DNA from: Basidiobolus meristosporus CBS 931.73
Taxonomy: Eukaryota; Fungi; Basidiobolomycota
Assembly (NCBI GenBank): GCA_002104905.1
Contig: MCFE01000194.1
Span: 71,951 to 135,950, forward strand
Direction: 5' to 3'
DNA length: 64,000 nucleotides
The position numbers and the translations under genes were made by a program. Numbering within the stretch: position 1 is the first letter of the stretch; each line of letters opens with the position of its first letter. Below the pieces are notes generated by a model. That model worked only from the letters and a program-made list of their open reading frames with translations, did not search any database and was not told the DNA's origin. This document shows, piece by piece, positions 1 through 64,000 of the stretch.

Positions 1-600
1 GGCTGGATCTCCTGGTTTGTGATACTGAAAAGATTGCTTCTGGGATATTGCTGGTTGCTGCTTCAGGCTAAACCATGGTTTTAGACTCTTCCAGAGTAAG
101 AAAACTTGCTTTGCTCCGATTCAATTCTCACCATTAGTGGACTTGGGATCAGATTCTTGTCATCATCTGAAGAAATATTTTGTGAAAATCCCAAATTAGC
201 ATCAAACAACACATCCCTGGACTTGATCTGCTTAATTACCTTGCAATTGTCAAGTCTGTATATATTACTCTTGAGGCAGTAGCCCACAAATATGTATTTC
301 ACATTTTTTAGCTCAAGCGCTGATGATTTCCACGCAGTTTTGTGGCACATGCTGTATGTTTAAATACTCTTGCTTATTATAATGAGATATGCAGCTGCAG
401 CAACCAATTCTGCTCAAAAATCATAGGATAATCTTTTAATATGGATCATAGATCTTGCCATATGAATAACTCATCCATTATCAGGTTCTAGCACTCCATT
501 TTGCTCTGGGGAGTATTGTACGGCAGTCTCTTCCTTTATCCCTTGTATTTTGCAGAAGTGGAAGAAGAGTTTTCCCTATGAAAAAAATTTTGTCCAGCAG
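1..600 (-). mobile_element. Degenerate Copia (family B) fragment: integrase C-terminal part and linker
   Basis: ORF 81-350 (ELKNVKYIFVGY...LIKSRDVLFD) is colinear with 31,170-31,750 of the full-length family-B element; cut by the window edge. Confidence 0.8.
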
Positions 601-810
601 GTAGATCTAATCTAGATCAGCTGTCAAGATCCCATCAGGAGACCACCATAATACTCACAGCTTGGAATTAATATTCAGCCACACAATCTTATGATAGGAT
701 CACTATGGTGCTTTGCCAAAATTATGCCCAAGAAGAGTTGAAAAATATAATGGTGTTTGTTTGGTGTTTTGCCAAGGGTGGCATGGCATTGTTGAGGTTC
801 AAGTGTACTC
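601..810 (-). mobile_element. Small fragment of CACTA/tnp2-type transposase sequence
   Basis: Similar by eye to 26,040-26,220 and 12,450-12,510, which belong to the CACTA-like remnants. Confidence 0.5.
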
Positions 811-889
811 TACAACTCTTTGAGTAGATCTAACCAGTTTTATTATTATTGTTATTATTATTATATTAGTATCATGGAATTCAACTTGG

Positions 890-1925
890 CTACTGGTGCA
901 AAGGTTTCAGCATAGTTGGGTCCCTTTGGTTGAGAGGATCCTTTGGCCACAAGTCTTGTGTTGTATCTTTCAGCTGAACCATCAGCCTTATATTTTTCTT
1001 GAGCACCCATCTACCTTCTACTAATATTTGGCTGAATGGTAATGTGACTAAGTTCCAAGTTTTCTTTACTATAAGGGCCTGGTGCTCCTTGATCTTTGGA
1101 GATCTCCAAAGCTTTGTCTGAGGGCTATGTAGGGCCTCTTTCACAGTCTTAGGCTCACCAATATGGACCAAATAGGCATAGGCTAAGTTGTATCCTCATT
1201 GACATGGTTACTAGGTCTATTCCTAATCCTGCTGGATCTGTTGCCTGATAATGCTCAAATGCTAACTTCTGAAATATTTTTGGGCCCTGAGTCAGGCTAG
1301 AACACAACTGTGATGTCCTCTGAATTGAAATATTTTCATTGTTTTGTACTGAATCAAAGCTGACAATTGGCGGGCCTAAGATTGAACTTTTGTCACACAA
1401 TACACAAAGTAACATGGGACCCATGTTGGTCAGCAATACTGCATTCTGATTGGCAAAACCACAGCTGAGTCCTTCTGCTGAGGCCTTGCTTACAGAGTAA
1501 AGACTCTTTACTATTTGTGATACCTAAGGTACTGCTTTGAAGGTTAGTGTGTAACTTCCTTCATTGCTTTGGAGGTTAGCTTGATTGGATTCCTATCCAC
1601 CTATCTTCAGTATACTATTGACACCTGAGTAAAACATCTTGAACCGCATTTCTTGTGAGTGGGAAAAAAGTATTTTTTGGTGTATAAAGTGCCGGAATGC
1701 TCTAGAGTAATTGCATCACATCTGAGAATACTTGTGTGGTCATACTTAGTATAAATGGAAATAGTCTACCTTCAGTGGTTGAAGCATCTGCATATTAAAA
1801 CTTTCTGTGTTGATTATCTCACTTATTGAAATACCAGTTTGATGTGTGTCCTTTCCTTTCATCACAATTGCATACAGATCTCTACGCCTTTAAGGGGTCA
1901 TAAGTACCTCCTTTATTGGTTATCA
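890..1925 (-). mobile_element. Copia family B fragment (gag zinc knuckle, protease, start of RT; integrase deleted). Left part of the element interrupted by Copia A
   Basis: Homologous to 32,290-32,780 (protease/gag) and 30,850-31,200 (linker/RT start, EPKTVKEAL). Continues at 6,363 on the other side of Copia A. Confidence 0.75.
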
Positions 1926-2332
1926 TTGCCTATTAGAGGATTTTCTTCTTCCTTCTTGTGATGAAATATTGAACTATTTGGTATCATCCAGCAGCTGAAA
2001 ATTTACTTAACAATTCTAGACTAGTCTTGGTTGCTGTAGGACTTGTTTGCAGCCCCAACCTTGCTAGTTTCTTCATATCAATGATCCTTTAATTTGTTCC
2101 CTAGAGTGAAGATCAAATTAGCACTGTTTACCAAGCATTATGTAATAACCCTGAAACTGTTACAGAATGCTCCTGAGTGTTAAGTAGCCCCCCCCCCTTC
2201 TTAGAGTTACTGCTGTTTTACTTCTACAAAGGTATAAGTAGTGATCCACTTTATGAATAAACAACAGCTCAACTACTATTACTATATCTTGATAAGTTGC
2301 TTATGTCCAGATCACTTCCTAAAATTGCAACA
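1926..2332 (+). repeat. 5' LTR of Copia A (start eroded)
   Basis: Direct repeat of 5,951-6,362; ends TTGCAACA directly before the PBS. Confidence 0.9.
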
Positions 2333-2345
2333 GGTTATGAGCCCC
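2333..2345 (+). other. Primer-binding site complementary to the anticodon arm of tRNA-iMet (half-tRNA priming)
   Basis: GGTTATGAGCCCC is identical to 59,257-59,269, the complement of tRNA-iMet nt 27-39. Confidence 0.9.
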
Positions 2346-2369
2346 TATTGCCTTAACCTGTCCAAAAGA

Positions 2370-5300
2370 TGACTTTTACCAGTAAACAGAACAATACTAA
2401 CATCTTCCCTGTAAAGGAGAAGTGTGAAGATGTTTCAAGAGAAGGAGAGAAAGACCTTGAATGCTATATGTAGCAATGTGCAAGATTCCTTCATTGGACA
2501 AATCCATGCTTCAAATACTGCCAAAGCAGCATAGGAATCCTTAGAGTAGATCTTAGAGCAAAATCAGTATTAAGCAAGCTTTACATAAAACAAAAGTTCT
2601 TCAACATGTGGAAGAAGCTAGATGATGACATACTACAACTCATTACCTGAATGGGGTCACTTGCAAAAGAACTTTACAGTATTAATGCTGGAGTAGATGA
2701 TGAAGAAAAGATACTCTGTCTGCTTGGCAGCCTACCAGACAAGTATGAGCCACTCATACTTTCTTTTGAAAGCAGAGAAGATAAATTGACTTTAGACTAT
2801 GGCAAAGGAAGACTTCTCCATGAAGAACTGAGATGTAATGATCAAGCAGAGTAAATTAAAAACAATGCTTTATTCAGCTCAGGGAGGAACACATAAAAGA
2901 AGGGAAAGCAGAAAAACCAAAGAAAACCTGGTTGCTGTAACCACTGTAAGAAGCCAGGACACTGGGCAAGAGAATGCAAGAAGAAACAAGCAGAAAAAAA
3001 ACAAAAACTGGAGCAGGCAAACCATATAACTACTGATGAACAGTTATTTGTAACTGTACAAGAGAGTGCAAGTAACCAAAGCAATGAATGGTATATTGAC
3101 TCTGGAGCATCACAGCATATTTGTGGTATAAAGGAGTGGTTCAACAACTTGAAGACTATTCCTATAAGAAAGGTTTATCTGGGAGACAACTCTGCACTGG
3201 AAGCTACTGTCAGTGGGTCTATACTACTAAATATGAGTGAAGTCTCAGGGGCTACAGCAGCAAAACTGACTTACATAATTTACATCTCTGGGAATAGCTA
3301 GGAACTTACTCTCAGTCAGTAAAGCAACTGCTGAGGGACTGAAATATGTATTTACTAAGCTGAACTGCTCAGTATTGAGTGAAAATGGACAGATATTACC
3401 TTTGGGAATCAGAGGTCACAATATATACAAGTTGCAATGCAAGATCATTGTACCCAAGTATCCCAACATTGCTGAAACTAATGAAACTAACTGGGAGATA
3501 TGGCATAGGAGACTAGAACACACTGGGGAACAGAATATTAGCCAATTGATGAAGAAGGAACTTGCTTCAGGCCTAAATTACTCAATTACAATCAAATTGA
3601 GTGTCTGTAAGCAAAGTTCATATAGCAAACAAGCTAGGCAATTCTTCAGGAGCTCAGGAGTCATTGACACCACCAAAATATTGGCTATTGTATACTTAGA
3701 CCTATGTGGGCCCACAGGAACAATGTCCTTTGGAGCCAAGAGATACTATATGATGTTTATTGCTTACAAGACAAGATATACATGGGAATATTTCTTCAAA
3801 ACAATGGATGAGGCTTTGGAAATATCTAAACACTTCAAGAACATGGCAGAAACACAAACTGGGTGCAAATTGTAGATATTTTGCAGTGACAACGGAGGGG
3901 ATTACTGATCAAAGGAGGTTGCAAAAACTGCTCATCTACTGGTAAAGTTGAGCAGACCACTGTTCCACATACTGCACAGTCAAATGAAGTAGCAGAATAT
4001 ATAAATAGAACAATAGTAGAGATGGAAAGATCTGTGCTACATGATAAAGGAGTGAGCTATAAGTTTTGGGCTGAATCCATTGCTACCGCAGTATACATTA
4101 GGAATGGGTGCCCAACAACAGCACTAAAGGACTCTACACTCTTCAAAATATATAGAGGCAAAAAACTAGACCTTCAGCATCTCAGGATCTTTAGCAGTGA
4201 TGTCTTTTATCACATACCTGACAAGAAACACTTAAAGCTGGAACCAATGAGTAGAAAAGGGATCTCTCTTTGGTATTGTGATGATATCAAGAGGTATAAA
4301 ATGTATGATAGCAAAATTCACAAGCTGATCAAGAGCAGGGACATTGTATTTGAGGAGAATTCAGATCAGAAAGCCACAAAAATCATTGGCCAGCTGGCTG
4401 ATGATGCAATCAACACTAATGAAGAAGATACATACCAAATTCAGCCATACACAGAAGATATTTTTACCAGTTCCAGATCAGAGCAGATTATCCCAGTTAG
4501 GAGATCAAACAGAATAAGAAATGCCCCTGGATCCTGGTGGCAGATATCCAATGATCATGAAGAAGCTTATCTTGCCTTATGTGCCAAACCTCAAAATCTG
4601 GAACAGGCAATGCAAAGTCCAGATGCTACTATGTGGCAACAAGCCATGCAGGAGGAGTACCAATTACTGATCAAAGCAAAAACATGGGAACTGGTATATT
4701 TATCAAATGAGCAAAAGCCAATAGGAAGTAGATAGGCCTACAAGATCAAGATAACCTTGCATGATACTGTTAATTTAGTACTAGGCTAGATTGGTGGCTA
4801 AAGGCTATTAACAGATCCAGGAAATAGACTTCAAGGAAACATTTGCTCCAGTTGCAAAGTTTAACTCCATTAGGACAGTTCTAGCCCTGGCAGCTCTAAA
4901 CAGTCTGGATGTACACCAAATGGACATCAAAACAGCCTTTCTAAAGGGGGATTTGCAAGAAACTATATATATGGAGCAACCAGAAGGTTCTACCACTCCA
5001 AAAGGCCCCCATAAAGTGTGCAGACTTATGAAATTGTTGTAAGGGTTTCAGCAGGCACCTAGTGCATGGTAAACAAAATTGTCACTTATCTAGAGGAAAT
5101 TGGGTTTGTTTGTAGCACTGTAGATCACAGTATATATGTGAAACAGCTCAAAAAGGGTGTGATCATCCTAGTTCTGTATGTGGACAGCCTAATAAAAGCT
5201 ACAAGTGACCAGGAGGCACTTAAACAGATGAAATCAGATCTCTTCAGCAAGTTTGAGATGAAAGATCTTTGAAAATTGTGCTATTTCCTTGAAATTGAAG

Positions 5301-5956
5301 AGAATCATGACATACCTATGCATAAAATTGTACTGTGGCAGTTGGAATAGTCAGACAATTCATGCAGAATTATAGATCAATCAAATCACAGCATTTAAGT
5401 GGATTTTCAGCTATCTACAAAGTACCATAATATGGTTATGGAATACTCTGGAGCAGTCAATAAGGGGATATTTGATGGTTATAGTGATTCAGATTGGGGT
5501 AGATATCTGTTAGACAGATGCTCTACCACTGGGTATGTATTTCTTTACGCTGGTGCAGCTATTACTTGGAATTGCAAGAAACAACCAACTATGGCCCTAA
5601 ATACAAATGAAGCTGAGTATATGGCTGCTTGCCAAGCAACTAAGGAGGTTGTATGGCTATGGAATTTATTCCAAGACTCAGGCATTGATTCAGATGAACC
5701 AGCATGTATTTACAAAGATAATCAAAGTTTTATTGCATTAGCTAGGAATCCTACTAATCATGCCAGAACTAAGCACATAGATATACAACACCACTTTGTG
5801 AGGGAAGCTGTAGAGAATAACTTAGTAGAGTTAGTTTACGGTCCAACAGACAAAATGGTGGCAAATATATTGACAACACCACTAGCTAGATCACAATATG
5901 AGAATATCAGAGAGGAATTAGGATTAAGAAATTATTTAGTTGAGGGGCAGTGTTGA
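2370..5956 (+). pseudogene. Disrupted gag-pol of Copia A
   Basis: ORF pieces 2651-2854 (gag), 3375-3875 (GAG-pre-integrase/INT), 4022-4735, 5066-5272 (RT), 5399-5956 (RNase H). Start coordinate approximate. Confidence 0.88.
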
Positions 5957-6362
5957 AATTTGCCCATTAGAGGATTTTCTTCTTCCTTCTTGTGATGAAA
6001 TATTGAACTATTTGGTATCATCCAGCAGCTGAAAATTTACTTAACAATTCTAGACTAGTCTTGGTCACTGTAGGACTTGTTTGCAGCCCCAACCTTGCCA
6101 GTTTCCTCATATCTATGATCCTTTAATTTTTTCCCTAAAGTGAAGATCAAATTAGCACTGTTTACCAAGCATTATGTAATAACCCTGAAACTGTTACAGA
6201 ATGCTCCTGAATGTTAAGAAGCCTCCCCTTCTTAGTGTTACTGTTGTGTTACTTCTACAAAGGTATAAGTGGTGATCCACTTTATGAATAAACAACAGTT
6301 CAGATATTACCACTATATATTGATTAGTTCCTTATATCCAGATTGCTTCTTAAATTGCAACA
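5951..6362 (+). repeat. 3' LTR of Copia A
   Basis: TGTTGAAAT...TTGCAACA, preceded by GAGGGGCAG. Confidence 0.92.
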
Positions 6363-7122
6363 TCTTGTTGGCACTTGATTTTCTTAATTTCTCATCCAGG
6401 TGTCTTCCATTCATGTGGTATCAGGTAAAATCTTGAGGTCATAGCTCTAGGGCAAATACAAGATCCTGAAGCATGTCTGTCAGACTATTCTTAAGGGTAA
6501 CTATCACATCATCTGTGCTCCTGTTTGCCACTTCAGAGCAAATGCACCTGAAGGTACTATGTCCTCTGTTCTCAAACTTTACATCATTCTGTCTTGCACC
6601 TTTGGGTGGTTATTCCTCTTGCATATCAATATTCCAAGGGCTTTTTTCCTGTGGCATAATATCATACTTGTTTTCTTCACCTGGCATTCAGATATATAAA
6701 ATATTCAGCAGATGGAATAACACTGGTAATATTGATATTACACACTGCTGAGAGTGACAGCTGGGGCTCATAGCCTGCTGTAAGAGCTTGGAGCTATTAG
6801 CAGTGATTGTAACCACAAGTATATTTTGTGGTTTTCTTTTAATGACTTATTAAATCCAAAAGTTGTATTTATGGTTTTACATAGGTCTGACAAAGAACAC
6901 ACATGTAAAGGTTAGAGAAGGTCACAAGAACATGTAGGCAGGGTTTGGAGTTGTTTAGACAGCTTTGAAATACTCAATGCTCTGAATACGTAATGTTTTT
7001 GTCAATATATTCTATGCCAGTCCCAACAAGAATTTTGGTTGGAGTTTTCTAAGATTTGTAGGTAATGCTCTATGCAGCTAAGTAGGGTGAATATTCTAGT
7101 AAAATTTGGAATATTTGCAATA
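6363..7122 (-). mobile_element. Copia family B 5' end: LTR (6,776-7,122), PBS (6,763-6,775) and gag start
   Basis: LTR similar to 33,427-33,773; the PBS reads GGCTATGAGCCCC on the minus strand; gag is similar to 32,800-33,420. Confidence 0.8.
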
Positions 7123-7229
7123 TCCTTCCCCATGTTGGAAGATGAAGTAAAGATCACCTACAATCCATTAAGTTTTGACCTTCCCAAAAGCTATAACTCC
7201 CAAAATCTCAGACACTACAGGCATACCAA

Positions 7230-7597
7230 TGTTACAAGTCTTGGTATAAGAGTTGTACAGGAATAGGGAGTTTAGCTAGTATTGTATTCACTTGAACTTG
7301 AACTGATCTTTATTGAGGTTCCAGCGGCTCCTTATATACATTTTGTCAGATCAATTGCTGACTAATTGTATTTCCTAATGTAGGTTGTGGCTGATGACTC
7401 ATTTGATTGCATCATCATCACCCAATAAGATCCGGTTTTGTATATTTATTTCTGTCTGATAAGGATCTGCTGATACATTTGCTGACTAATGCTACTGATT
7501 TCATAGATAATACTGATATACTGACAACCTAAGCATATATTAATTGATTTGACTAAAAACTGATCTAACCTATACATTCAAGCGGCAGATCATAACA
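7230..7597 (-). repeat. Solo LTR, family C (368 bp)
   Basis: TGTTA...TAACA termini, internal TATATAAG and AATAAA on the minus strand; inverted homolog of 22,422-22,788; flanks CCAA/CCAG may be a decayed TSD. Confidence 0.7.
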
Positions 7598-7621
7598 CCA
7601 GTATCCTTGCATGCAGGAAAC

Positions 7622-7989
7622 TGCTGAAATATTGGACTATTTGGTATTATTCTGCAGCTAAAATTTACTTAACAATTCAGGACTAGTCTTGGTCACTGTG
7701 GGACTAATTGACAGCTCTAACTTTGCCACTTTCTTCAGATCTATGATCTTATGATTATTCCCCTATAGTCAGGATCAAATTAGCACTAATACTAACTATT
7801 ATGTATTAACCCTGAAACTGTTACAGAATGCTGCTGAATATTGAGAAACCCTCCCTACTTAGTGTTGCAGCTGTATTACTTCTACAAAGGTATAAATACT
7901 GAGCTTCTTTAGTAATAAACAATAGTTCAGCTAGCATCACTATTTCTTGATAAGTTCCTTGTATCCAAAACACTTCTTAAATTGCAACA
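7622..7989 (+). repeat. Solo LTR related to Copia A, with perfect 5-bp TSD GAAAC
   Basis: Similar to 5,991-6,362; TG...CA ends; GAAAC at 7,617-7,621 and 7,990-7,994. Confidence 0.88.
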
Positions 7990-8599
7990 GAAACTAGCCT
8001 GACTAGTACTCCTACCATGTTCTATAGTCAGCTGCCCATTACCTACACAGTGCTAGGGCTAGCCGCTTTCTTGACCCCATGAGAAGACACTGTGATTATC
8101 CATCAAAAGGCCATCACAAAATTTAAATCCCAGAGCCAATAGGTATTGATTGCCTGAGGATACTGTGCAAAGACTGTTAAAAAATTGCACCCCAGATTTC
8201 ACAAAAAATCTGATCATAAATTTTTGTCATGACAATACATAGGTAGCTATTGATTGGTTCTCTGCCAAATATCTCACTTTTGATTGCAGACACTTAAACA
8301 CCTCCTACATTTGTGTGCTCCAATTTGCTATTGCCTCTTTTTCACACTTGTAACTTCCAGGCTCAAATACTGCACTGACTTTTCTTGAAGACATATTGGC
8401 TTATTTCTGTTCAATATTCAGTTGTAACTCAATTGCCAACTGTACTGATAAATACAAGTCCATATACCCAGCATAAACATTCAGCCCAACCACGCACTTG
8501 ACTAGTAACTCCATTAAAATTGACCATTCAACAAGTATTTCTTCCATAATACCCTTTTCTATGACTTTAGCAGAAGCCCTGCAAGATCTACTACCTTAT

Positions 8600-11500
8600 T
8601 TGCTAGTGTTTGCAATAAATCCTTACCAAAATCATGTGTGTTCTCTAGAGCACTGCTCTTGAGTAGTATGGCAACCTTTTGCTGTGCCTGTTGTTGTCCC
8701 AACACTTAACTGTAGGTGCTGGAGTAGTCCTCTAGTTCTTGACTTGCCTGCCTTGTCAGTTGATGGGATCCCCACACTGTCTCCAATGAAGGATGTGAAG
8801 GCTGTGGTAGGATTAATACAGCTCTCTACAAACTCATTTACCTCACTAGAGTGTAACCCAAGTATCAGCACATCCAACACTTGAGAACAAAGCTGTTGTC
8901 TTCATAATATTTCTTTTTGGCTATTAGGAGATAAAGCCTGTTCCTGGGTAATGGAGTCAGCCGGTAAGAGCTGCAACTTCTTTCACATGCTTTCCACTCT
9001 TTGGCTTTGTTATACTTTTATCCCTTTACCCTTTCCTTCATCACTGCCAAGTCTTTCACTGATACTTAGTCTGAGTACTTCTTGTAATGATCTGCATTTT
9101 CACCTTGAAGAATTTTGCACTAGGGCATCAGTTTATGCTAGCTTGTCTTTTACAAGCATTTTTTGGGCAGCCTTTGTCTCTTGTTTTGAGCTTTGCACTA
9201 ACCTTTTTGTTTATTACAGCCAGGTCCTTCATTGATACTTTGCCTGAGAGCTTCTTGTATTGAAATATGCTTTCTTCATGGTAAATGCTGCAATAGTGCA
9301 AATATTTCTGCCTTCTTATTCCATACCAACACTATACTGGCATGCCAACATTTCTTTTCCACTTATGTTGAGCTCTCAGCTCCAATTATAACATACTCCT
9401 GAGGAAGCTGCTGGTTTGCTCACTGACAGATCCTTCACTGCTACATTGGCTGAATGGTACTTGAATAGAACTAAGCTTTTCCTGGTTAAAAGTTGCACCG
9501 AGGCATCTGTTTCTGCCTGCTTGTCCCTTGCCAGCACTCTTCCTGCCACTTGACATCTCTGTGACACTTCTTTAGAGCTTTTGGCCCTGCCTGCCACAGG
9601 CTCCAGAGGAAGCAACTAGTTCTTATCTGTGGAACACTTGTTCAACTGCCTTTGATAGTTTCTGCTATACATGAAATACTTTCTTAGCATACTAATGCAT
9701 GCCTAAAGCCTATTTACTTGTTAGAATCTGGGATAGTGCTCATGGAACATGTCAAGTACAATCTGCTTGGCCTTGAGCTCCCAATGGCCACATGGTATGC
9801 TAGATTAAGGTGATGGCAAGCTATACTTCTTACTGATTCTTGGATATTAGCCCACACTTTATCATAGCACTCATTGGCCTCACAGATCTTTAATATCTCT
9901 TAATGTGTAGCTATGGTATTAATACTACTGTCTCTCACCCCATTCTTTCATAGGTTTTTCTGTGGGCTTTATAATTCATCACTGTTGTTGAACACTTTGC
10001 AGTGTTATTCTGCTGTTGCAATATGAGATGGCTGATTTCTCAGCTGTGAAATTGGGCTATTTAAGTTCCTTTTTTGTAGCAAAGATACTGCATTTGTGTG
10101 TGTAGGTGCAATGTTTGAAATACAAGAATGTCTTAAACTCACATGAGTATTCACAGAAAAGTGATATAGCAGCATTATATTGTTGAGTGTCAAGCTACAT
10201 GCCACACAAAGAAGACTACTTTGATTCAATGCCATAACAGAGGAGAAAAAAGACCGCGTGGCTATTGTAGCAAGCCTCTCATCCATGAAGGATGCAAGCA
10301 GCATAGGAAGTATTGCAAGGATCACAGCCAATGTTTTGCCATACAATACATATTTGACCATTCATCAGTCAGCACTGTACCAAAAATATCCTACTAGCCA
10401 CTTAATACTCCTATAGTGGCACCTAGCTGTACATGTCACCTTGTACAAAATGAGTCAGGTGTTTTTGTAATGCCTTTAGGCCCACCTTAGCCTTGTGAAT
10501 ATGGCATACAGAGTGATTGCTCTGACAAAGAAGGCTCCCTGAAGGATAGTAAGCCTATCTCCTCTAACAACAGTACCCTTTGTAAGCCCAGCAAGATCCT
10601 GATATGCAATGAGACAACACTTGTAGAATAGCATGCCATGGATACCTTGCAGAGCCAAGTGTAATCCAGTAATACATCAACTGGGGAATGATACAATGTT
10701 GTGGCTAGAGAAGTGACATGTTTCCACCAATATTAGTAATTAGGGCTTTCAGGATATACCGCCACTTATTGCCTAAATCATTCTAGGATGCAACTTACCA
10801 TGTGCATGCTCCAAGTGGAGAACTGTCCTGTGGCTGGCTACATATGACCCAGTGACCATCCTGATACCAGCATGTGTTAACTGCTGCATGGTATTCACAT
10901 TGGAAGATACCACCATTGCCAGATATCCAGCTTCTCAGGAATCCACCACCATAAGAGGAAAACATGCTAAACACTAAAAATATTTTCCTGTATTATTCCA
11001 TCTAAAGATTCTCATGCAGTCCAACAACTGTGTAGAGGCTATAAAGTACCAAACTCAGCATTAATCAGGTTCAAACATTTCAAACATCTCAAATGCCAGG
11101 GCTACCTTTAAGGTATATATGGCCATGCTGTTGCCTTGGCACTTGATTGATTCTCAGTAAAAAGTACTCTATCAGCAAAGCATGCTGGCCATAAATTCTG
11201 ATCAACCTGAATCTGCCAACAATCTTATGTTATTGTAGCTGAAATCTAACCCTAGTCTTACTAATATCTATGTCTAAGCAACTTTGTAACCTGGATAGCT
11301 ACCTGCAACTATTGCTAGATATATTTGTATGCTTTCCAGTAGGATACTGGTTAATGGCTATCATGTCCAAGCGTAAAGCATTATTGGCATTGGATATACC
11401 TCATGCATCAGCAAGATACCTAGCTTTTCTGGGCACAATGGATGGTGCTGCTGCCAGCTGTACTCACCAAAGTACTTCTCACAAGCTCCAATCAATAGTC

Positions 11501-11800
11501 ACAAGCATATGCAATGATGTAAGTGCAAGGACAGAATAAACTGAATAGGTATTTATTATTCATCTGCAGACACCTCTGCCTTTGGTGCTAAAGAGTTCTG
11601 CAGACCTACTGCACAAGTCAGCTAAGTAATGCAAGGTTGAGCTGGACACAGAAAGCCACTCATATTTACTAGGACAACTTTACCAAAGTATGCCAGGTTA
11701 CTTCTAGTTACAAGCTGATTTCTATGCCATTCAGTACATAATCCACACAAACTAAAGCTGGAGCACACTAATAAGGGGACTAGAATCCAGCAGGAAGAAG
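8600..11800. mobile_element. Decayed CACTA/EnSpm-like (tnp2) DNA transposon: transposase on + (~10.75-11.8 kb), second ORF on - (~8.6-10.4 kb)
   Basis: KQLCNLDSYLQLLLDIF...SKIPSFSGHNGWCCCQ matches the tnp2 motif (xK..G.xGHxG...CxxC) and 35,975-36,208. 9,480-9,600 and 9,930-10,130 are inverted homologs of 38,690-38,810 and 38,170-38,360. Boundaries approximate. Confidence 0.6.
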
Positions 11801-12590
11801 GAGTGAATTGGCTAATAGCAAAAAGTTCTTTGCAGATATTTACAAGATATTCATGGCAAAAGTAGTGACAACCAGGCACATGGTTGTAAGATGTGTATAT
11901 TAAAAGCAATACAAGGTATATGGCAGCTTTTCAAGTTTCACACTGAAAAGCTGCAAAGTTGAGGTCATAAAATGTGTCAATTACATTGTAAGGGAAGCCA
12001 TGAGCCTTTAGAAGGCATCAAGCACTCATAACTTGGTTAAGTTTTGACCAAGTTGAGGTCTATACTGGTTGAAGTGGCTACCAGTCAATGGTCTTTTGCA
12101 TTTACAACCTAAATATATCTTGCATATACTTTTACTGACTCAAGGTGTTGAGCAGGGTATTTCTATCTGTGAACCACTATATCCCTAAGCAGTAACTAAG
12201 CTTGCTCAGATTGGACATTTTGAACTCCTTAGATAGGCTGTATTTGATTGCTTCCAAGATATTTTAACTATTGGTGGCTACAACAAGATTATCCACCAAC
12301 AGGGCTAATAAAACTGTACATCCTTTATTTAGCTGGTAGTAGATGCTATAGTCAGCTGAAATACTTTGGTAACACAGGAACTCCTTATCAGCATCCCTTT
12401 CATATATCCAGGCTTGTGGTGAGTCCATAAAGAGCTGTTTGGTCCTGCAGGTGGATCTAATCTAGACCAGACACCAAGATCCCAAGACAAGACTGTCATA
12501 AAGTCAGCCACTAGTGTTTCTGGAAAAAACTTGTTTATATTTTTTACAGCTTCTATGCAAGGTTGGCCTAGCCTAAAGTCAATCCTAGTG

Positions 12591-15140
12591 TGTTGCACAC
12601 ATACTTGAGCAGGTCAAACATACCAGCATATGTAGTATTTAGACATGTACAAACAGATCTTAGAAATTACCTACCAAGTTTCTTGCTGAGACTTATTTCA
12701 AATATCTTGACCAAAGCATCAGGGACACAAAACATGTAAATTTGATGTGATGTCTAAACTGCTCCAAGCTTAGCATCAATGTTCTTGGGATCTTCCTAAA
12801 TTTATCCTACATGTTTGTTTAGCCACAACTTTGTAAAAGTAGAATCACTAGTTTACATTCAATAAATCATCAGATGAAAGCCATATAATCTACTTGGTCT
12901 CTCAAACACTTGCAATATCTCTGAAGCTTTAACAACAGCTTATGAGCCCCAAGCTGTCACCCTTTTTAATATTGATTATTGCAATTAATGGCAACTTTTC
13001 CTCTACTTAAAATTTGGATGGATCTAATTACCAAGTGTAGAAAATAAAGATAAAGATGCGGCTGTAGGAAAGAGGACCTAATATTGTTATGGGACAAGAA
13101 TGCTCTCTTTAAAACATTGGTGGCAAAACTTTAAGGTACCACAACAAGGAGCAAAGTCCCTTTAACAATATATTTACAAATTGCTAATTCAATGCTCAGG
13201 TACAAATATGCCAAAGAATACCTTGAGGGCATTGGCACCTACAAAATATGCTCAACTACTAAGTAGATGCATCTCAGACCAAAGTTCTTACTACAAGTAT
13301 GCTTTCAACAGAAGATATGGGAATTATAACAAGCAGATTTACTCTGTTAGTTTATAAGGTGGAATCAGCTGGCACACCAACTGCTGATGAAGATGTGCTA
13401 GCTACCCTCCTGAATAGCCTGACCAACAAAGTTTAAGGTCTTGTGTGAGCCCTAGAGTCCAGAACTGAAGATATAAACTTGTATTATATATACCAAAGAT
13501 GGCTGGATGTGGAACAGCAAAAATTAAGAGCAAATAAAAAGGAGGAAAGAATGCTTTAATAGACAATGATAACCAACAAAAGAGATACTTAAGAACCTTC
13601 AAATGCAACAGTAACCTTTCTTGCAGCTATAGTAAAATGAAAAAACCCACTTCAGTCTAGTGCTTTAAGACAAGGGATGATCAGTAGAAATGCCTAAATT
13701 TGCAAATGCTTCAACAACTGAAGATACCCAGTTAACATCTGCTCCAAATATGACAACAAGCAAGGATTCTCAAAAATAGTATATTGACTGTAGAGAATCT
13801 CAGCACTTTATACACCAAAAAGGACTTTTGACCTAATGTGAAGAAACTTCAATCAAGATGGTCTTGATGGGTGACAATAGAGTGTTTGATATAGTTTGTC
13901 ACAGATCTATTTATGTAAACTTTGGGAGCATTGAAGGAAGCCATGCATCTACCTTCAAAGAAGTACTCTTTATACTAGAGATAGCTAAGAACCTAATGTA
14001 TGTAAGCAAGGCCACAACAGAAGGGCTCAGTTTCAGCTTTGCTAATTCTGAATGCATGATCACCAATCCATTGGTGCTTACTTTGTTGTGGTACTACAGA
14101 GCAGAGTCTACACAGATTGAATTATATTGCAATATATGTAGGAGTCAACACAAGCAATCAAATAAAGATGCACTTATGCTTTGGCACAGGTTATTCAGAC
14201 ACATCAAGTTCGAGAATGTATATGAAAGATACTTGAGATGAGCTAAACTTTGGAGTAAAATTTGACTGTCAGCTAATTTGAAGCATGCTGAAGCTTGCAT
14301 GTGTGAGAAACAAGCCAGACAACCACTCAAGAGCTCTGTATTGATCCAATCCAAAGAAACAGAGATCTATTTACTCAGATCTTTGTGGATCTATATAAAA
14401 TGTTTCCTCATATGGAATGGAGTAGATGATCACATCTACTGATGAATGTACATGTTACATGTTGGTCTACCTTACGGAACAAAAGGAAGGAGCATTCTTC
14501 AAGCTCAGGAAGGATAAAGCTATTGTGAATGGAGAATCTCTGAAAAAAATTAACAGAACCTGTCCTGATAGTTGTGAAGAATATTCCTCAAAACTCTGCA
14601 TCTACTTCTGCAAATTATATGGGATAAAGCCAGACATAACCATATCATACTTGCCACAGCTAAGTAAGGTGTTAAAATGTGCAAGCATATCACCACTAGA
14701 TGTGGTATGATATATGCTACACAACCCATATTTATTCAAAGATTTTTGGGTTGGATCACCTGCTACAGCTATGTAGCCCACAAATAGGAGGTAAAGTAAA
14801 GTATTTGTGAATCTGCGCTGTTTGAGGCACTGTATGGCTATAAACATATGCAGAGCACCTGAAGTTACTTAGTGGCACAGCATAAGCTAAGAAACTGCCA
14901 AGAAATAAATCAAATTTGAGCAAAGAATTGCAACATGCATATTTTGGGTTACTGCAATGAGGACATATGAACAGACTGTACAATTTCAAAGGAAGGAAGC
15001 TAGTTATATTCGGTGATGTGTAGCTTAATAAAGATACAAGATCCCTATAACAAAAGACATCAGGTGATGACAAATATTCAATCTTAAGTGCACCAGTGGT
15101 CAGCATTGAATCAGAGCAAAACCCAGGAATATCCCGTAAG
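12591..15140 (+). mobile_element. Heavily decayed Copia family B: 5' LTR (12,591-12,937), PBS (12,938-12,950), gag, protease, integrase
   Basis: LTR ends AACAACA followed by GCTTATGAGCCCC; ORF 13858-14241 matches the protease region (FKEVLFILEIAKNLMYVSKATTEGLSFSF). Right end approximate. Confidence 0.8.
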
Positions 15141-18100
15141 TGACATAGAGATAGAGTATACAGCAGCTTGTGAAGCTACAAAAGCTGAAACATGAATGCT
15201 GTCTTGAAGATATATCTGGTTTTACCTTGATTTGGTTGTGCCCTGACATAAGGTCAATCTTGCTGAATATGCTGGCATCATCAAGCTAGTCCAAAAGCTC
15301 ATCAATCCAAGGTATCTTGTACTTATTCTTCATGGTCACTGGTTTTAGTGCTCAGTAGTCAATGCAAATACTGAGTGTTACATCCTTCTCCCTTGCCAAA
15401 AGTGTTGATGCTCTGCATAGTGACTTGCTGGGCATAATCTATCCATGTTCAAAGAATCGATCCATTATTCACTTCAATGCTTCCAGTTCTAATGGACTCA
15501 TTCACTATGATGTCTTGCTCCCAGGAGGGCTACCCCTATGTTATTAGTATGCTGAGCACTGCTGACTGGTGGTATCTTTACTAGATCATGTGCAAGCATG
15601 TTTTAATAGGTCTGCAAAAGAATTTCCAAATTCCAGGGATCTTGGCAGAGAATGCTCCTTTCATAGTGCTACAAGGAGCATATGTGAACCTTTTTTAAAT
15701 GCCCTGGAGGACTGAGTCTGGTTGACATCTCTGGTACTAAGCTCACAGGATCTAAGCAAGTTGTAGTCCAGTCCATTAGACTGTGACTCATAATCTTACT
15801 GTCCTTTTGAATCTGAGTGGCATAGCTGTTCAATTGAATGATGAAATAAAACAGAATAGCCATGCTTTTCCATGCAAATGGTCAGGCTTGTGGTTACCAA
15901 ATATGATGGCATTAAGGTTCTTTCCATAATCATTGGTCATCATTATGAAAGGCTGAGTGAGACAGCTGATTGTGCAGAAATTCCCATTTGCTGATAAGTC
16001 CAGAGTACATTTGGTGGGTTCTGAGTTGTATCCTGCTTTCAAGGCAGATTTGCCAAACATATACTCATATGATGCTCCTGAGTATATCATGATTTTGGCA
16101 GATGCTCTATGGATTGCTTCATGCTAGTATTGCAGCTTTTGTGTTTTTAGGGTCATTTTGTTCAATTATTCTATGATTATGTAAATAAAGAGCAAGTTTG
16201 TTCTGTGTTAATCCCCTACTTTACTTTGCTCCAGGGCTTCAATATGGTCAGATGTTTGACTAGACCATTTTCCATTACTTGTTTGCAGGCAGTATGTTGA
16301 GCTATATCTGTCAAAATATTCAAGAGATATGTTGGAAGTGAAATTGAGAACCAGAAGATTTGCATGATATTCACTTCTTGATTTAGTGAGTTGCAGAACA
16401 GTATTTATACTTATTGCAAACTATATATATGTAGCTATTTGCTCATCATTAGGGGAGTATTAGGAGTACATATGCTAAGTTGCAGCTCATTGGGACATAT
16501 TTCAGTTTTTGCTAAAAATCCGTACTTCACTATTTCCTAATGATTAGCAAATATCTTACAAACTTATTTTCTAGTTAATATTCTGAGTTATGTCATATAT
16601 GTAGGTGCTAGTTCATAATATATTAATAATTAGGTAGACTCCTGATTATTTCAACACTCCCACTCACATGATATATCCATATAGATACAAACTTGCTGTG
16701 GAGTTGTGTATTTTCTGGTTGAAATTAAACCTGCACATAACCATCTAGCCTACATAGTATAACTTACCTTCTGAGACAACTCCTTCAGCATCAGAGGCTT
16801 CTTCAATGTAGGCAAGCCAAATTCACTGTTTTGGTTAACTTAGTCATGGCACTGGTCAATCATGACTCTATAGTTGCTCTTGTGGGGCATTACAGTCATG
16901 CATTACAGTCATCCCTTGTGGCTGCTGGCTGAGAGTCTGCAGCAACTGTTGATGTTGGATTGGATTTGCAGTATACTTTGCTCTGATACCATAAAATTGG
17001 CAGTGTATTTAGACCAATGAGAATTAGCAACTAGCAGGATTTACTGTCAGAGTACTTGTTTGATGAGAACGCATAGAGTGCCATAGCTAAAGCATTGTTT
17101 CTCATACTGCTATAAGTCTCATTACATCAGTTCTAGAGGAATAGGGAGCTTGGTTCTATTGTTCTCACTAAACTAGGACAAAATTATGTTAAGGTACCAG
17201 CAGGTCCTTTTTTACAGTCTATTTTATCAAGTACTGACTTATTGCATTTACAGTTATGATCTGCTGCTTGGATGTAGATGAGCTTACTGGCAAAAGGCAC
17301 TACTTCTACTGAAGCCCCCATGTCATGAACTGTAGAAATGGTGAAGATCCCACTAATAATAGAAGCAAAAAAATCAAGCCTGAGAGGTGCATTACAATAC
17401 CTTAATTGAAGTTCTAGGACAATATTGTGCACACAAAGAGGCTCTGGCAATTCTTCAACAGCTGTGCCTAGGCAAACACATGTGAGTATTGCATATATTA
17501 ACAAATTGATTGCAGAATAGGTGACCAGTTGAGCAGTGCTGGCTGCTGACCAAGATCTATGGGAGCCTGTCACCTAGGAATGGCTTAAAGCTGCAGTTCA
17601 CCTGCTAAAGGAAAGGAAGTAAAGATGGTGACACTTACTGAATGGAGCACTTTAAACAAGTTATAGGCTGAGTGCAAGCTTGGCCTCAAGGTTTTAGCTA
17701 TAGGGACTCAGAAAGATCAATAAAACTTAGTATAGACCTATGTGTGAAAATTCATTAGAAATTAATCAATCTGCAGGCATTGAAAATAAGAATGCCAATC
17801 AGGTCAGTAAGTGAAAAGTGTAAAAAGTAGGCAATATCCAATCATTGTAAACATGCACAGGAGATATATAAGTACTCATGTTCAAATTGTGAGGGAAAAG
17901 GCAGAGAGCCAATCAAAAGCAACTTTAGAGTTATTCAGATGACATATTTTTGCAAAAATCGGGGTAATCTTGGTAGCAATTTCTTTCTGATAATATGAAC
18001 ATAGTTTTGTAGTGGTAAAAATAACTCATTACCTTAGGATTCAGCTCCAATGCTGGCATTTTGACAGATTGTCTCTATCATTCTCAAAGGGATAGTGATG

Positions 18101-21100
18101 ACCTTGGGTATTGTTTGTAAGCTGAAATTAGTCTCTTTCCACGTTTCAGGTTGAGAGTTACTATAACAAAAATGCTCAGATCTAGAGCTAAAGAGCCAGA
18201 CTTGCTTGATGCAGCTTATGATGAATATTGTAGTCAGAAGTACCCCTTTGTAACCTCCAGGATTTCAACAATGAATAGATCCTGTAAATCAGGCACACAG
18301 TAACTGTATCAGACCATAGGGATATATTTAAGCCTTCAAGCATTTAGGATCTGAGCTTAATCTGCAAACCCATTGGGCTTATGGTGATATGCATCCTGCT
18401 TGATATCCCCATTAAGATGTTCAGTTTTAACATGCATTGTATCATTAAAAGCTTATATCTGGCTGAAAAAGCCAATTTGACCAGATTTAGTTAAACTTGC
18501 TGTTAGTGCTAAGGATTCAGTGTAACTATTCATCTGAGACTTTTTGGCTTAGATATAAGCTTAAATCTATTCAGTGTGTGTTGCACCTGCTCTGGGTATT
18601 TTGGAGATGAGTGGGATAGAAGTATATTATGTATTTCTCACTTACTGACCTAAGCAATGTAATGTTCAGGTATTGGATAAACTAGGGCCATTCAGCAGCT
18701 GAGTAGTTACTTCACAATTGTTGACTAGTTTCAGTCACTAAAGAACTCATTTGGTACCCTAGTTTTACCACTTTTCTCTAGATCTGTGACCCTACAATAA
18801 TATCCCTGCTGTAAAGATGAAATCAGCACTTTTACCAAGAATCATGTATTGGCTTGGAAGCTGTGAAAATATGCTCTCAAGTAGTGAGGGAGCCCTCTAT
18901 TGGAGAGTTAAGACTGTGTCACATTTTTGAAGATATGAAAGCCTGGCCTACTCAAAAGGTCAGGAGGGGGAGAGAAAGGCCTTTAATGTTGTATATTTTT
19001 ACAACAGAATTCCTTTACAGGACACATTTATGCTTTTAATACAGCCAAATCAGCCTATGCTTTCTGGGGATGCTCTGTAGAGTATGCCAACCATTGAGCA
19101 AACCTTATTTAAAAAGAAAATTTTTCATACATATGGAAGAAGCCTGAGGGTGATATGCTACAGCTCATAACCAAAACAGGGAAACTTACAAAAGTTACCT
19201 AGGGTATTGATGTAGGTGCCAATGAAGAAAATATAATCTGACCACTTTGCAGATTACTGGATGAGTATGAATAACTCCCATTCTTATATGAGGGCCAAGA
19301 AGACAGCTTAAGCTTTGACTCTTCAAATCAAGACTTCATTATGTAGTGCTAAAGCATTATGACCAAGCAGAGCAAACTAAATATCATACTTTATTCAGAC
19401 CACATTAACATACAGAAAAGAAGGGAAAGCACCAGCAACTAAGAATACCTGATTGGTGTTCCAGCAGACTGAAGCCAAGGTGCAAGGCAGCAGAGTATAA
19501 CCAGAAACAAGCTCACAAAAGAAATAGAACAGGCAAACTGGGAAGAAACAAACAGATTTTTAAATGTAACTAGAACAAGCAAACCATCTTAATACAGTGG
19601 GCAGCTGTTTATAACAGTGTCAGGGAATGCAAGAAACAGTAATGAGGTATGGTGTATTAGCTTGCAGGTTTACTGCACAGTTGTGGTACAAAGGGGAGGC
19701 TCAGCAACTGAAATAATTTTGCCAAAAGTAAGATGTATCTATATATGTAACATTTTGCACTGCAAGTTAATGCATGTGAATCTACCCAACTATATACAAG
19801 TGACAGCTCAAGTGCCAAAAGTGAAAGACTTACAGACCTACATTGTGTACTCCATGCTAACTGAATGCAATGTCTGTAGCAATATTTATATGGTTGGCAA
19901 GCCTGGTAACAGTTAAACAGCACAGGAGGTGTTAACAACACCAGGACTCTTACTTTTGTACAAACAGCCACTTGTGGGTACATAATAGCACTGTCCTTTG
20001 TAGCCAAGCAATGTTTTATGGCAGTCATTGCTGACAATGAATGGTAGATATGGAAGAGCTTTCAAAGAGCAAAGGATCAAGCTTTGGAAGCTTTTAACAC
20101 TACAATATTTAACTTGCTGTGCAAACAAAACTTCAATCTGGCCTCAAGTATCTATAGAACTCTTGCCACAGTAAGATACACAGCCTCTCATTTGGTATTC
20201 TGCAGTTCAACTAATGTTAGTATACCTTGCTAGTTTCTTTATGTCAGAACACCTCTTATATATTACAATGCAAAGGTAAACATGATAAACTCAAATGTGT
20301 TGGAAGGCAAAGCACATGAACTATATTGAGAAAGGTCCCAGTAGCATTATTGCCAAGCATATGGTTTTTGTTCAGCCTAGAGAAGCCTCATTTTCTGGGT
20401 ATCTGATGCTTTGCAAAGTAATTATCTGTGAATTCCAACAAATATTTGAGCCAAATTCTCTAAGGTTTGTGGATTTGGATTTAAGTGACAATCCAGGAGA
20501 ATATATAGCCATTGAATACAAGATCCGGGACACTTCCACTGTGCTGTATATTTTACTGAGCTAATCACATACAAGCTTGTAGTTAATCAGGCTTCTCTAC
20601 AGCTAATGGTCATGTGAGTTTTTTTGCAATCTTTCCATATAGAGGAGAGTGAAAAGGTGTGGCTAAGTTGTTCTAATGCTATCCAGGTGAGACTTTATCT
20701 AAGATATATTTACTGAGCTCAAACATGAATTGTTGTATATGTACCAAAATATAAGCATCTATGGTGATGTTGCAATGAGAAAGTAGTGGAGGTTTTTGAC
20801 ATAAGCCACAATCATTAAGAGGAACTCTTAGCAGCATTACTGTTCATGTTACCTCCCAAGCTGCCTTATACTCTGCTTCTATGATATAAAAAGCTACAGT
20901 TGGTTCATTTCAATATCACAAAGCTGTATATTTTGCCCAACTGATAGAGCCCAAATTACAATGTCAATGAGTGTGCAGGGCTAGCTTTGATGTTTTTAGT
21001 TCAGACTGATGCAAGCCAACAGTAAAAGAGGCTTTGCAAAAGATTTAGGCCACCAGGCATCAAATTGTAGGAATTAAAGCATTATTTAGGCATGAAAGAT

Positions 21101-22421
21101 CTTACAAAAGATGGCATCAATGGTTCCATTGCTATTTTTGTGTGAAATACCACAGTAACATAGCCTTTGTGAGTGTAATGATGCAACAATATTGCTTTGG
21201 GGGTTCTTGTCATAACTCAGCAGCATAGAGTCATAGTCTTAGGGTTGTTTTATAATGCTCAATAGAAGCAGTAATTTGATTTTGAAAAGGAATCATTCTT
21301 TTAGCCACAGCTGTGATAACAGTGGCCAGCTTAAGGCTGCAAATGAGCTCCATGGTAGCTTAGACTTGTCTAAAGTGGTAAGTAAATTCTAGCTGCATCG
21401 CACTAAAAAATAGCACAGTATTGGAACAAACTTTAAATACATAGAAAGTAACTGCAGCCACTTAAATGTAAGTGGCACCGCAAAGCATGCTGGATATATT
21501 TCTGCAAGAGTACTTTTGGCATAAAGCAGTAAGCAAAGAAATACAGTTAGGCTTACAGTGGGCAAAATATGCTGGTCTAATTAGATAAGGCAGAAGGCAT
21601 GGCTGAGAATAGCAGAGAAGAGCTCAGGTGAGAACCATCAAGGCACAGCAGTATCTGAGGCAAGGTTACCTTTGTAGTGCATATGTTAACTTACAAGCTG
21701 AACGCAAAGGGTGTCAAGACTATATACAGTTATGTGAGTTGTTGGTACAATAGTGTTGCATTATAGTTTACCTGTTGAGTTGTGTAACTGAGGCTTTGCA
21801 ACAGAAAGACTTCCAAAATAGGGTGGTGTGCTAGTATATCAATTATGTGACCATAGTGCTTTCCTACTTCTACACTGAAGTATTTTGTTCCTGACTTGTT
21901 GGTACTTATTTTTCAATAGCAAATAGGCAAATTCTGCTGATCTACACTCTAGATACATATCTGAGATGAATTTCTGAGCTTTACCTCTCTCCCAGTGTCT
22001 TCAGTTTCAGTTTAGTAAAGCCTACTGCAAAAATGATTTCAAGCACATGGAATCATCAGTAGTACACCTTAAAATACGTTAGATGTTAGGCACATAATCT
22101 TAATGGTTAACCTAATCATTTTATAGTTTCTTTGTGGGAGAGTTTTAGCCCAGTATGGTGATGCCCCCTTGAAATTGACCTTGAGTCACCTCATTGGTAA
22201 TGGGTGAGACTTTGGCCTATAGCACTCAAGCTTTGACACTATCACTTGCTAGCAAAGATTTGGGTAGTATTTTAGGTTTGAGGTACTTTTGAAGGGCACA
22301 GCAGACTTGTCATTTTAATGTTTATCTGGATTGACTGTCTGATTCTAATCCACACCCCATATATCTAAAAGGTACATATCTGCTTGATAGTATTTTCCTT
22401 CATCAATTCTCTTGAATCTGC

Positions 22422-22788
22422 TATTATGATATGCCATTTGAAGGCATTGAATAAGATTGGCTTTTAGTTGAATCATTTGATACTTATATTAGCCTATCAG
22501 TATATTGGTGTACCTATGAAATCAGCAGCATTAATCAGCATACAAATCAGTATATTCTTTTCTGGCAGAAACAGATATATCAAGTAGGATCTGATTAGGT
22601 GACAATGATGCAATCAAACAAGTCATCAACCACTACCTACACTTGTAAATACAATTAATCTGCACTGGCTCTGCCAAAATGTAAATAAGAAGCTGCTGGA
22701 AACTATAAAAATCAGCTCAAGATTTAGTCTATTCAATACTGGCCAAGCTCCCTATTCCTTTAACACATTTATATCAAGAGTTGTAACA
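22422..22788 (+). repeat. LTR family C copy
   Basis: Inverted homolog of 7,230-7,597; ends TTGTAACA. Confidence 0.65.
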
Positions 22789-23813
22789 TATAACAGATAT
22801 ATATCAGCAGCCACATTCTACATCAAGTAATACAGTCAGTCAACACTTGCCAAGGCAAGATATCTTCATGGAGCTGCTTGAGTCTAAACAAAGATCAGTT
22901 ATAGTTTAGAAAGAATAATAGCAGCAAATCTCTCCATTGCTCTACATCATTTATATTAAGACTTGTAGCAGTACAATTAAATATGCTGCAGCTTTGGCAC
23001 TCTACTGATTCTCCTCAAACAAGTACTCTGAAAGCATATCCTAATAGCCCCTGATACTCATAGTCTGTAGTATATGCTAATTCTATGGAATCAGAGTAAA
23101 GCATATTGCCAATCCAGACTTGTTACAGCTCTACATTGTGGTATAGTTCTTGCAAGGAAGATAATGCTATCACTGCTGCCAATCTTAAAAGTCTTGGGAT
23201 CAGATTGTGGAGATATATGAAATTCTTATAGGTGGGCATGCACTAGAGCTATGTCTGCTGTTGAAGGAGGTTTTGAGCCTGCTGATGTAAGTCCATATTG
23301 GAAAAAGAAAGATATGGACATCAAACCACTGCAATAACTTGAGCTAAATTTCAGGTCTCTCAATGCTCCTAGCTCAAAATATATAAGGACTTGAAAAACA
23401 TGCAGACATATTTTCCAGGTAGAGACTGGGTGAATTAGTTAACATAGCTGCTTACTGTTTATACCAACATATGCTATAGAAGTATTATGGAAAGATGCTA
23501 TCTGACAGCCAACAAAGCACACAACTACCAGTACACCACCAGTAGATTATCCACTGAACCTATGGTTTAAGACTTGTAGTAGGGGTGTTGCTGGATAAAA
23601 TGCTACTGCAGCATCTTTTCAATGCAATAAGCGGCTGTTGACCCAGCAACAACCAGAATGTTGAATCCACTATGCTTCATGCAGCATATAGACTACTAGA
23701 TGAACCTCATTCTAAATTACTATAAATACACTGGCACATTGTAATACTGCTCTGTTGAATAGCTTCACATCTAGCTAAGGGTTCAACACAATGGCAGAGT
23801 ATATCTAATAGAC

Positions 23814-24120
23814 TGCTATAATCTACTGCATGAATGCTTAAGCTAGAGAAGTTTTTAGCCAAATCAATTAGTCTTATGCTTATCCTATCTGTATATTGGG
23901 GTTGTCCATCAAATCAGTAGTATTAGTCAGCAGATGAATCAGCAGATCTTTATCAGACAGAAATAGATATATCAAGTAGGATCTAACTGGATGACAATGA
24001 TGTACTCAAATGAATCACCAGCAACAACTTACATTAGGAAATAAAATCAATCAGCAATTGACATGAGTTAAAATCAGCTTTGTATGTAATTAGCTGCAAA
24101 GTACAAAGCTACTAGGCAGA
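23814..24120 (+). repeat. LTR family C copy, diverged and 3'-truncated
   Basis: Shares ATCAGCAGATCTTTATCAGACAGAAATAGATATATCAAGTAGGATCT-type core with 22,422-22,788. End approximate. Confidence 0.6.
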
Positions 24121-25399
24121 GTCGTTCTACCAGAGGATGTAATTACTATTCAAACTGATGTGTCTGGCTGTGAGACATGGCATCAGAGGTTAGGACATCA
24201 AGGCAACAAAAATATGCTAATTGGTAAAGAATTAGCTTGTTTTGTATCTTTGTTACACAACTCCAGCCTGATTTGATGTTGGTAAGAGCTGTTTGCATGG
24301 CAAGCAAGTTAGGCAGTGCTAAAGCAGCTCAGGAGGCACCAATACCACCAAGTACTGGCTTTTAGCCCCAAGTAGCACTGTGTAATGCTTATTAAATATA
24401 TGCCAATGCATAGTGATATGTACTTTGACAATGGAGGCAGTAACCTCTCTAAGGAGTTTGCCGGGTACTGCTCACCTGCAGGTACACTGCAACAAACACA
24501 GTTCCACATACACTGCAGTAAGATGTGGTGGTTCAACATTTAGTATTACATAGTAGAGATTGGAAGGTTTATGCAACATAATATGGGGATGGACCACAAG
24601 TAAAAAGCTGAATCCATTGTTACTGCTAAACACACTAACCATTTCTACCTTACAGCAGTGCTACATAATTTTCATCCTCTGCAGTCTATGTAGAAACAGA
24701 ATCAGACCTTCAGCACCTTAACACTATTAGCATTGATGCATTTGTTGCACCACTGGCCAAAGATCCCCAGAGCTGTAGCCACAGAATAGAAAAGGGAGTT
24801 CTCCTGAGTATTGTGAAAGAATCAAGGGGTGCAGAGTACATAGTGCAGAGAGATTCTGGTCAAATATTGGTCTTGTATATAGCTGGCTTTGGCTATAAAG
24901 GCAACAGTATTGACTTGCTCTGCAGGCTAGGCTTGGTGCTCTTGAGAGTGCCATATATGCTATGCTTGGGTAGAAAATAGTACAGAACTGTAGAATTCTT
25001 ATTTTTGCTGAGACACAATCTTAATTTTGTTGCAACACTTATAAAACCAAAAGGCTCAGTAGGCTTTATTTATTCCTTTCTGATCAAGCTGAGTTAGTAA
25101 GCACCAAGATATTGACTATTTGAAATCAGTCTGGATGTTGAAAGTCACTACCATGGGTATTTGACATATGGTTCAAATCAACAAACTAACATAACCTCCT
25201 GCTTACCAACCTCTAAATACACATACACCCATTACAAAAGACACACTTGCATTGCCCCAATGTTACAGCTTTTCAGTGTAATACTTGCAAAGGTACTATT
25301 TAACTTGAATTGCTGGTACCACATTTATCTTGCAAACTTATGCTCAGTTGCCTCCATTTTTGTCATGAGTAACTTTTGACTCTCTGTAAAGAGCCTTTG

Positions 25400-26217
25400 G
25401 GTATTTAGCCAATGTATTCCTTCTCTCTGCAGGACTCTAGTCCCTCTTACTGATGCACTCTGGCTCTTGTTTGTGTGAATTCCATACTAAATGGAGCAGC
25501 TACTGGCTTGTGACCAAGAGAAACCAGCATACATTGGTAAAGTTGTCCTGATGAAGATCAGTTGTATGTTATGCCAAACACTACTGTACAAAACTTATCT
25601 GTTTACCCACACATTGGAGCTTCTTTGCTTCTTAATGCCAAGGGCATAGGTGTCTCTATGTGCCCATCTGTCCTCAGTATTTTTCAACTCTCCCTGGCTG
25701 TCCTCTAGATGCTAACTCAGTATATCTATAATAGAGCTCAAGGTAATATTCTTGGTGGGATTGCAATATGTTAGTACTTGCAACTTGACTTGTCTTTCTA
25801 TCTCCTCACACATCTACTCCATAGAAAACTCCCAAAAAATGAAACAAGTTCAAATATTCTCCACACACCAAGTAAGATGGAGTAGAGAATGGATACAATA
25901 GCACCAGAGATCTATCTGTTCAGCTTTATTCTTTTTTTATAGCAGCTCAAATCCCATCACAAACTCCTTGCATAATGCTGTAATAAGTACTTTCCCTATA
26001 AAAGTTTTTTGGTCCCATAAGTGGAACCAATCAGGATCTACTGTCAAGATCCAAGCAGGAGCCTGCAATAATACCAGCAGCCTGGAATTAATGACCATCT
26101 ACACAATGATGTGACAGGATCACAACAGCATTTTGCTAATATTACAGTCAAATAGAGTTGATAAAATATAACGGTGTTTATGACATGTTTTGCCAAGAGT
26201 GGCCTGGCATTGTTGCA
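25400..26217 (-). mobile_element. CACTA/tnp2-type transposase C-terminal remnant
   Basis: Minus-strand translation LCKEFVMGFELL*...CIHSLLHLTWCVENI*TCFIFWEFSME*MC fits the fungal CACTA motif FE.LYY...IH.LLH...GP...W.FPMER.C. Confidence 0.7.
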
Positions 26218-27146
26218 GTCTTCAAGACAAAATACAAGGCTGATGGTACAGTTGAAAGATACAAAGCAAGACTTGTGGGCAAAGGATACTCTCAAACAAA
26301 AGGACTTGACTATACTAAGACCTTTGCACTGGTAGCTAAATTTAATTTCATCAGATTAATTTTGGCTATTGCATCCAAATATAAGTTTTTTATTCATCAA
26401 ATGGATGTAAAACTGCATTTTCAAATGAAGAGCCTGATGAGGACATGTGTATGGACCAGCCTGATGGGTTTGTTGACCAAGATAACCCCCATTTGGTCTG
26501 CAAGCTTAAAAAGTCACTATATGGTCTCAAACAATCACCAAGAGCCTGGAATTGAAAGATAGATTTGTGTTCGGAATCTCTGAGTTTCAACAGGAGTAAT
26601 GATGACTATAGTATATACTATAAGCCAGATTGAGCAAATCCAGCTCTATTAGCTCTATATGTGGATGATCTTATTATAGCCATCAACAACCTGGCAACAT
26701 TGGAAGAGACTAAATACAGCCTATCTAAGGAGTTCAAGATGTACAATCTGGGAGAACTCAGTAACTACTTAGGGATTAAGTTCTGCATAGACAGAAGTAC
26801 CCAGACTATTACCCTAGGTCAATCCAAGTATATTAAAGATATACTAAGGAAGTACCAAATGGAAGACTATAAACCGGCAGCTACCCCAATGGAGACAAAC
26901 CTTAACTTGGTTAAAACTCAACCAAATCAAGAGCGCTTGGTGCCATCTGAAAGCCCTGACTTTTCTTATCAATCTATGGTTGACAATCTGATGTATACCA
27001 TGCTTGGAACACGTCCAGATATCTCATATTCAGTGGGAGTTGTCAGCTAGCATAATCAGAACTATGGATCTGATCATATTGCAGCAGTTAAGCGGATTTT
27101 TAGATACCTTGAAGGAGCTGCGGATATCTGCTTAAGATGCACTAAT
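26218..27146 (+). mobile_element. Copia family B reverse-transcriptase fragment
   Basis: KYKADGTVERYKARLVGKGYSQTKGLDY, HQMDVK, LYVDDLII, RPDISYSVGVVS; truncated by the LTR at 27,147. Confidence 0.88.
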
Positions 27147-28321
27147 TGTTGTAAGTGTCTTGTAGATATTGGAAGTGATTGGGAGAATAAGTAGATTATG
27201 TGGTTATCCCTTAATGATTTATTGAATGTAAAAGTAGTATTTGTACTTTTACCTGGTCTTGGTATAAAAAACACATAGAATAGGTTAAGAAAGGTCCCAA
27301 GAGCATGTGTGCAAAGTTTGGGGCTGTTTGGACAACTTTGAGAATTTTCATGTTCTGAGTACCTGGTATTTTGGTGAAAATATTCTAAGTAAATCCCAAC
27401 AAGGAACTTGGTCAATATTCTCTAGGATATGAAGGTATTGATCCAAGTGGCTAAGTTAGGTGAATATTTAGGTAGGCTATTCAGGATGGTAACTCTCACA
27501 TCCTCATCAGTAGTTGGTATGCTCATAGATTCCATTTAGTCCACCAGCAGGGTGTTTCTGTTAATTAGATTTTTCATTTCTTCTCCTGGTAGCATCTTTG
27601 TAGTAAAGAGTTTACGTCTTAGATACATTTTGTGGCAGCTAAACATGACTGATTGGAGTCTTCTAATGCCTTCCAGGCATCCTTTGCCATTTTTGCTCTT
27701 GAGCATTGAATTAGCAATTTGTCCTAAACATTGAGGCAAATGCAGTTGAAGGCACTTTGTTCTTACTTCTGGTACTTTAAAGCTTCCTCTCCCATGTTGT
27801 TAGGAGGGCATTCTTCTCCCATAACAATATCCCAAAGGCCTCTTTCTTGTAGCAGCATCTCATCTTCACCTTCCAAACTTGGTAGTTAAGTCCATCCCAC
27901 TTTTCAACAGAGGGAAAAATTCCAGTAATAGCAGTAGTAGATATTGCAGAGAGTGACAGCATGAGGCTCATAACTTGCAGTAAGAGTGTTGGAGATATTG
28001 GAAGTAATTGGGAGGACAAGTAGATTATGTGGTATTCACTTAAATATTGATTGAATGTAAATGTAGTATTTATAATTTATACATGTTCTAGGTACAATAA
28101 AACAAATAATAGATTAAGGAAGGTCCCAAGAGCATGTGTGCAAATTTTGGGGCTGTTTGGACAACTTTGAGAATTTTCTTGTTTGGTGTACCTGGTATTT
28201 TGGTGAAATTCCAAGTAAATGCCAACAAGAAATTTGGTCTGTATTCTCTAGGATTTGAAGGTAATGCTCTAAGTGACTAGGTTGGATGAATATTTTGGTG
28301 GAATTACAAATCTTTATAACA
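27147..28321 (-). mobile_element. Internally deleted Copia family B: LTR (27,976-28,321), PBS, ~490 bp gag, LTR (27,147-~27,474)
   Basis: Both LTRs match 33,427-33,773; PBS AGTTATGAGCCTC; gag matches 32,935-33,420; no PPT and no matching TSD. Confidence 0.78.
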
Positions 28322-28363
28322 ACTTATTCAGTGTGAGTTTGGGCATAATGATAGTGCTGGGTA

Positions 28364-31300
28364 TGTAGTAAGAGTCTTGGTAATATTAGAAGTGATTTGG
28401 AGGACAAGTAGATTTTGTGGTTTTTACTTAATGATTTATTGAATCTTATAGTAGTATTTATACTTCTACATGGTATTGTATTACAAACACGTAGAATAGA
28501 TTAAGGAAGGTTTCAAGAACATGTGTGTAAAGTGTGGGGCTGTTTGGAAAATGTTGAGAATTCTCATGTTCTTAGTACCTGGTATTTTGGTGAAAAATTT
28601 CAAAGTAAATCCCAATAAGGAGTTTGGTTGGTATTCTCTAGGATCTGAAGGTAATGATTGAAATGACTAAGCTAGGTCAATAATTAGGTGGAATTACAAA
28701 CTTCTACAACACTCCCACTAAGGTCAAAATTCGGACTAGTCAGTGTAAATATCTAGCTAAGATATTCAAATGTATATCTGGCTAATGGTTGGGTAAATAT
28801 GTCTGCAATCACTTCATCTGTAGGACAGTAAACTTAGCTTACTAAGTTATTCTTTATAGCTTCACGTATGAAATGATGTCTAGTATCTATGTGCTTGGTT
28901 ATAGCATGAAAAGTTTGATTTCTACCTAATTGTATACATCCTTGATTATCTTGAAATAAAGTGATAGGCATTTTTTGACATTAGCTTTAATTTGTAAAGA
29001 GCTATCTTAGCCACATTGCTTTTTTTGTAACTTCACACGCTGGCATATACTTTGCCTCTATGGTAGAAAGTGCTACAGTTGATTGCTCTCTTGAGTTCCA
29101 TGAAATTGCTCCTTCACAGTAAAGAAAGGTGTATCCCATGGTGGATCTTCTGTCTTCCAAATTTTGTCCCCAATCAGCATTGGAGTATCCCACAAGCTTC
29201 TGTTCCAAATCCTTATAAGTGTATCTTAAGCAGATATCAGCAGTTCCTTCTAGGTATCTAAAAATCCACTTAACTGCTGCAATAGACTTGTTCCGTTGGA
29301 TAGTGCCACATTGAGCCATGAGTGCCAAATAATGCCATAGTGTACCAGGGAGGCCAAATGAGCCTATACTTGGCCGCAGAGTGTGAAACAGAGCTCTGCA
29401 TCTTCATGCAAAGCAGCCCCTGGGTTTCACCCATGATGTATGAGAAAATCCATTTTTTGATGTTTTTTTGTGGATCAATGTTGTGCAGAATGTGTAAGAG
29501 CACAGAAGAACTGAAGACATGCATCAGGTACGCAATACCCATGGCACTCTGAATCTAGCTCCTGTGGCTTGTAGCATGTCACAAAAATGCATGGCACTAT
29601 CTTGGTCCACTGGTACCATCTGGCACTATAATTGCTTTGTATAGATCTTACTTTAGGGCTAATAATTAGATACAGTGCCAGATAGTACCAGTGGGCCAAG
29701 ATAGTGCCATGCATTTTTGTGACATGCTACAAGCCACAGGAGCTAGATGCAGAGTGCCATGGGTATTGCGTACCTGATGCATGTCTTCAATCCTTTTGTG
29801 CTCTTACTCATCCTGCACAACATTGACCTAAAAAAAAAGGTCAAAAAATGGATTTTCTCCAACACAATGAGTGAAACACAGGGGCAGCTTTGCATGAAGA
29901 TGCAGAGCTCTGTTTCACACTCTGTGGCCAAGTATAGGCTCATTTGGCCTCCCTGGCACACTATGGCATCATTTGGCACTCATGGCTCAATATGGCACTA
30001 TCCAACGGAACAAGTCTAATTTGATCAGATCCAAAGTTCTGATTATGCTGGCTGACAACTCCCACTGAATATGAGACATCTGGACATGTTCCAAGCATGA
30101 TATACTCAGACTGCCAACCATAAATTGATAAGGAAAGTAAGGGCTTTCAGATGGCATCAAGCTTTCTTGATTTGGTTCAGCTTTGACCAAGTTGAGGTTT
30201 GACTTCATTGGGGTAGCTCCTGGCTTACAGCCTTCCATTTGGTACTTCTTTAACATATCTCAAATATTCTTGGACTGGCTTAGGGTGAGAGACTGTGTAC
30301 TTCAGTCTATGGAGAACTTAATCCCTAGAAAGCAACTGAATTCTCCTAGATCAGATATCTTGAACTTGTTAGATAGGCTGGATTTGGTCTCTTCCAGTGT
30401 TTCTAGGTTATTGATGGCTATAATAGGATTATCCACATTTAGAGCTAGTAAAACTGGATTTGCTCTTGTTGGCTTATAGAATATACTCTAGTCAGCATTA
30501 CTCCAGTTGAAACTCAAGAATTCCAAATCAGAATTTATCTTGCAATTCCAAGCACTTTATGATTGTTTAAGACCATATTGACACTTTTTAAGCTTGCAGA
30601 CCAAATGAGGGTTGTCTTAGTCAGCAAACTCATCAGGTGGTCTATATACACATCCTCATCAAGTTCTCCATTCAAAAATGCAGTTTTCACATCCATTTGA
30701 TGTATAAAAGTCTTGTATTTGGCTGCAATAGCCAATATTAATGTGATGGAATTAAACTTGCCTACCGGTGCAAAGGTCTCAGTATAATCAAATCCTTTTG
30801 TTTGAGAGTATCCTTTGGCCACAGCTCTTGCTTTGTTTCTTTCAACTGTACCATCAGCCTTGTATCTTGTCTTAAGACCAATCTGCATCCAATTGATTTT
30901 TGGTTGATTGGTAATTTGACCAAGTCTCAAGTTTGGTTTGCCATTAGGGCCTGATATTCCCCAGTCATTATGGATCTCCAAAACATTGTTGGAGGGCTAT
31001 TTAGGGCCTCTTTTGCAGTCTGGGGCTCATCAATATAGACTGAATTGGCATGGGCCAAGCTTTTACCCTAATTGATATGGTAATTTGAGCTGTTTCTTGT
31101 CCAATTGGATCTCCAGGCATTTGATACTGAAAGGATAACATCTGGGATACTCCTTGGTACTGCTTCAGGCTGAATCACTGTTTTAGAGTCCTCTAGAGTG
31201 AAAAAACTCTCATTGTTTTGCTCTGATTCAATCCTGATAAGTGGTGGACTTGAGATCAGATTTTTGTCACCATCTGATGTCATTTTTTGTGAAAATCCTG

Positions 31301-33773
31301 AAGTTTCATCAAAAAACACATCCTTGGACTTGATTAGCTTCTTTGCCTTGGTATTGAAGAGTTGGTATGCTTTACTCTCATTGTAGTAACCCAAAAATAT
31401 GCATTTTACATTTTTTGACTCAAGTTTTGACTGATTTCTGGGCAGTTTCTTGGCATATGTCATACACCAAAATATTCTTAGATGTTCTGCACTTGGTTTG
31501 TACCCATACCATGCTTCAAATGGAGAATAATCTCAAAATATTCTGCTTTAACTCATACTTTTGAGGTATGCAGCAGTGGCAACTGATTCTGCCCAAAAAT
31601 CACAGGATAATTTTTAATCATGGATCTTAGATCTTGCCATATCAATTATTGATTTGTTAGCACATTCTGCTACACCATCTTGCTATGGGGAGTATAGTAC
31701 CGCAGTGTCCTGCTTTATCCCATGAATTTTGCAGAAGTGGATGAAAAGTTTTGAGGTAATTTCTCCATCATTGTCAGAGCTCATTTTCTTGATTTTTCCA
31801 CCAGTTTCTCTCTCCACCATGGCTTTGAACTTCATGAGCTTAGACAGAGCTTTTTTCTTTCTCTCCATGAAGTAAGCCCATGTGTATCTTGTATAATCCT
31901 CAATAAAAGTGATTGAATACTTCATCCCCATCAGGATAAATTTTGCATAGGTCCACACAGATCTGAGTGAATTACATCTAATTTTTCTTAGTTTGATTAA
32001 CCCAGAGCTCTTGAACAGGTGTTTGGCTTGTTTCCCATATATGCAGGCTTCCCAGTGCTCCAAATTAGCTGGGGGATCAATTTCTACTCTGGAAATAAGC
32101 TGACCTTTGATCATTTTGTGCAAATAATCAAAATTGTTGTGTCCAAATCTCCTGTTCCAGGGCAATGGTATTTCTTCATTAAAGTTACTTATATTGGCTT
32201 CCGGATATGAAGGAATATAAGTCAACTTAAACTGATTTTGATCTCTGATACCCAAAGCAATATGGGCACCATTTTGATCAGTGATCTTGCATCCAGAGTT
32301 GTCAAAGCAGAAACTGAGTCCTTCTGCAGTGGCCTTGCTTACAGATAGTAGGTTCTTGGCTATTTCTGGTACATAGAGTACTTCTTTGAAAGTCAGTGTA
32401 TGGCTTCCTTCATGGTTCCTAAGGTTTACTTGGATAGTTCCTTCTCGCACTGCATCAAGTGTACTATTGTCACCCATGAAAACCTTCTTAACTGGAATAT
32501 CTTGATATTGGGTAAAAAGTTCTTTTTGGTATGTAAAGTGTTGAGATGCTCCAGAGTCAATATACCATGTCTGAGAATCCTTGTTTGTGATCATATTTAG
32601 TGCTAATATGAAAATTCTGTCTTCAGTTGTTGCAGCATTTCCATTTTCAGGCTTCTTTTGCTGATTATCTTTCTTTTTAAGAAACCAGTCTGATGTGTGT
32701 CCTTTGCTTTTGCAGTAGTTGCTAAACAGGTTGCTGTTGCCTTTGTAGGGTCTTGGTTACCTCCTTTGTTGATTAACATTGATTATTAGAACATGTTCTT
32801 CTTGCTTCTTATTGGCTCTTGATTTACTGAATTCTTCATCCAGGAGCCTTCCATATACAAAATTTAAGATCAAATCTTCAGTTCTGGATTCTAGGGCTAA
32901 TACAAAGTCCTAAGACCTGTCTGTCAGGCTATACAGGATGGTAACTATCACATCCCATCAGCAGTTGGTACACCCACAGATTCCATTTCATCCACCAGAA
33001 GGGTAATTCTATTGATTAAATTTTTCATTTCTTCTCCTGGCAACATCTTTGTAGTAAAGAATTTGTGTCTTAGATATATTTTCTTGGCAGCTGAACATGA
33101 CTGGTAAGTGTCTTCTAATGCCTTCCAGCCATTCCTTGCCATATTTACTCTTGAGCATTGAATTAGCAACTTTTCTTTAACATTAAGGAAAATGCAGTTA
33201 AAGGCACTTTGTTCTTTCTTCTGGTACCTAAAGGCTTCCTCGCCCATGCTTTTAGGAGGGCATTCTTCTCCCATGATAATTTCCTAAAGGCCTCTCTTGT
33301 AACAGCATCTTCATCTTCACCTTCCACACATGATAGTAAGATCTATCCAACTTTTCAGTAGAGGGAATAATTCCAGTAATAGCAGTAGTAGACATTGCAG
33401 AGAGTGACAGCTTGGGTCTCATAACCTGTTGTAAGAGTCTTGGAGACATTGGAAGTAATTGGGAGGACAAGTAGATTATGTGGTTTTCATTTAATGATTT
33501 ATTGAATGTAAAAGTAGTATTTATACTTTTACATGGTCTTGGCATCACAAACGCATAATATAGATTAAGGAAGGTTCCAAGAACATGTGTGCAAAGTTTG
33601 GGCTGTTTGCATAACTTTGAGAATTTTCATGTTCTGGGTACCTGGTATTTTGGTGAAAAATTCCAAGTAAATCCCAACAAGAGATTTGGTCAGTATTTGC
33701 AAGAAATTGAAGGTAATGATCTAAGTGACTAAGTTAGGTGAATATTTAGGTGGAATTACAAATTTTTACAACA
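28364..33773 (-). mobile_element. Full-length Copia family B retrotransposon with TSD GGGTA (inactivated; carries a foldback insertion)
   Basis: LTRs 33,427-33,773 (TGTTGTAA...TTACAACA) and 28,364-28,711; GGGTA at 28,359-28,363 and 33,774-33,778; PBS GGTTATGAGACCC; PPT CCTTAGTGGGAG; gag, protease (WYIDSGAS), integrase, RT (HQMDVKTAFLNG) and RNase H (NADW...STMGY) pieces in Copia order. Confidence 0.96.
29284..30017. mobile_element. Non-autonomous foldback/MITE-like element, 734 bp, 344-bp inverted arms, 46-bp spacer, TSD AAT
   Basis: 29,284-29,627 is the near-perfect inverted repeat of 29,674-30,017 (AGACTTGTTCC...GGAACAAGTCT); AAT on both sides; removing it plus one AAT restores the Copia sequence seen uninterrupted at 27,061-27,110. 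Confidence 0.93.
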
Positions 33774-34399
33774 GGGTATAGGGACTTCTATAGGTCAGTG
33801 AAATTGGCAATTGCATTACTACCAAAGATTAGACAGAAATAAGTCAATTTTATGCATGAAGTGTAAGGACATTGTTTGAGTCAGGAAGTACAAAGTGGGA
33901 AAAAGAGGTAATAGCCAATCAATGTACAGAATAATAGGAGGTGATGGAGTGTCTGGGATCAGAAAGTGAGAGAACTGGCAGAGAACCAATTATAAGCCAC
34001 TTATGTATTGTTGTGATAAGATATTTTGACTAAGCTTTTTGTGAAATATGAGGGCAACTTTTCTAACAGTCTTTGCACAATATCCTCAGAGCATCTTCAC
34101 CTCCAAGTCATGGGACTAAAATTTTGTGACAACCTTTTAACAGTATCATCACTATTACGTTTCACAGGGCTATAGTATCAGGCAGCAGCCTACAGCTAGT
34201 CCTGTATAATGTTTGCATGCTTGTTTACTAAATGATGCTTATTTTTCTACCCCCTTTGTGCCATTCATAAACTCTACTATTGAATCATGACTCTGTATTT
34301 GCCATGCACTACTACCATAGGTATTCCACTTATTGCTGAAATCTAGGGAATCTATGGCAACCTGCACACTAATATTTACACTCATGCACACCTGCTGTA

Positions 34400-37300
34400 A
34401 TCCTACTCCTATTGCCCCAACTTTATGGCTTCAATGTGTGATACTGGTAAAGCTGAAATATACCTTGTATTGCTGGTAGGAGATACATCTTGAAAGCATA
34501 TGCTTAGTTGCAACCACTTTTTCTGTACATACCACTTGACTATCTGCAAAATACCTTTTGGTAACTTACCAAGGAGTTCCTTGCCCTGCTGGATACTAGT
34601 CCCCCTTATTGGTGAACTCTGATCCTGGTTTGAGAGAGTTTGAATATGAGAGGTGTAGAGATTGGCTTGTACCAAGGAGAAATCTGGCTTACTTTGGTAC
34701 AGCTGTCCACATAGAAGTTAGTTGCTTCATGTGTCAAACTTAACCTTGCCTTACTCAACTGATTATCTACACTTTGGGGCTGGTGCACTTCTCAATGCCA
34801 AATGCATAGGTGTCTCCACATGCAAGCCTGTGCTCAGTATTTTCCAACTCTTCCTGGCTGTCCTCCATACGGCAACTCATCACATCCATAACAGACTTGA
34901 GAGTAATATTCTTGATGAGATTGTGATATGGCAGCTTTCTTGGGATAATCTATCTCCCTATCCCCTTACACATCAGCTCCATAGGAAGCTCCAAAAAGGA
35001 GAAGCAAGGGCCTGTATTCTCCACACACCAAGCAAGATGAAGTATAGTATGGATTCAGTTACCACAGATACCTGTGCATTCAGCTTTGTGTCAATAATAG
35101 AGCGGCTAAGATCCTGTCACAAACTCCTCACCATAGGAAAAAGAATTAAATACAGGCCAACAGAATTCTAGTATGATATTAGCTGAAATCCAACTTTCTT
35201 AAAAGTGACACCTCTCAATGTGTAAGGTTCTAGCTTCACAGTACACATGGAGACATCCCTTCCAGGGGGATACTTGGCCAACCAGTATGCCTACCAAAGT
35301 TGGTAATTAGATGCCCATTACTTCCACCAGATATGTCAACCACAAAGCTGAGGCAGAAACACTAGTGCAATGCAAGCTAAAAATGTAATAAATTCCAATT
35401 TTGAGACTTTTTGTATTGTACATAAAGACTGTAGATGCATCAAGTTGGCATTGGTGATCTGCTTCTGGACAAATATTCATGCAATGTCAACAAATGACTC
35501 CCAATGCTTCCAATGCACCATGGGTAAAAATTGCTTCAGAAAGCCACTTGAATAAACTTAGTTCTTACAGTCCTTGCATTTGTATTGTTGCAAATCTATA
35601 GAAGCACTGATTGGACCTTGTAGGAAGTGCTTTGGGTAGTTGATACTTTGTAATATCTTGCTAATTCTTTCAAATTTTTGGTATCTCAAAGGGCACATAT
35701 AGCTTGAAATGCCCACATACAATTGGTTATTGTGATTGTGATATTGTTGAAAACCAATTGCATAGCTTCCAGTCAAAAGTCTTTGCTCTAGCACAATCCA
35801 CCAATCTTCAGTATCTCTGATATTTAATTAACTCCACACTATGGCTAATGGCTTACAGCTACCAGCTTTGCTTCAAATGCATGTTGGCCTCTGAGCTTTC
35901 TTGCTATGGAAGGTGCTTTACTCAGCATTGGTGTTTGGATAATAATAATGTGTGTGAGGTATAGCGCAAATCTCCTAGATCTCACACATTTGGCAGCAAT
36001 ACCATCCAGTGTGCCCCAAAAAGCCAGCTTTCTTGCTGATGGCTAGGGTATCCCTATTGTAGACAATGAAATGTGATTTGACATGACAGCCATATAATAG
36101 TATCCCACTGGATGGCATACAAAATGTATCCAGCAATGAATACAGGTAGTTTTCAAGCTTGGATAACACCTTAGGCCCAAATAACAGTGCAATTCTCATC
36201 TGACTCATGCACTGATACTATATTAATATTAGCAGAACCATGTTGATTGGAATCCATGGCCAGCATTATTTGCTGGTAAAGTACTTGTTTATTGAAAATC
36301 CTCCAAGTGCCAAGTCAAAAGGCATGTTTTCCTCCAATGGTGATGGATCTGTGGCATGTTGATCACCTTGCAATACTGGCATTTTCTGATGTGAATGCTG
36401 TGCTACTATTAGCATGCACTGGTATATGGATGGTCTCTGGATCACCTGTAACTGACTACATGGTAGTTGTGCATTTATACCATGAACATTGTAAGTTACA
36501 TCCTCAAATAACTTTGCCAAGAAGTAGCAGTAAATTTTCAGAGCTTGCATTATTGACATTGGTGGAAACACACTATTGGTGAGTCAGAAAGTGTAACTAA
36601 CCTGTCTGACCCGGTTTGTATTGGGTGGCATGTGTAACTAGAAGCCACTATTGAAGTATCAATTGACTGATTATATATTGTAGCTACTGCCAGGACCAAT
36701 GGTTGCTTGAGTACAACTTGTGTAGCCAAACACTGGCCTTATTTTTGTAATGCATCCTATGTTTTCTGTGTGCTTCATGGCTGAGATGCTTGTTTTAATT
36801 GCCGCATGGTCTTTCTTCTCTTCTTTTGTGGTGTTGACTCAAAGTAGTCTAATCTATGGGACTAACAGCTTGAGCTTCATATTCATCAATGCAATATTTA
36901 TACATCACTTTCTTGTAGGTATTAATGCTGACTAGGGACAGTCCTGTATGTAAATTACTGTATCAGCATCAATGTAAGATTCATGGATGACCCACTATAG
37001 TGAGCATTGGAAATATATTTGTGGCACTACATACACACATATTTGTAAAACTATTTCCCCTTTTGTTAGACTTACTTTGATATGTATGCCATCAAAAATA
37101 AAGCAAAGCTGTCTGGCTCCCAATCAAACCCACTGCAATAACAGCCAAAGCATGGTTGGACAACAGCCTGCTGTGACACTCAGTAAAACCAGCAGGGTTG
37201 CATCTAAAAAGGCCATGTGGATGGTGTGCCCACTGGAGGTAATAATATGGACTCCTCAGGCTTTCAGTCAAGTAAACAATTGAGAATATCTTTAGAGTTG

Positions 37301-39000
37301 CAAGCTGACCATAATCATCAGATAGATGGGAATGCAGCAAATGCAGTACCACCAGCAGAGGACCAGCCAATGGCTGTCATAACATCACCACCACCAGCAT
37401 TAACAAGCATGTTGTCAGCTCATACCAAAACATTGATGAAGCAATTAGATGCAGTGGCTAATAGGATAGATGCAATGGCCCTGAGAAATCAGGAAGCTGT
37501 CCTGACTCAGAATGAGAAGATAATAGACTTGTTCCATTGGATAGTGCCACATTGAGCCATGAATGCCAAATGATGCTATATTGTGCTAGGGAGGCCATGT
37601 GAACCTATACCTGGCCACAGAGTGTCAAACATAGCTCTGCATCTTCAGGCAAAGCTGCCTCTGTGTTTCACCCATTGTGTTGGAGAAAATCCATTTTTTG
37701 ACCTTTTTTTTAAGTCAATGTTGTACAGAATGTGTAAGAGTACAATAGAATCGAAGATATGCATTTGGTACTCAATACCCATATGCACTCTGAATCTAGC
37801 TCCTGTGGCTTGTAACATGTGACAAAAATGCATGGCACTATCTTGGTCCACTGGTACTATCTGGCACTATATTTAATTATTAGCCCTAAAGTAAGATCTA
37901 TACAAAGCACTTATAGTGTTGTACTCTTGACACATCCTGCACAACATTGACCAAAAAAAACGTCAAAAAATGGATTTTCTACCAGCATCATAGGTGAAAC
38001 ACAGGGGCTGATTTGCATGAAGATGCAGAGCTATGTTTCACACTCTATGGCCAATTATAGGTTCACTTGGTTGCTCTGGCACACTGTGGTATTGTTTGAC
38101 ACTAATTGCTTAATGTGGCACTATCCAACAGAACAAGTCTAATATGTGAAGAGCAATCAATATCTCAGGTATAGGATACAATATCTTTGCCGCAAAGAAG
38201 GAGCAAAAGTAGCACAACGTCACTGCCAAGAACTCAGCTATTTCCCAATGAAACAGCAGAGGAACAACATAAAGTCTTTGTACCACAACAACAGTGCCAA
38301 AAGATAAAGCCTACAGAAAAACCCATTACAGCATGGTAGGGAAGGACTGTGGTATTTGTATTAGTGCCTAAGAGTTAACAGACATTGAAGATTTGTGTAG
38401 TTGCTGAGTGCAATGATGATAAGTGGGCTGATACTCAAGAGACTCTATGAAGTCTAGCACACCATCACCTTGAAGCTGGCATAACATGTAACCATCAGGA
38501 ACTCAAGGCCAAGCACAATGCACTTGACTTGCTCCATCAGCATTATCCTGGATTCAAATAAGCAGACAGATTTTGGGCCATCATTGGTATGCTGACAAAG
38601 TATCTCTAGAATAGTAGAAACTATCAAAGGCAGATAAATAGGGGTGCCATGGCTAAAAACCAGCAGCTTACTCAACAGCCCATTCCAAGCACGGCCAAAA
38701 GCTCCAAACAAGTGTCAAAAAAATGTCAGGAAGCTAGAAAAGTGCTGGTGAGGGACAAGTAGGCAGAAACAGATGAACCAGTGCTACATTTATCAAGAAA
38801 AAAGTGTAGTTCCACTCAAGAAGCACCAAGTGAAAGTAGCAGTGAACAATCTGGCAGTGTTAAGGTAATGGGAGAGGGAAAAGTCTATTCAAGCCCAAGA
38901 CTAATAGGCATGGGGAAAAGCTGCAGCTATTACCAATTGATTCCACCAATATAGAACAAACTGATCTCCATAACAGACAAAAACAAATAACCAGTACAAC
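34400..39000. mobile_element. Decayed CACTA/tnp2-type transposon, second copy: transposase on - (~34.4-36.6 kb), second ORF on + (~37.2-39.0 kb)
   Basis: FGPKVLSKLENYLYSLLD...RDTLAISKKAGFLGHTGWYCCQMCEI (Transposase_21/tnp2-like) and HTILHLAWCVENTGPCFSFLELPMELMCKG...KLPYHNL. Boundaries approximate. Confidence 0.72.
37525..38140. mobile_element. Second copy of the foldback element (616 bp, one arm internally deleted), TSD AAT
   Basis: Same AGACTTGTTCC...GAACAAGTCT termini; AAT at 37,522-37,524 and 38,141-38,143; spacer inverted relative to the 29.3-kb copy. Confidence 0.9.
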
Positions 39001-39299
39001 AACACTGGTACTTATCAGAGTTGGAAGCTCAGCTAGTTAAACAATACTCCAGGGAGGTAGATGAGTTTACACAGAAAGGCAACTTGTCTACCATAGCCTT
39101 CATGTCCACCATTATTAATTGAGTAGAGATTCCACATATAGGTAACACAACAACATCTAGATATCAGAGGACTATTGAAATGCCAACAGTGGAATTTTGG
39201 AACAGACACAGGTACACTAAGTGGTTGCAGCACCTTTTCAATAGCAGTGTTTAAGAAAACACACTTGAGTGTTGCCAGAGTTTATTGCAAAGACTGACA

Positions 39300-39570
39300 A
39301 GTGAGGTGCCATTAAACCTTCCCTTACATATGGGAGCTTTCTATATAGTGGATATGTAGGGAAATAGGATGACAAGTCAGATCTTAAGTAGTACCATATC
39401 CTATGCACATCAAGGCTATTACTTTCCAGTCCATCACAGGTGTGATAAGTTGCCATACACAGGACAGCCAGGAAGTGCTGGAGAATACTGGGCACAGATA
39501 TGCTGTTGTATTTAAGAAGTTAAGCAGCCCAAATGTGTGGTTAACAAGTTAAGTAAGGCCAGGTTGGGCT
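39300..39570 (+). mobile_element. CACTA-type transposase C-terminal fragment
   Basis: Inverted homolog of 34,730-35,000 (GGACAGCCAGGAAG...AATACTG.GCACAG). Confidence 0.55.
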
Positions 39571-42500
39571 GTGCTCAGCAAGCAACTAGCTCCCATTGGG
39601 ATAACCTTACTAGGGTATGCCAGGTATCTCCTGAGTGCATGCCATTTGCTACACCTTTTGGCATTGAGCTCACGCAAAGAAGAAGCAGAGCACACCTCTG
39701 ACAGGGACTAGAATCTGCAGGGAGAAGGAATATATTGGCCAAGCAGCAGGTGTGTGACCATGCACAGGTTAGTAAGCAGGTGGCCATAGTTTTTTTGATT
39801 AGTTTATATGTTGAATACCCATGCTAGCAGTAGGTAAGCAAATACAGGGGCAGTACTCTAAAATTGAATATATAATTGCCACAAGGGGAAGTGAAAAAAT
39901 AAAATACCATTTGGTAAGTTGGTACAGTGGCTTGGCATTGGACCAGAAGTGGGTCACTATACCATCAAGATAAAGCCAATAATGGTCTGCATCAAGGCTG
40001 CCAAACCACCATCACATTTGCTACTATATGCATCAACCATTCATAGTTGCTGGCTAGGTCCTGTCAGCTAATTGTAGGTTGCATCAGGACCACTACCATG
40101 CCTTATAAACCCTGCTCAAAGGCCATTAAATCATCATCAAGCTTGTTACTATGCTGGGTGGTAAAGACAGAAGTACACCATCACAAACCTGCCATGACAT
40201 TAAGAAGAGGTTCAAGAATTCCAAGGCATGGGCATTTTTATGGCCTCATTGTGCAATCCTGAGAATTGATATGGATTGCCTCTACTCACAGGAGCAGGTT
40301 ACTTTCATAGGGCCAAGTATCACTTTAGCAAACAAGAGTTATTGTGGTACCTATAACATCTTGCTGGCATCTTTACATTTGCTGCATAGCACTCAGCAGA
40401 GCTTCTAAGCTTGTGAAACCAGAGTGGGGTGGTTGTATGAAGCCTTCTGGGTGACTGTGTCCTTCCATAATGGCTGTGTCCACTGATAGGACTCAAACAT
40501 AAGGTGTGGGCATTGAACCAAAAGCAGCAAAAGGAGTACCCATGATGGTAGTAGACCACAGGTCAGAGAGGCTCAATTCTGGATCAGAATTTACATATGG
40601 CACAACAGAAGTTGGAAAATGTCCTACCATTTGGTACATTGGTACAGTAGCATTATACAGGTGAGGCAGCTGGCTACATACAAACATTAAAAGAACACTA
40701 GAAGTCTGCCAGAAGACTGTCAAAACACTAGTGAGCACCCAACATATACAGTTATTGGATATATTGGCTAGCCTAGTGTGTCCAAAATGCTCTGGCTGGT
40801 ATAAGGCTAATGCAAAGCCATGGGAAGCCTGTTGGGTGGCTGCCAAAACACCACCAAGTTCTTTACAACATTTAGCAGTCCAGATGGCAAAATGCCATCA
40901 AGATCCCCCCTTGAGTCCATTCTAAAGGGTTGGAATTGCAACTTTCCATTCCTGTGATGGTATCCTTGTGGGACTTTGATGGTTGATCTGGATTGGATTG
41001 ACTTGCTGGACCAGATTATTTTCTGTTAGGAAATCATCTAGCTCTCTGCATTTTTTCCTTTATATTTCCTTAAATCTTGCAACCTGAGCTCAGGAGATAG
41101 GGCTCCCTACCAAGGACTTACCCAATCCAACTGAGTCATTTGGCAACTTTCATAACCTCACCAATGCTGGTCATCTGCCATAATTTGTTTCACTGAAGTT
41201 GAGCAGATAGTTGTGGATGTGTCAATCAGGCCAATTGAAGCTGATGGCTTGGGGTGATATCAGTGTACACTCAACAGCTTCAGCCACATCAAGATACCTC
41301 CCAAGTGGACTTCCAGTGGGACTTCATTGGAGATAAATGCCAAGTATAGAGCAATGCATTCCAATAAAAGCAATGGGATATCAGCCTAGGGAGAAGAGTA
41401 ATAAACAAGTTCCCATATGCCTCTACCGGAAGCAAGCCACATGCATGTCACCTTGGTGAGCCATTCACAGATGTGCTCCACTAGGCAACCAAAGGGCAGT
41501 GTGGAAACCCTGGAACCAATGCGGACATGGACATTGTCAGGCAACAGCCAGTGAAGCTTGACGAAATGAAGGGGATTCACCGGATATCCGTGTTGGGGTA
41601 AACAAGCAAGATTGACCAGCCAGCCATCATGTGCAGATGGGAAATCGTGCGGAACATCCCCGGATATAGCATGAGCCGCATGTTGACAATTGTTGAACTG
41701 GTTGATGGGTGAGTTCATTCTGGCTTACAGTACGCAGTATACCCTGGGGCAACTTCGTTGCGGCATGAAGTGAACTATGGCACTCAATAACAATCAGTCA
41801 CCATGTTGCCTGCAGGTGGCTTGTTATGCACGATGTTCTATACTCCACCCACAGCAACTCTCCCGATTGCAAATGGCTAGTTGTCCTGGCCCACCAAAAT
41901 CGCCCACGGTTCCCCATCGGCGATGCAAGGCATGCTGGGTGATCGGTTCGATTTACGATGCCACCAAGAGCCCACACACATCAAGCGATCCGAATGGGCC
42001 ATTTCGAATCCCGGGTGTCCAGGACCCAGGAACTGGATAGTCGGACCCGGTTACGCGGACGGACCCTCCGGTGGAATCGATGAGACCCACCCTGCCCCGG
42101 CCTGGAAACCGGTTTGGAGGATGGGGATGCTGGTCAACAGTCTCCCCTCGCCCAGCCCCTTCACCTCGTGGGTCTCACGGAGCACCGCGATCAATTTGGT
42201 GACCGATGCAGATCCTGCATCAAGCGAGGCTCAGGCAGGGATCACCTCTGACCGATATAGACATCTAAACGCGACCCAGCCCCCGAACCCAACCTCCGGC
42301 AACACAGAGGGAACGGTCGGGATGCTCCGCGACCGAGGTGGTGGGCTGGGTCAGGTGACGCACGAGGCTGGAACGTCCGGTAACCATGATTTATTGTAGG
42401 GGTGGCGATTTTCTACGGGCAAGATGCAATGTCGCGTGGTGGGAGATGGTTCAAGAGGGGAAGGTTGAGCAGTAGGGACAGATACCACCCACGGCCGAAA

Positions 42501-42597
42501 AGGGGAGAGATTATGCATACGAGAAGTAAGTGGGAGAGGAGAGAGAAAAGAAAGTGGGAGTGGGAATGGGGATGGGGATGGGATGATGGAAGGGCGG

Positions 42598-43926
42598 CTA
42601 CTGGTCGCCGTTTCGGAGGAATCTAGGGTAGGAGTGCTGGTACATCACGGTCATGATCTCCACCTGGGCCTTCTCGTAGATCTTGGTGAAGTAAGGGGGG
42701 CCCCTTTCCAACTCCACCTTGACCTCCCTTAGGGTGGCCCCGGTGATGTTGAGCTCGTAGCGGGCGCCGGATTGGAAGAACAGCCGGTACATCCGCTCGA
42801 TCTCCTGGGTGACCGGATCGGGCTCCCCGGTCTCGAGGACGCTGCCGGACTCCTCGTGGGAGTAGGCGATCTCGGAGAGACGCTGGTAGTGCTCGTAGAA
42901 CAGGATGTTCTCCACGCTGAAATCCTTCACCGCGAAGCTCTTGAACCTCGCGAACATCTCCGGGCTCTCGAGCACCTGCAGGAAGGAGCTCTTGTTCAGC
43001 CCGAGCGTGCGACCCGCGTTCAGGTACGAGTTGACGATCGGGATGACCACGGTGTTGAAGTGGACGAGCACCAGCGCCGCCAGGGTCCAGATGGTCTCCG
43101 GGAAGAAGAGCTGGAGGTTCTGAAGGTCCGGCATGAACAAGGCCAGCGTGCGCACGATGAACGAGATCCCCTCGATGAACATCACCACCGTGAGCTCCCT
43201 CTTGATCCAGTAGGAGTCCTCGATGCCCCACACGAGGAACGCCAACGCCGGGAGCATGATGAACACGTAGAACGCGTGGAAGCCCACCCGGGGGATCAGC
43301 TCCCAGGTGAATCCGCACCCGATGGACCCGGCGGTGGTGGCCTGTCCGGAGCCGATCTGGATGAAGAGGGTGAGCGCGACGTGGAACACCACCAGATACC
43401 CGATGTATCTCAGCAGCGTGCTGCACGACATCATCTCCCGGTTCCTCAGGTACCAGTCCTCGGTGATGCCCAGGCCTCGGAAGAAGGGCATCTTGAGGGG
43501 TCCCTTGGCCTCCTTGGTGGTCTCGAGCTCGTTGAACATGGAGTTCATCGCGCACATCAGCCGAACCTGGTTGTACCGGTAGAGAAAGGCAAGCCGCAGG
43601 AAACGCGCCCCCATGACCAGGAACCAGAGGGGGATCCCGACCGAGGTGACCCAGAGGACCAGGAAGCAAGGGTAGATGCCGGGATCCACCTCCCGCAGGA
43701 TGTACCCGCTGGTGAGGACCCCGTTCGTCGCCACGCTCAGGCACAGCAAGCTCAACCCGCGATGCTTGATGGCGGGGCTGGCGCGCTGGTGGATCAGGAT
43801 GACGATGGAGGTGAGTAGGAAGAGTATCCACACGATTAAGAAGATGACCAACCCGAGCTGGATTCCGTCCATGCTGATTGAGTGGGAGACTGGGCTAAAT
43901 GAGGTTTCCTCGTCGCACGCGGCCAT
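42598..43926 (-). CDS. Seven-transmembrane protein with C-terminal RGS domain (GprK/AtRGS1-like architecture), 442 aa, single exon
   Basis: About seven hydrophobic segments followed by FLQVLESPEMFARFKSFAVKDFSVENILFY...MYRLFFQSGARYELNIT (RGS signature); strong GC3 bias. Confidence 0.92.
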   Translation of the reverse strand: MAACDEETSFSPVSHSISMDGIQLGLVIFLIVWILFLLTSIVILIHQRASPAIKHRGLSLLCLSVATNGVLTSGYILREVDPGIYPCFLVLWVTSVGIPLWFLVMGARFLRLAFLYRYNQVRLMCAMNSMFNELETTKEAKGPLKMPFFRGLGITEDWYLRNREMMSCSTLLRYIGYLVVFHVALTLFIQIGSGQATTAGSIGCGFTWELIPRVGFHAFYVFIMLPALAFLVWGIEDSYWIKRELTVVMFIEGISFIVRTLALFMPDLQNLQLFFPETIWTLAALVLVHFNTVVIPIVNSYLNAGRTLGLNKSSFLQVLESPEMFARFKSFAVKDFSVENILFYEHYQRLSEIAYSHEESGSVLETGEPDPVTQEIERMYRLFFQSGARYELNITGATLREVKVELERGPPYFTKIYEKAQVEIMTVMYQHSYPRFLRNGDQ

Positions 43927-44303
43927 TTATACCCCGTCCCGGTCAGGAGACGCGCGAGGATCAAGCGGCCTTGAGCGCCCCCTAGTTCTGTGACTAGTGG
44001 TCTGGATGCATGGACCAGATTGGATCATCCAGGAGTGCCTGTCAAATGGCCCACGCCGTGGTGTTGCATGCGAACATCCACCAAAATTCCGCCATCGCCC
44101 CTCTATGCTTCCGCACACCGATTGGGGGTAGGAGGGTGGTCGGGTGGTCTAACCAGCCGCAGCTGCAAATCCGAATGGGTTGGAACGGATGGCTTTATTG
44201 AGCGAACATAGGGAAAATATCACAGTAGATGATGATGCTCTTTCTGATTGTCACACCGTGGATTATGCTCTTTCTAATCTACTCTGCCCGGGAGGAGGGG
44301 CCC

Positions 44304-45029
44304 TCAGGACCTGAGGTAGGCCATGATGGCGGCTGGGATCGCGGCCAGCATGACTGAGGCCGAGAGTTGGTTGGACCCGCTGGGGGCCTTGATCGGGGTA
44401 GCGCTCTTGGTAGGGGCGGAGTTAACGGCGCTCGAGGGGATACTGGAAGCAGACGCTTTACTGGTGGCTGCGCTGGTGGAGGCCGAGCTGGAGGGGCTGG
44501 ATTTAGTGGACTGGGAGGAGGAAGAGGGGGTGGATGAGGTGCTCGCGGTGGAAGTCCCACTGGAGCTGGCGGGGGTTTGAGTGGAGTTGCCGCTGGGGAC
44601 CGGAGAGGCCGATGCCCCGCCGCCCCCAGCAACGTTAAAGAAGTGGCTGTACTTTACGTCGGGTCCGTTGCCTGCCCGGACGACGTAGTTCTGGCCGTTC
44701 TCCATGTTCGCCGGAACGGTCCATTCATATTTCCCATCGGCGCTGGAGACCCCGGATGCGATGACCGTCTTGACCTGAAGCGCCTCGGGAGGGCCAGACA
44801 TCAGGGCGATGTCAATCTTGGCGGGGGTGGCGGGCGGGGAGTCGTTCACCAACCTAAATACCATCAGTGACTGCGGCGCGATGGGGATGTTTCTGACGGC
44901 TACTTACCAGGTGATGGTGATCTTGTTACCGCTCTTCCACACAGTGCCATCCACGGGCTGGGTGATGGAGTAGTCGGCCACCACGGATGCGGCTAACACG
45001 AAGATGCTGGCGAGGGACTTGGTGAACAT
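44304..45029 (-). CDS. GPI-anchored Ser/Thr-rich cell-wall protein with Kre9/Knh1-like N-terminal domain, 223 aa; exons 45,029-44,908 and 44,853-44,304
   Basis: Signal peptide MFTKSLASIFVLAASVVA, ITQP..GTVW..G..ITITW motif, 54-nt GTAAGT...CTGAT...TAG intron, Ser/Thr-rich stalk, hydrophobic C-terminal GPI signal. Confidence 0.9.
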
Positions 45030-45126
45030 GCTGAGATTAGTTGGTTCTATGAGGGGATTATGGAGAATGCTGGTTGGCTTCTATGCAGGATTATTGGGTG
45101 GGTTGGCATTGGAGAGAGGGCCGAGG

Positions 45127-45134
45127 TTATATAA
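45127..45134 (-). promoter_or_regulatory. Putative TATA box of the GPI-protein gene
   Basis: TTATATAA about 100 bp upstream of the ATG in GC-rich surroundings. Confidence 0.5.
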
Positions 45135-46094
45135 GGAGGCCTGACGACTTCCGAATAATGGTGCTTTGTTCTCTACCCCCCCCCCTTTATGACGGACGCA
45201 TAGAGTGCATTGTTGCAATTGTTCGCTTCATTGTGTATCGCCCTCCGATAACCTTAAATCTCCCAGCGAGTAGTTTGGCTCAGGCAAGACTATTTGGCGA
45301 ATGTCGAGTCTTACCTAATCGCACAGGGATAGTCAGGATCACCGGGATTTCTCCTAGATCTCCATCTACATTGTTGATGCTGATGGTGTGTTTGAGGATT
45401 TGCATTATTTACCAGAGGCCGGCCAATGACGATGATAGGATTGCTCCCTTCCGTCACCGATGGTTACCGTCCCTTCCCTTGGCGATGGCGATGGCGACGG
45501 GCGCTGGAAGTGGATCTGGTACCCAGCAAGAAAGATTGGGGTGGTGCTAAGCTGGACGGGCAGTAGTCTCGGAAGAAACCTTCCGCTACTCAGACTTGTC
45601 GTTGCAGTGTTTCGGCGGTGAAACAAGCTGCATGTTACTGCATCCCAATACACCCACCTACCAAATCCATCCGAATGATCAGGGAGCGGCGAAATTTCCC
45701 TATGTACATTGGCTGGAATGGCCGTTGGAGCCTCGCACCCGCCCGTCTAGCCCTATCGTTGTCCACCCATCACCCGAGGGGTTTCATGCGAGATCGGCTG
45801 TTATTACGCAATAGAAATCCCTGCTCCCAGCTCCGCTTCCCCTCCCCCACAGCTTCCTTGACTGTCTTCTCGGTTGGGAAGTAAAGGTAGCTTTCGTGAG
45901 GTCCGGTTTCTTTTGAGAGGAAGTCTGTGAAGTCGTGGCAGGGTCACTTCCGCTTTGTGTATGAATAGGTCGGCAGCCCCCCCCCTCGAAGACCATTTCC
46001 CTGAACACTCTAACACAACAACTCTCTCCACCCACCCACCACCCGGATGAACGTGACGCAACGTAAACCTTTCCCCTTTCAACTAGTCGTCTGG

Positions 46095-46967
46095 ATGTTA
46101 ACTTACTCAAGAAGGTCGCTTAAAGCGATGCTGGCCCTCCTCCTTGCCCCCTTTACCCTGCCGATATTTAAAACCACCTTCAGTCTGCTGGAGGCCGTGC
46201 ATCGTACCTGGCTCGCGTGCGCGCTGAGCCTGGCCCACCCGCTACACTTCCTGCTCCAGTGTCTTTGGCAGTCCGCCTCGGACCCCTTGAAGGACGCCTA
46301 TCGGATTTGGGCGAGAAAAGGGTTCGAGGCGTTGCTACCCCTGGCCACATATCCGGACCAGGAACTGGATCGAATCACACCTATGCCGCGGAGGGTGACC
46401 CCACCCAGGCGGTCCACATTTAGACGAGATACCAGCCAGCTCAGGGTGCAGCTGGTGCGGAACATGGAGGCAAAATGTTGGGGGATTGACCCGGTTGGGT
46501 TGGATGATTCTCTTGCGCACCGTCACTAACCCACGCTTTCTCCGTCTAGGGAGACGCAAGACGCTGTCCCAGTGGGCGAAAGAGGCATCCCTCTTGTTGG
46601 CGCACCCACCCAGTAGGCGTCGTTCCTGATGTCGCGGCCTGCCCTATTCGGCACTGTACTAACCATTGACCCACCTCTAGTGGACAGGAATATCCCACGC
46701 CGGTCGGCCGCCCCGCCCACTAGACTCGCCAAGCGAGAGGGACTACGGGCCATGAAGGAGACCAAGCGGGAGCTTCAGTGTCCCCCGCTGACTCTCCCAC
46801 CAAGACTCCACCCACCGTGGATGTACATGCGCAGCCCGGCCCCCAGCACGCCCCGACACTCCTTCAGCACCACGTTGAGAAGCGGGAGCTCACTAACCAA
46901 ATATCCACTCCGCCCGCCCAACGCGCCACCCACCTTCCCCACCCTGGTCTATTTAACACCATCCTAA
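46095..46967 (+). CDS. Hypothetical protein, ~243 aa; predicted exons 46,095-46,476, 46,550-46,612, 46,681-46,967
   Basis: Two CTAAC branch points with pyrimidine tract and TAG acceptors (46,549; 46,680); donors GTTGGG (weak) and GTAGGC; 73- and 68-nt introns keep the frame and join ORFs 46047-46529 and 46629-46967. Start codon uncertain. Confidence 0.5.
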
Positions 46968-47228
46968 ACGATGTTCGTCCCCCGAAGCCTCCTCCCCACA
47001 TTCTGTATATTACGTTGGCTTTAATAATTATTCGATTGTACATCTTGGCCGAGATGGAAGCATGTGCGCGTGCTGTCTATTACATATACTACGGGTAGAA
47101 CAAAAAGCGGGTGCGAGAAGGGGAGTGGAGGGTTGGGCGGGTAGACAATGGGGGAGGTATGGTGTATGGGATGATTCAAAATTCGGCCGATGACGACGGT
47201 TGCATCTGCTCGGGGGTCGTCCGCCCCC

Positions 47229-48799
47229 TCACTCCTCCATGGGCTCCGCCGAGAGCTGCTCGTAAGGAGCGGGGCGGATGGAGAAGGCGGTGGCCTGGCC
47301 GCTGAGGTCCCGCTGGGCGGGGTTCCCGCCGGTGGCGCCGTTGCTCACCCCGAACACCTTCAGCTTCTCGGCCCAATTCTCCGCACGGTCGACGCTGTCC
47401 TTGAAGATCCCCGCGATGCTGTTGAGCATCAGGAGACTCTCGGTGGCAAAGACCAGCACCCGCTGCGCGGATCCAGGGAGGTTGTTGCGCGGGCCATCGG
47501 AGGCGGGGGACATCAATGGGGAGCCCATCGGCGAAGGCGATGCGCTGTGTACTGTGGCCTGAATAAAGTCCCTCGGTTAATGAACTGCATCCTGTTGGGT
47601 TAGATCACTCGCATGGAGCCTTACCAAACGTCCGGGCAGCGTCAGGATAAACTCCCTGACATGCTTTCGGGCCTCTCCCGGTAGACACGATCCCGCGTAT
47701 CTTCCCACCACATCCACCACCTTGCGCACCGTCTCGATCAGCTCGCGCTTGATGCTCGCCAGCGTGCTGGGGTTGTGCACGGTCAGCGCGGTGGATTCCG
47801 AGGAGTTCCCGTTAAGGCCGGCGATGTATTCCTTGAGCAACGAGATTTGCTGATCGATGTTCCCGGTGGCATATTGCAGCCACTGCAGACAGTACTTCAG
47901 CGCCCTCATACTCTCCTCGCTGAACGCGGCCGCTCCCGCCCCCGCCGCCGCGGACGCCTCCACAAGGTATTGCTCCCACCGGCTCCGCTGGACGCTGGCA
48001 GTGCTCACCTGGGTTAGGCTTTGTGATTGGCTGGGTGGGTCCGATGTGATGTCTGGTTCCAAGAGGTTACTCTTCTCGCCCACAACAATAGTTTACCCAT
48101 GGCCGGTGGCTTACCTGTTTCCTTCGCCGAAGAGACGTTCCTCTGGCGCAAACCAGAGGTTTCGTGTGCCATCACCTCCTCCCCATCTTGCCTCTTCAGG
48201 GAGGGGTATCTCTTCTCCAGGGAATCCAGTTGTCGACAGGCAAACTCGTCCAGCTGGCCGAGCTGTGGCTCGAGTTTGTTCAGCACTGGCATCCCTATGG
48301 TTTTCACCGCGGACTCTACTCTTTCCGCCCCATACTGTCCAGGAGAAAGGAGCGAAGGTCAGTTTGACAGCTAGTAACAGGCGTCTGGTTAACCCCCCCC
48401 CTCCACATACCTTGACGATTTTGCTGTTTGTCTTGCTCTGTTCGTAGAAACGAAGGGCCGAGTTGACCAAGGGGATGTTGGACACTCGGGAGATGAAGGG
48501 TTGATTCAAGGTCTCCAGCTCCCCATCTACGTTGAAAAAACCGGTGAGAATCCTAGGTCGCGGAGCAGACTCCTCGAAGTCGACTTACCTTGGGCACCAT
48601 CGCCCAACGCCCTCATGGTGCCTAAGGCCTGCACGGCCTCCATCTCTTGCGACATGCGCTCAATGTCGGAGTCTTTCATATTGGAGACATCGCATAGCTG
48701 CTCGATAGACATAGGGGAGGGCAAGTCGTATTCAGGCCCGGTCTGGGCAAGCGAGTGGATCTCGCTGATTGGGGGTAGCGTCTGAGTATCGTTAGACAT
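47229..48799 (-). CDS. OPI1: Opi1/CCG-8-family transcription factor, 434 aa; exons 48,799-48,589, 48,526-48,411, 48,334-48,115, 48,052-47,625, 47,558-47,229
   Basis: Family motifs FISRVSNIPLVNSAL..Y..SK..S.IVKYGAE.VES, LDEFACRQLD, SEESMRALKYCLQWLQYA, IKRELIETVRKVVDVV..YAG..LP, A.RVL..ATESL.ML; four 62-76 nt GT-AG introns give an open frame. Confidence 0.9.
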
Positions 48800-49012
48800 G
48801 GTTGTCGCTCGTGCAGCGAGGGTGGTTTCGGTAACGAGGGTGAATAAGCCACTGCAGGAAGGCTACTCTAACTCTAGGCGCTCGATGAGAAAGCGATAGA
48901 AAAGGCCGACTATCCCTGATCAAGGGCTACGATGTAAATATAAAATGTTCGAAGAAAAACAAAATCGGGGTGTTTGTGGTGTGTAACCTATATATGAACT
49001 CTGGTGTGGGTG

Positions 49013-49056
49013 GGTCAGTAGCTGGTCAGTAGCTGGTCAGTAGCTGGTCAGTAGCT
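49013..49056 (+). repeat. Perfect 11-bp tandem repeat (GGTCAGTAGCT)x4 in the divergent promoter
   Basis: Read directly from the sequence. Confidence 0.95.
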
Positions 49057-49124
49057 GGTGTGCAACCTCCAATTGAACCTAGAAAATCCCATCGAAATCA
49101 AAAAGGAAACCTGAACATTACTCG

Positions 49125-49240
49125 CCTTCACATGATTCCCTCCCTCGCATGACCAATAGTGGCTGGTCCAATGTGCGGATATTCCTATTGCCAGCGTAGT
49201 GCGGAAAGTCGTGGGAGCCCTTTTTTTCGACTTTCACGTG
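49125..49240. promoter_or_regulatory. Two ICRE/UAS-INO-like bHLH sites (CCTTCACATG 49,125-49,134; CTTTCACGTG 49,231-49,240)
   Basis: Each is a 9/10 match to the yeast consensus WYTTCAYRTG, 330-440 bp upstream of the Opi1-like ATG. Confidence 0.35.
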
Positions 49241-49582
49241 AATATCGCCCGCCCATCAGCCAATCATCAATTGACTCTTGGGCATTTCCTGTTGCTTCTT
49301 GCCGTTGATTACTATCACATGGAAGCCACCTTAATCCTCGTGTTCTCGATTCCTAGGTGCCAAAACCATGGCGTTTTATTGCCCGCGTTTCGACCAAATG
49401 GGAGAAATATCCATTGGCTGGAGTGGATCTAGCACCAGGACACAACGTTTGTCGCAGATATGGGAATTCAGGGTTTAGAGTTTGTTACAGTGACAAGCCC
49501 ACTGGTTTGTATTCGGTGATTCAATATGGATTGGGATTTGGTGCGGATTTGGTGAGATTCGGTGCGACCATTCCTTTTTCAC

Positions 49583-50155
49583 ATGAATCCTTCCTTCTAC
49601 CTGCTCTCGCTGTGGTGGTGGGCGCTACTGTGCTACTGCCAGCTGATAGTCCCTTCCTTTTCCCCACCGTTGCCTAGCAATCATTGCCAGCTGGGCTTGG
49701 AATTGGCCGTGGAAACGCTCCTGGACTCTGACTGCCTCCCGTTACGAAAGCTCAACCCCGTGTTTACCCGCTTGGCAAAAGACCCTGAGAGTGTGAACGC
49801 CACAGTGGTCTCTGCCTTTGATCTGGTTTGCCGCTTGCCTTCTTGCTCTGCTGACTCCTTGAGACGCTTCAAGGATACCATATACACCCGATGCCATTCC
49901 GATCTCGCGAATCCATTGATCGCCTCCTATCTTTGGGTTGCGGAGAACTTTCAGCCGCTGACGGAATGGGGCTGTGCCAACGGAGAGGGATGCTTGGTCA
50001 GGCTCCTTCTCACCTGGCTACTGAACGAGCGAAGTGTGCTACTCAACGACTCCAATCCCAAGCTTTGCAAGAGATGTCGATCCACTTGGCTCGATATGGA
50101 GAAACGGTATCCGACTTTGAAAGCCACCTTTGTCAGCGAACTTCTGCAATGCTGA
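49583..50155 (+). CDS. Secreted cysteine-rich hypothetical protein, 190 aa
   Basis: Signal-peptide-like N-terminus (MNPSFYLLSLWWWALLCYCQ), regularly spaced Cys in the mature part, intact ORF in the CpG-rich island. Confidence 0.72.
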   Translation: MNPSFYLLSLWWWALLCYCQLIVPSFSPPLPSNHCQLGLELAVETLLDSDCLPLRKLNPVFTRLAKDPESVNATVVSAFDLVCRLPSCSADSLRRFKDTIYTRCHSDLANPLIASYLWVAENFQPLTEWGCANGEGCLVRLLLTWLLNERSVLLNDSNPKLCKRCRSTWLDMEKRYPTLKATFVSELLQC

Positions 50156-51168
50156 GGTTGGTTGGGAATGGTACCGATGTTTGCTGGTAGTTGTATCATT
50201 GCGCATTGCATTGCATGAAACTATCATAAACCGGAGATAACCAGAATCCGCTTAATTTGCTCAAGTAATCGATTTAATTCATCATCTCGCCTATTGTGTG
50301 CTCAAAGATAAATCTACTCTTTTTGACCACCTCATTGGTAGTCAAGATGCAATTTCAATCCTCGATTATGCATAACAAATGAACCGCAATATGCCGATCT
50401 ACATAGGATATCATTCCGATCTATCAGGGTGAAGCATATGAGCCAACCTGCCCTGTTTCATCATTGATTGCAAATGGTTATATGCCTGCTGCACATGCCC
50501 TCGATTATACATTCTTTAGTTCAGTAACTTTGATGCTCCGCTTTACCTCTTTGCGAGATATATCCTTCAGGGTTTTCCCCATCTGGCTGTGAGCATTGCG
50601 CATGCCTGAAGAAAATATACTCCAGGGCTGTTTAGCTACTACAAAGCCTAGGTCAAAAAAGGATAAGAGGAGCAGGAATCTGTCTAGGAACATATATATT
50701 GCTGCACAATATGAAGTGATATTTTTCAAAGCTTGTTTTGTACAAAGATGGGTGCACACATGCTCTTGGGACCTTCCTAAACATATTCTATGTGCTTATT
50801 TTGCCAAGACCATGTTGAAGTATAAATGCCACTTTTACATACAATAAATGATAAGTGAAAACCACATAATCTATTTGTTCTCCCAATCACTTCTAATATT
50901 GCCAAAACTCTTACAGCATGTTATGAGCCCTGAGCAGTCACTCTCTAGAATATCTACTACTGCAATTACTGCAGTCTCCCCCTCTGCTGAGCAATAGGAC
51001 AGATCAAACTGCTATGGCTGGAAGGTGAAGGTGAAGATGCTACTGCAGGAAGGAAGCTTTTGGGGTCTTGATTTGGGAGAAGAATGCCATCTTAAAGGTG
51101 TAGGGGAAGAAGTGAGAAAGTATTAGAAGAATGAACAAAGTGCCTTAATGTTAAAGACAAGTTGCTAG

Positions 51169-51516
51169 TGTTGCAATATTCTGAGGAGTATTGGAAGTGA
51201 TGTGGAGCACTAGAGGATTTACATGTTATTCAACTGTAGGTATATTGATCAAAAGTATGGTGTTTATACTTTTGCTAAAGTAGAGCAAACAAACATATAG
51301 AGTTTGCTAAGGAAAATCCCAAGAATATGTGTGCAAAGTCTGGGGGCTTTTGGACAACTTTGAGAAAGATCATAATCTGGGTACCTGATAATTTGGGGAA
51401 AATATTTTAAGTAAATCCCAACAAGAAATTTGGTCTGGACAGAATGCTAATCAAAGAATAAGATCTATGTGCCTAAGTTAACATGAATATCTAGGTGACA
51501 ACTTAATAATACAACA
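51169..51516 (-). repeat. Family-B solo LTR inserted antisense in gag; near-TSD GCTAG/GCTAA
   Basis: TGTTGCAA...ATACAACA; removal restores AAGTTGCTAATTCAATG as in the full-length element. Confidence 0.8.
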
Positions 51517-51876
51517 GCTAATTCAATGCTCAGCAGCAAAAACAGCAACAAATGCCTGCAAGACACTAGAAGACACCTGCCAGCCATGCTCTGCTGCTAC
51601 AAGCATGAATCTTAGACAGAAACTCTTTACAACAAATAATCACACAGGAGAAGAAATAAAAAATCTAATCAACTGAATACCCTGCTGGTTGATCAGATGC
51701 AGTGAGTGCATGCACTAACCACTGATGAGGATGTGATGGTGCCATCCTGAATAGCCTTACAGAAAAGCTGCAAGGTCTTGTAACAGTCCTAGAGTCAAGA
51801 GCCAAAGATTTGACTCTGTGTTATGGATGTCTCCTTGATGAGGAAAGAAGAAAATCAAATGTTAATATGAAGGAAG

Positions 51877-52225
51877 TGTTGTAAGAGTCTTGAAGATATT
51901 GTAAGTGATAGGGAGAACAAGTAGATTATGTTGTTTTCAATTAATGAATTATTGAATGTAAAAGTAGCATATATACTTTCACATGGTCTTGGCATAACAA
52001 ACATGTAGAATAGGTATAGGAAAGTCCCAAGAACATGTGTGCAAAGCTTTGGGCTGTTTGGACTACCTTAAGAATTTTCATGTTCTGGGTACCTGATATT
52101 TTGGTCAAAATATTCTAAGTAAATCCCAACCAGGAAATTGGTCAGTATACTCTAGGATTTGAAGGTAACAATCTATATGACTAAGTTAGGTGGATATTCA
52201 GGTGGAATTGTAGATTATTACAACA
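51877..52225 (-). repeat. Family-B solo LTR inserted antisense in gag
   Basis: TGTTGTAA...TTACAACA, close match to 33,427-33,773; flanks GGAAG/CAAAG do not form a clean TSD. Confidence 0.88.
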
Positions 52226-54180
52226 CAAAGAAGTAACTACTTTAATAAGCCTTGATAACCACTAAAGGAGGCACTGAAGACCCTTTAATGGTAACAGCAA
52301 CCTGACTTGCAGCTACCTAAAATAGAAACAACAGACACCTGACCATTGTATAAAAAAGAGAGATAATCAGCAGAAAAACCTGATTATCGAAATGCTGCAA
52401 CCACTGATGATGGACTATTCATATCTGCACCAACAATGGCCACAAGCAAGGATTCTCAGAAGTGGTATAACAACTGTGGAGCAGCTCAACACCTTACACA
52501 CCAATAAGAGCTCTTTACCAAATATCAAGAGATTCTACTCAAGAAGGTCTCATGAGATGCATCAAAATACTTGATGCAGCTGAACAGACAAATATCCAAG
52601 TCAGTACTTGATGTAGTGAAGGAAGCCACAAACCTACCTGTAAAGCAGTACGCTATATACCAGAAATAGCCAGGAACTTAACATTTGTAATCAAGGCCAT
52701 GGCAGAAGGTCTCAGAATCAGTTTTGACAATTCTAGATGCAAAATCACTGATCAAGTTGGCTCTCATATTACTTTGGGCAGCAGTGACCAGAATCCATAT
52801 AAGATGACATGTATTCCACCATATCTGGAAGCCAATAAACATATGTAAATGAAGAAACTCCAATGCTTTGGTACAGGAGATTTGTACACATCAAATTTGA
52901 TTATTTGGGCAAAGTGATCAAAGATCAGCTAATCTCCTGTGTAAAAATGGATCCCCCAGATAACACAAAACACTGTAAAGCCTACTCTGGGCTGATCAAT
53001 ACCAAGAAAAGCTTAGAACTAACCCACCGTGATCAGGGTTGAGTATTCAATGTTTATCCACAGGCACAATCAAGTATTTGATCACATTTATGGCAATTAC
53101 AAAAGATACAGGTGGGTCTACTTCATTGAAACAAAGGACAAGTCTATGTCTAAGCTTAGTCATTTCAAGGCCCTGGAAAGAGAGAAACTGGTGAGAGAAT
53201 CAAGAAAAATGCTCTGACAATGATGGAGTAGATACCTCAAAACTCTTCACCCACTTATGGAAAATTCATGGGATAAAGCAAGAGACTGCTGCATTATGCT
53301 CCCCACAGCAAAATGGAGTGTCAGAATGTGTAACAATATAGATCAAGTGCAGAGCACCCAAGAATACATGGATACATAGCAAATGCCAAGAAACTGCCTA
53401 GAAATCTGTCATAGTGCAAGCCAAAGAGTAAAGAGTACATATTCTTGGGCTACTACAATGAGAGTAAGACAGCAGACTGCACAGCACCAAAGCAAAGAAG
53501 CTGATCAAGTCCAGGGATGTGCTGTTTGATGAAAATTCAAACTCTCACAAAATTCAACCAATTTTGAACTCTGAAAACTGACTGTCTTTATTTAAAGTAA
53601 GTGTTTACTTTTTATAGTTATTAGTTTGAAACACTATCTTGTGGGTTTGCGTAGGATTGTAGTATGATTTCCAATCACTTGTATCTTGGACACTAGTTGA
53701 GCTCTGTCTTTGAAACTCTGTAACACTAAGGTTTAGTCACTTGGCTATATATGGCGTAAATGTCATGTTGCAGGTCCTAGTGGTTTTTTAGTAAATGAAG
53801 TGTTTGTTAATAGTTTAGTTATGTCACAAGTAGTGACAGTTTGCTTCTGAAACTTGGTACATATCTTTGAGATTGGTGATGCTGCATTGCTGCCAAGTTT
53901 CTGAACTGTACATTTATGGGTTCTTCTTCACATGGGCTGTTTCTACAGTAGTATATTTTTATCTTGTAACATACCTTCCCACCTAATGGGTTTCTTCTCC
54001 TGAAGAAGCTTGTTGGACTTCATATCCACCAGAATTGCTTGTTAGTTTGCTCCTCTAGTGTCATTCTTGCCCTAGTGAGGTGGCTTCTGCATACCAGGGT
54101 TAGTCTGACTTTATCCATCCATTTAGCTTCCAAAGCACAAGCTCACTTCTTTTAAGCACATACATATCAAAGCCCTGAAG

Positions 54181-54957
54181 ATGCGTCTTAGTCTCACCAC
54201 AATTGTCTCTCTTTGCCTCCTTGTTGGATTAGGCGCAGAGGCAGCGCCACATTGTTCCAAGGGGGAGTATCAATGCTCTGGTAATAGCTTCCTACAGTGC
54301 GATAATGGCAGATGGGTTACTAAGCAATGCGGACCTGGAACTCGCTGTGTGCAAAAGAGCCAAACAAGCGTGTACTGTGACTATGACCACGTAGCAGCAG
54401 CAAGCATAGAGCGTCGGGCACCTAGTGAGTGTAAACCAGGAGCTTATAAGTGCACAGGAAAAGGCTTCCTTCAATGTGCCAATGGTTCTTGGGTACGCAA
54501 AGAGTGTGGACGTGGAACAAAATGTGTCCAAAACGGACCAAACGCTGTCTATTGTGACTACAGTGCTAAGGTTGAACGACGTGCACCACATGAATGCAAG
54601 CCTGGAGCCTATAAGTGCAGTGGACAAGGATTCCTTCAATGCGATAACGGTAAATGGGTCCACAAGAGATGCGGGGCTGGTACAAGCTGCGTACAGAATG
54701 GACCAAATGCCGTATACTGTGACTATGCCAAAAAGGGCTCACACCATGGTTTGGAAGCAAAGACTCTTTTAAGCTCTAGCCATGGCTCCGGCTCTGGCTC
54801 ACGTGGTGAATGCCGTCCAGGAACCTACCAATGCGCTGGCCAAGGCTTCCGTCAATGCGACAATGGAAAGTGGGTCCATAAAGATTGTGGACCTGGCACT
54901 GCATGTGTACAAAACGGAGACTATGCTGTTTATTGCGACTATGCCAAGCTTGCTTAA
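54181..54957 (+). CDS. Secreted protein with four 6-Cys CBM19-like chitin-binding modules and Kex2-type spacers, 258 aa (copy 1)
   Basis: Signal peptide, then four C..G.Y.C.G.GF.QC.NG.WV...CG.GT.CVQ......YCDY modules resembling the yeast Cts1 CBM19; ERR-AP linkers. Confidence 0.88.
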   Translation: MRLSLTTIVSLCLLVGLGAEAAPHCSKGEYQCSGNSFLQCDNGRWVTKQCGPGTRCVQKSQTSVYCDYDHVAAASIERRAPSECKPGAYKCTGKGFLQCANGSWVRKECGRGTKCVQNGPNAVYCDYSAKVERRAPHECKPGAYKCSGQGFLQCDNGKWVHKRCGAGTSCVQNGPNAVYCDYAKKGSHHGLEAKTLLSSSHGSGSGSRGECRPGTYQCAGQGFRQCDNGKWVHKDCGPGTACVQNGDYAVYCDYAKLA

Positions 54958-55381
54958 ACCCTTTCTCAATCCAAACACTTGATTTTTGCCCTAGGTAGTA
55001 TCCGCTACAATCATTTGCATACTTTTCATCGGAAATCTGAGATTACAGATAGCTTAGCCAAGCTATGTTGTAGACAAGGATTATAGATCACTCATTCATT
55101 CCAACCAGTTCTTGGTATTCCTTACTCCACGTTCGTATGTACATTCATCAGCATACTTGAAGTCATACTTCTTCCCATGTTTATGGTGATAATGATTACT
55201 ATTATTACACTATTGTTTCTCGTGTATATATATATATATATATACACGTTGTCCTCCTTCCTGGCCGGGACATTGGTAAAATGAAAATAAATATGTTTCT
55301 ATTGAACTCTCAATTGATATAGCTTCTGCTGTTGGTTTGCTCAAGAATAGTGTACAAACGCAAAAATGAATTCAAGGTGAA

Positions 55382-55452
55382 TGCGTTAACTGGGAGTCGA
55401 ACCCAGGCCAACTGCTTGGAAGGCAGTTATTCTACCGCTATACTATTAACGC
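55382..55452 (-). tRNA. tRNA-Gly-TCC: tRNA-Gly(TCC)
   Basis: Cloverleaf; ACTGC-CTTCCAA-GCAGT anticodon arm; GGTTCGACTCC B box. Confidence 0.95.
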
Positions 55453-55601
55453 TTGATGGCTATTTATGGCCTCCTATTAGACAGGAAAACTCCTGAATTT
55501 TACAGCTGAAATTACGGTAGGAATTAAGCAACAAGTTTCATTGAGAAATTACCAAAGGCGCTTGATCAGGTTTGGAGTTAGTGTAGGTAAGTAACATCGA
55601 G

Positions 55602-55683
55602 GACACTTTGGCGGAGTGGTTAACGCGGTGCCCTGCTAAGGCATTTCCCTATGGGAGCGCAGGTTCGAATCCTGCAGGTGTCG
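55602..55683 (+). tRNA. tRNA-Ser-GCT: tRNA-Ser(GCT)
   Basis: Long variable arm; GTGCC-CTGCTAA-GGCAT; T-tract follows. Confidence 0.95.
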
Positions 55684-55878
55684 TCTCTTTTTTATTTTTC
55701 TCGATTAGCTTGGCATACTTGCATGATCAACGTTTGAAAGCATTCAGGACCTAATGCAAACCCACCATAAGCCAAGATATTTTTCTTCTTCTGATATTGT
55801 AAGCTCTATCCTTGTCGCCTTTGGTTAAGTCTTACGCCACCAAGAAATAGAAAGTAAGCGCTATAGCTTTTGAGAAAG

Positions 55879-55952
55879 TCCTACTAGTCTAGTGGGTAAG
55901 ATATTGTGACAGGAATAGAGCTCAAGTCCCTGGTTCAGTTCTCCGGTAGTAA
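55879..55952 (+). pseudogene. tRNA-like pseudogene (D-arm and T-arm remnants, no anticodon stem)
   Basis: AGTCTAGTGGGTAAGAT (A-box-like), CCTGGTTCAGTTC (B-box-like), 6/7 acceptor pairing. Confidence 0.4.
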
Positions 55953-56266
55953 GTGATTATTTGACTACCAAAAGGGCAGCCTTACGAGGTTATGCAGAGA
56001 TATTTTATGATAAAGATCAAGGCTATTGGGTGACATGAAACTAAAAATAACTCTTTAACTAACCCTAAGTACCTACAACAAATTTGGACATTTTTATGCA
56101 AGATGCTGAGCTTGTCCGATTTGCTAGAGTGATCCTACCTTGGAGCCAACATGAGAGAATCAGTCAGCTACAAAATAAACTGGAAAGGGTGGGACAGATA
56201 TCCAGCTGAGTCAATGATTGTACCCGTGCAAAAACAAACCATTGCAAGAACTAGGCTAAAAGAGAA

Positions 56267-56340
56267 TGCTCACAGCAGGGGTCGAACCTGCGACCTTGGC
56301 GTTATTAGCACCACGCTCTAACCAACTGAGCTATGCGAGC
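56267..56340 (-). tRNA. tRNA-Ile-AAT: tRNA-Ile(AAT), downstream cistron of a Ser-Ile pair
   Basis: TGGTG-CTAATAA-CGCCA; T-tract after the 3' end. Confidence 0.95.
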
Positions 56341-56345
56341 ATATA

Positions 56346-56427
56346 CGACGACAGCAGGATTTGAACCTGCGCGGGCAGAGCCCATATGATTTCTAGTCAT
56401 ACGCCTTAACCACTCGGCCATATCGTC
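56346..56427 (-). tRNA. tRNA-Ser-AGA: tRNA-Ser(AGA), upstream cistron of a Ser-Ile pair
   Basis: TATGA-CTAGAAA-TCATA; long variable arm; 5 nt from tRNA-Ile. Confidence 0.95.
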
Positions 56428-56620
56428 AAGTACACGCTTCTCGAGCAAAAATCAACACAACCGGTCAGATGATAGCTTTGAGCAGGAAAGGACCGGGGAC
56501 CGAGAATATTAACAGGTGTAAAGGTGATCTGACCAGAATAGTGCACTGTTTTATTGCTGAAATGTTGTACTCATTATCAGCATGGCTCTCAAAATAGATC
56601 GATAAACCGTGTAAAAGACA

Positions 56621-56692
56621 AGGTCTCGCCGAGAATCGAACTCGGATTACAGGATTCAAAGTCCTGGGTGCTAACCATTACACCACGAAACC
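56621..56692 (-). tRNA. tRNA-Gln-TTG: tRNA-Gln(TTG)
   Basis: CAGGA-CTTTGAA-TCCTG. Confidence 0.95.
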
Positions 56693-56839
56693 AACTCGAC
56701 TAGGACGCATTTGGATTGGTACTCTCAAGCGCATGAGCACATGGTTCTCTGGTCTTTAACAGAGAAGCCAATGTCACCATTTGCCCGCATAGAGTCAAAA
56801 CATCAAAGACAGCCATGCTCTGGCATATTCAATAAAAAT

Positions 56840-56922
56840 TGGTAACAGTGAGATTCGAACTCACGCCTCTTACGAGACCGCAACTTGAGTGCGGCGCCTT
56901 AGACCAACTCGGCCATGTTACC
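56840..56922 (-). tRNA. tRNA-Leu-CAA: tRNA-Leu(CAA), intronless
   Basis: CCGCA-CTCAAGT-TGCGG; long variable arm. Confidence 0.95.
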
Positions 56923-57238
56923 AGCTTGTACACAAACAGGCAATGTCATAACACTAAGCGATAGCTGATAACATATCCGCATAGCTTAAGGGGAGGGGGG
57001 GGGGGGAAGAAAGGATACCTTCGCTACTCATGCGGCATCTGTTCTCTCAAGCACAATATTATCCAAGACGTATTTGCACCCTGATTGCCACATTTCTTCA
57101 GACAGATCTTCCAAATATAATCTACGGATTTGTATACTATGTGAAAGGCAAAATACAATTATAATGCTAGGACCTCCTTAGGTAAATCTATATATACATT
57201 TTCCAAAAATGTATGCTCTTTAACTAGGGCTTCATCAA

Positions 57239-57311
57239 GGGGGTCTAGCTCAGATGGTAGAGCGCTCGCTTAGCATGCGAGAGGCACTGGGATCGATACC
57301 CAGGTCCTCCA
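57239..57311 (+). tRNA. tRNA-Ala-AGC: tRNA-Ala(AGC)
   Basis: CTCGC-TTAGCAT-GCGAG; G3:U70 identity pair. Confidence 0.95.
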
Positions 57312-57490
57312 TGGAACTTTCTCTATTTTGCAGTAGATACATTTTGCTGGTTAACTCGTTTACGCAGCGGTTTATTCAATTTTCATCATGGGTTCTCTTA
57401 GATTTCGGTACAATCAAGGTTCAAAAATTTCTATCTAAATAGTCGAAAAATTTCTGTAGAGCAAAACATTCAGATGTCAAAAATAAAGGT

Positions 57491-57563
57491 CACCCAACGT
57501 GGGGGTCGAACCCACAACCTTGAGATTAAGAGTCTCACGCTCTACCGATTGAGCTAGCCGGGC
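57491..57563 (-). tRNA. tRNA-Lys-CTT: tRNA-Lys(CTT)
   Basis: TGAGA-CTCTTAA-TCTCA. Confidence 0.95.
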
Positions 57564-58071
57564 TAAGTGCATTCGAGTCCCCTCTAAAGTATCTTTTGTT
57601 GCTTTCGAGATTGGTGACTTTCAAATCCGAAAGTCAAAGTAGCCGGCATTCAATTAGTTGACTCAGTATCTCTTGAAGCATGTGTGAGGGTACAAAGCAA
57701 AATGACTTCAAATGTATGCTTTTATACTTTCCTCAATATTTGACACATGCGCTGAGTTATCATATTCAAGGCTAGTAACTGTACAGGGGATGAATTAGTT
57801 GTGATTCCATATAATACGTTGCAATGGTGCATTTGATGGATGCTCACCACATCCAGGCTCAAGTTGCAAGCACGTAAGGAAGGCAAGCAGCCTTGCGTAT
57901 AATTTGCTTAGGCAATGTGGATAACGCCAAAAGAAAATGGCATCTCCGCATATTTAAGTATGCACTGGGCAAGCCTCTAATTGCACCATTTCTAACAACA
58001 CACCAAAGGGGAAAGAATCAAAGCAAAAGTTTAATGAATAGAATTTTCTTTTCTCAACTACAAAGTAAGTA

Positions 58072-58145
58072 GCTCTTGTGGCGCAATTGGCTAGCGCGTC
58101 TGACTGTTAATCAGGAGGTTGGTGGTTCAAGCCCACCCAGGAGCG
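58072..58145 (+). tRNA. tRNA-Asn-GTT: tRNA-Asn(GTT)
   Basis: TCTGA-CTGTTAA-TCAGG; T-tract follows. Confidence 0.95.
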
Positions 58146-58336
58146 ACTATTTTTATGATTATCTACACTGCCATGTTTGCACATACAAAGCATATATGGT
58201 GGCGTTCTCTTTTGAAATAGAGCTGATAAAAGTACAACCATCCCGGAAGGCCTATTAAGTATGACCAACAATGAATGTATAGGACACAGGCAAGAATTTA
58301 TCTTTATCACGGAGCAGGAAGCTTTTTTCAAAAAAG

Positions 58337-58420
58337 TCCGAACACCCGGATTTGAACCAGGGACCTAAAGATTGCTATAAACACTACAGTCTTCCGCTCT
58401 ACCAACTGAGCTATGTTCGG
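58337..58420 (-). tRNA. tRNA-Tyr-GTA: tRNA-Tyr(GTA) with 11-nt intron
   Basis: GAAGA-CTGTAG-[TGTTTATAGCA]-ATCTTT; intron at the canonical 37/38 position. Confidence 0.94.
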
Positions 58421-58822
58421 TACATTGACATGTCTCCGGACAATATGATCATAATTATATAATTATCCACATTACAAAGGTCCAAGCTCTCACTCACAAA
58501 GCTGGCGTCTGCTTTGAGTGATACATTTACCACTCACTGGAACCTTCAATACCTAGAAGCATTGTTTCTGAAGGGATGCTTGCATGACAAATCACCTTTT
58601 GTCCGCTTCTATATTGTAGTGGGGGTGAATACCTCTTGGTAAAACAGTGTCAATAGCCTTTCTATTGCTGGTGAGATATACTGCTGGCATGGTTAGATAA
58701 GCTAAGAAGACTGCCATTAATTAGTCTGCTTATTGATGTGTCCCTCCTATCCTATCTACTATAAATCGAGGCTATCGAGATCCAATTTCTGACCAAAAGA
58801 CTACCATCAACAGTGTCAAAAA

Positions 58823-58893
58823 TGCATACTCGGGGAATCGAACCCCGGTCTACCGCGTGGCAGGCGGTAATTATACCACTAAACCAAGTATGC
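58823..58893 (-). tRNA. tRNA-Gly-GCC: tRNA-Gly(GCC)
   Basis: ACCGC-CTGCCAC-GCGGT. Confidence 0.95.
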
Positions 58894-59223
58894 TACGTTG
58901 ACAACTTATCCCAAAATGAGCATCTCAATTATTAACAATCACCATCACTATCAAGGGGTTAGGGGTTCTGTGAAAGTCCAGATTCAAGCCTCATGATTAC
59001 AAGGCAAATATCCTCCTATCTTGCTATGCTACTGCTGAGCTGTCCAAGCATTTAACGGAATTCACAAGATGCATAACCTTGCTAGCATGCTTCCTTTCAA
59101 GAGCCTATGCTGCATCTCACTATTAGGTGGAAAAGGCAAGTCATACAACCTAGCGTTGTGCTACAAATATAATCCCTCATAACTTTATTTACGAGATGCT
59201 GTTTTGGTAATGGCAAAAAGTTA

Positions 59224-59295
59224 TAGCAGCGAGAGGTTTCGATCCTCCGACCTCGGGGTTATGAGCCCCGCGCGCTTCCTCTGCGCTACGCTGCT
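59224..59295 (-). tRNA. tRNA-iMet-CAT: Initiator tRNA-Met(CAT)
   Basis: A1:U72 pair, GATCGAAA T-loop (A54), G:C-rich anticodon stem GGGG-CTCATAA-CCCC. Confidence 0.95.
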
Positions 59296-59964
59296 TATGA
59301 TATACACAAAGCTCACAAATTACACAACTATGGATTGCCTACCCACTGGGTAGAAGCTATCATCAAGCCACCAATCCCGCAGAAATTCATAGGCCATGCC
59401 CATCAGAATAAATACACCGGTGCAAAATTATAAAAATAACATTACTCCGCTTTGGCTTAGCTCTTCTCTAAATGGGCTGAAATTTATAAAATCGATTTGC
59501 CCAATAGCACCCAGTAAGATTCGATCTTCCCAGGATTATAACAAATCAAAACTATGGTGATCTTGATGGATTCACCGTACTGTACTGCGTTTCATATTGA
59601 TCTGGGTAGATTTACCATGAACAAGTAATGAAAGTAATTTACTTCTGGTTGGGCAGATATCCCAAGAAAGAGTGTAGGCTTGGGCTACCTATATTTGTAT
59701 CAGGATGGCTAAACTAGTGCGGCAAATGGCACCCAAGCCTTCAATGTTTCCCAAAAGGGTAGGCATGTAAAGTTCAACCTTCGTCATTGCTCGCAAGCTG
59801 CCATCATTTGACGAACATCCCATTATTAGTTAATAGTCCATCTTGCCAAAAATTACGATAAAAAGTGGGTGTATTTGCACGTACATTTGTTGAAGTAGTG
59901 ATGTTTTCCATGATTTAGATGTATAGCTGATCGATTACACATTGAACCTCGGAAATCTGACATC

Positions 59965-59971
59965 TATAAAA
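59965..59971 (+). promoter_or_regulatory. Putative TATA box (TATAAAA) of CBM19-like gene copy 2
   Basis: About 110 bp upstream of ATG 60,079; no equivalent upstream of copy 1. Confidence 0.55.
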
Positions 59972-60078
59972 CTGCAAGTTGGGACCACAGCTACAACTAT
60001 CAATCAACAGATCCATCCATTTAGCTTCCAAAGCACAAGCTCACTTCTTTTAAGCACATACATATCAAAGCCCTGAAG

Positions 60079-60855
60079 ATGCGTCTTAGTCTCACCACAA
60101 TTGTCTCTCTTTGCCTCCTTGTTGGATTAGGCGCAGAGGCAGCGCCACATTGTTCCAAGGGGGAGTATCAATGCTCTGGTAATAGCTTCCTACAGTGCGA
60201 TAATGGCAGATGGGTTACTAAGCAATGCGGACCTGGAACTCGCTGTGTGCAAAAGAGCCAAACAAGCGTGTACTGTGACTATGACCACGTAGCAGCAGCA
60301 AGCATAGAGCGTCGGGCACCTAGTGAGTGTAAACCAGGAGCTTATAAGTGCACAGGAAAAGGCTTCCTTCAATGTGCCAATGGTTCTTGGGTACGCAAAG
60401 AGTGTGGACGTGGAACAAAATGTGTCCAAAACGGACCAAACGCTGTCTATTGTGACTACAGTGCTAAGGTTGAACGACGTGCACCACATGAATGCAAGCC
60501 TGGAGCCTATAAGTGCAGTGGACAAGGATTCCTTCAATGCGATAACGGTAAATGGGTCCACAAGAGATGCGGGGCTGGTACAAGCTGCGTACAGAATGGA
60601 CCAAATGCCGTATACTGTGACTATGCCAAAAAGGGCTCACACCATGGTTTGGAAGCAAAGACTCTTTTAAGCTCTAGCCATGGCTCCGGCTCTGGCTCAC
60701 GTGGTGAATGCCGTCCAGGAACCTACCAATGCGCTGGCCAAGGCTTCCGTCAATGCGACAATGGAAAGTGGGTCCATAAAGATTGTGGACCTGGCACTGC
60801 ATGTGTACAAAACGGAGACTATGCTGTTTATTGCGACTATGCCAAGCTTGCTTAA
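60079..60855 (+). CDS. Secreted four-module CBM19-like protein (copy 2)
   Basis: Identical translation to 54,181-54,957. Confidence 0.88.
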   Translation: MRLSLTTIVSLCLLVGLGAEAAPHCSKGEYQCSGNSFLQCDNGRWVTKQCGPGTRCVQKSQTSVYCDYDHVAAASIERRAPSECKPGAYKCTGKGFLQCANGSWVRKECGRGTKCVQNGPNAVYCDYSAKVERRAPHECKPGAYKCSGQGFLQCDNGKWVHKRCGAGTSCVQNGPNAVYCDYAKKGSHHGLEAKTLLSSSHGSGSGSRGECRPGTYQCAGQGFRQCDNGKWVHKDCGPGTACVQNGDYAVYCDYAKLA

Positions 60856-61279
60856 ACCCTTTCTCAATCCAAACACTTGATTTTTGCCCTAGGTAGTATC
60901 CGCTACAATCATTTGCATACTTTTCATCGGAAATCTGAGATTACAGATAGCTTAGCCAAGCTATGTTGTAGACAAGGATTATAGATCACTCATTCATTCC
61001 AACCAGTTCTTGGTATTCCTTACTCCACGTTCGTATGTACATTCATCAGCATACTTGAAGTCATACTTCTTCCCATGTTTATGGTGATAATGATTACTAT
61101 TATTACACTATTGTTTCTCGTGTGTATATATATATATATATACACGTTGTCCTCCTTCCTGGCCGGGACATTGGTAAAATGAAAATAAATATGTTTCTAT
61201 TGAACTCTCAATTGATATAGCTTCTGCTGTTGGTTTGCTCAAGAATAGTGTACAAACGCAAAAATGAATTCAAGGTGAA

Positions 61280-61350
61280 TGCGTTAACTGGGAGTCGAAC
61301 CCAGGCCAACTGCTTGGAAGGCAGTTATTCTACCGCTATACTATTAACGC
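61280..61350 (-). tRNA. tRNA-Gly-TCC: tRNA-Gly(TCC), unit 2
   Basis: Identical to 55,382-55,452. Confidence 0.95.
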
Positions 61351-61499
61351 TTGATGGCTATTTATGGCCTCCTATTAGACAGGAAAACTCCTGAATTTTA
61401 CAGCTGAAATTACGGTAGGAATTAAGCAACAAGTTTCATTGAGAAATTACCAAAGGCGCTTGATCAGGTTTGGAGTTAGTGTAGGTAAGTAACATCGAG

Positions 61500-61581
61500 G
61501 ACACTTTGGCGGAGTGGTTAACGCGGTGCCCTGCTAAGGCATTTCCCTATGGGAGCGCAGGTTCGAATCCTGCAGGTGTCG
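61500..61581 (+). tRNA. tRNA-Ser-GCT: tRNA-Ser(GCT), unit 2
   Basis: Identical to 55,602-55,683. Confidence 0.95.
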
Positions 61582-61776
61582 TCTCTTTTTTATTTTTCTC
61601 GATTAGCTTGGCATACTTGCATGATCAACGTTTGAAAGCATTCAGGACCTAATGCAAACCCACCATAAGCCAAGATATTTTTCTTCTTCTGATATTGTAA
61701 GCTCTATCCTTGTCGCCTTTGGTTAAGTCTTACGCCACCAAGAAATAGAAAGTAAGCGCTATAGCTTTTGAGAAAG

Positions 61777-61850
61777 TCCTACTAGTCTAGTGGGTAAGAT
61801 ATTGTGACAGGAATAGAGCTCAAGTCCCTGGTTCAGTTCTCCGGTAGTAA
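61777..61850 (+). pseudogene. tRNA-like pseudogene, unit 2
   Basis: Identical to 55,879-55,952. Confidence 0.4.
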
Positions 61851-62164
61851 GTGATTATTTGACTACCAAAAGGGCAGCCTTACGAGGTTATGCAGAGATA
61901 TTTTATGATAAAGATCAAGGCTATTGGGTGACATGAAACTAAAAATAACTCTTTAACTAACCCTAAGTACCTACAACAAATTTGGACATTTTTATGCAAG
62001 ATGCTGAGCTTGTCCGATTTGCTAGAGTGATCCTACCTTGGAGCCAACATGAGAGAATCAGTCAGCTACAAAATAAACTGGAAAGGGTGGGACAGATATC
62101 CAGCTGAGTCAATGATTGTACCCGTGCAAAAACAAACCATTGCAAGAACTAGGCTAAAAGAGAA

Positions 62165-62238
62165 TGCTCACAGCAGGGGTCGAACCTGCGACCTTGGCGT
62201 TATTAGCACCACGCTCTAACCAACTGAGCTATGCGAGC
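62165..62238 (-). tRNA. tRNA-Ile-AAT: tRNA-Ile(AAT), unit 2
   Basis: Identical to 56,267-56,340. Confidence 0.95.
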
Positions 62239-62243
62239 ATATA

Positions 62244-62325
62244 CGACGACAGCAGGATTTGAACCTGCGCGGGCAGAGCCCATATGATTTCTAGTCATAC
62301 GCCTTAACCACTCGGCCATATCGTC
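62244..62325 (-). tRNA. tRNA-Ser-AGA: tRNA-Ser(AGA), unit 2
   Basis: Identical to 56,346-56,427. Confidence 0.95.
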
Positions 62326-62518
62326 AAGTACACGCTTCTCGAGCAAAAATCAACACAACCGGTCAGATGATAGCTTTGAGCAGGAAAGGACCGGGGACCG
62401 AGAATATTAACAGGTGTAAAGGTGATCTGACCAGAATAGTGCACTGTTTTATTGCTGAAATGTTGTACTCATTATCAGCATGGCTCTCAAAATAGATCGA
62501 TAAACCGTGTAAAAGACA

Positions 62519-62590
62519 AGGTCTCGCCGAGAATCGAACTCGGATTACAGGATTCAAAGTCCTGGGTGCTAACCATTACACCACGAAACC
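62519..62590 (-). tRNA. tRNA-Gln-TTG: tRNA-Gln(TTG), unit 2
   Basis: Identical to 56,621-56,692. Confidence 0.95.
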
Positions 62591-62737
62591 AACTCGACTA
62601 GGACGCATTTGGATTGGTACTCTCAAGCGCATGAGCACATGGTTCTCTGGTCTTTAACAGAGAAGCCAATGTCACCATTTGCCCGCATAGAGTCAAAACA
62701 TCAAAGACAGCCATGCTCTGGCATATTCAATAAAAAT

Positions 62738-62820
62738 TGGTAACAGTGAGATTCGAACTCACGCCTCTTACGAGACCGCAACTTGAGTGCGGCGCCTTAG
62801 ACCAACTCGGCCATGTTACC
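62738..62820 (-). tRNA. tRNA-Leu-CAA: tRNA-Leu(CAA), unit 2
   Basis: Identical to 56,840-56,922. Confidence 0.95.
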
Positions 62821-63135
62821 AGCTTGTACACAAACAGGCAATGTCATAACACTAAGCGATAGCTGATAACATATCCGCATAGCTTAAGGGGAGGGGGGGG
62901 GGGAAGAAAGGATACCTTCGCTACTCATGCGGCATCTGTTCTCTCAAGCACAATATTATCCAAGACGTATTTGCACCCTGATTGCCACATTTCTTCAGAC
63001 AGATCTTCCAAATATAATCTACGGATTTGTATACTATGTGAAAGGCAAAATACAATTATAATGCTAGGACCTCCTTAGGTAAATCTATATATACATTTTC
63101 CAAAAATGTATGCTCTTTAACTAGGGCTTCATCAA

Positions 63136-63208
63136 GGGGGTCTAGCTCAGATGGTAGAGCGCTCGCTTAGCATGCGAGAGGCACTGGGATCGATACCCAG
63201 GTCCTCCA
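63136..63208 (+). tRNA. tRNA-Ala-AGC: tRNA-Ala(AGC), unit 2
   Basis: Identical to 57,239-57,311. Confidence 0.95.
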
Positions 63209-63387
63209 TGGAACTTTCTCTATTTTGCAGTAGATACATTTTGCTGGTTAACTCGTTTACGCAGCGGTTTATTCAATTTTCATCATGGGTTCTCTTAGAT
63301 TTCGGTACAATCAAGGTTCAAAAATTTCTATCTAAATAGTCGAAAAATTTCTGTAGAGCAAAACATTCAGATGTCAAAAATAAAGGT

Positions 63388-63460
63388 CACCCAACGTGGG
63401 GGTCGAACCCACAACCTTGAGATTAAGAGTCTCACGCTCTACCGATTGAGCTAGCCGGGC
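63388..63460 (-). tRNA. tRNA-Lys-CTT: tRNA-Lys(CTT), unit 2
   Basis: Identical to 57,491-57,563. Confidence 0.95.
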
Positions 63461-63968
63461 TAAGTGCATTCGAGTCCCCTCTAAAGTATCTTTTGTTGCT
63501 TTCGAGATTGGTGACTTTCAAATCCGAAAGTCAAAGTAGCCGGCATTCAATTAGTTGACTCAGTATCTCTTGAAGCATGTGTGAGGGTACAAAGCAAAAT
63601 GACTTCAAATGTATGCTTTTATACTTTCCTCAATATTTGACACATGCGCTGAGTTATCATATTCAAGGCTAGTAACTGTACAGGGGATGAATTAGTTGTG
63701 ATTCCATATAATACGTTGCAATGGTGCATTTGATGGATGCTCACCACATCCAGGCTCAAGTTGCAAGCACGTAAGGAAGGCAAGCAGCCTTGCGTATAAT
63801 TTGCTTAGGCAATGTGGATAACGCCAAAAGAAAATGGCATCTCCGCATATTTAAGTATGCACTGGGCAAGCCTCTAATTGCACCATTTCTAACAACACAC
63901 CAAAGGGGAAAGAATCAAAGCAAAAGTTTAATGAATAGAATTTTCTTTTCTCAACTACAAAGTAAGTA

Positions 63969-64000
63969 GCTCTTGTGGCGCAATTGGCTAGCGCGTCTGA
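63969..64000 (+). tRNA. tRNA-Asn-GTT: tRNA-Asn(GTT), unit 2, 5' part only (window edge)
   Basis: Identical to the first 32 nt of 58,072-58,145. Confidence 0.9.

Follow-up and report, generated by a model that had tools for sequence, protein, structure and literature searches.

Tandem arrays of tRNA genes were long held to be a curiosity of amoebae and frogs, and the tRNA repeat of Xenopus measures 3.18 kb. Our literature search on tandem tRNA genes in Basidiobolus found no paper; the closest described systems come from other organisms. In Schizosaccharomyces japonicus, 15-18 tRNA genes, in some cases together with 5S genes, make up tandem units that number 34-46 copies; these units of 5.6-6.4 kb run head to tail, were collapsed in older assemblies and form mostly centromeric arrays, and one 575-kb array with a fixed order of 15 tRNAs lies at a telomere (PMC7619369). 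The tRNA arrays of Entamoeba carry 1-5 tRNA genes per unit, in some cases with 5S or snRNA genes, contain microsatellites between the genes and are found without a canonical telomere repeat (PMC2652664; bioRxiv 10.64898/2026.07.06.736064). The human tRNA tandem repeat at 1q23.3 comprises 9-43 units per allele (PMC4041453).

The window analyzed here, a 64,000-nucleotide stretch of the Basidiobolus meristosporus CBS 931.73 genome, ends in a repeat of the type represented by the S. japonicus and Entamoeba arrays. It resembles the S. japonicus arrays in being fungal and in joining kilobase-scale, multi-tRNA units head to tail, with one array of that species also telomeric. The units of S. japonicus combine tRNA and 5S genes without a protein gene, whereas the Basidiobolus unit includes one; moreover, the copy numbers of 34 and 46 in S. 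japonicus were measured, while the repeat in Basidiobolus, which belongs to a distant phylum, is known from 1.68 assembled units. Basidiobolus differs from Entamoeba in having 12 tRNA genes and a protein gene per unit, hardly any short tandem repeats, and ordinary TTAGGG telomeres. The human 1q23.3 and Xenopus repeats are likewise multi-tRNA units of a few kilobases with variable copy number, but they are animal repeats that occur away from chromosome ends and have units free of protein genes. An earlier sequence-only reading of this DNA knew of no described fungal equivalent, a view that the S. japonicus arrays contradict (PMC7619369). Tandem tRNA arrays are already known in a fission yeast and in amoebae, and what is unusual here is a long-conserved protein gene inside the unit.

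The repeat is direct, with positions 54113-58103 matching 60011-64000 at 99.95% identity over 3,991 aligned columns, a constant head-to-tail period of 5,898 bp and a junction between units at 60010/60011 (Table 1). The two copies differ by a single substitution, A/G at 55226 next to a (TA)10 run, and by a single change in the length of a G run, 12 versus 11, at 56995/62893. The letters to the left of 54113 have no match to the tail of the unit, which makes this position the inner edge on this contig. Position 64000 is the end of the PacBio contig MCFE01000194.1, and "array" is used here for at least two copies on the basis of the 1.68 units assembled. A mobile element was considered as the identity of the unit and rejected, as neither terminal repeats nor a transposase were seen; the gene order across the unit junction is also the native order in a second contig and in relatives, both described below.

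Table 1. Features of the tRNA-protein gene repeat and its flank, in window coordinates.
Feature	Position	Copy 2	Strand	Remarks
Flank, gene-free, AT-rich	50156..54112		.	between last ordinary gene (49583-50155) and repeat
Repeat unit copy 1	54113..60010		.	5,898 bp; left edge is junction with TE-rich flank
Repeat unit copy 2	60011..64000		.	cut at 68% by contig end (MCFE01000194.1)
CBM19/peritrophin-type gene copy 1	54181..54957		+	native upstream cut to 68 bp; TATAAAA box missing
CBM19/peritrophin-type gene copy 2	60079..60855		+	full upstream spacer; TATAAAA at 59965
tRNA-Gly(TCC)	55382..55452	61280-61350	-	ARAGORN, Rfam
tRNA-Ser(GCT)	55602..55683	61500-61581	+	ARAGORN, Rfam
tRNA-Ile(AAT), second gene of Ser-Ile pair	56266..56341	62164-62239	-	ARAGORN, Rfam
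tRNA-Ser(AGA)	56345..56428	62243-62326	-	3 bp upstream of tRNA-Ile, no T-run between
tRNA-Gln(TTG)	56621..56692	62519-62590	-	ARAGORN, Rfam
tRNA-Leu(CAA)	56839..56923	62737-62821	-	ARAGORN, Rfam
tRNA-Ala(AGC)	57239..57310	63136-63207	+	ARAGORN, Rfam
tRNA-Lys(CTT)	57491..57563	63388-63460	-	ARAGORN, Rfam
tRNA-Asn(GTT)	58072..58145		+	ARAGORN, Rfam
tRNA-Tyr(GTA), 11-nt intron	58336..58420		-	ARAGORN, Rfam
tRNA-Gly(GCC)	58823..58893		-	ARAGORN, Rfam
Initiator tRNA-Met(CAT)	59224..59295		-	divergent from CBM19 gene, 783 bp apart

ARAGORN and Rfam agree on 12 tRNA genes in 55382-59295 and on the first eight of them again in 61280-63460, with Rfam scores of 53-66 bits against a gathering score of 29. 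All 12 anticodons are distinct (Table 1), and the CAT tRNA bears the hallmarks of an initiator. A run of T4-T6 follows within 16 nt downstream of 11 of the 12 genes; the exception is Ser(AGA), directly ahead of Ile(AAT), and this arrangement suggests that the two form a probable dicistronic pair in which Ser reads into Ile. An Rfam scan of 56340-62170 found no further RNA genes (5S, snRNA or pseudo-tRNA) to E = 0.1, and tandem-repeat scans to either side of 56282-56334 and 62180-62232 turned up, besides the (TA)10 run, just one 8-bp doublet and no Entamoeba-like microsatellites between the genes.

An open reading frame lies in the broadest interval that separates two tRNA genes of the unit and encodes an identical 258-aa protein in both copies. 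Its Pfam matches are CBM_19, with 46.1 bits against a cut-off of 20.1, and CBM_14, with 28.9 bits against 22.1, both in four stretches, and the protein is predicted to consist of a signal peptide followed by four 6-Cys modules with the spacing C-x6-C-x7-C-x9-C-x5-C-x9-C. Two ERR-AP linkers in it are conserved. Its best Foldseek matches were peritrophins, cbd-1 and obstructor-E, and a PDB sequence search returned matches at chance level only. From its sequence, we classify it as a predicted secreted member of the CBM19/CBM14 family with four chitin-binding-type modules. Peritrophin-48, obstructor-E and cbd-1 are alike in that small 6-Cys beta modules follow one another behind a signal peptide, but the four-module, 250-aa architecture makes a single 50% cluster that is confined to Basidiobolus-like sequences, and its chitin binding is predicted only. 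Within the assembly, just two contigs carry the exact protein, whose 90% cluster consists of a single member. These analyses bear out the inventory in the sequence-only reading, which had described a 5,898-bp unit repeated head to tail with two differences over ~3.9 kb, holding 12 intact tRNAs with 12 anticodons on both strands and a gene for a secreted chitin-binding-type protein.

The association between this gene and the tRNA genes extends to other lineages. An orthologue with 80% amino acid identity is present on three Logan contigs from gut-metagenome relatives, each of which starts with 30 nt of iMet and finishes with 30 nt of Gly(TCC) in unchanged orientation; the iMet-CBM19-Gly(TCC) segment is kept in all three. 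One of the relatives' runs comes from a frog data set of metagenomes and transcriptomes. B. meristosporus is itself a gut fungus. A JGI metagenome scan for relatives of the protein gave no match. The coding region is 77% identical to that of the relatives and the spacers are unalignable; dS is ~1.3 and dN/dS 0.07-0.09, values that show strong purifying selection on the CBM19 gene. Together with the shared iMet and Gly(TCC) neighbors, these rates show that the gene is an old resident of the cluster and not a recent arrival, having taken its place between these tRNA genes before the sampled lineages diverged. The word "passenger", which had been applied to such a gene beforehand, is therefore misleading for one kept in position in three relatives at this divergence.

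A second contig of the same assembly, MCFE01001221.1, shares the flank at 97.9-98.8% identity and continues into 4,960 bp of the unit (0.84 unit) at 99.94% identity, with 3 differences. The unit is followed directly by (TTAGGG)33 oriented as a chromosome end, and therefore the tRNA block lies at a chromosome end. The join to the telomere falls inside tRNA-Lys, after the base equivalent to 57559. The 60010/60011 junction is uninterrupted on this contig, and at position 55226 it has the copy-2 allele. Relative to 50156-54112, its flank contains an extra solo LTR and a Ty3/gypsy fragment. On MCFE01000194.1, no telomere repeat, interstitial ones included, was found within the 64-kb window. The two contigs, which probably represent two haplotypes, disagree in the length of the repeat and in the position of its inner edge. 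In Magnaporthe oryzae, a telomere repeat is likewise joined straight to a unit of a tandem RNA-gene array (PMC1635262). The array there is rDNA, whereas the Basidiobolus join lies inside a tRNA gene and on one of two contigs.

Differences between the flanks of the two contigs mostly number 0-5 per 500 bp (roughly 0.2-1%), with a hot spot of 72 in 1.5 kb at 50468-51968. Copies of the unit, including those on different contigs, differ by ~0.05%, less than the flank. Units within the genome are also far more alike than units of relatives, spacers included, although a recent duplication to two or three copies would give the same picture. Near-identical units alongside spacers that are unalignable in relatives fit homogenization, and the earlier description of the locus as concertedly evolving is to this extent supported in spirit.

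The head-to-tail repeat is genuine and consists of an old tRNA cluster with its resident protein gene at a chromosome end, and we consider it probable that it is homogenized and present in more than two copies. The unit comprises 12 Pol III genes and one Pol II gene. Unequal exchange or gene conversion, acting among units as well as across the two contigs' copies, would have multiplied the whole cluster, protein gene included, and held it uniform. The protein gene would have been amplified along with the tRNA genes as a resident and not as the driver. The true copy number would exceed two, since the PacBio contig breaks off within the repeat, although the assembled sequence itself shows no more than two copies. 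Two small runs of the same sample amount to ~1 million letters of contigs, yet contain 71-78% of the unit's words; a Poisson estimate from these runs places the unit at least 16-fold over the genome average, a weak hint that depends on the assumed nature of the runs.

The same observations bear on a simpler history, which is possible but in our view doubtful: a single recent tandem duplication of the subtelomeric tRNA cluster, arising in one event by unequal sister-chromatid exchange or break-induced replication, with two copies only and no ongoing array dynamics. The assembled units are one substitution apart, MCFE01001221.1 has less than one unit ahead of its telomere, and the gene is on no further contig of the assembly, nor is there an array-only contig that carries it. 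However, MCFE01000194.1 halts within the repeat without reaching telomere or unique sequence, as assemblers do when repeats exceed reads, and even two tiny runs contain most of the unit's words if their nature is as assumed.

Going beyond a homogenized array at one locus, tRNA arrays could be a regular building block of Basidiobolus chromosome ends, which would resemble those of Entamoeba except for their ordinary telomerase. Breaks within the arrays would be healed by addition of TTAGGG onto tRNA genes, array lengths would vary between haplotypes, and resident Pol II genes would gain a fast-changing copy number and dose. We regard this extension as unlikely. It is also unlikely that selection for more of the secreted chitin-binding-type protein, which might for instance guard the fungal wall against gut chitinases or attach to insect chitin, drove the amplification, with the tRNA genes carried along. 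The gene is intact, strong purifying selection acts on it and copy 2 includes its promoter, and modules of the peritrophin/CBM14-CBM19 type are also used by fungal wall-shielding effectors. Copy 1, however, is without its native upstream region, and apart from the presence of the gene, we found nothing in favor of the suggestion that this is an amplified effector locus carrying tRNA dosage with it.

An assembly artefact, in which a single-copy cluster was written twice, is barely credible: the repeat does lie at the very end of the contig, and a homopolymer length, typical of PacBio consensus error, accounts for one of the two differences, but the unit junction is also continuous on MCFE01001221.1, the iMet-to-CBM19 order recurs in the three relatives, the Lys-Asn-Tyr-Gly-iMet-CBM19 wrap-around requires real reads, the copies are split by a true substitution (55226) whose copy-2 allele the second contig shares, and direct tandem duplication is, to our knowledge, not a usual long-read artefact.

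The presence of tRNA arrays in two very distant fungal lineages suggests that this arrangement arises repeatedly or is older than assumed. Where contigs of the assembly terminate in tRNA units, they are probably collapsed, which would leave the tRNA gene counts of the genome too low. The join between telomere and tRNA gene bears on the idea that arrays of this sort could act as dispensable buffers for the ends of chromosomes. Yeast tRNA genes can work as insulators and can silence Pol II promoters close to them. The Basidiobolus locus indicates that a Pol II gene can stay stable in a tRNA unit over near-saturated synonymous divergence and be multiplied with it, and so lends itself to asking how tRNA genes coexist with an adjacent Pol II gene.

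When the window was compared with itself, a single long direct repeat emerged, in which 54113-58103 recurs at 60011-64000 with 99.95% identity over 3,991 columns; the period is 5,898 bp. This agrees with the head-to-tail unit described in the sequence-only reading, which also counted two differences between copies; the only differences are an A/G change at 55226, adjoining a (TA)10 run, and a G-run that is 12 long in one copy and 11 in the other. No match to the unit tail was found left of 54113 in this comparison, which places the inner repeat edge of contig MCFE01000194.1 at that position. Because the unit junction at 60010/60011 is ordinary continuous sequence both in relatives and on MCFE01001221.1 (L003), a 12,880-bp sister contig in GCA_002104905.1, the apparent start at 54113 is a rearrangement breakpoint and does not mark where the repeat originated. 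MCFE01000194.1 itself ends with the window, which is its last 64 kb (window 64000 is record position 135,950; window position is record position minus 71,950). In the genes its unit holds, in the head-to-tail order and near-identity of its copies and in its place at a chromosome end, the locus agrees with a tandem tRNA-gene array.

Elsewhere in the window, a block of 56-60% G+C at 42000-48000 lies amid sequence of ~38% G+C and holds ordinary genes, including a Kre9/KNH-domain gene and one for an Opi1-perilipin protein, so that composition here changes sharply between DNA rich in genes and DNA rich in repeats. The AT-rich part also contains several 85-92% repeats, at 26218-37918 and 1926-6362, which are transposable element families; among them is a 736-bp perfect-register foldback (29283-30018) that has related copies at 37522-37918.

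ARAGORN and Rfam agreed on 12 tRNA genes per unit, as had been counted from the sequence, and detected none outside the unit copies in the window; searching one unit length (56340-62170) more permissively against Rfam revealed no further RNA genes. The gene left unnamed by ARAGORN codes for tRNA-Tyr(GTA) and has an 11-nt intron. The CAT gene is of the initiator type (iMet), with A1, an anticodon stem that contains three G-C pairs, and the T-loop AUCGAAA. Runs of 4-6 T occur no more than 16 nt downstream of 11 of the 12 genes, and tRNA-Ser(AGA), which lacks one, ends just before tRNA-Ile(AAT). Dicistronic tRNA gene pairs are known from fission and budding yeast, and the missing T-run together with the short gap makes Ser(AGA)-Ile(AAT) look like such a co-transcribed pair.

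The remaining gene of the unit, here called the CBM19 gene, encodes a hydrophobic leader followed by four modules with the spacing C-x6-C-x7-C-x9-C-x5-C-x9-C, and its exact 258-aa product is recorded on two contigs of the assembly. The product exceeds the Pfam cut-offs for CBM_19 and CBM_14, and its AlphaFold model consists of four small five-strand modules (pLDDT 70-80) separated by disordered linkers. Its closest reviewed proteins are Peritrophin-48, cbd-1, CPG-2 and obstructor-E, and the best solved structure matched is the Aplysia protein EHEP (E-values 1e-6 to 1e-4, with low TM-scores, as expected for flexible multi-module chains). Leader, modules, Pfam and fold matches support the earlier prediction of a secreted, chitin-binding-type protein. 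Among 1.8 billion representatives searched with a profile, the four-module architecture was confined to one 50% cluster, with module-level relatives in ~170 others. Two inter-module linkers read ERR-AP in all four lineages, consistent with Kex2 and dipeptidyl-peptidase processing, and the third is His/Ser/Gly-rich and variable in length. The 54113 breakpoint leaves copy 1 only 68 bp of native upstream spacer, without the TATAAAA that copy 2 has at 59965, and copy 1 is probably promoterless. Neighbours of tRNA genes can be silenced or insulated in budding yeast.

Close relatives of this product are limited to three proteins of 251 aa (80% identity), each on a 2.2-kb Logan contig of a different run. 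The first 30 nt of each contig match the iMet gene in its 5' part and the last 30 nt match the Gly(TCC) gene in its 3' part, with each gene on the strand that it has in the window; the coding region alone aligns with the window (77%), and the spacers do not. Assembly from 31-letter words breaks a contig wherever a word can be continued in more than one way; ends at these positions therefore suggest that the iMet and Gly(TCC) genes are each multi-copy in the relatives' genomes. The shared tRNA neighbours and strands indicate that the iMet-CBM19-Gly(TCC) segment was in place before three or more lineages diverged. The comparison with relatives proposed in the sequence-only reading recovered this part of the tRNA order, and the protein gene is a long-standing resident of the cluster rather than a passenger. 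Selection on the CBM19 gene is seen both between window and relatives (dS ~1.3, dN/dS 0.07-0.09) and between two relatives (dS 0.53, dN/dS 0.08; Nei-Gojobori). One relative's run appears in a metagenomic and transcriptomic data-set paper on the frog Rana kukunoris (PMC12259888), which agrees with Basidiobolus being an amphibian gut fungus (PMC7466969).

Features of the repeat unit and of the sister contig L003
Feature	Position	Strand	Description
CBM19 gene, copies 1 and 2	window 54181-54957 and 60079-60855	+	258 aa
tRNA-Ser(AGA) and tRNA-Ile(AAT) pair	window 56266-56428 and 62164-62326	-	3-bp gap, no T-run between
Flank	L003 1-4320		= window 49468-53771, 97.9% identity
Solo LTR	L003 4321-5650		1,325-bp insert, TG...CA ends, 5-bp flanking duplication GTTGC
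Flank, continued	L003, after solo LTR		346 bp = window up to 54112
Ty3/gypsy fragment	L003 5997-7722	-	1,726 bp, RNase H and integrase parts
Unit sequence	L003, after Ty3/gypsy fragment		4,960 bp = window 58497-63456, 99.94%
Telomere repeat	L003 12614-12880		(TTAGGG)33, contig end

L003 carries 0.84 of a unit, without duplication, and relative to the window has a solo LTR and a Ty3/gypsy fragment as extra sequence between flank and tRNA block. The two contigs show 3 differences in the unit sequence and 0-5 per 500 bp in the flank (0-1%) outside a hot spot with 72 differences in 1.5 kb (window 50468-51968, L003 1000-2500). L003 would represent this chromosome end in its other haplotype, or a broken copy of the end that was healed. 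Its telomere repeat begins four bases inside tRNA-Lys(CTT), following the base that corresponds to 57559, in the orientation of a true right chromosome end and with no obvious microhomology at the join; MCFE01000194.1 extends 544 bp beyond this point, in its second unit. The join could mark a chromosome break that was healed within the tRNA gene, or an end specific to one haplotype, and it may also be a chimera.

Evidence on copy number points both ways. The long-read contig MCFE01000194.1 stops inside the repeat without telomere or unique sequence beyond, which argues for more than two copies, whereas the assembly holds no array-only contig with the CBM19 gene, which argues against. Two runs of the same sample comprise only ~1 million letters of contigs yet contain 71-78% of the unit's sampled words, a hint, from a Poisson calculation that assumes these small runs to be random shotgun, that the unit is at least 16-fold above the genome average. 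Runs of other organisms contain 5-9% of the words, equal to the share lying wholly inside tRNA genes (9.5%), indicating that they share tRNA genes and not the unit.

We propose that the cluster would multiply as a block through unequal exchange between units, and that exchange or conversion between the copies on the two contigs could make units more alike than flanks. Telomerase could cap breaks within the array, and the Ty3/gypsy element and later deletions may have shaped its inner edge.

A literature search found no papers on tandem tRNA genes in Basidiobolus. The sequence-only reading knew of no fungal equivalent, but such arrays are described in a fungus. In the telomere-to-telomere assembly of Schizosaccharomyces japonicus, a 5.6-kb unit with 18 tRNA and three 5S genes occurs in 34 copies and a unit of 6.4 kb in 46, and a tRNA array of 575 kb with a fixed 15-gene order lies at a telomere; these regions are essentially without protein genes (PMC7619369). 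In Entamoeba, the tandem units contain 1-5 tRNA genes and concerted evolution has been given as their explanation (PMC2652664); a preprint places these arrays at one end of every chromosome (bioRxiv 10.64898/2026.07.06.736064). Human 1q23.3 has a variable tRNA repeat (PMC4041453). The observation is therefore confirmed and its first interpretation partly supported: the Basidiobolus locus belongs to a kind of array already described in a fungus, and differs from the known tRNA arrays in the conserved Pol II gene within its unit and, on L003, in the junction between telomere and tRNA gene.
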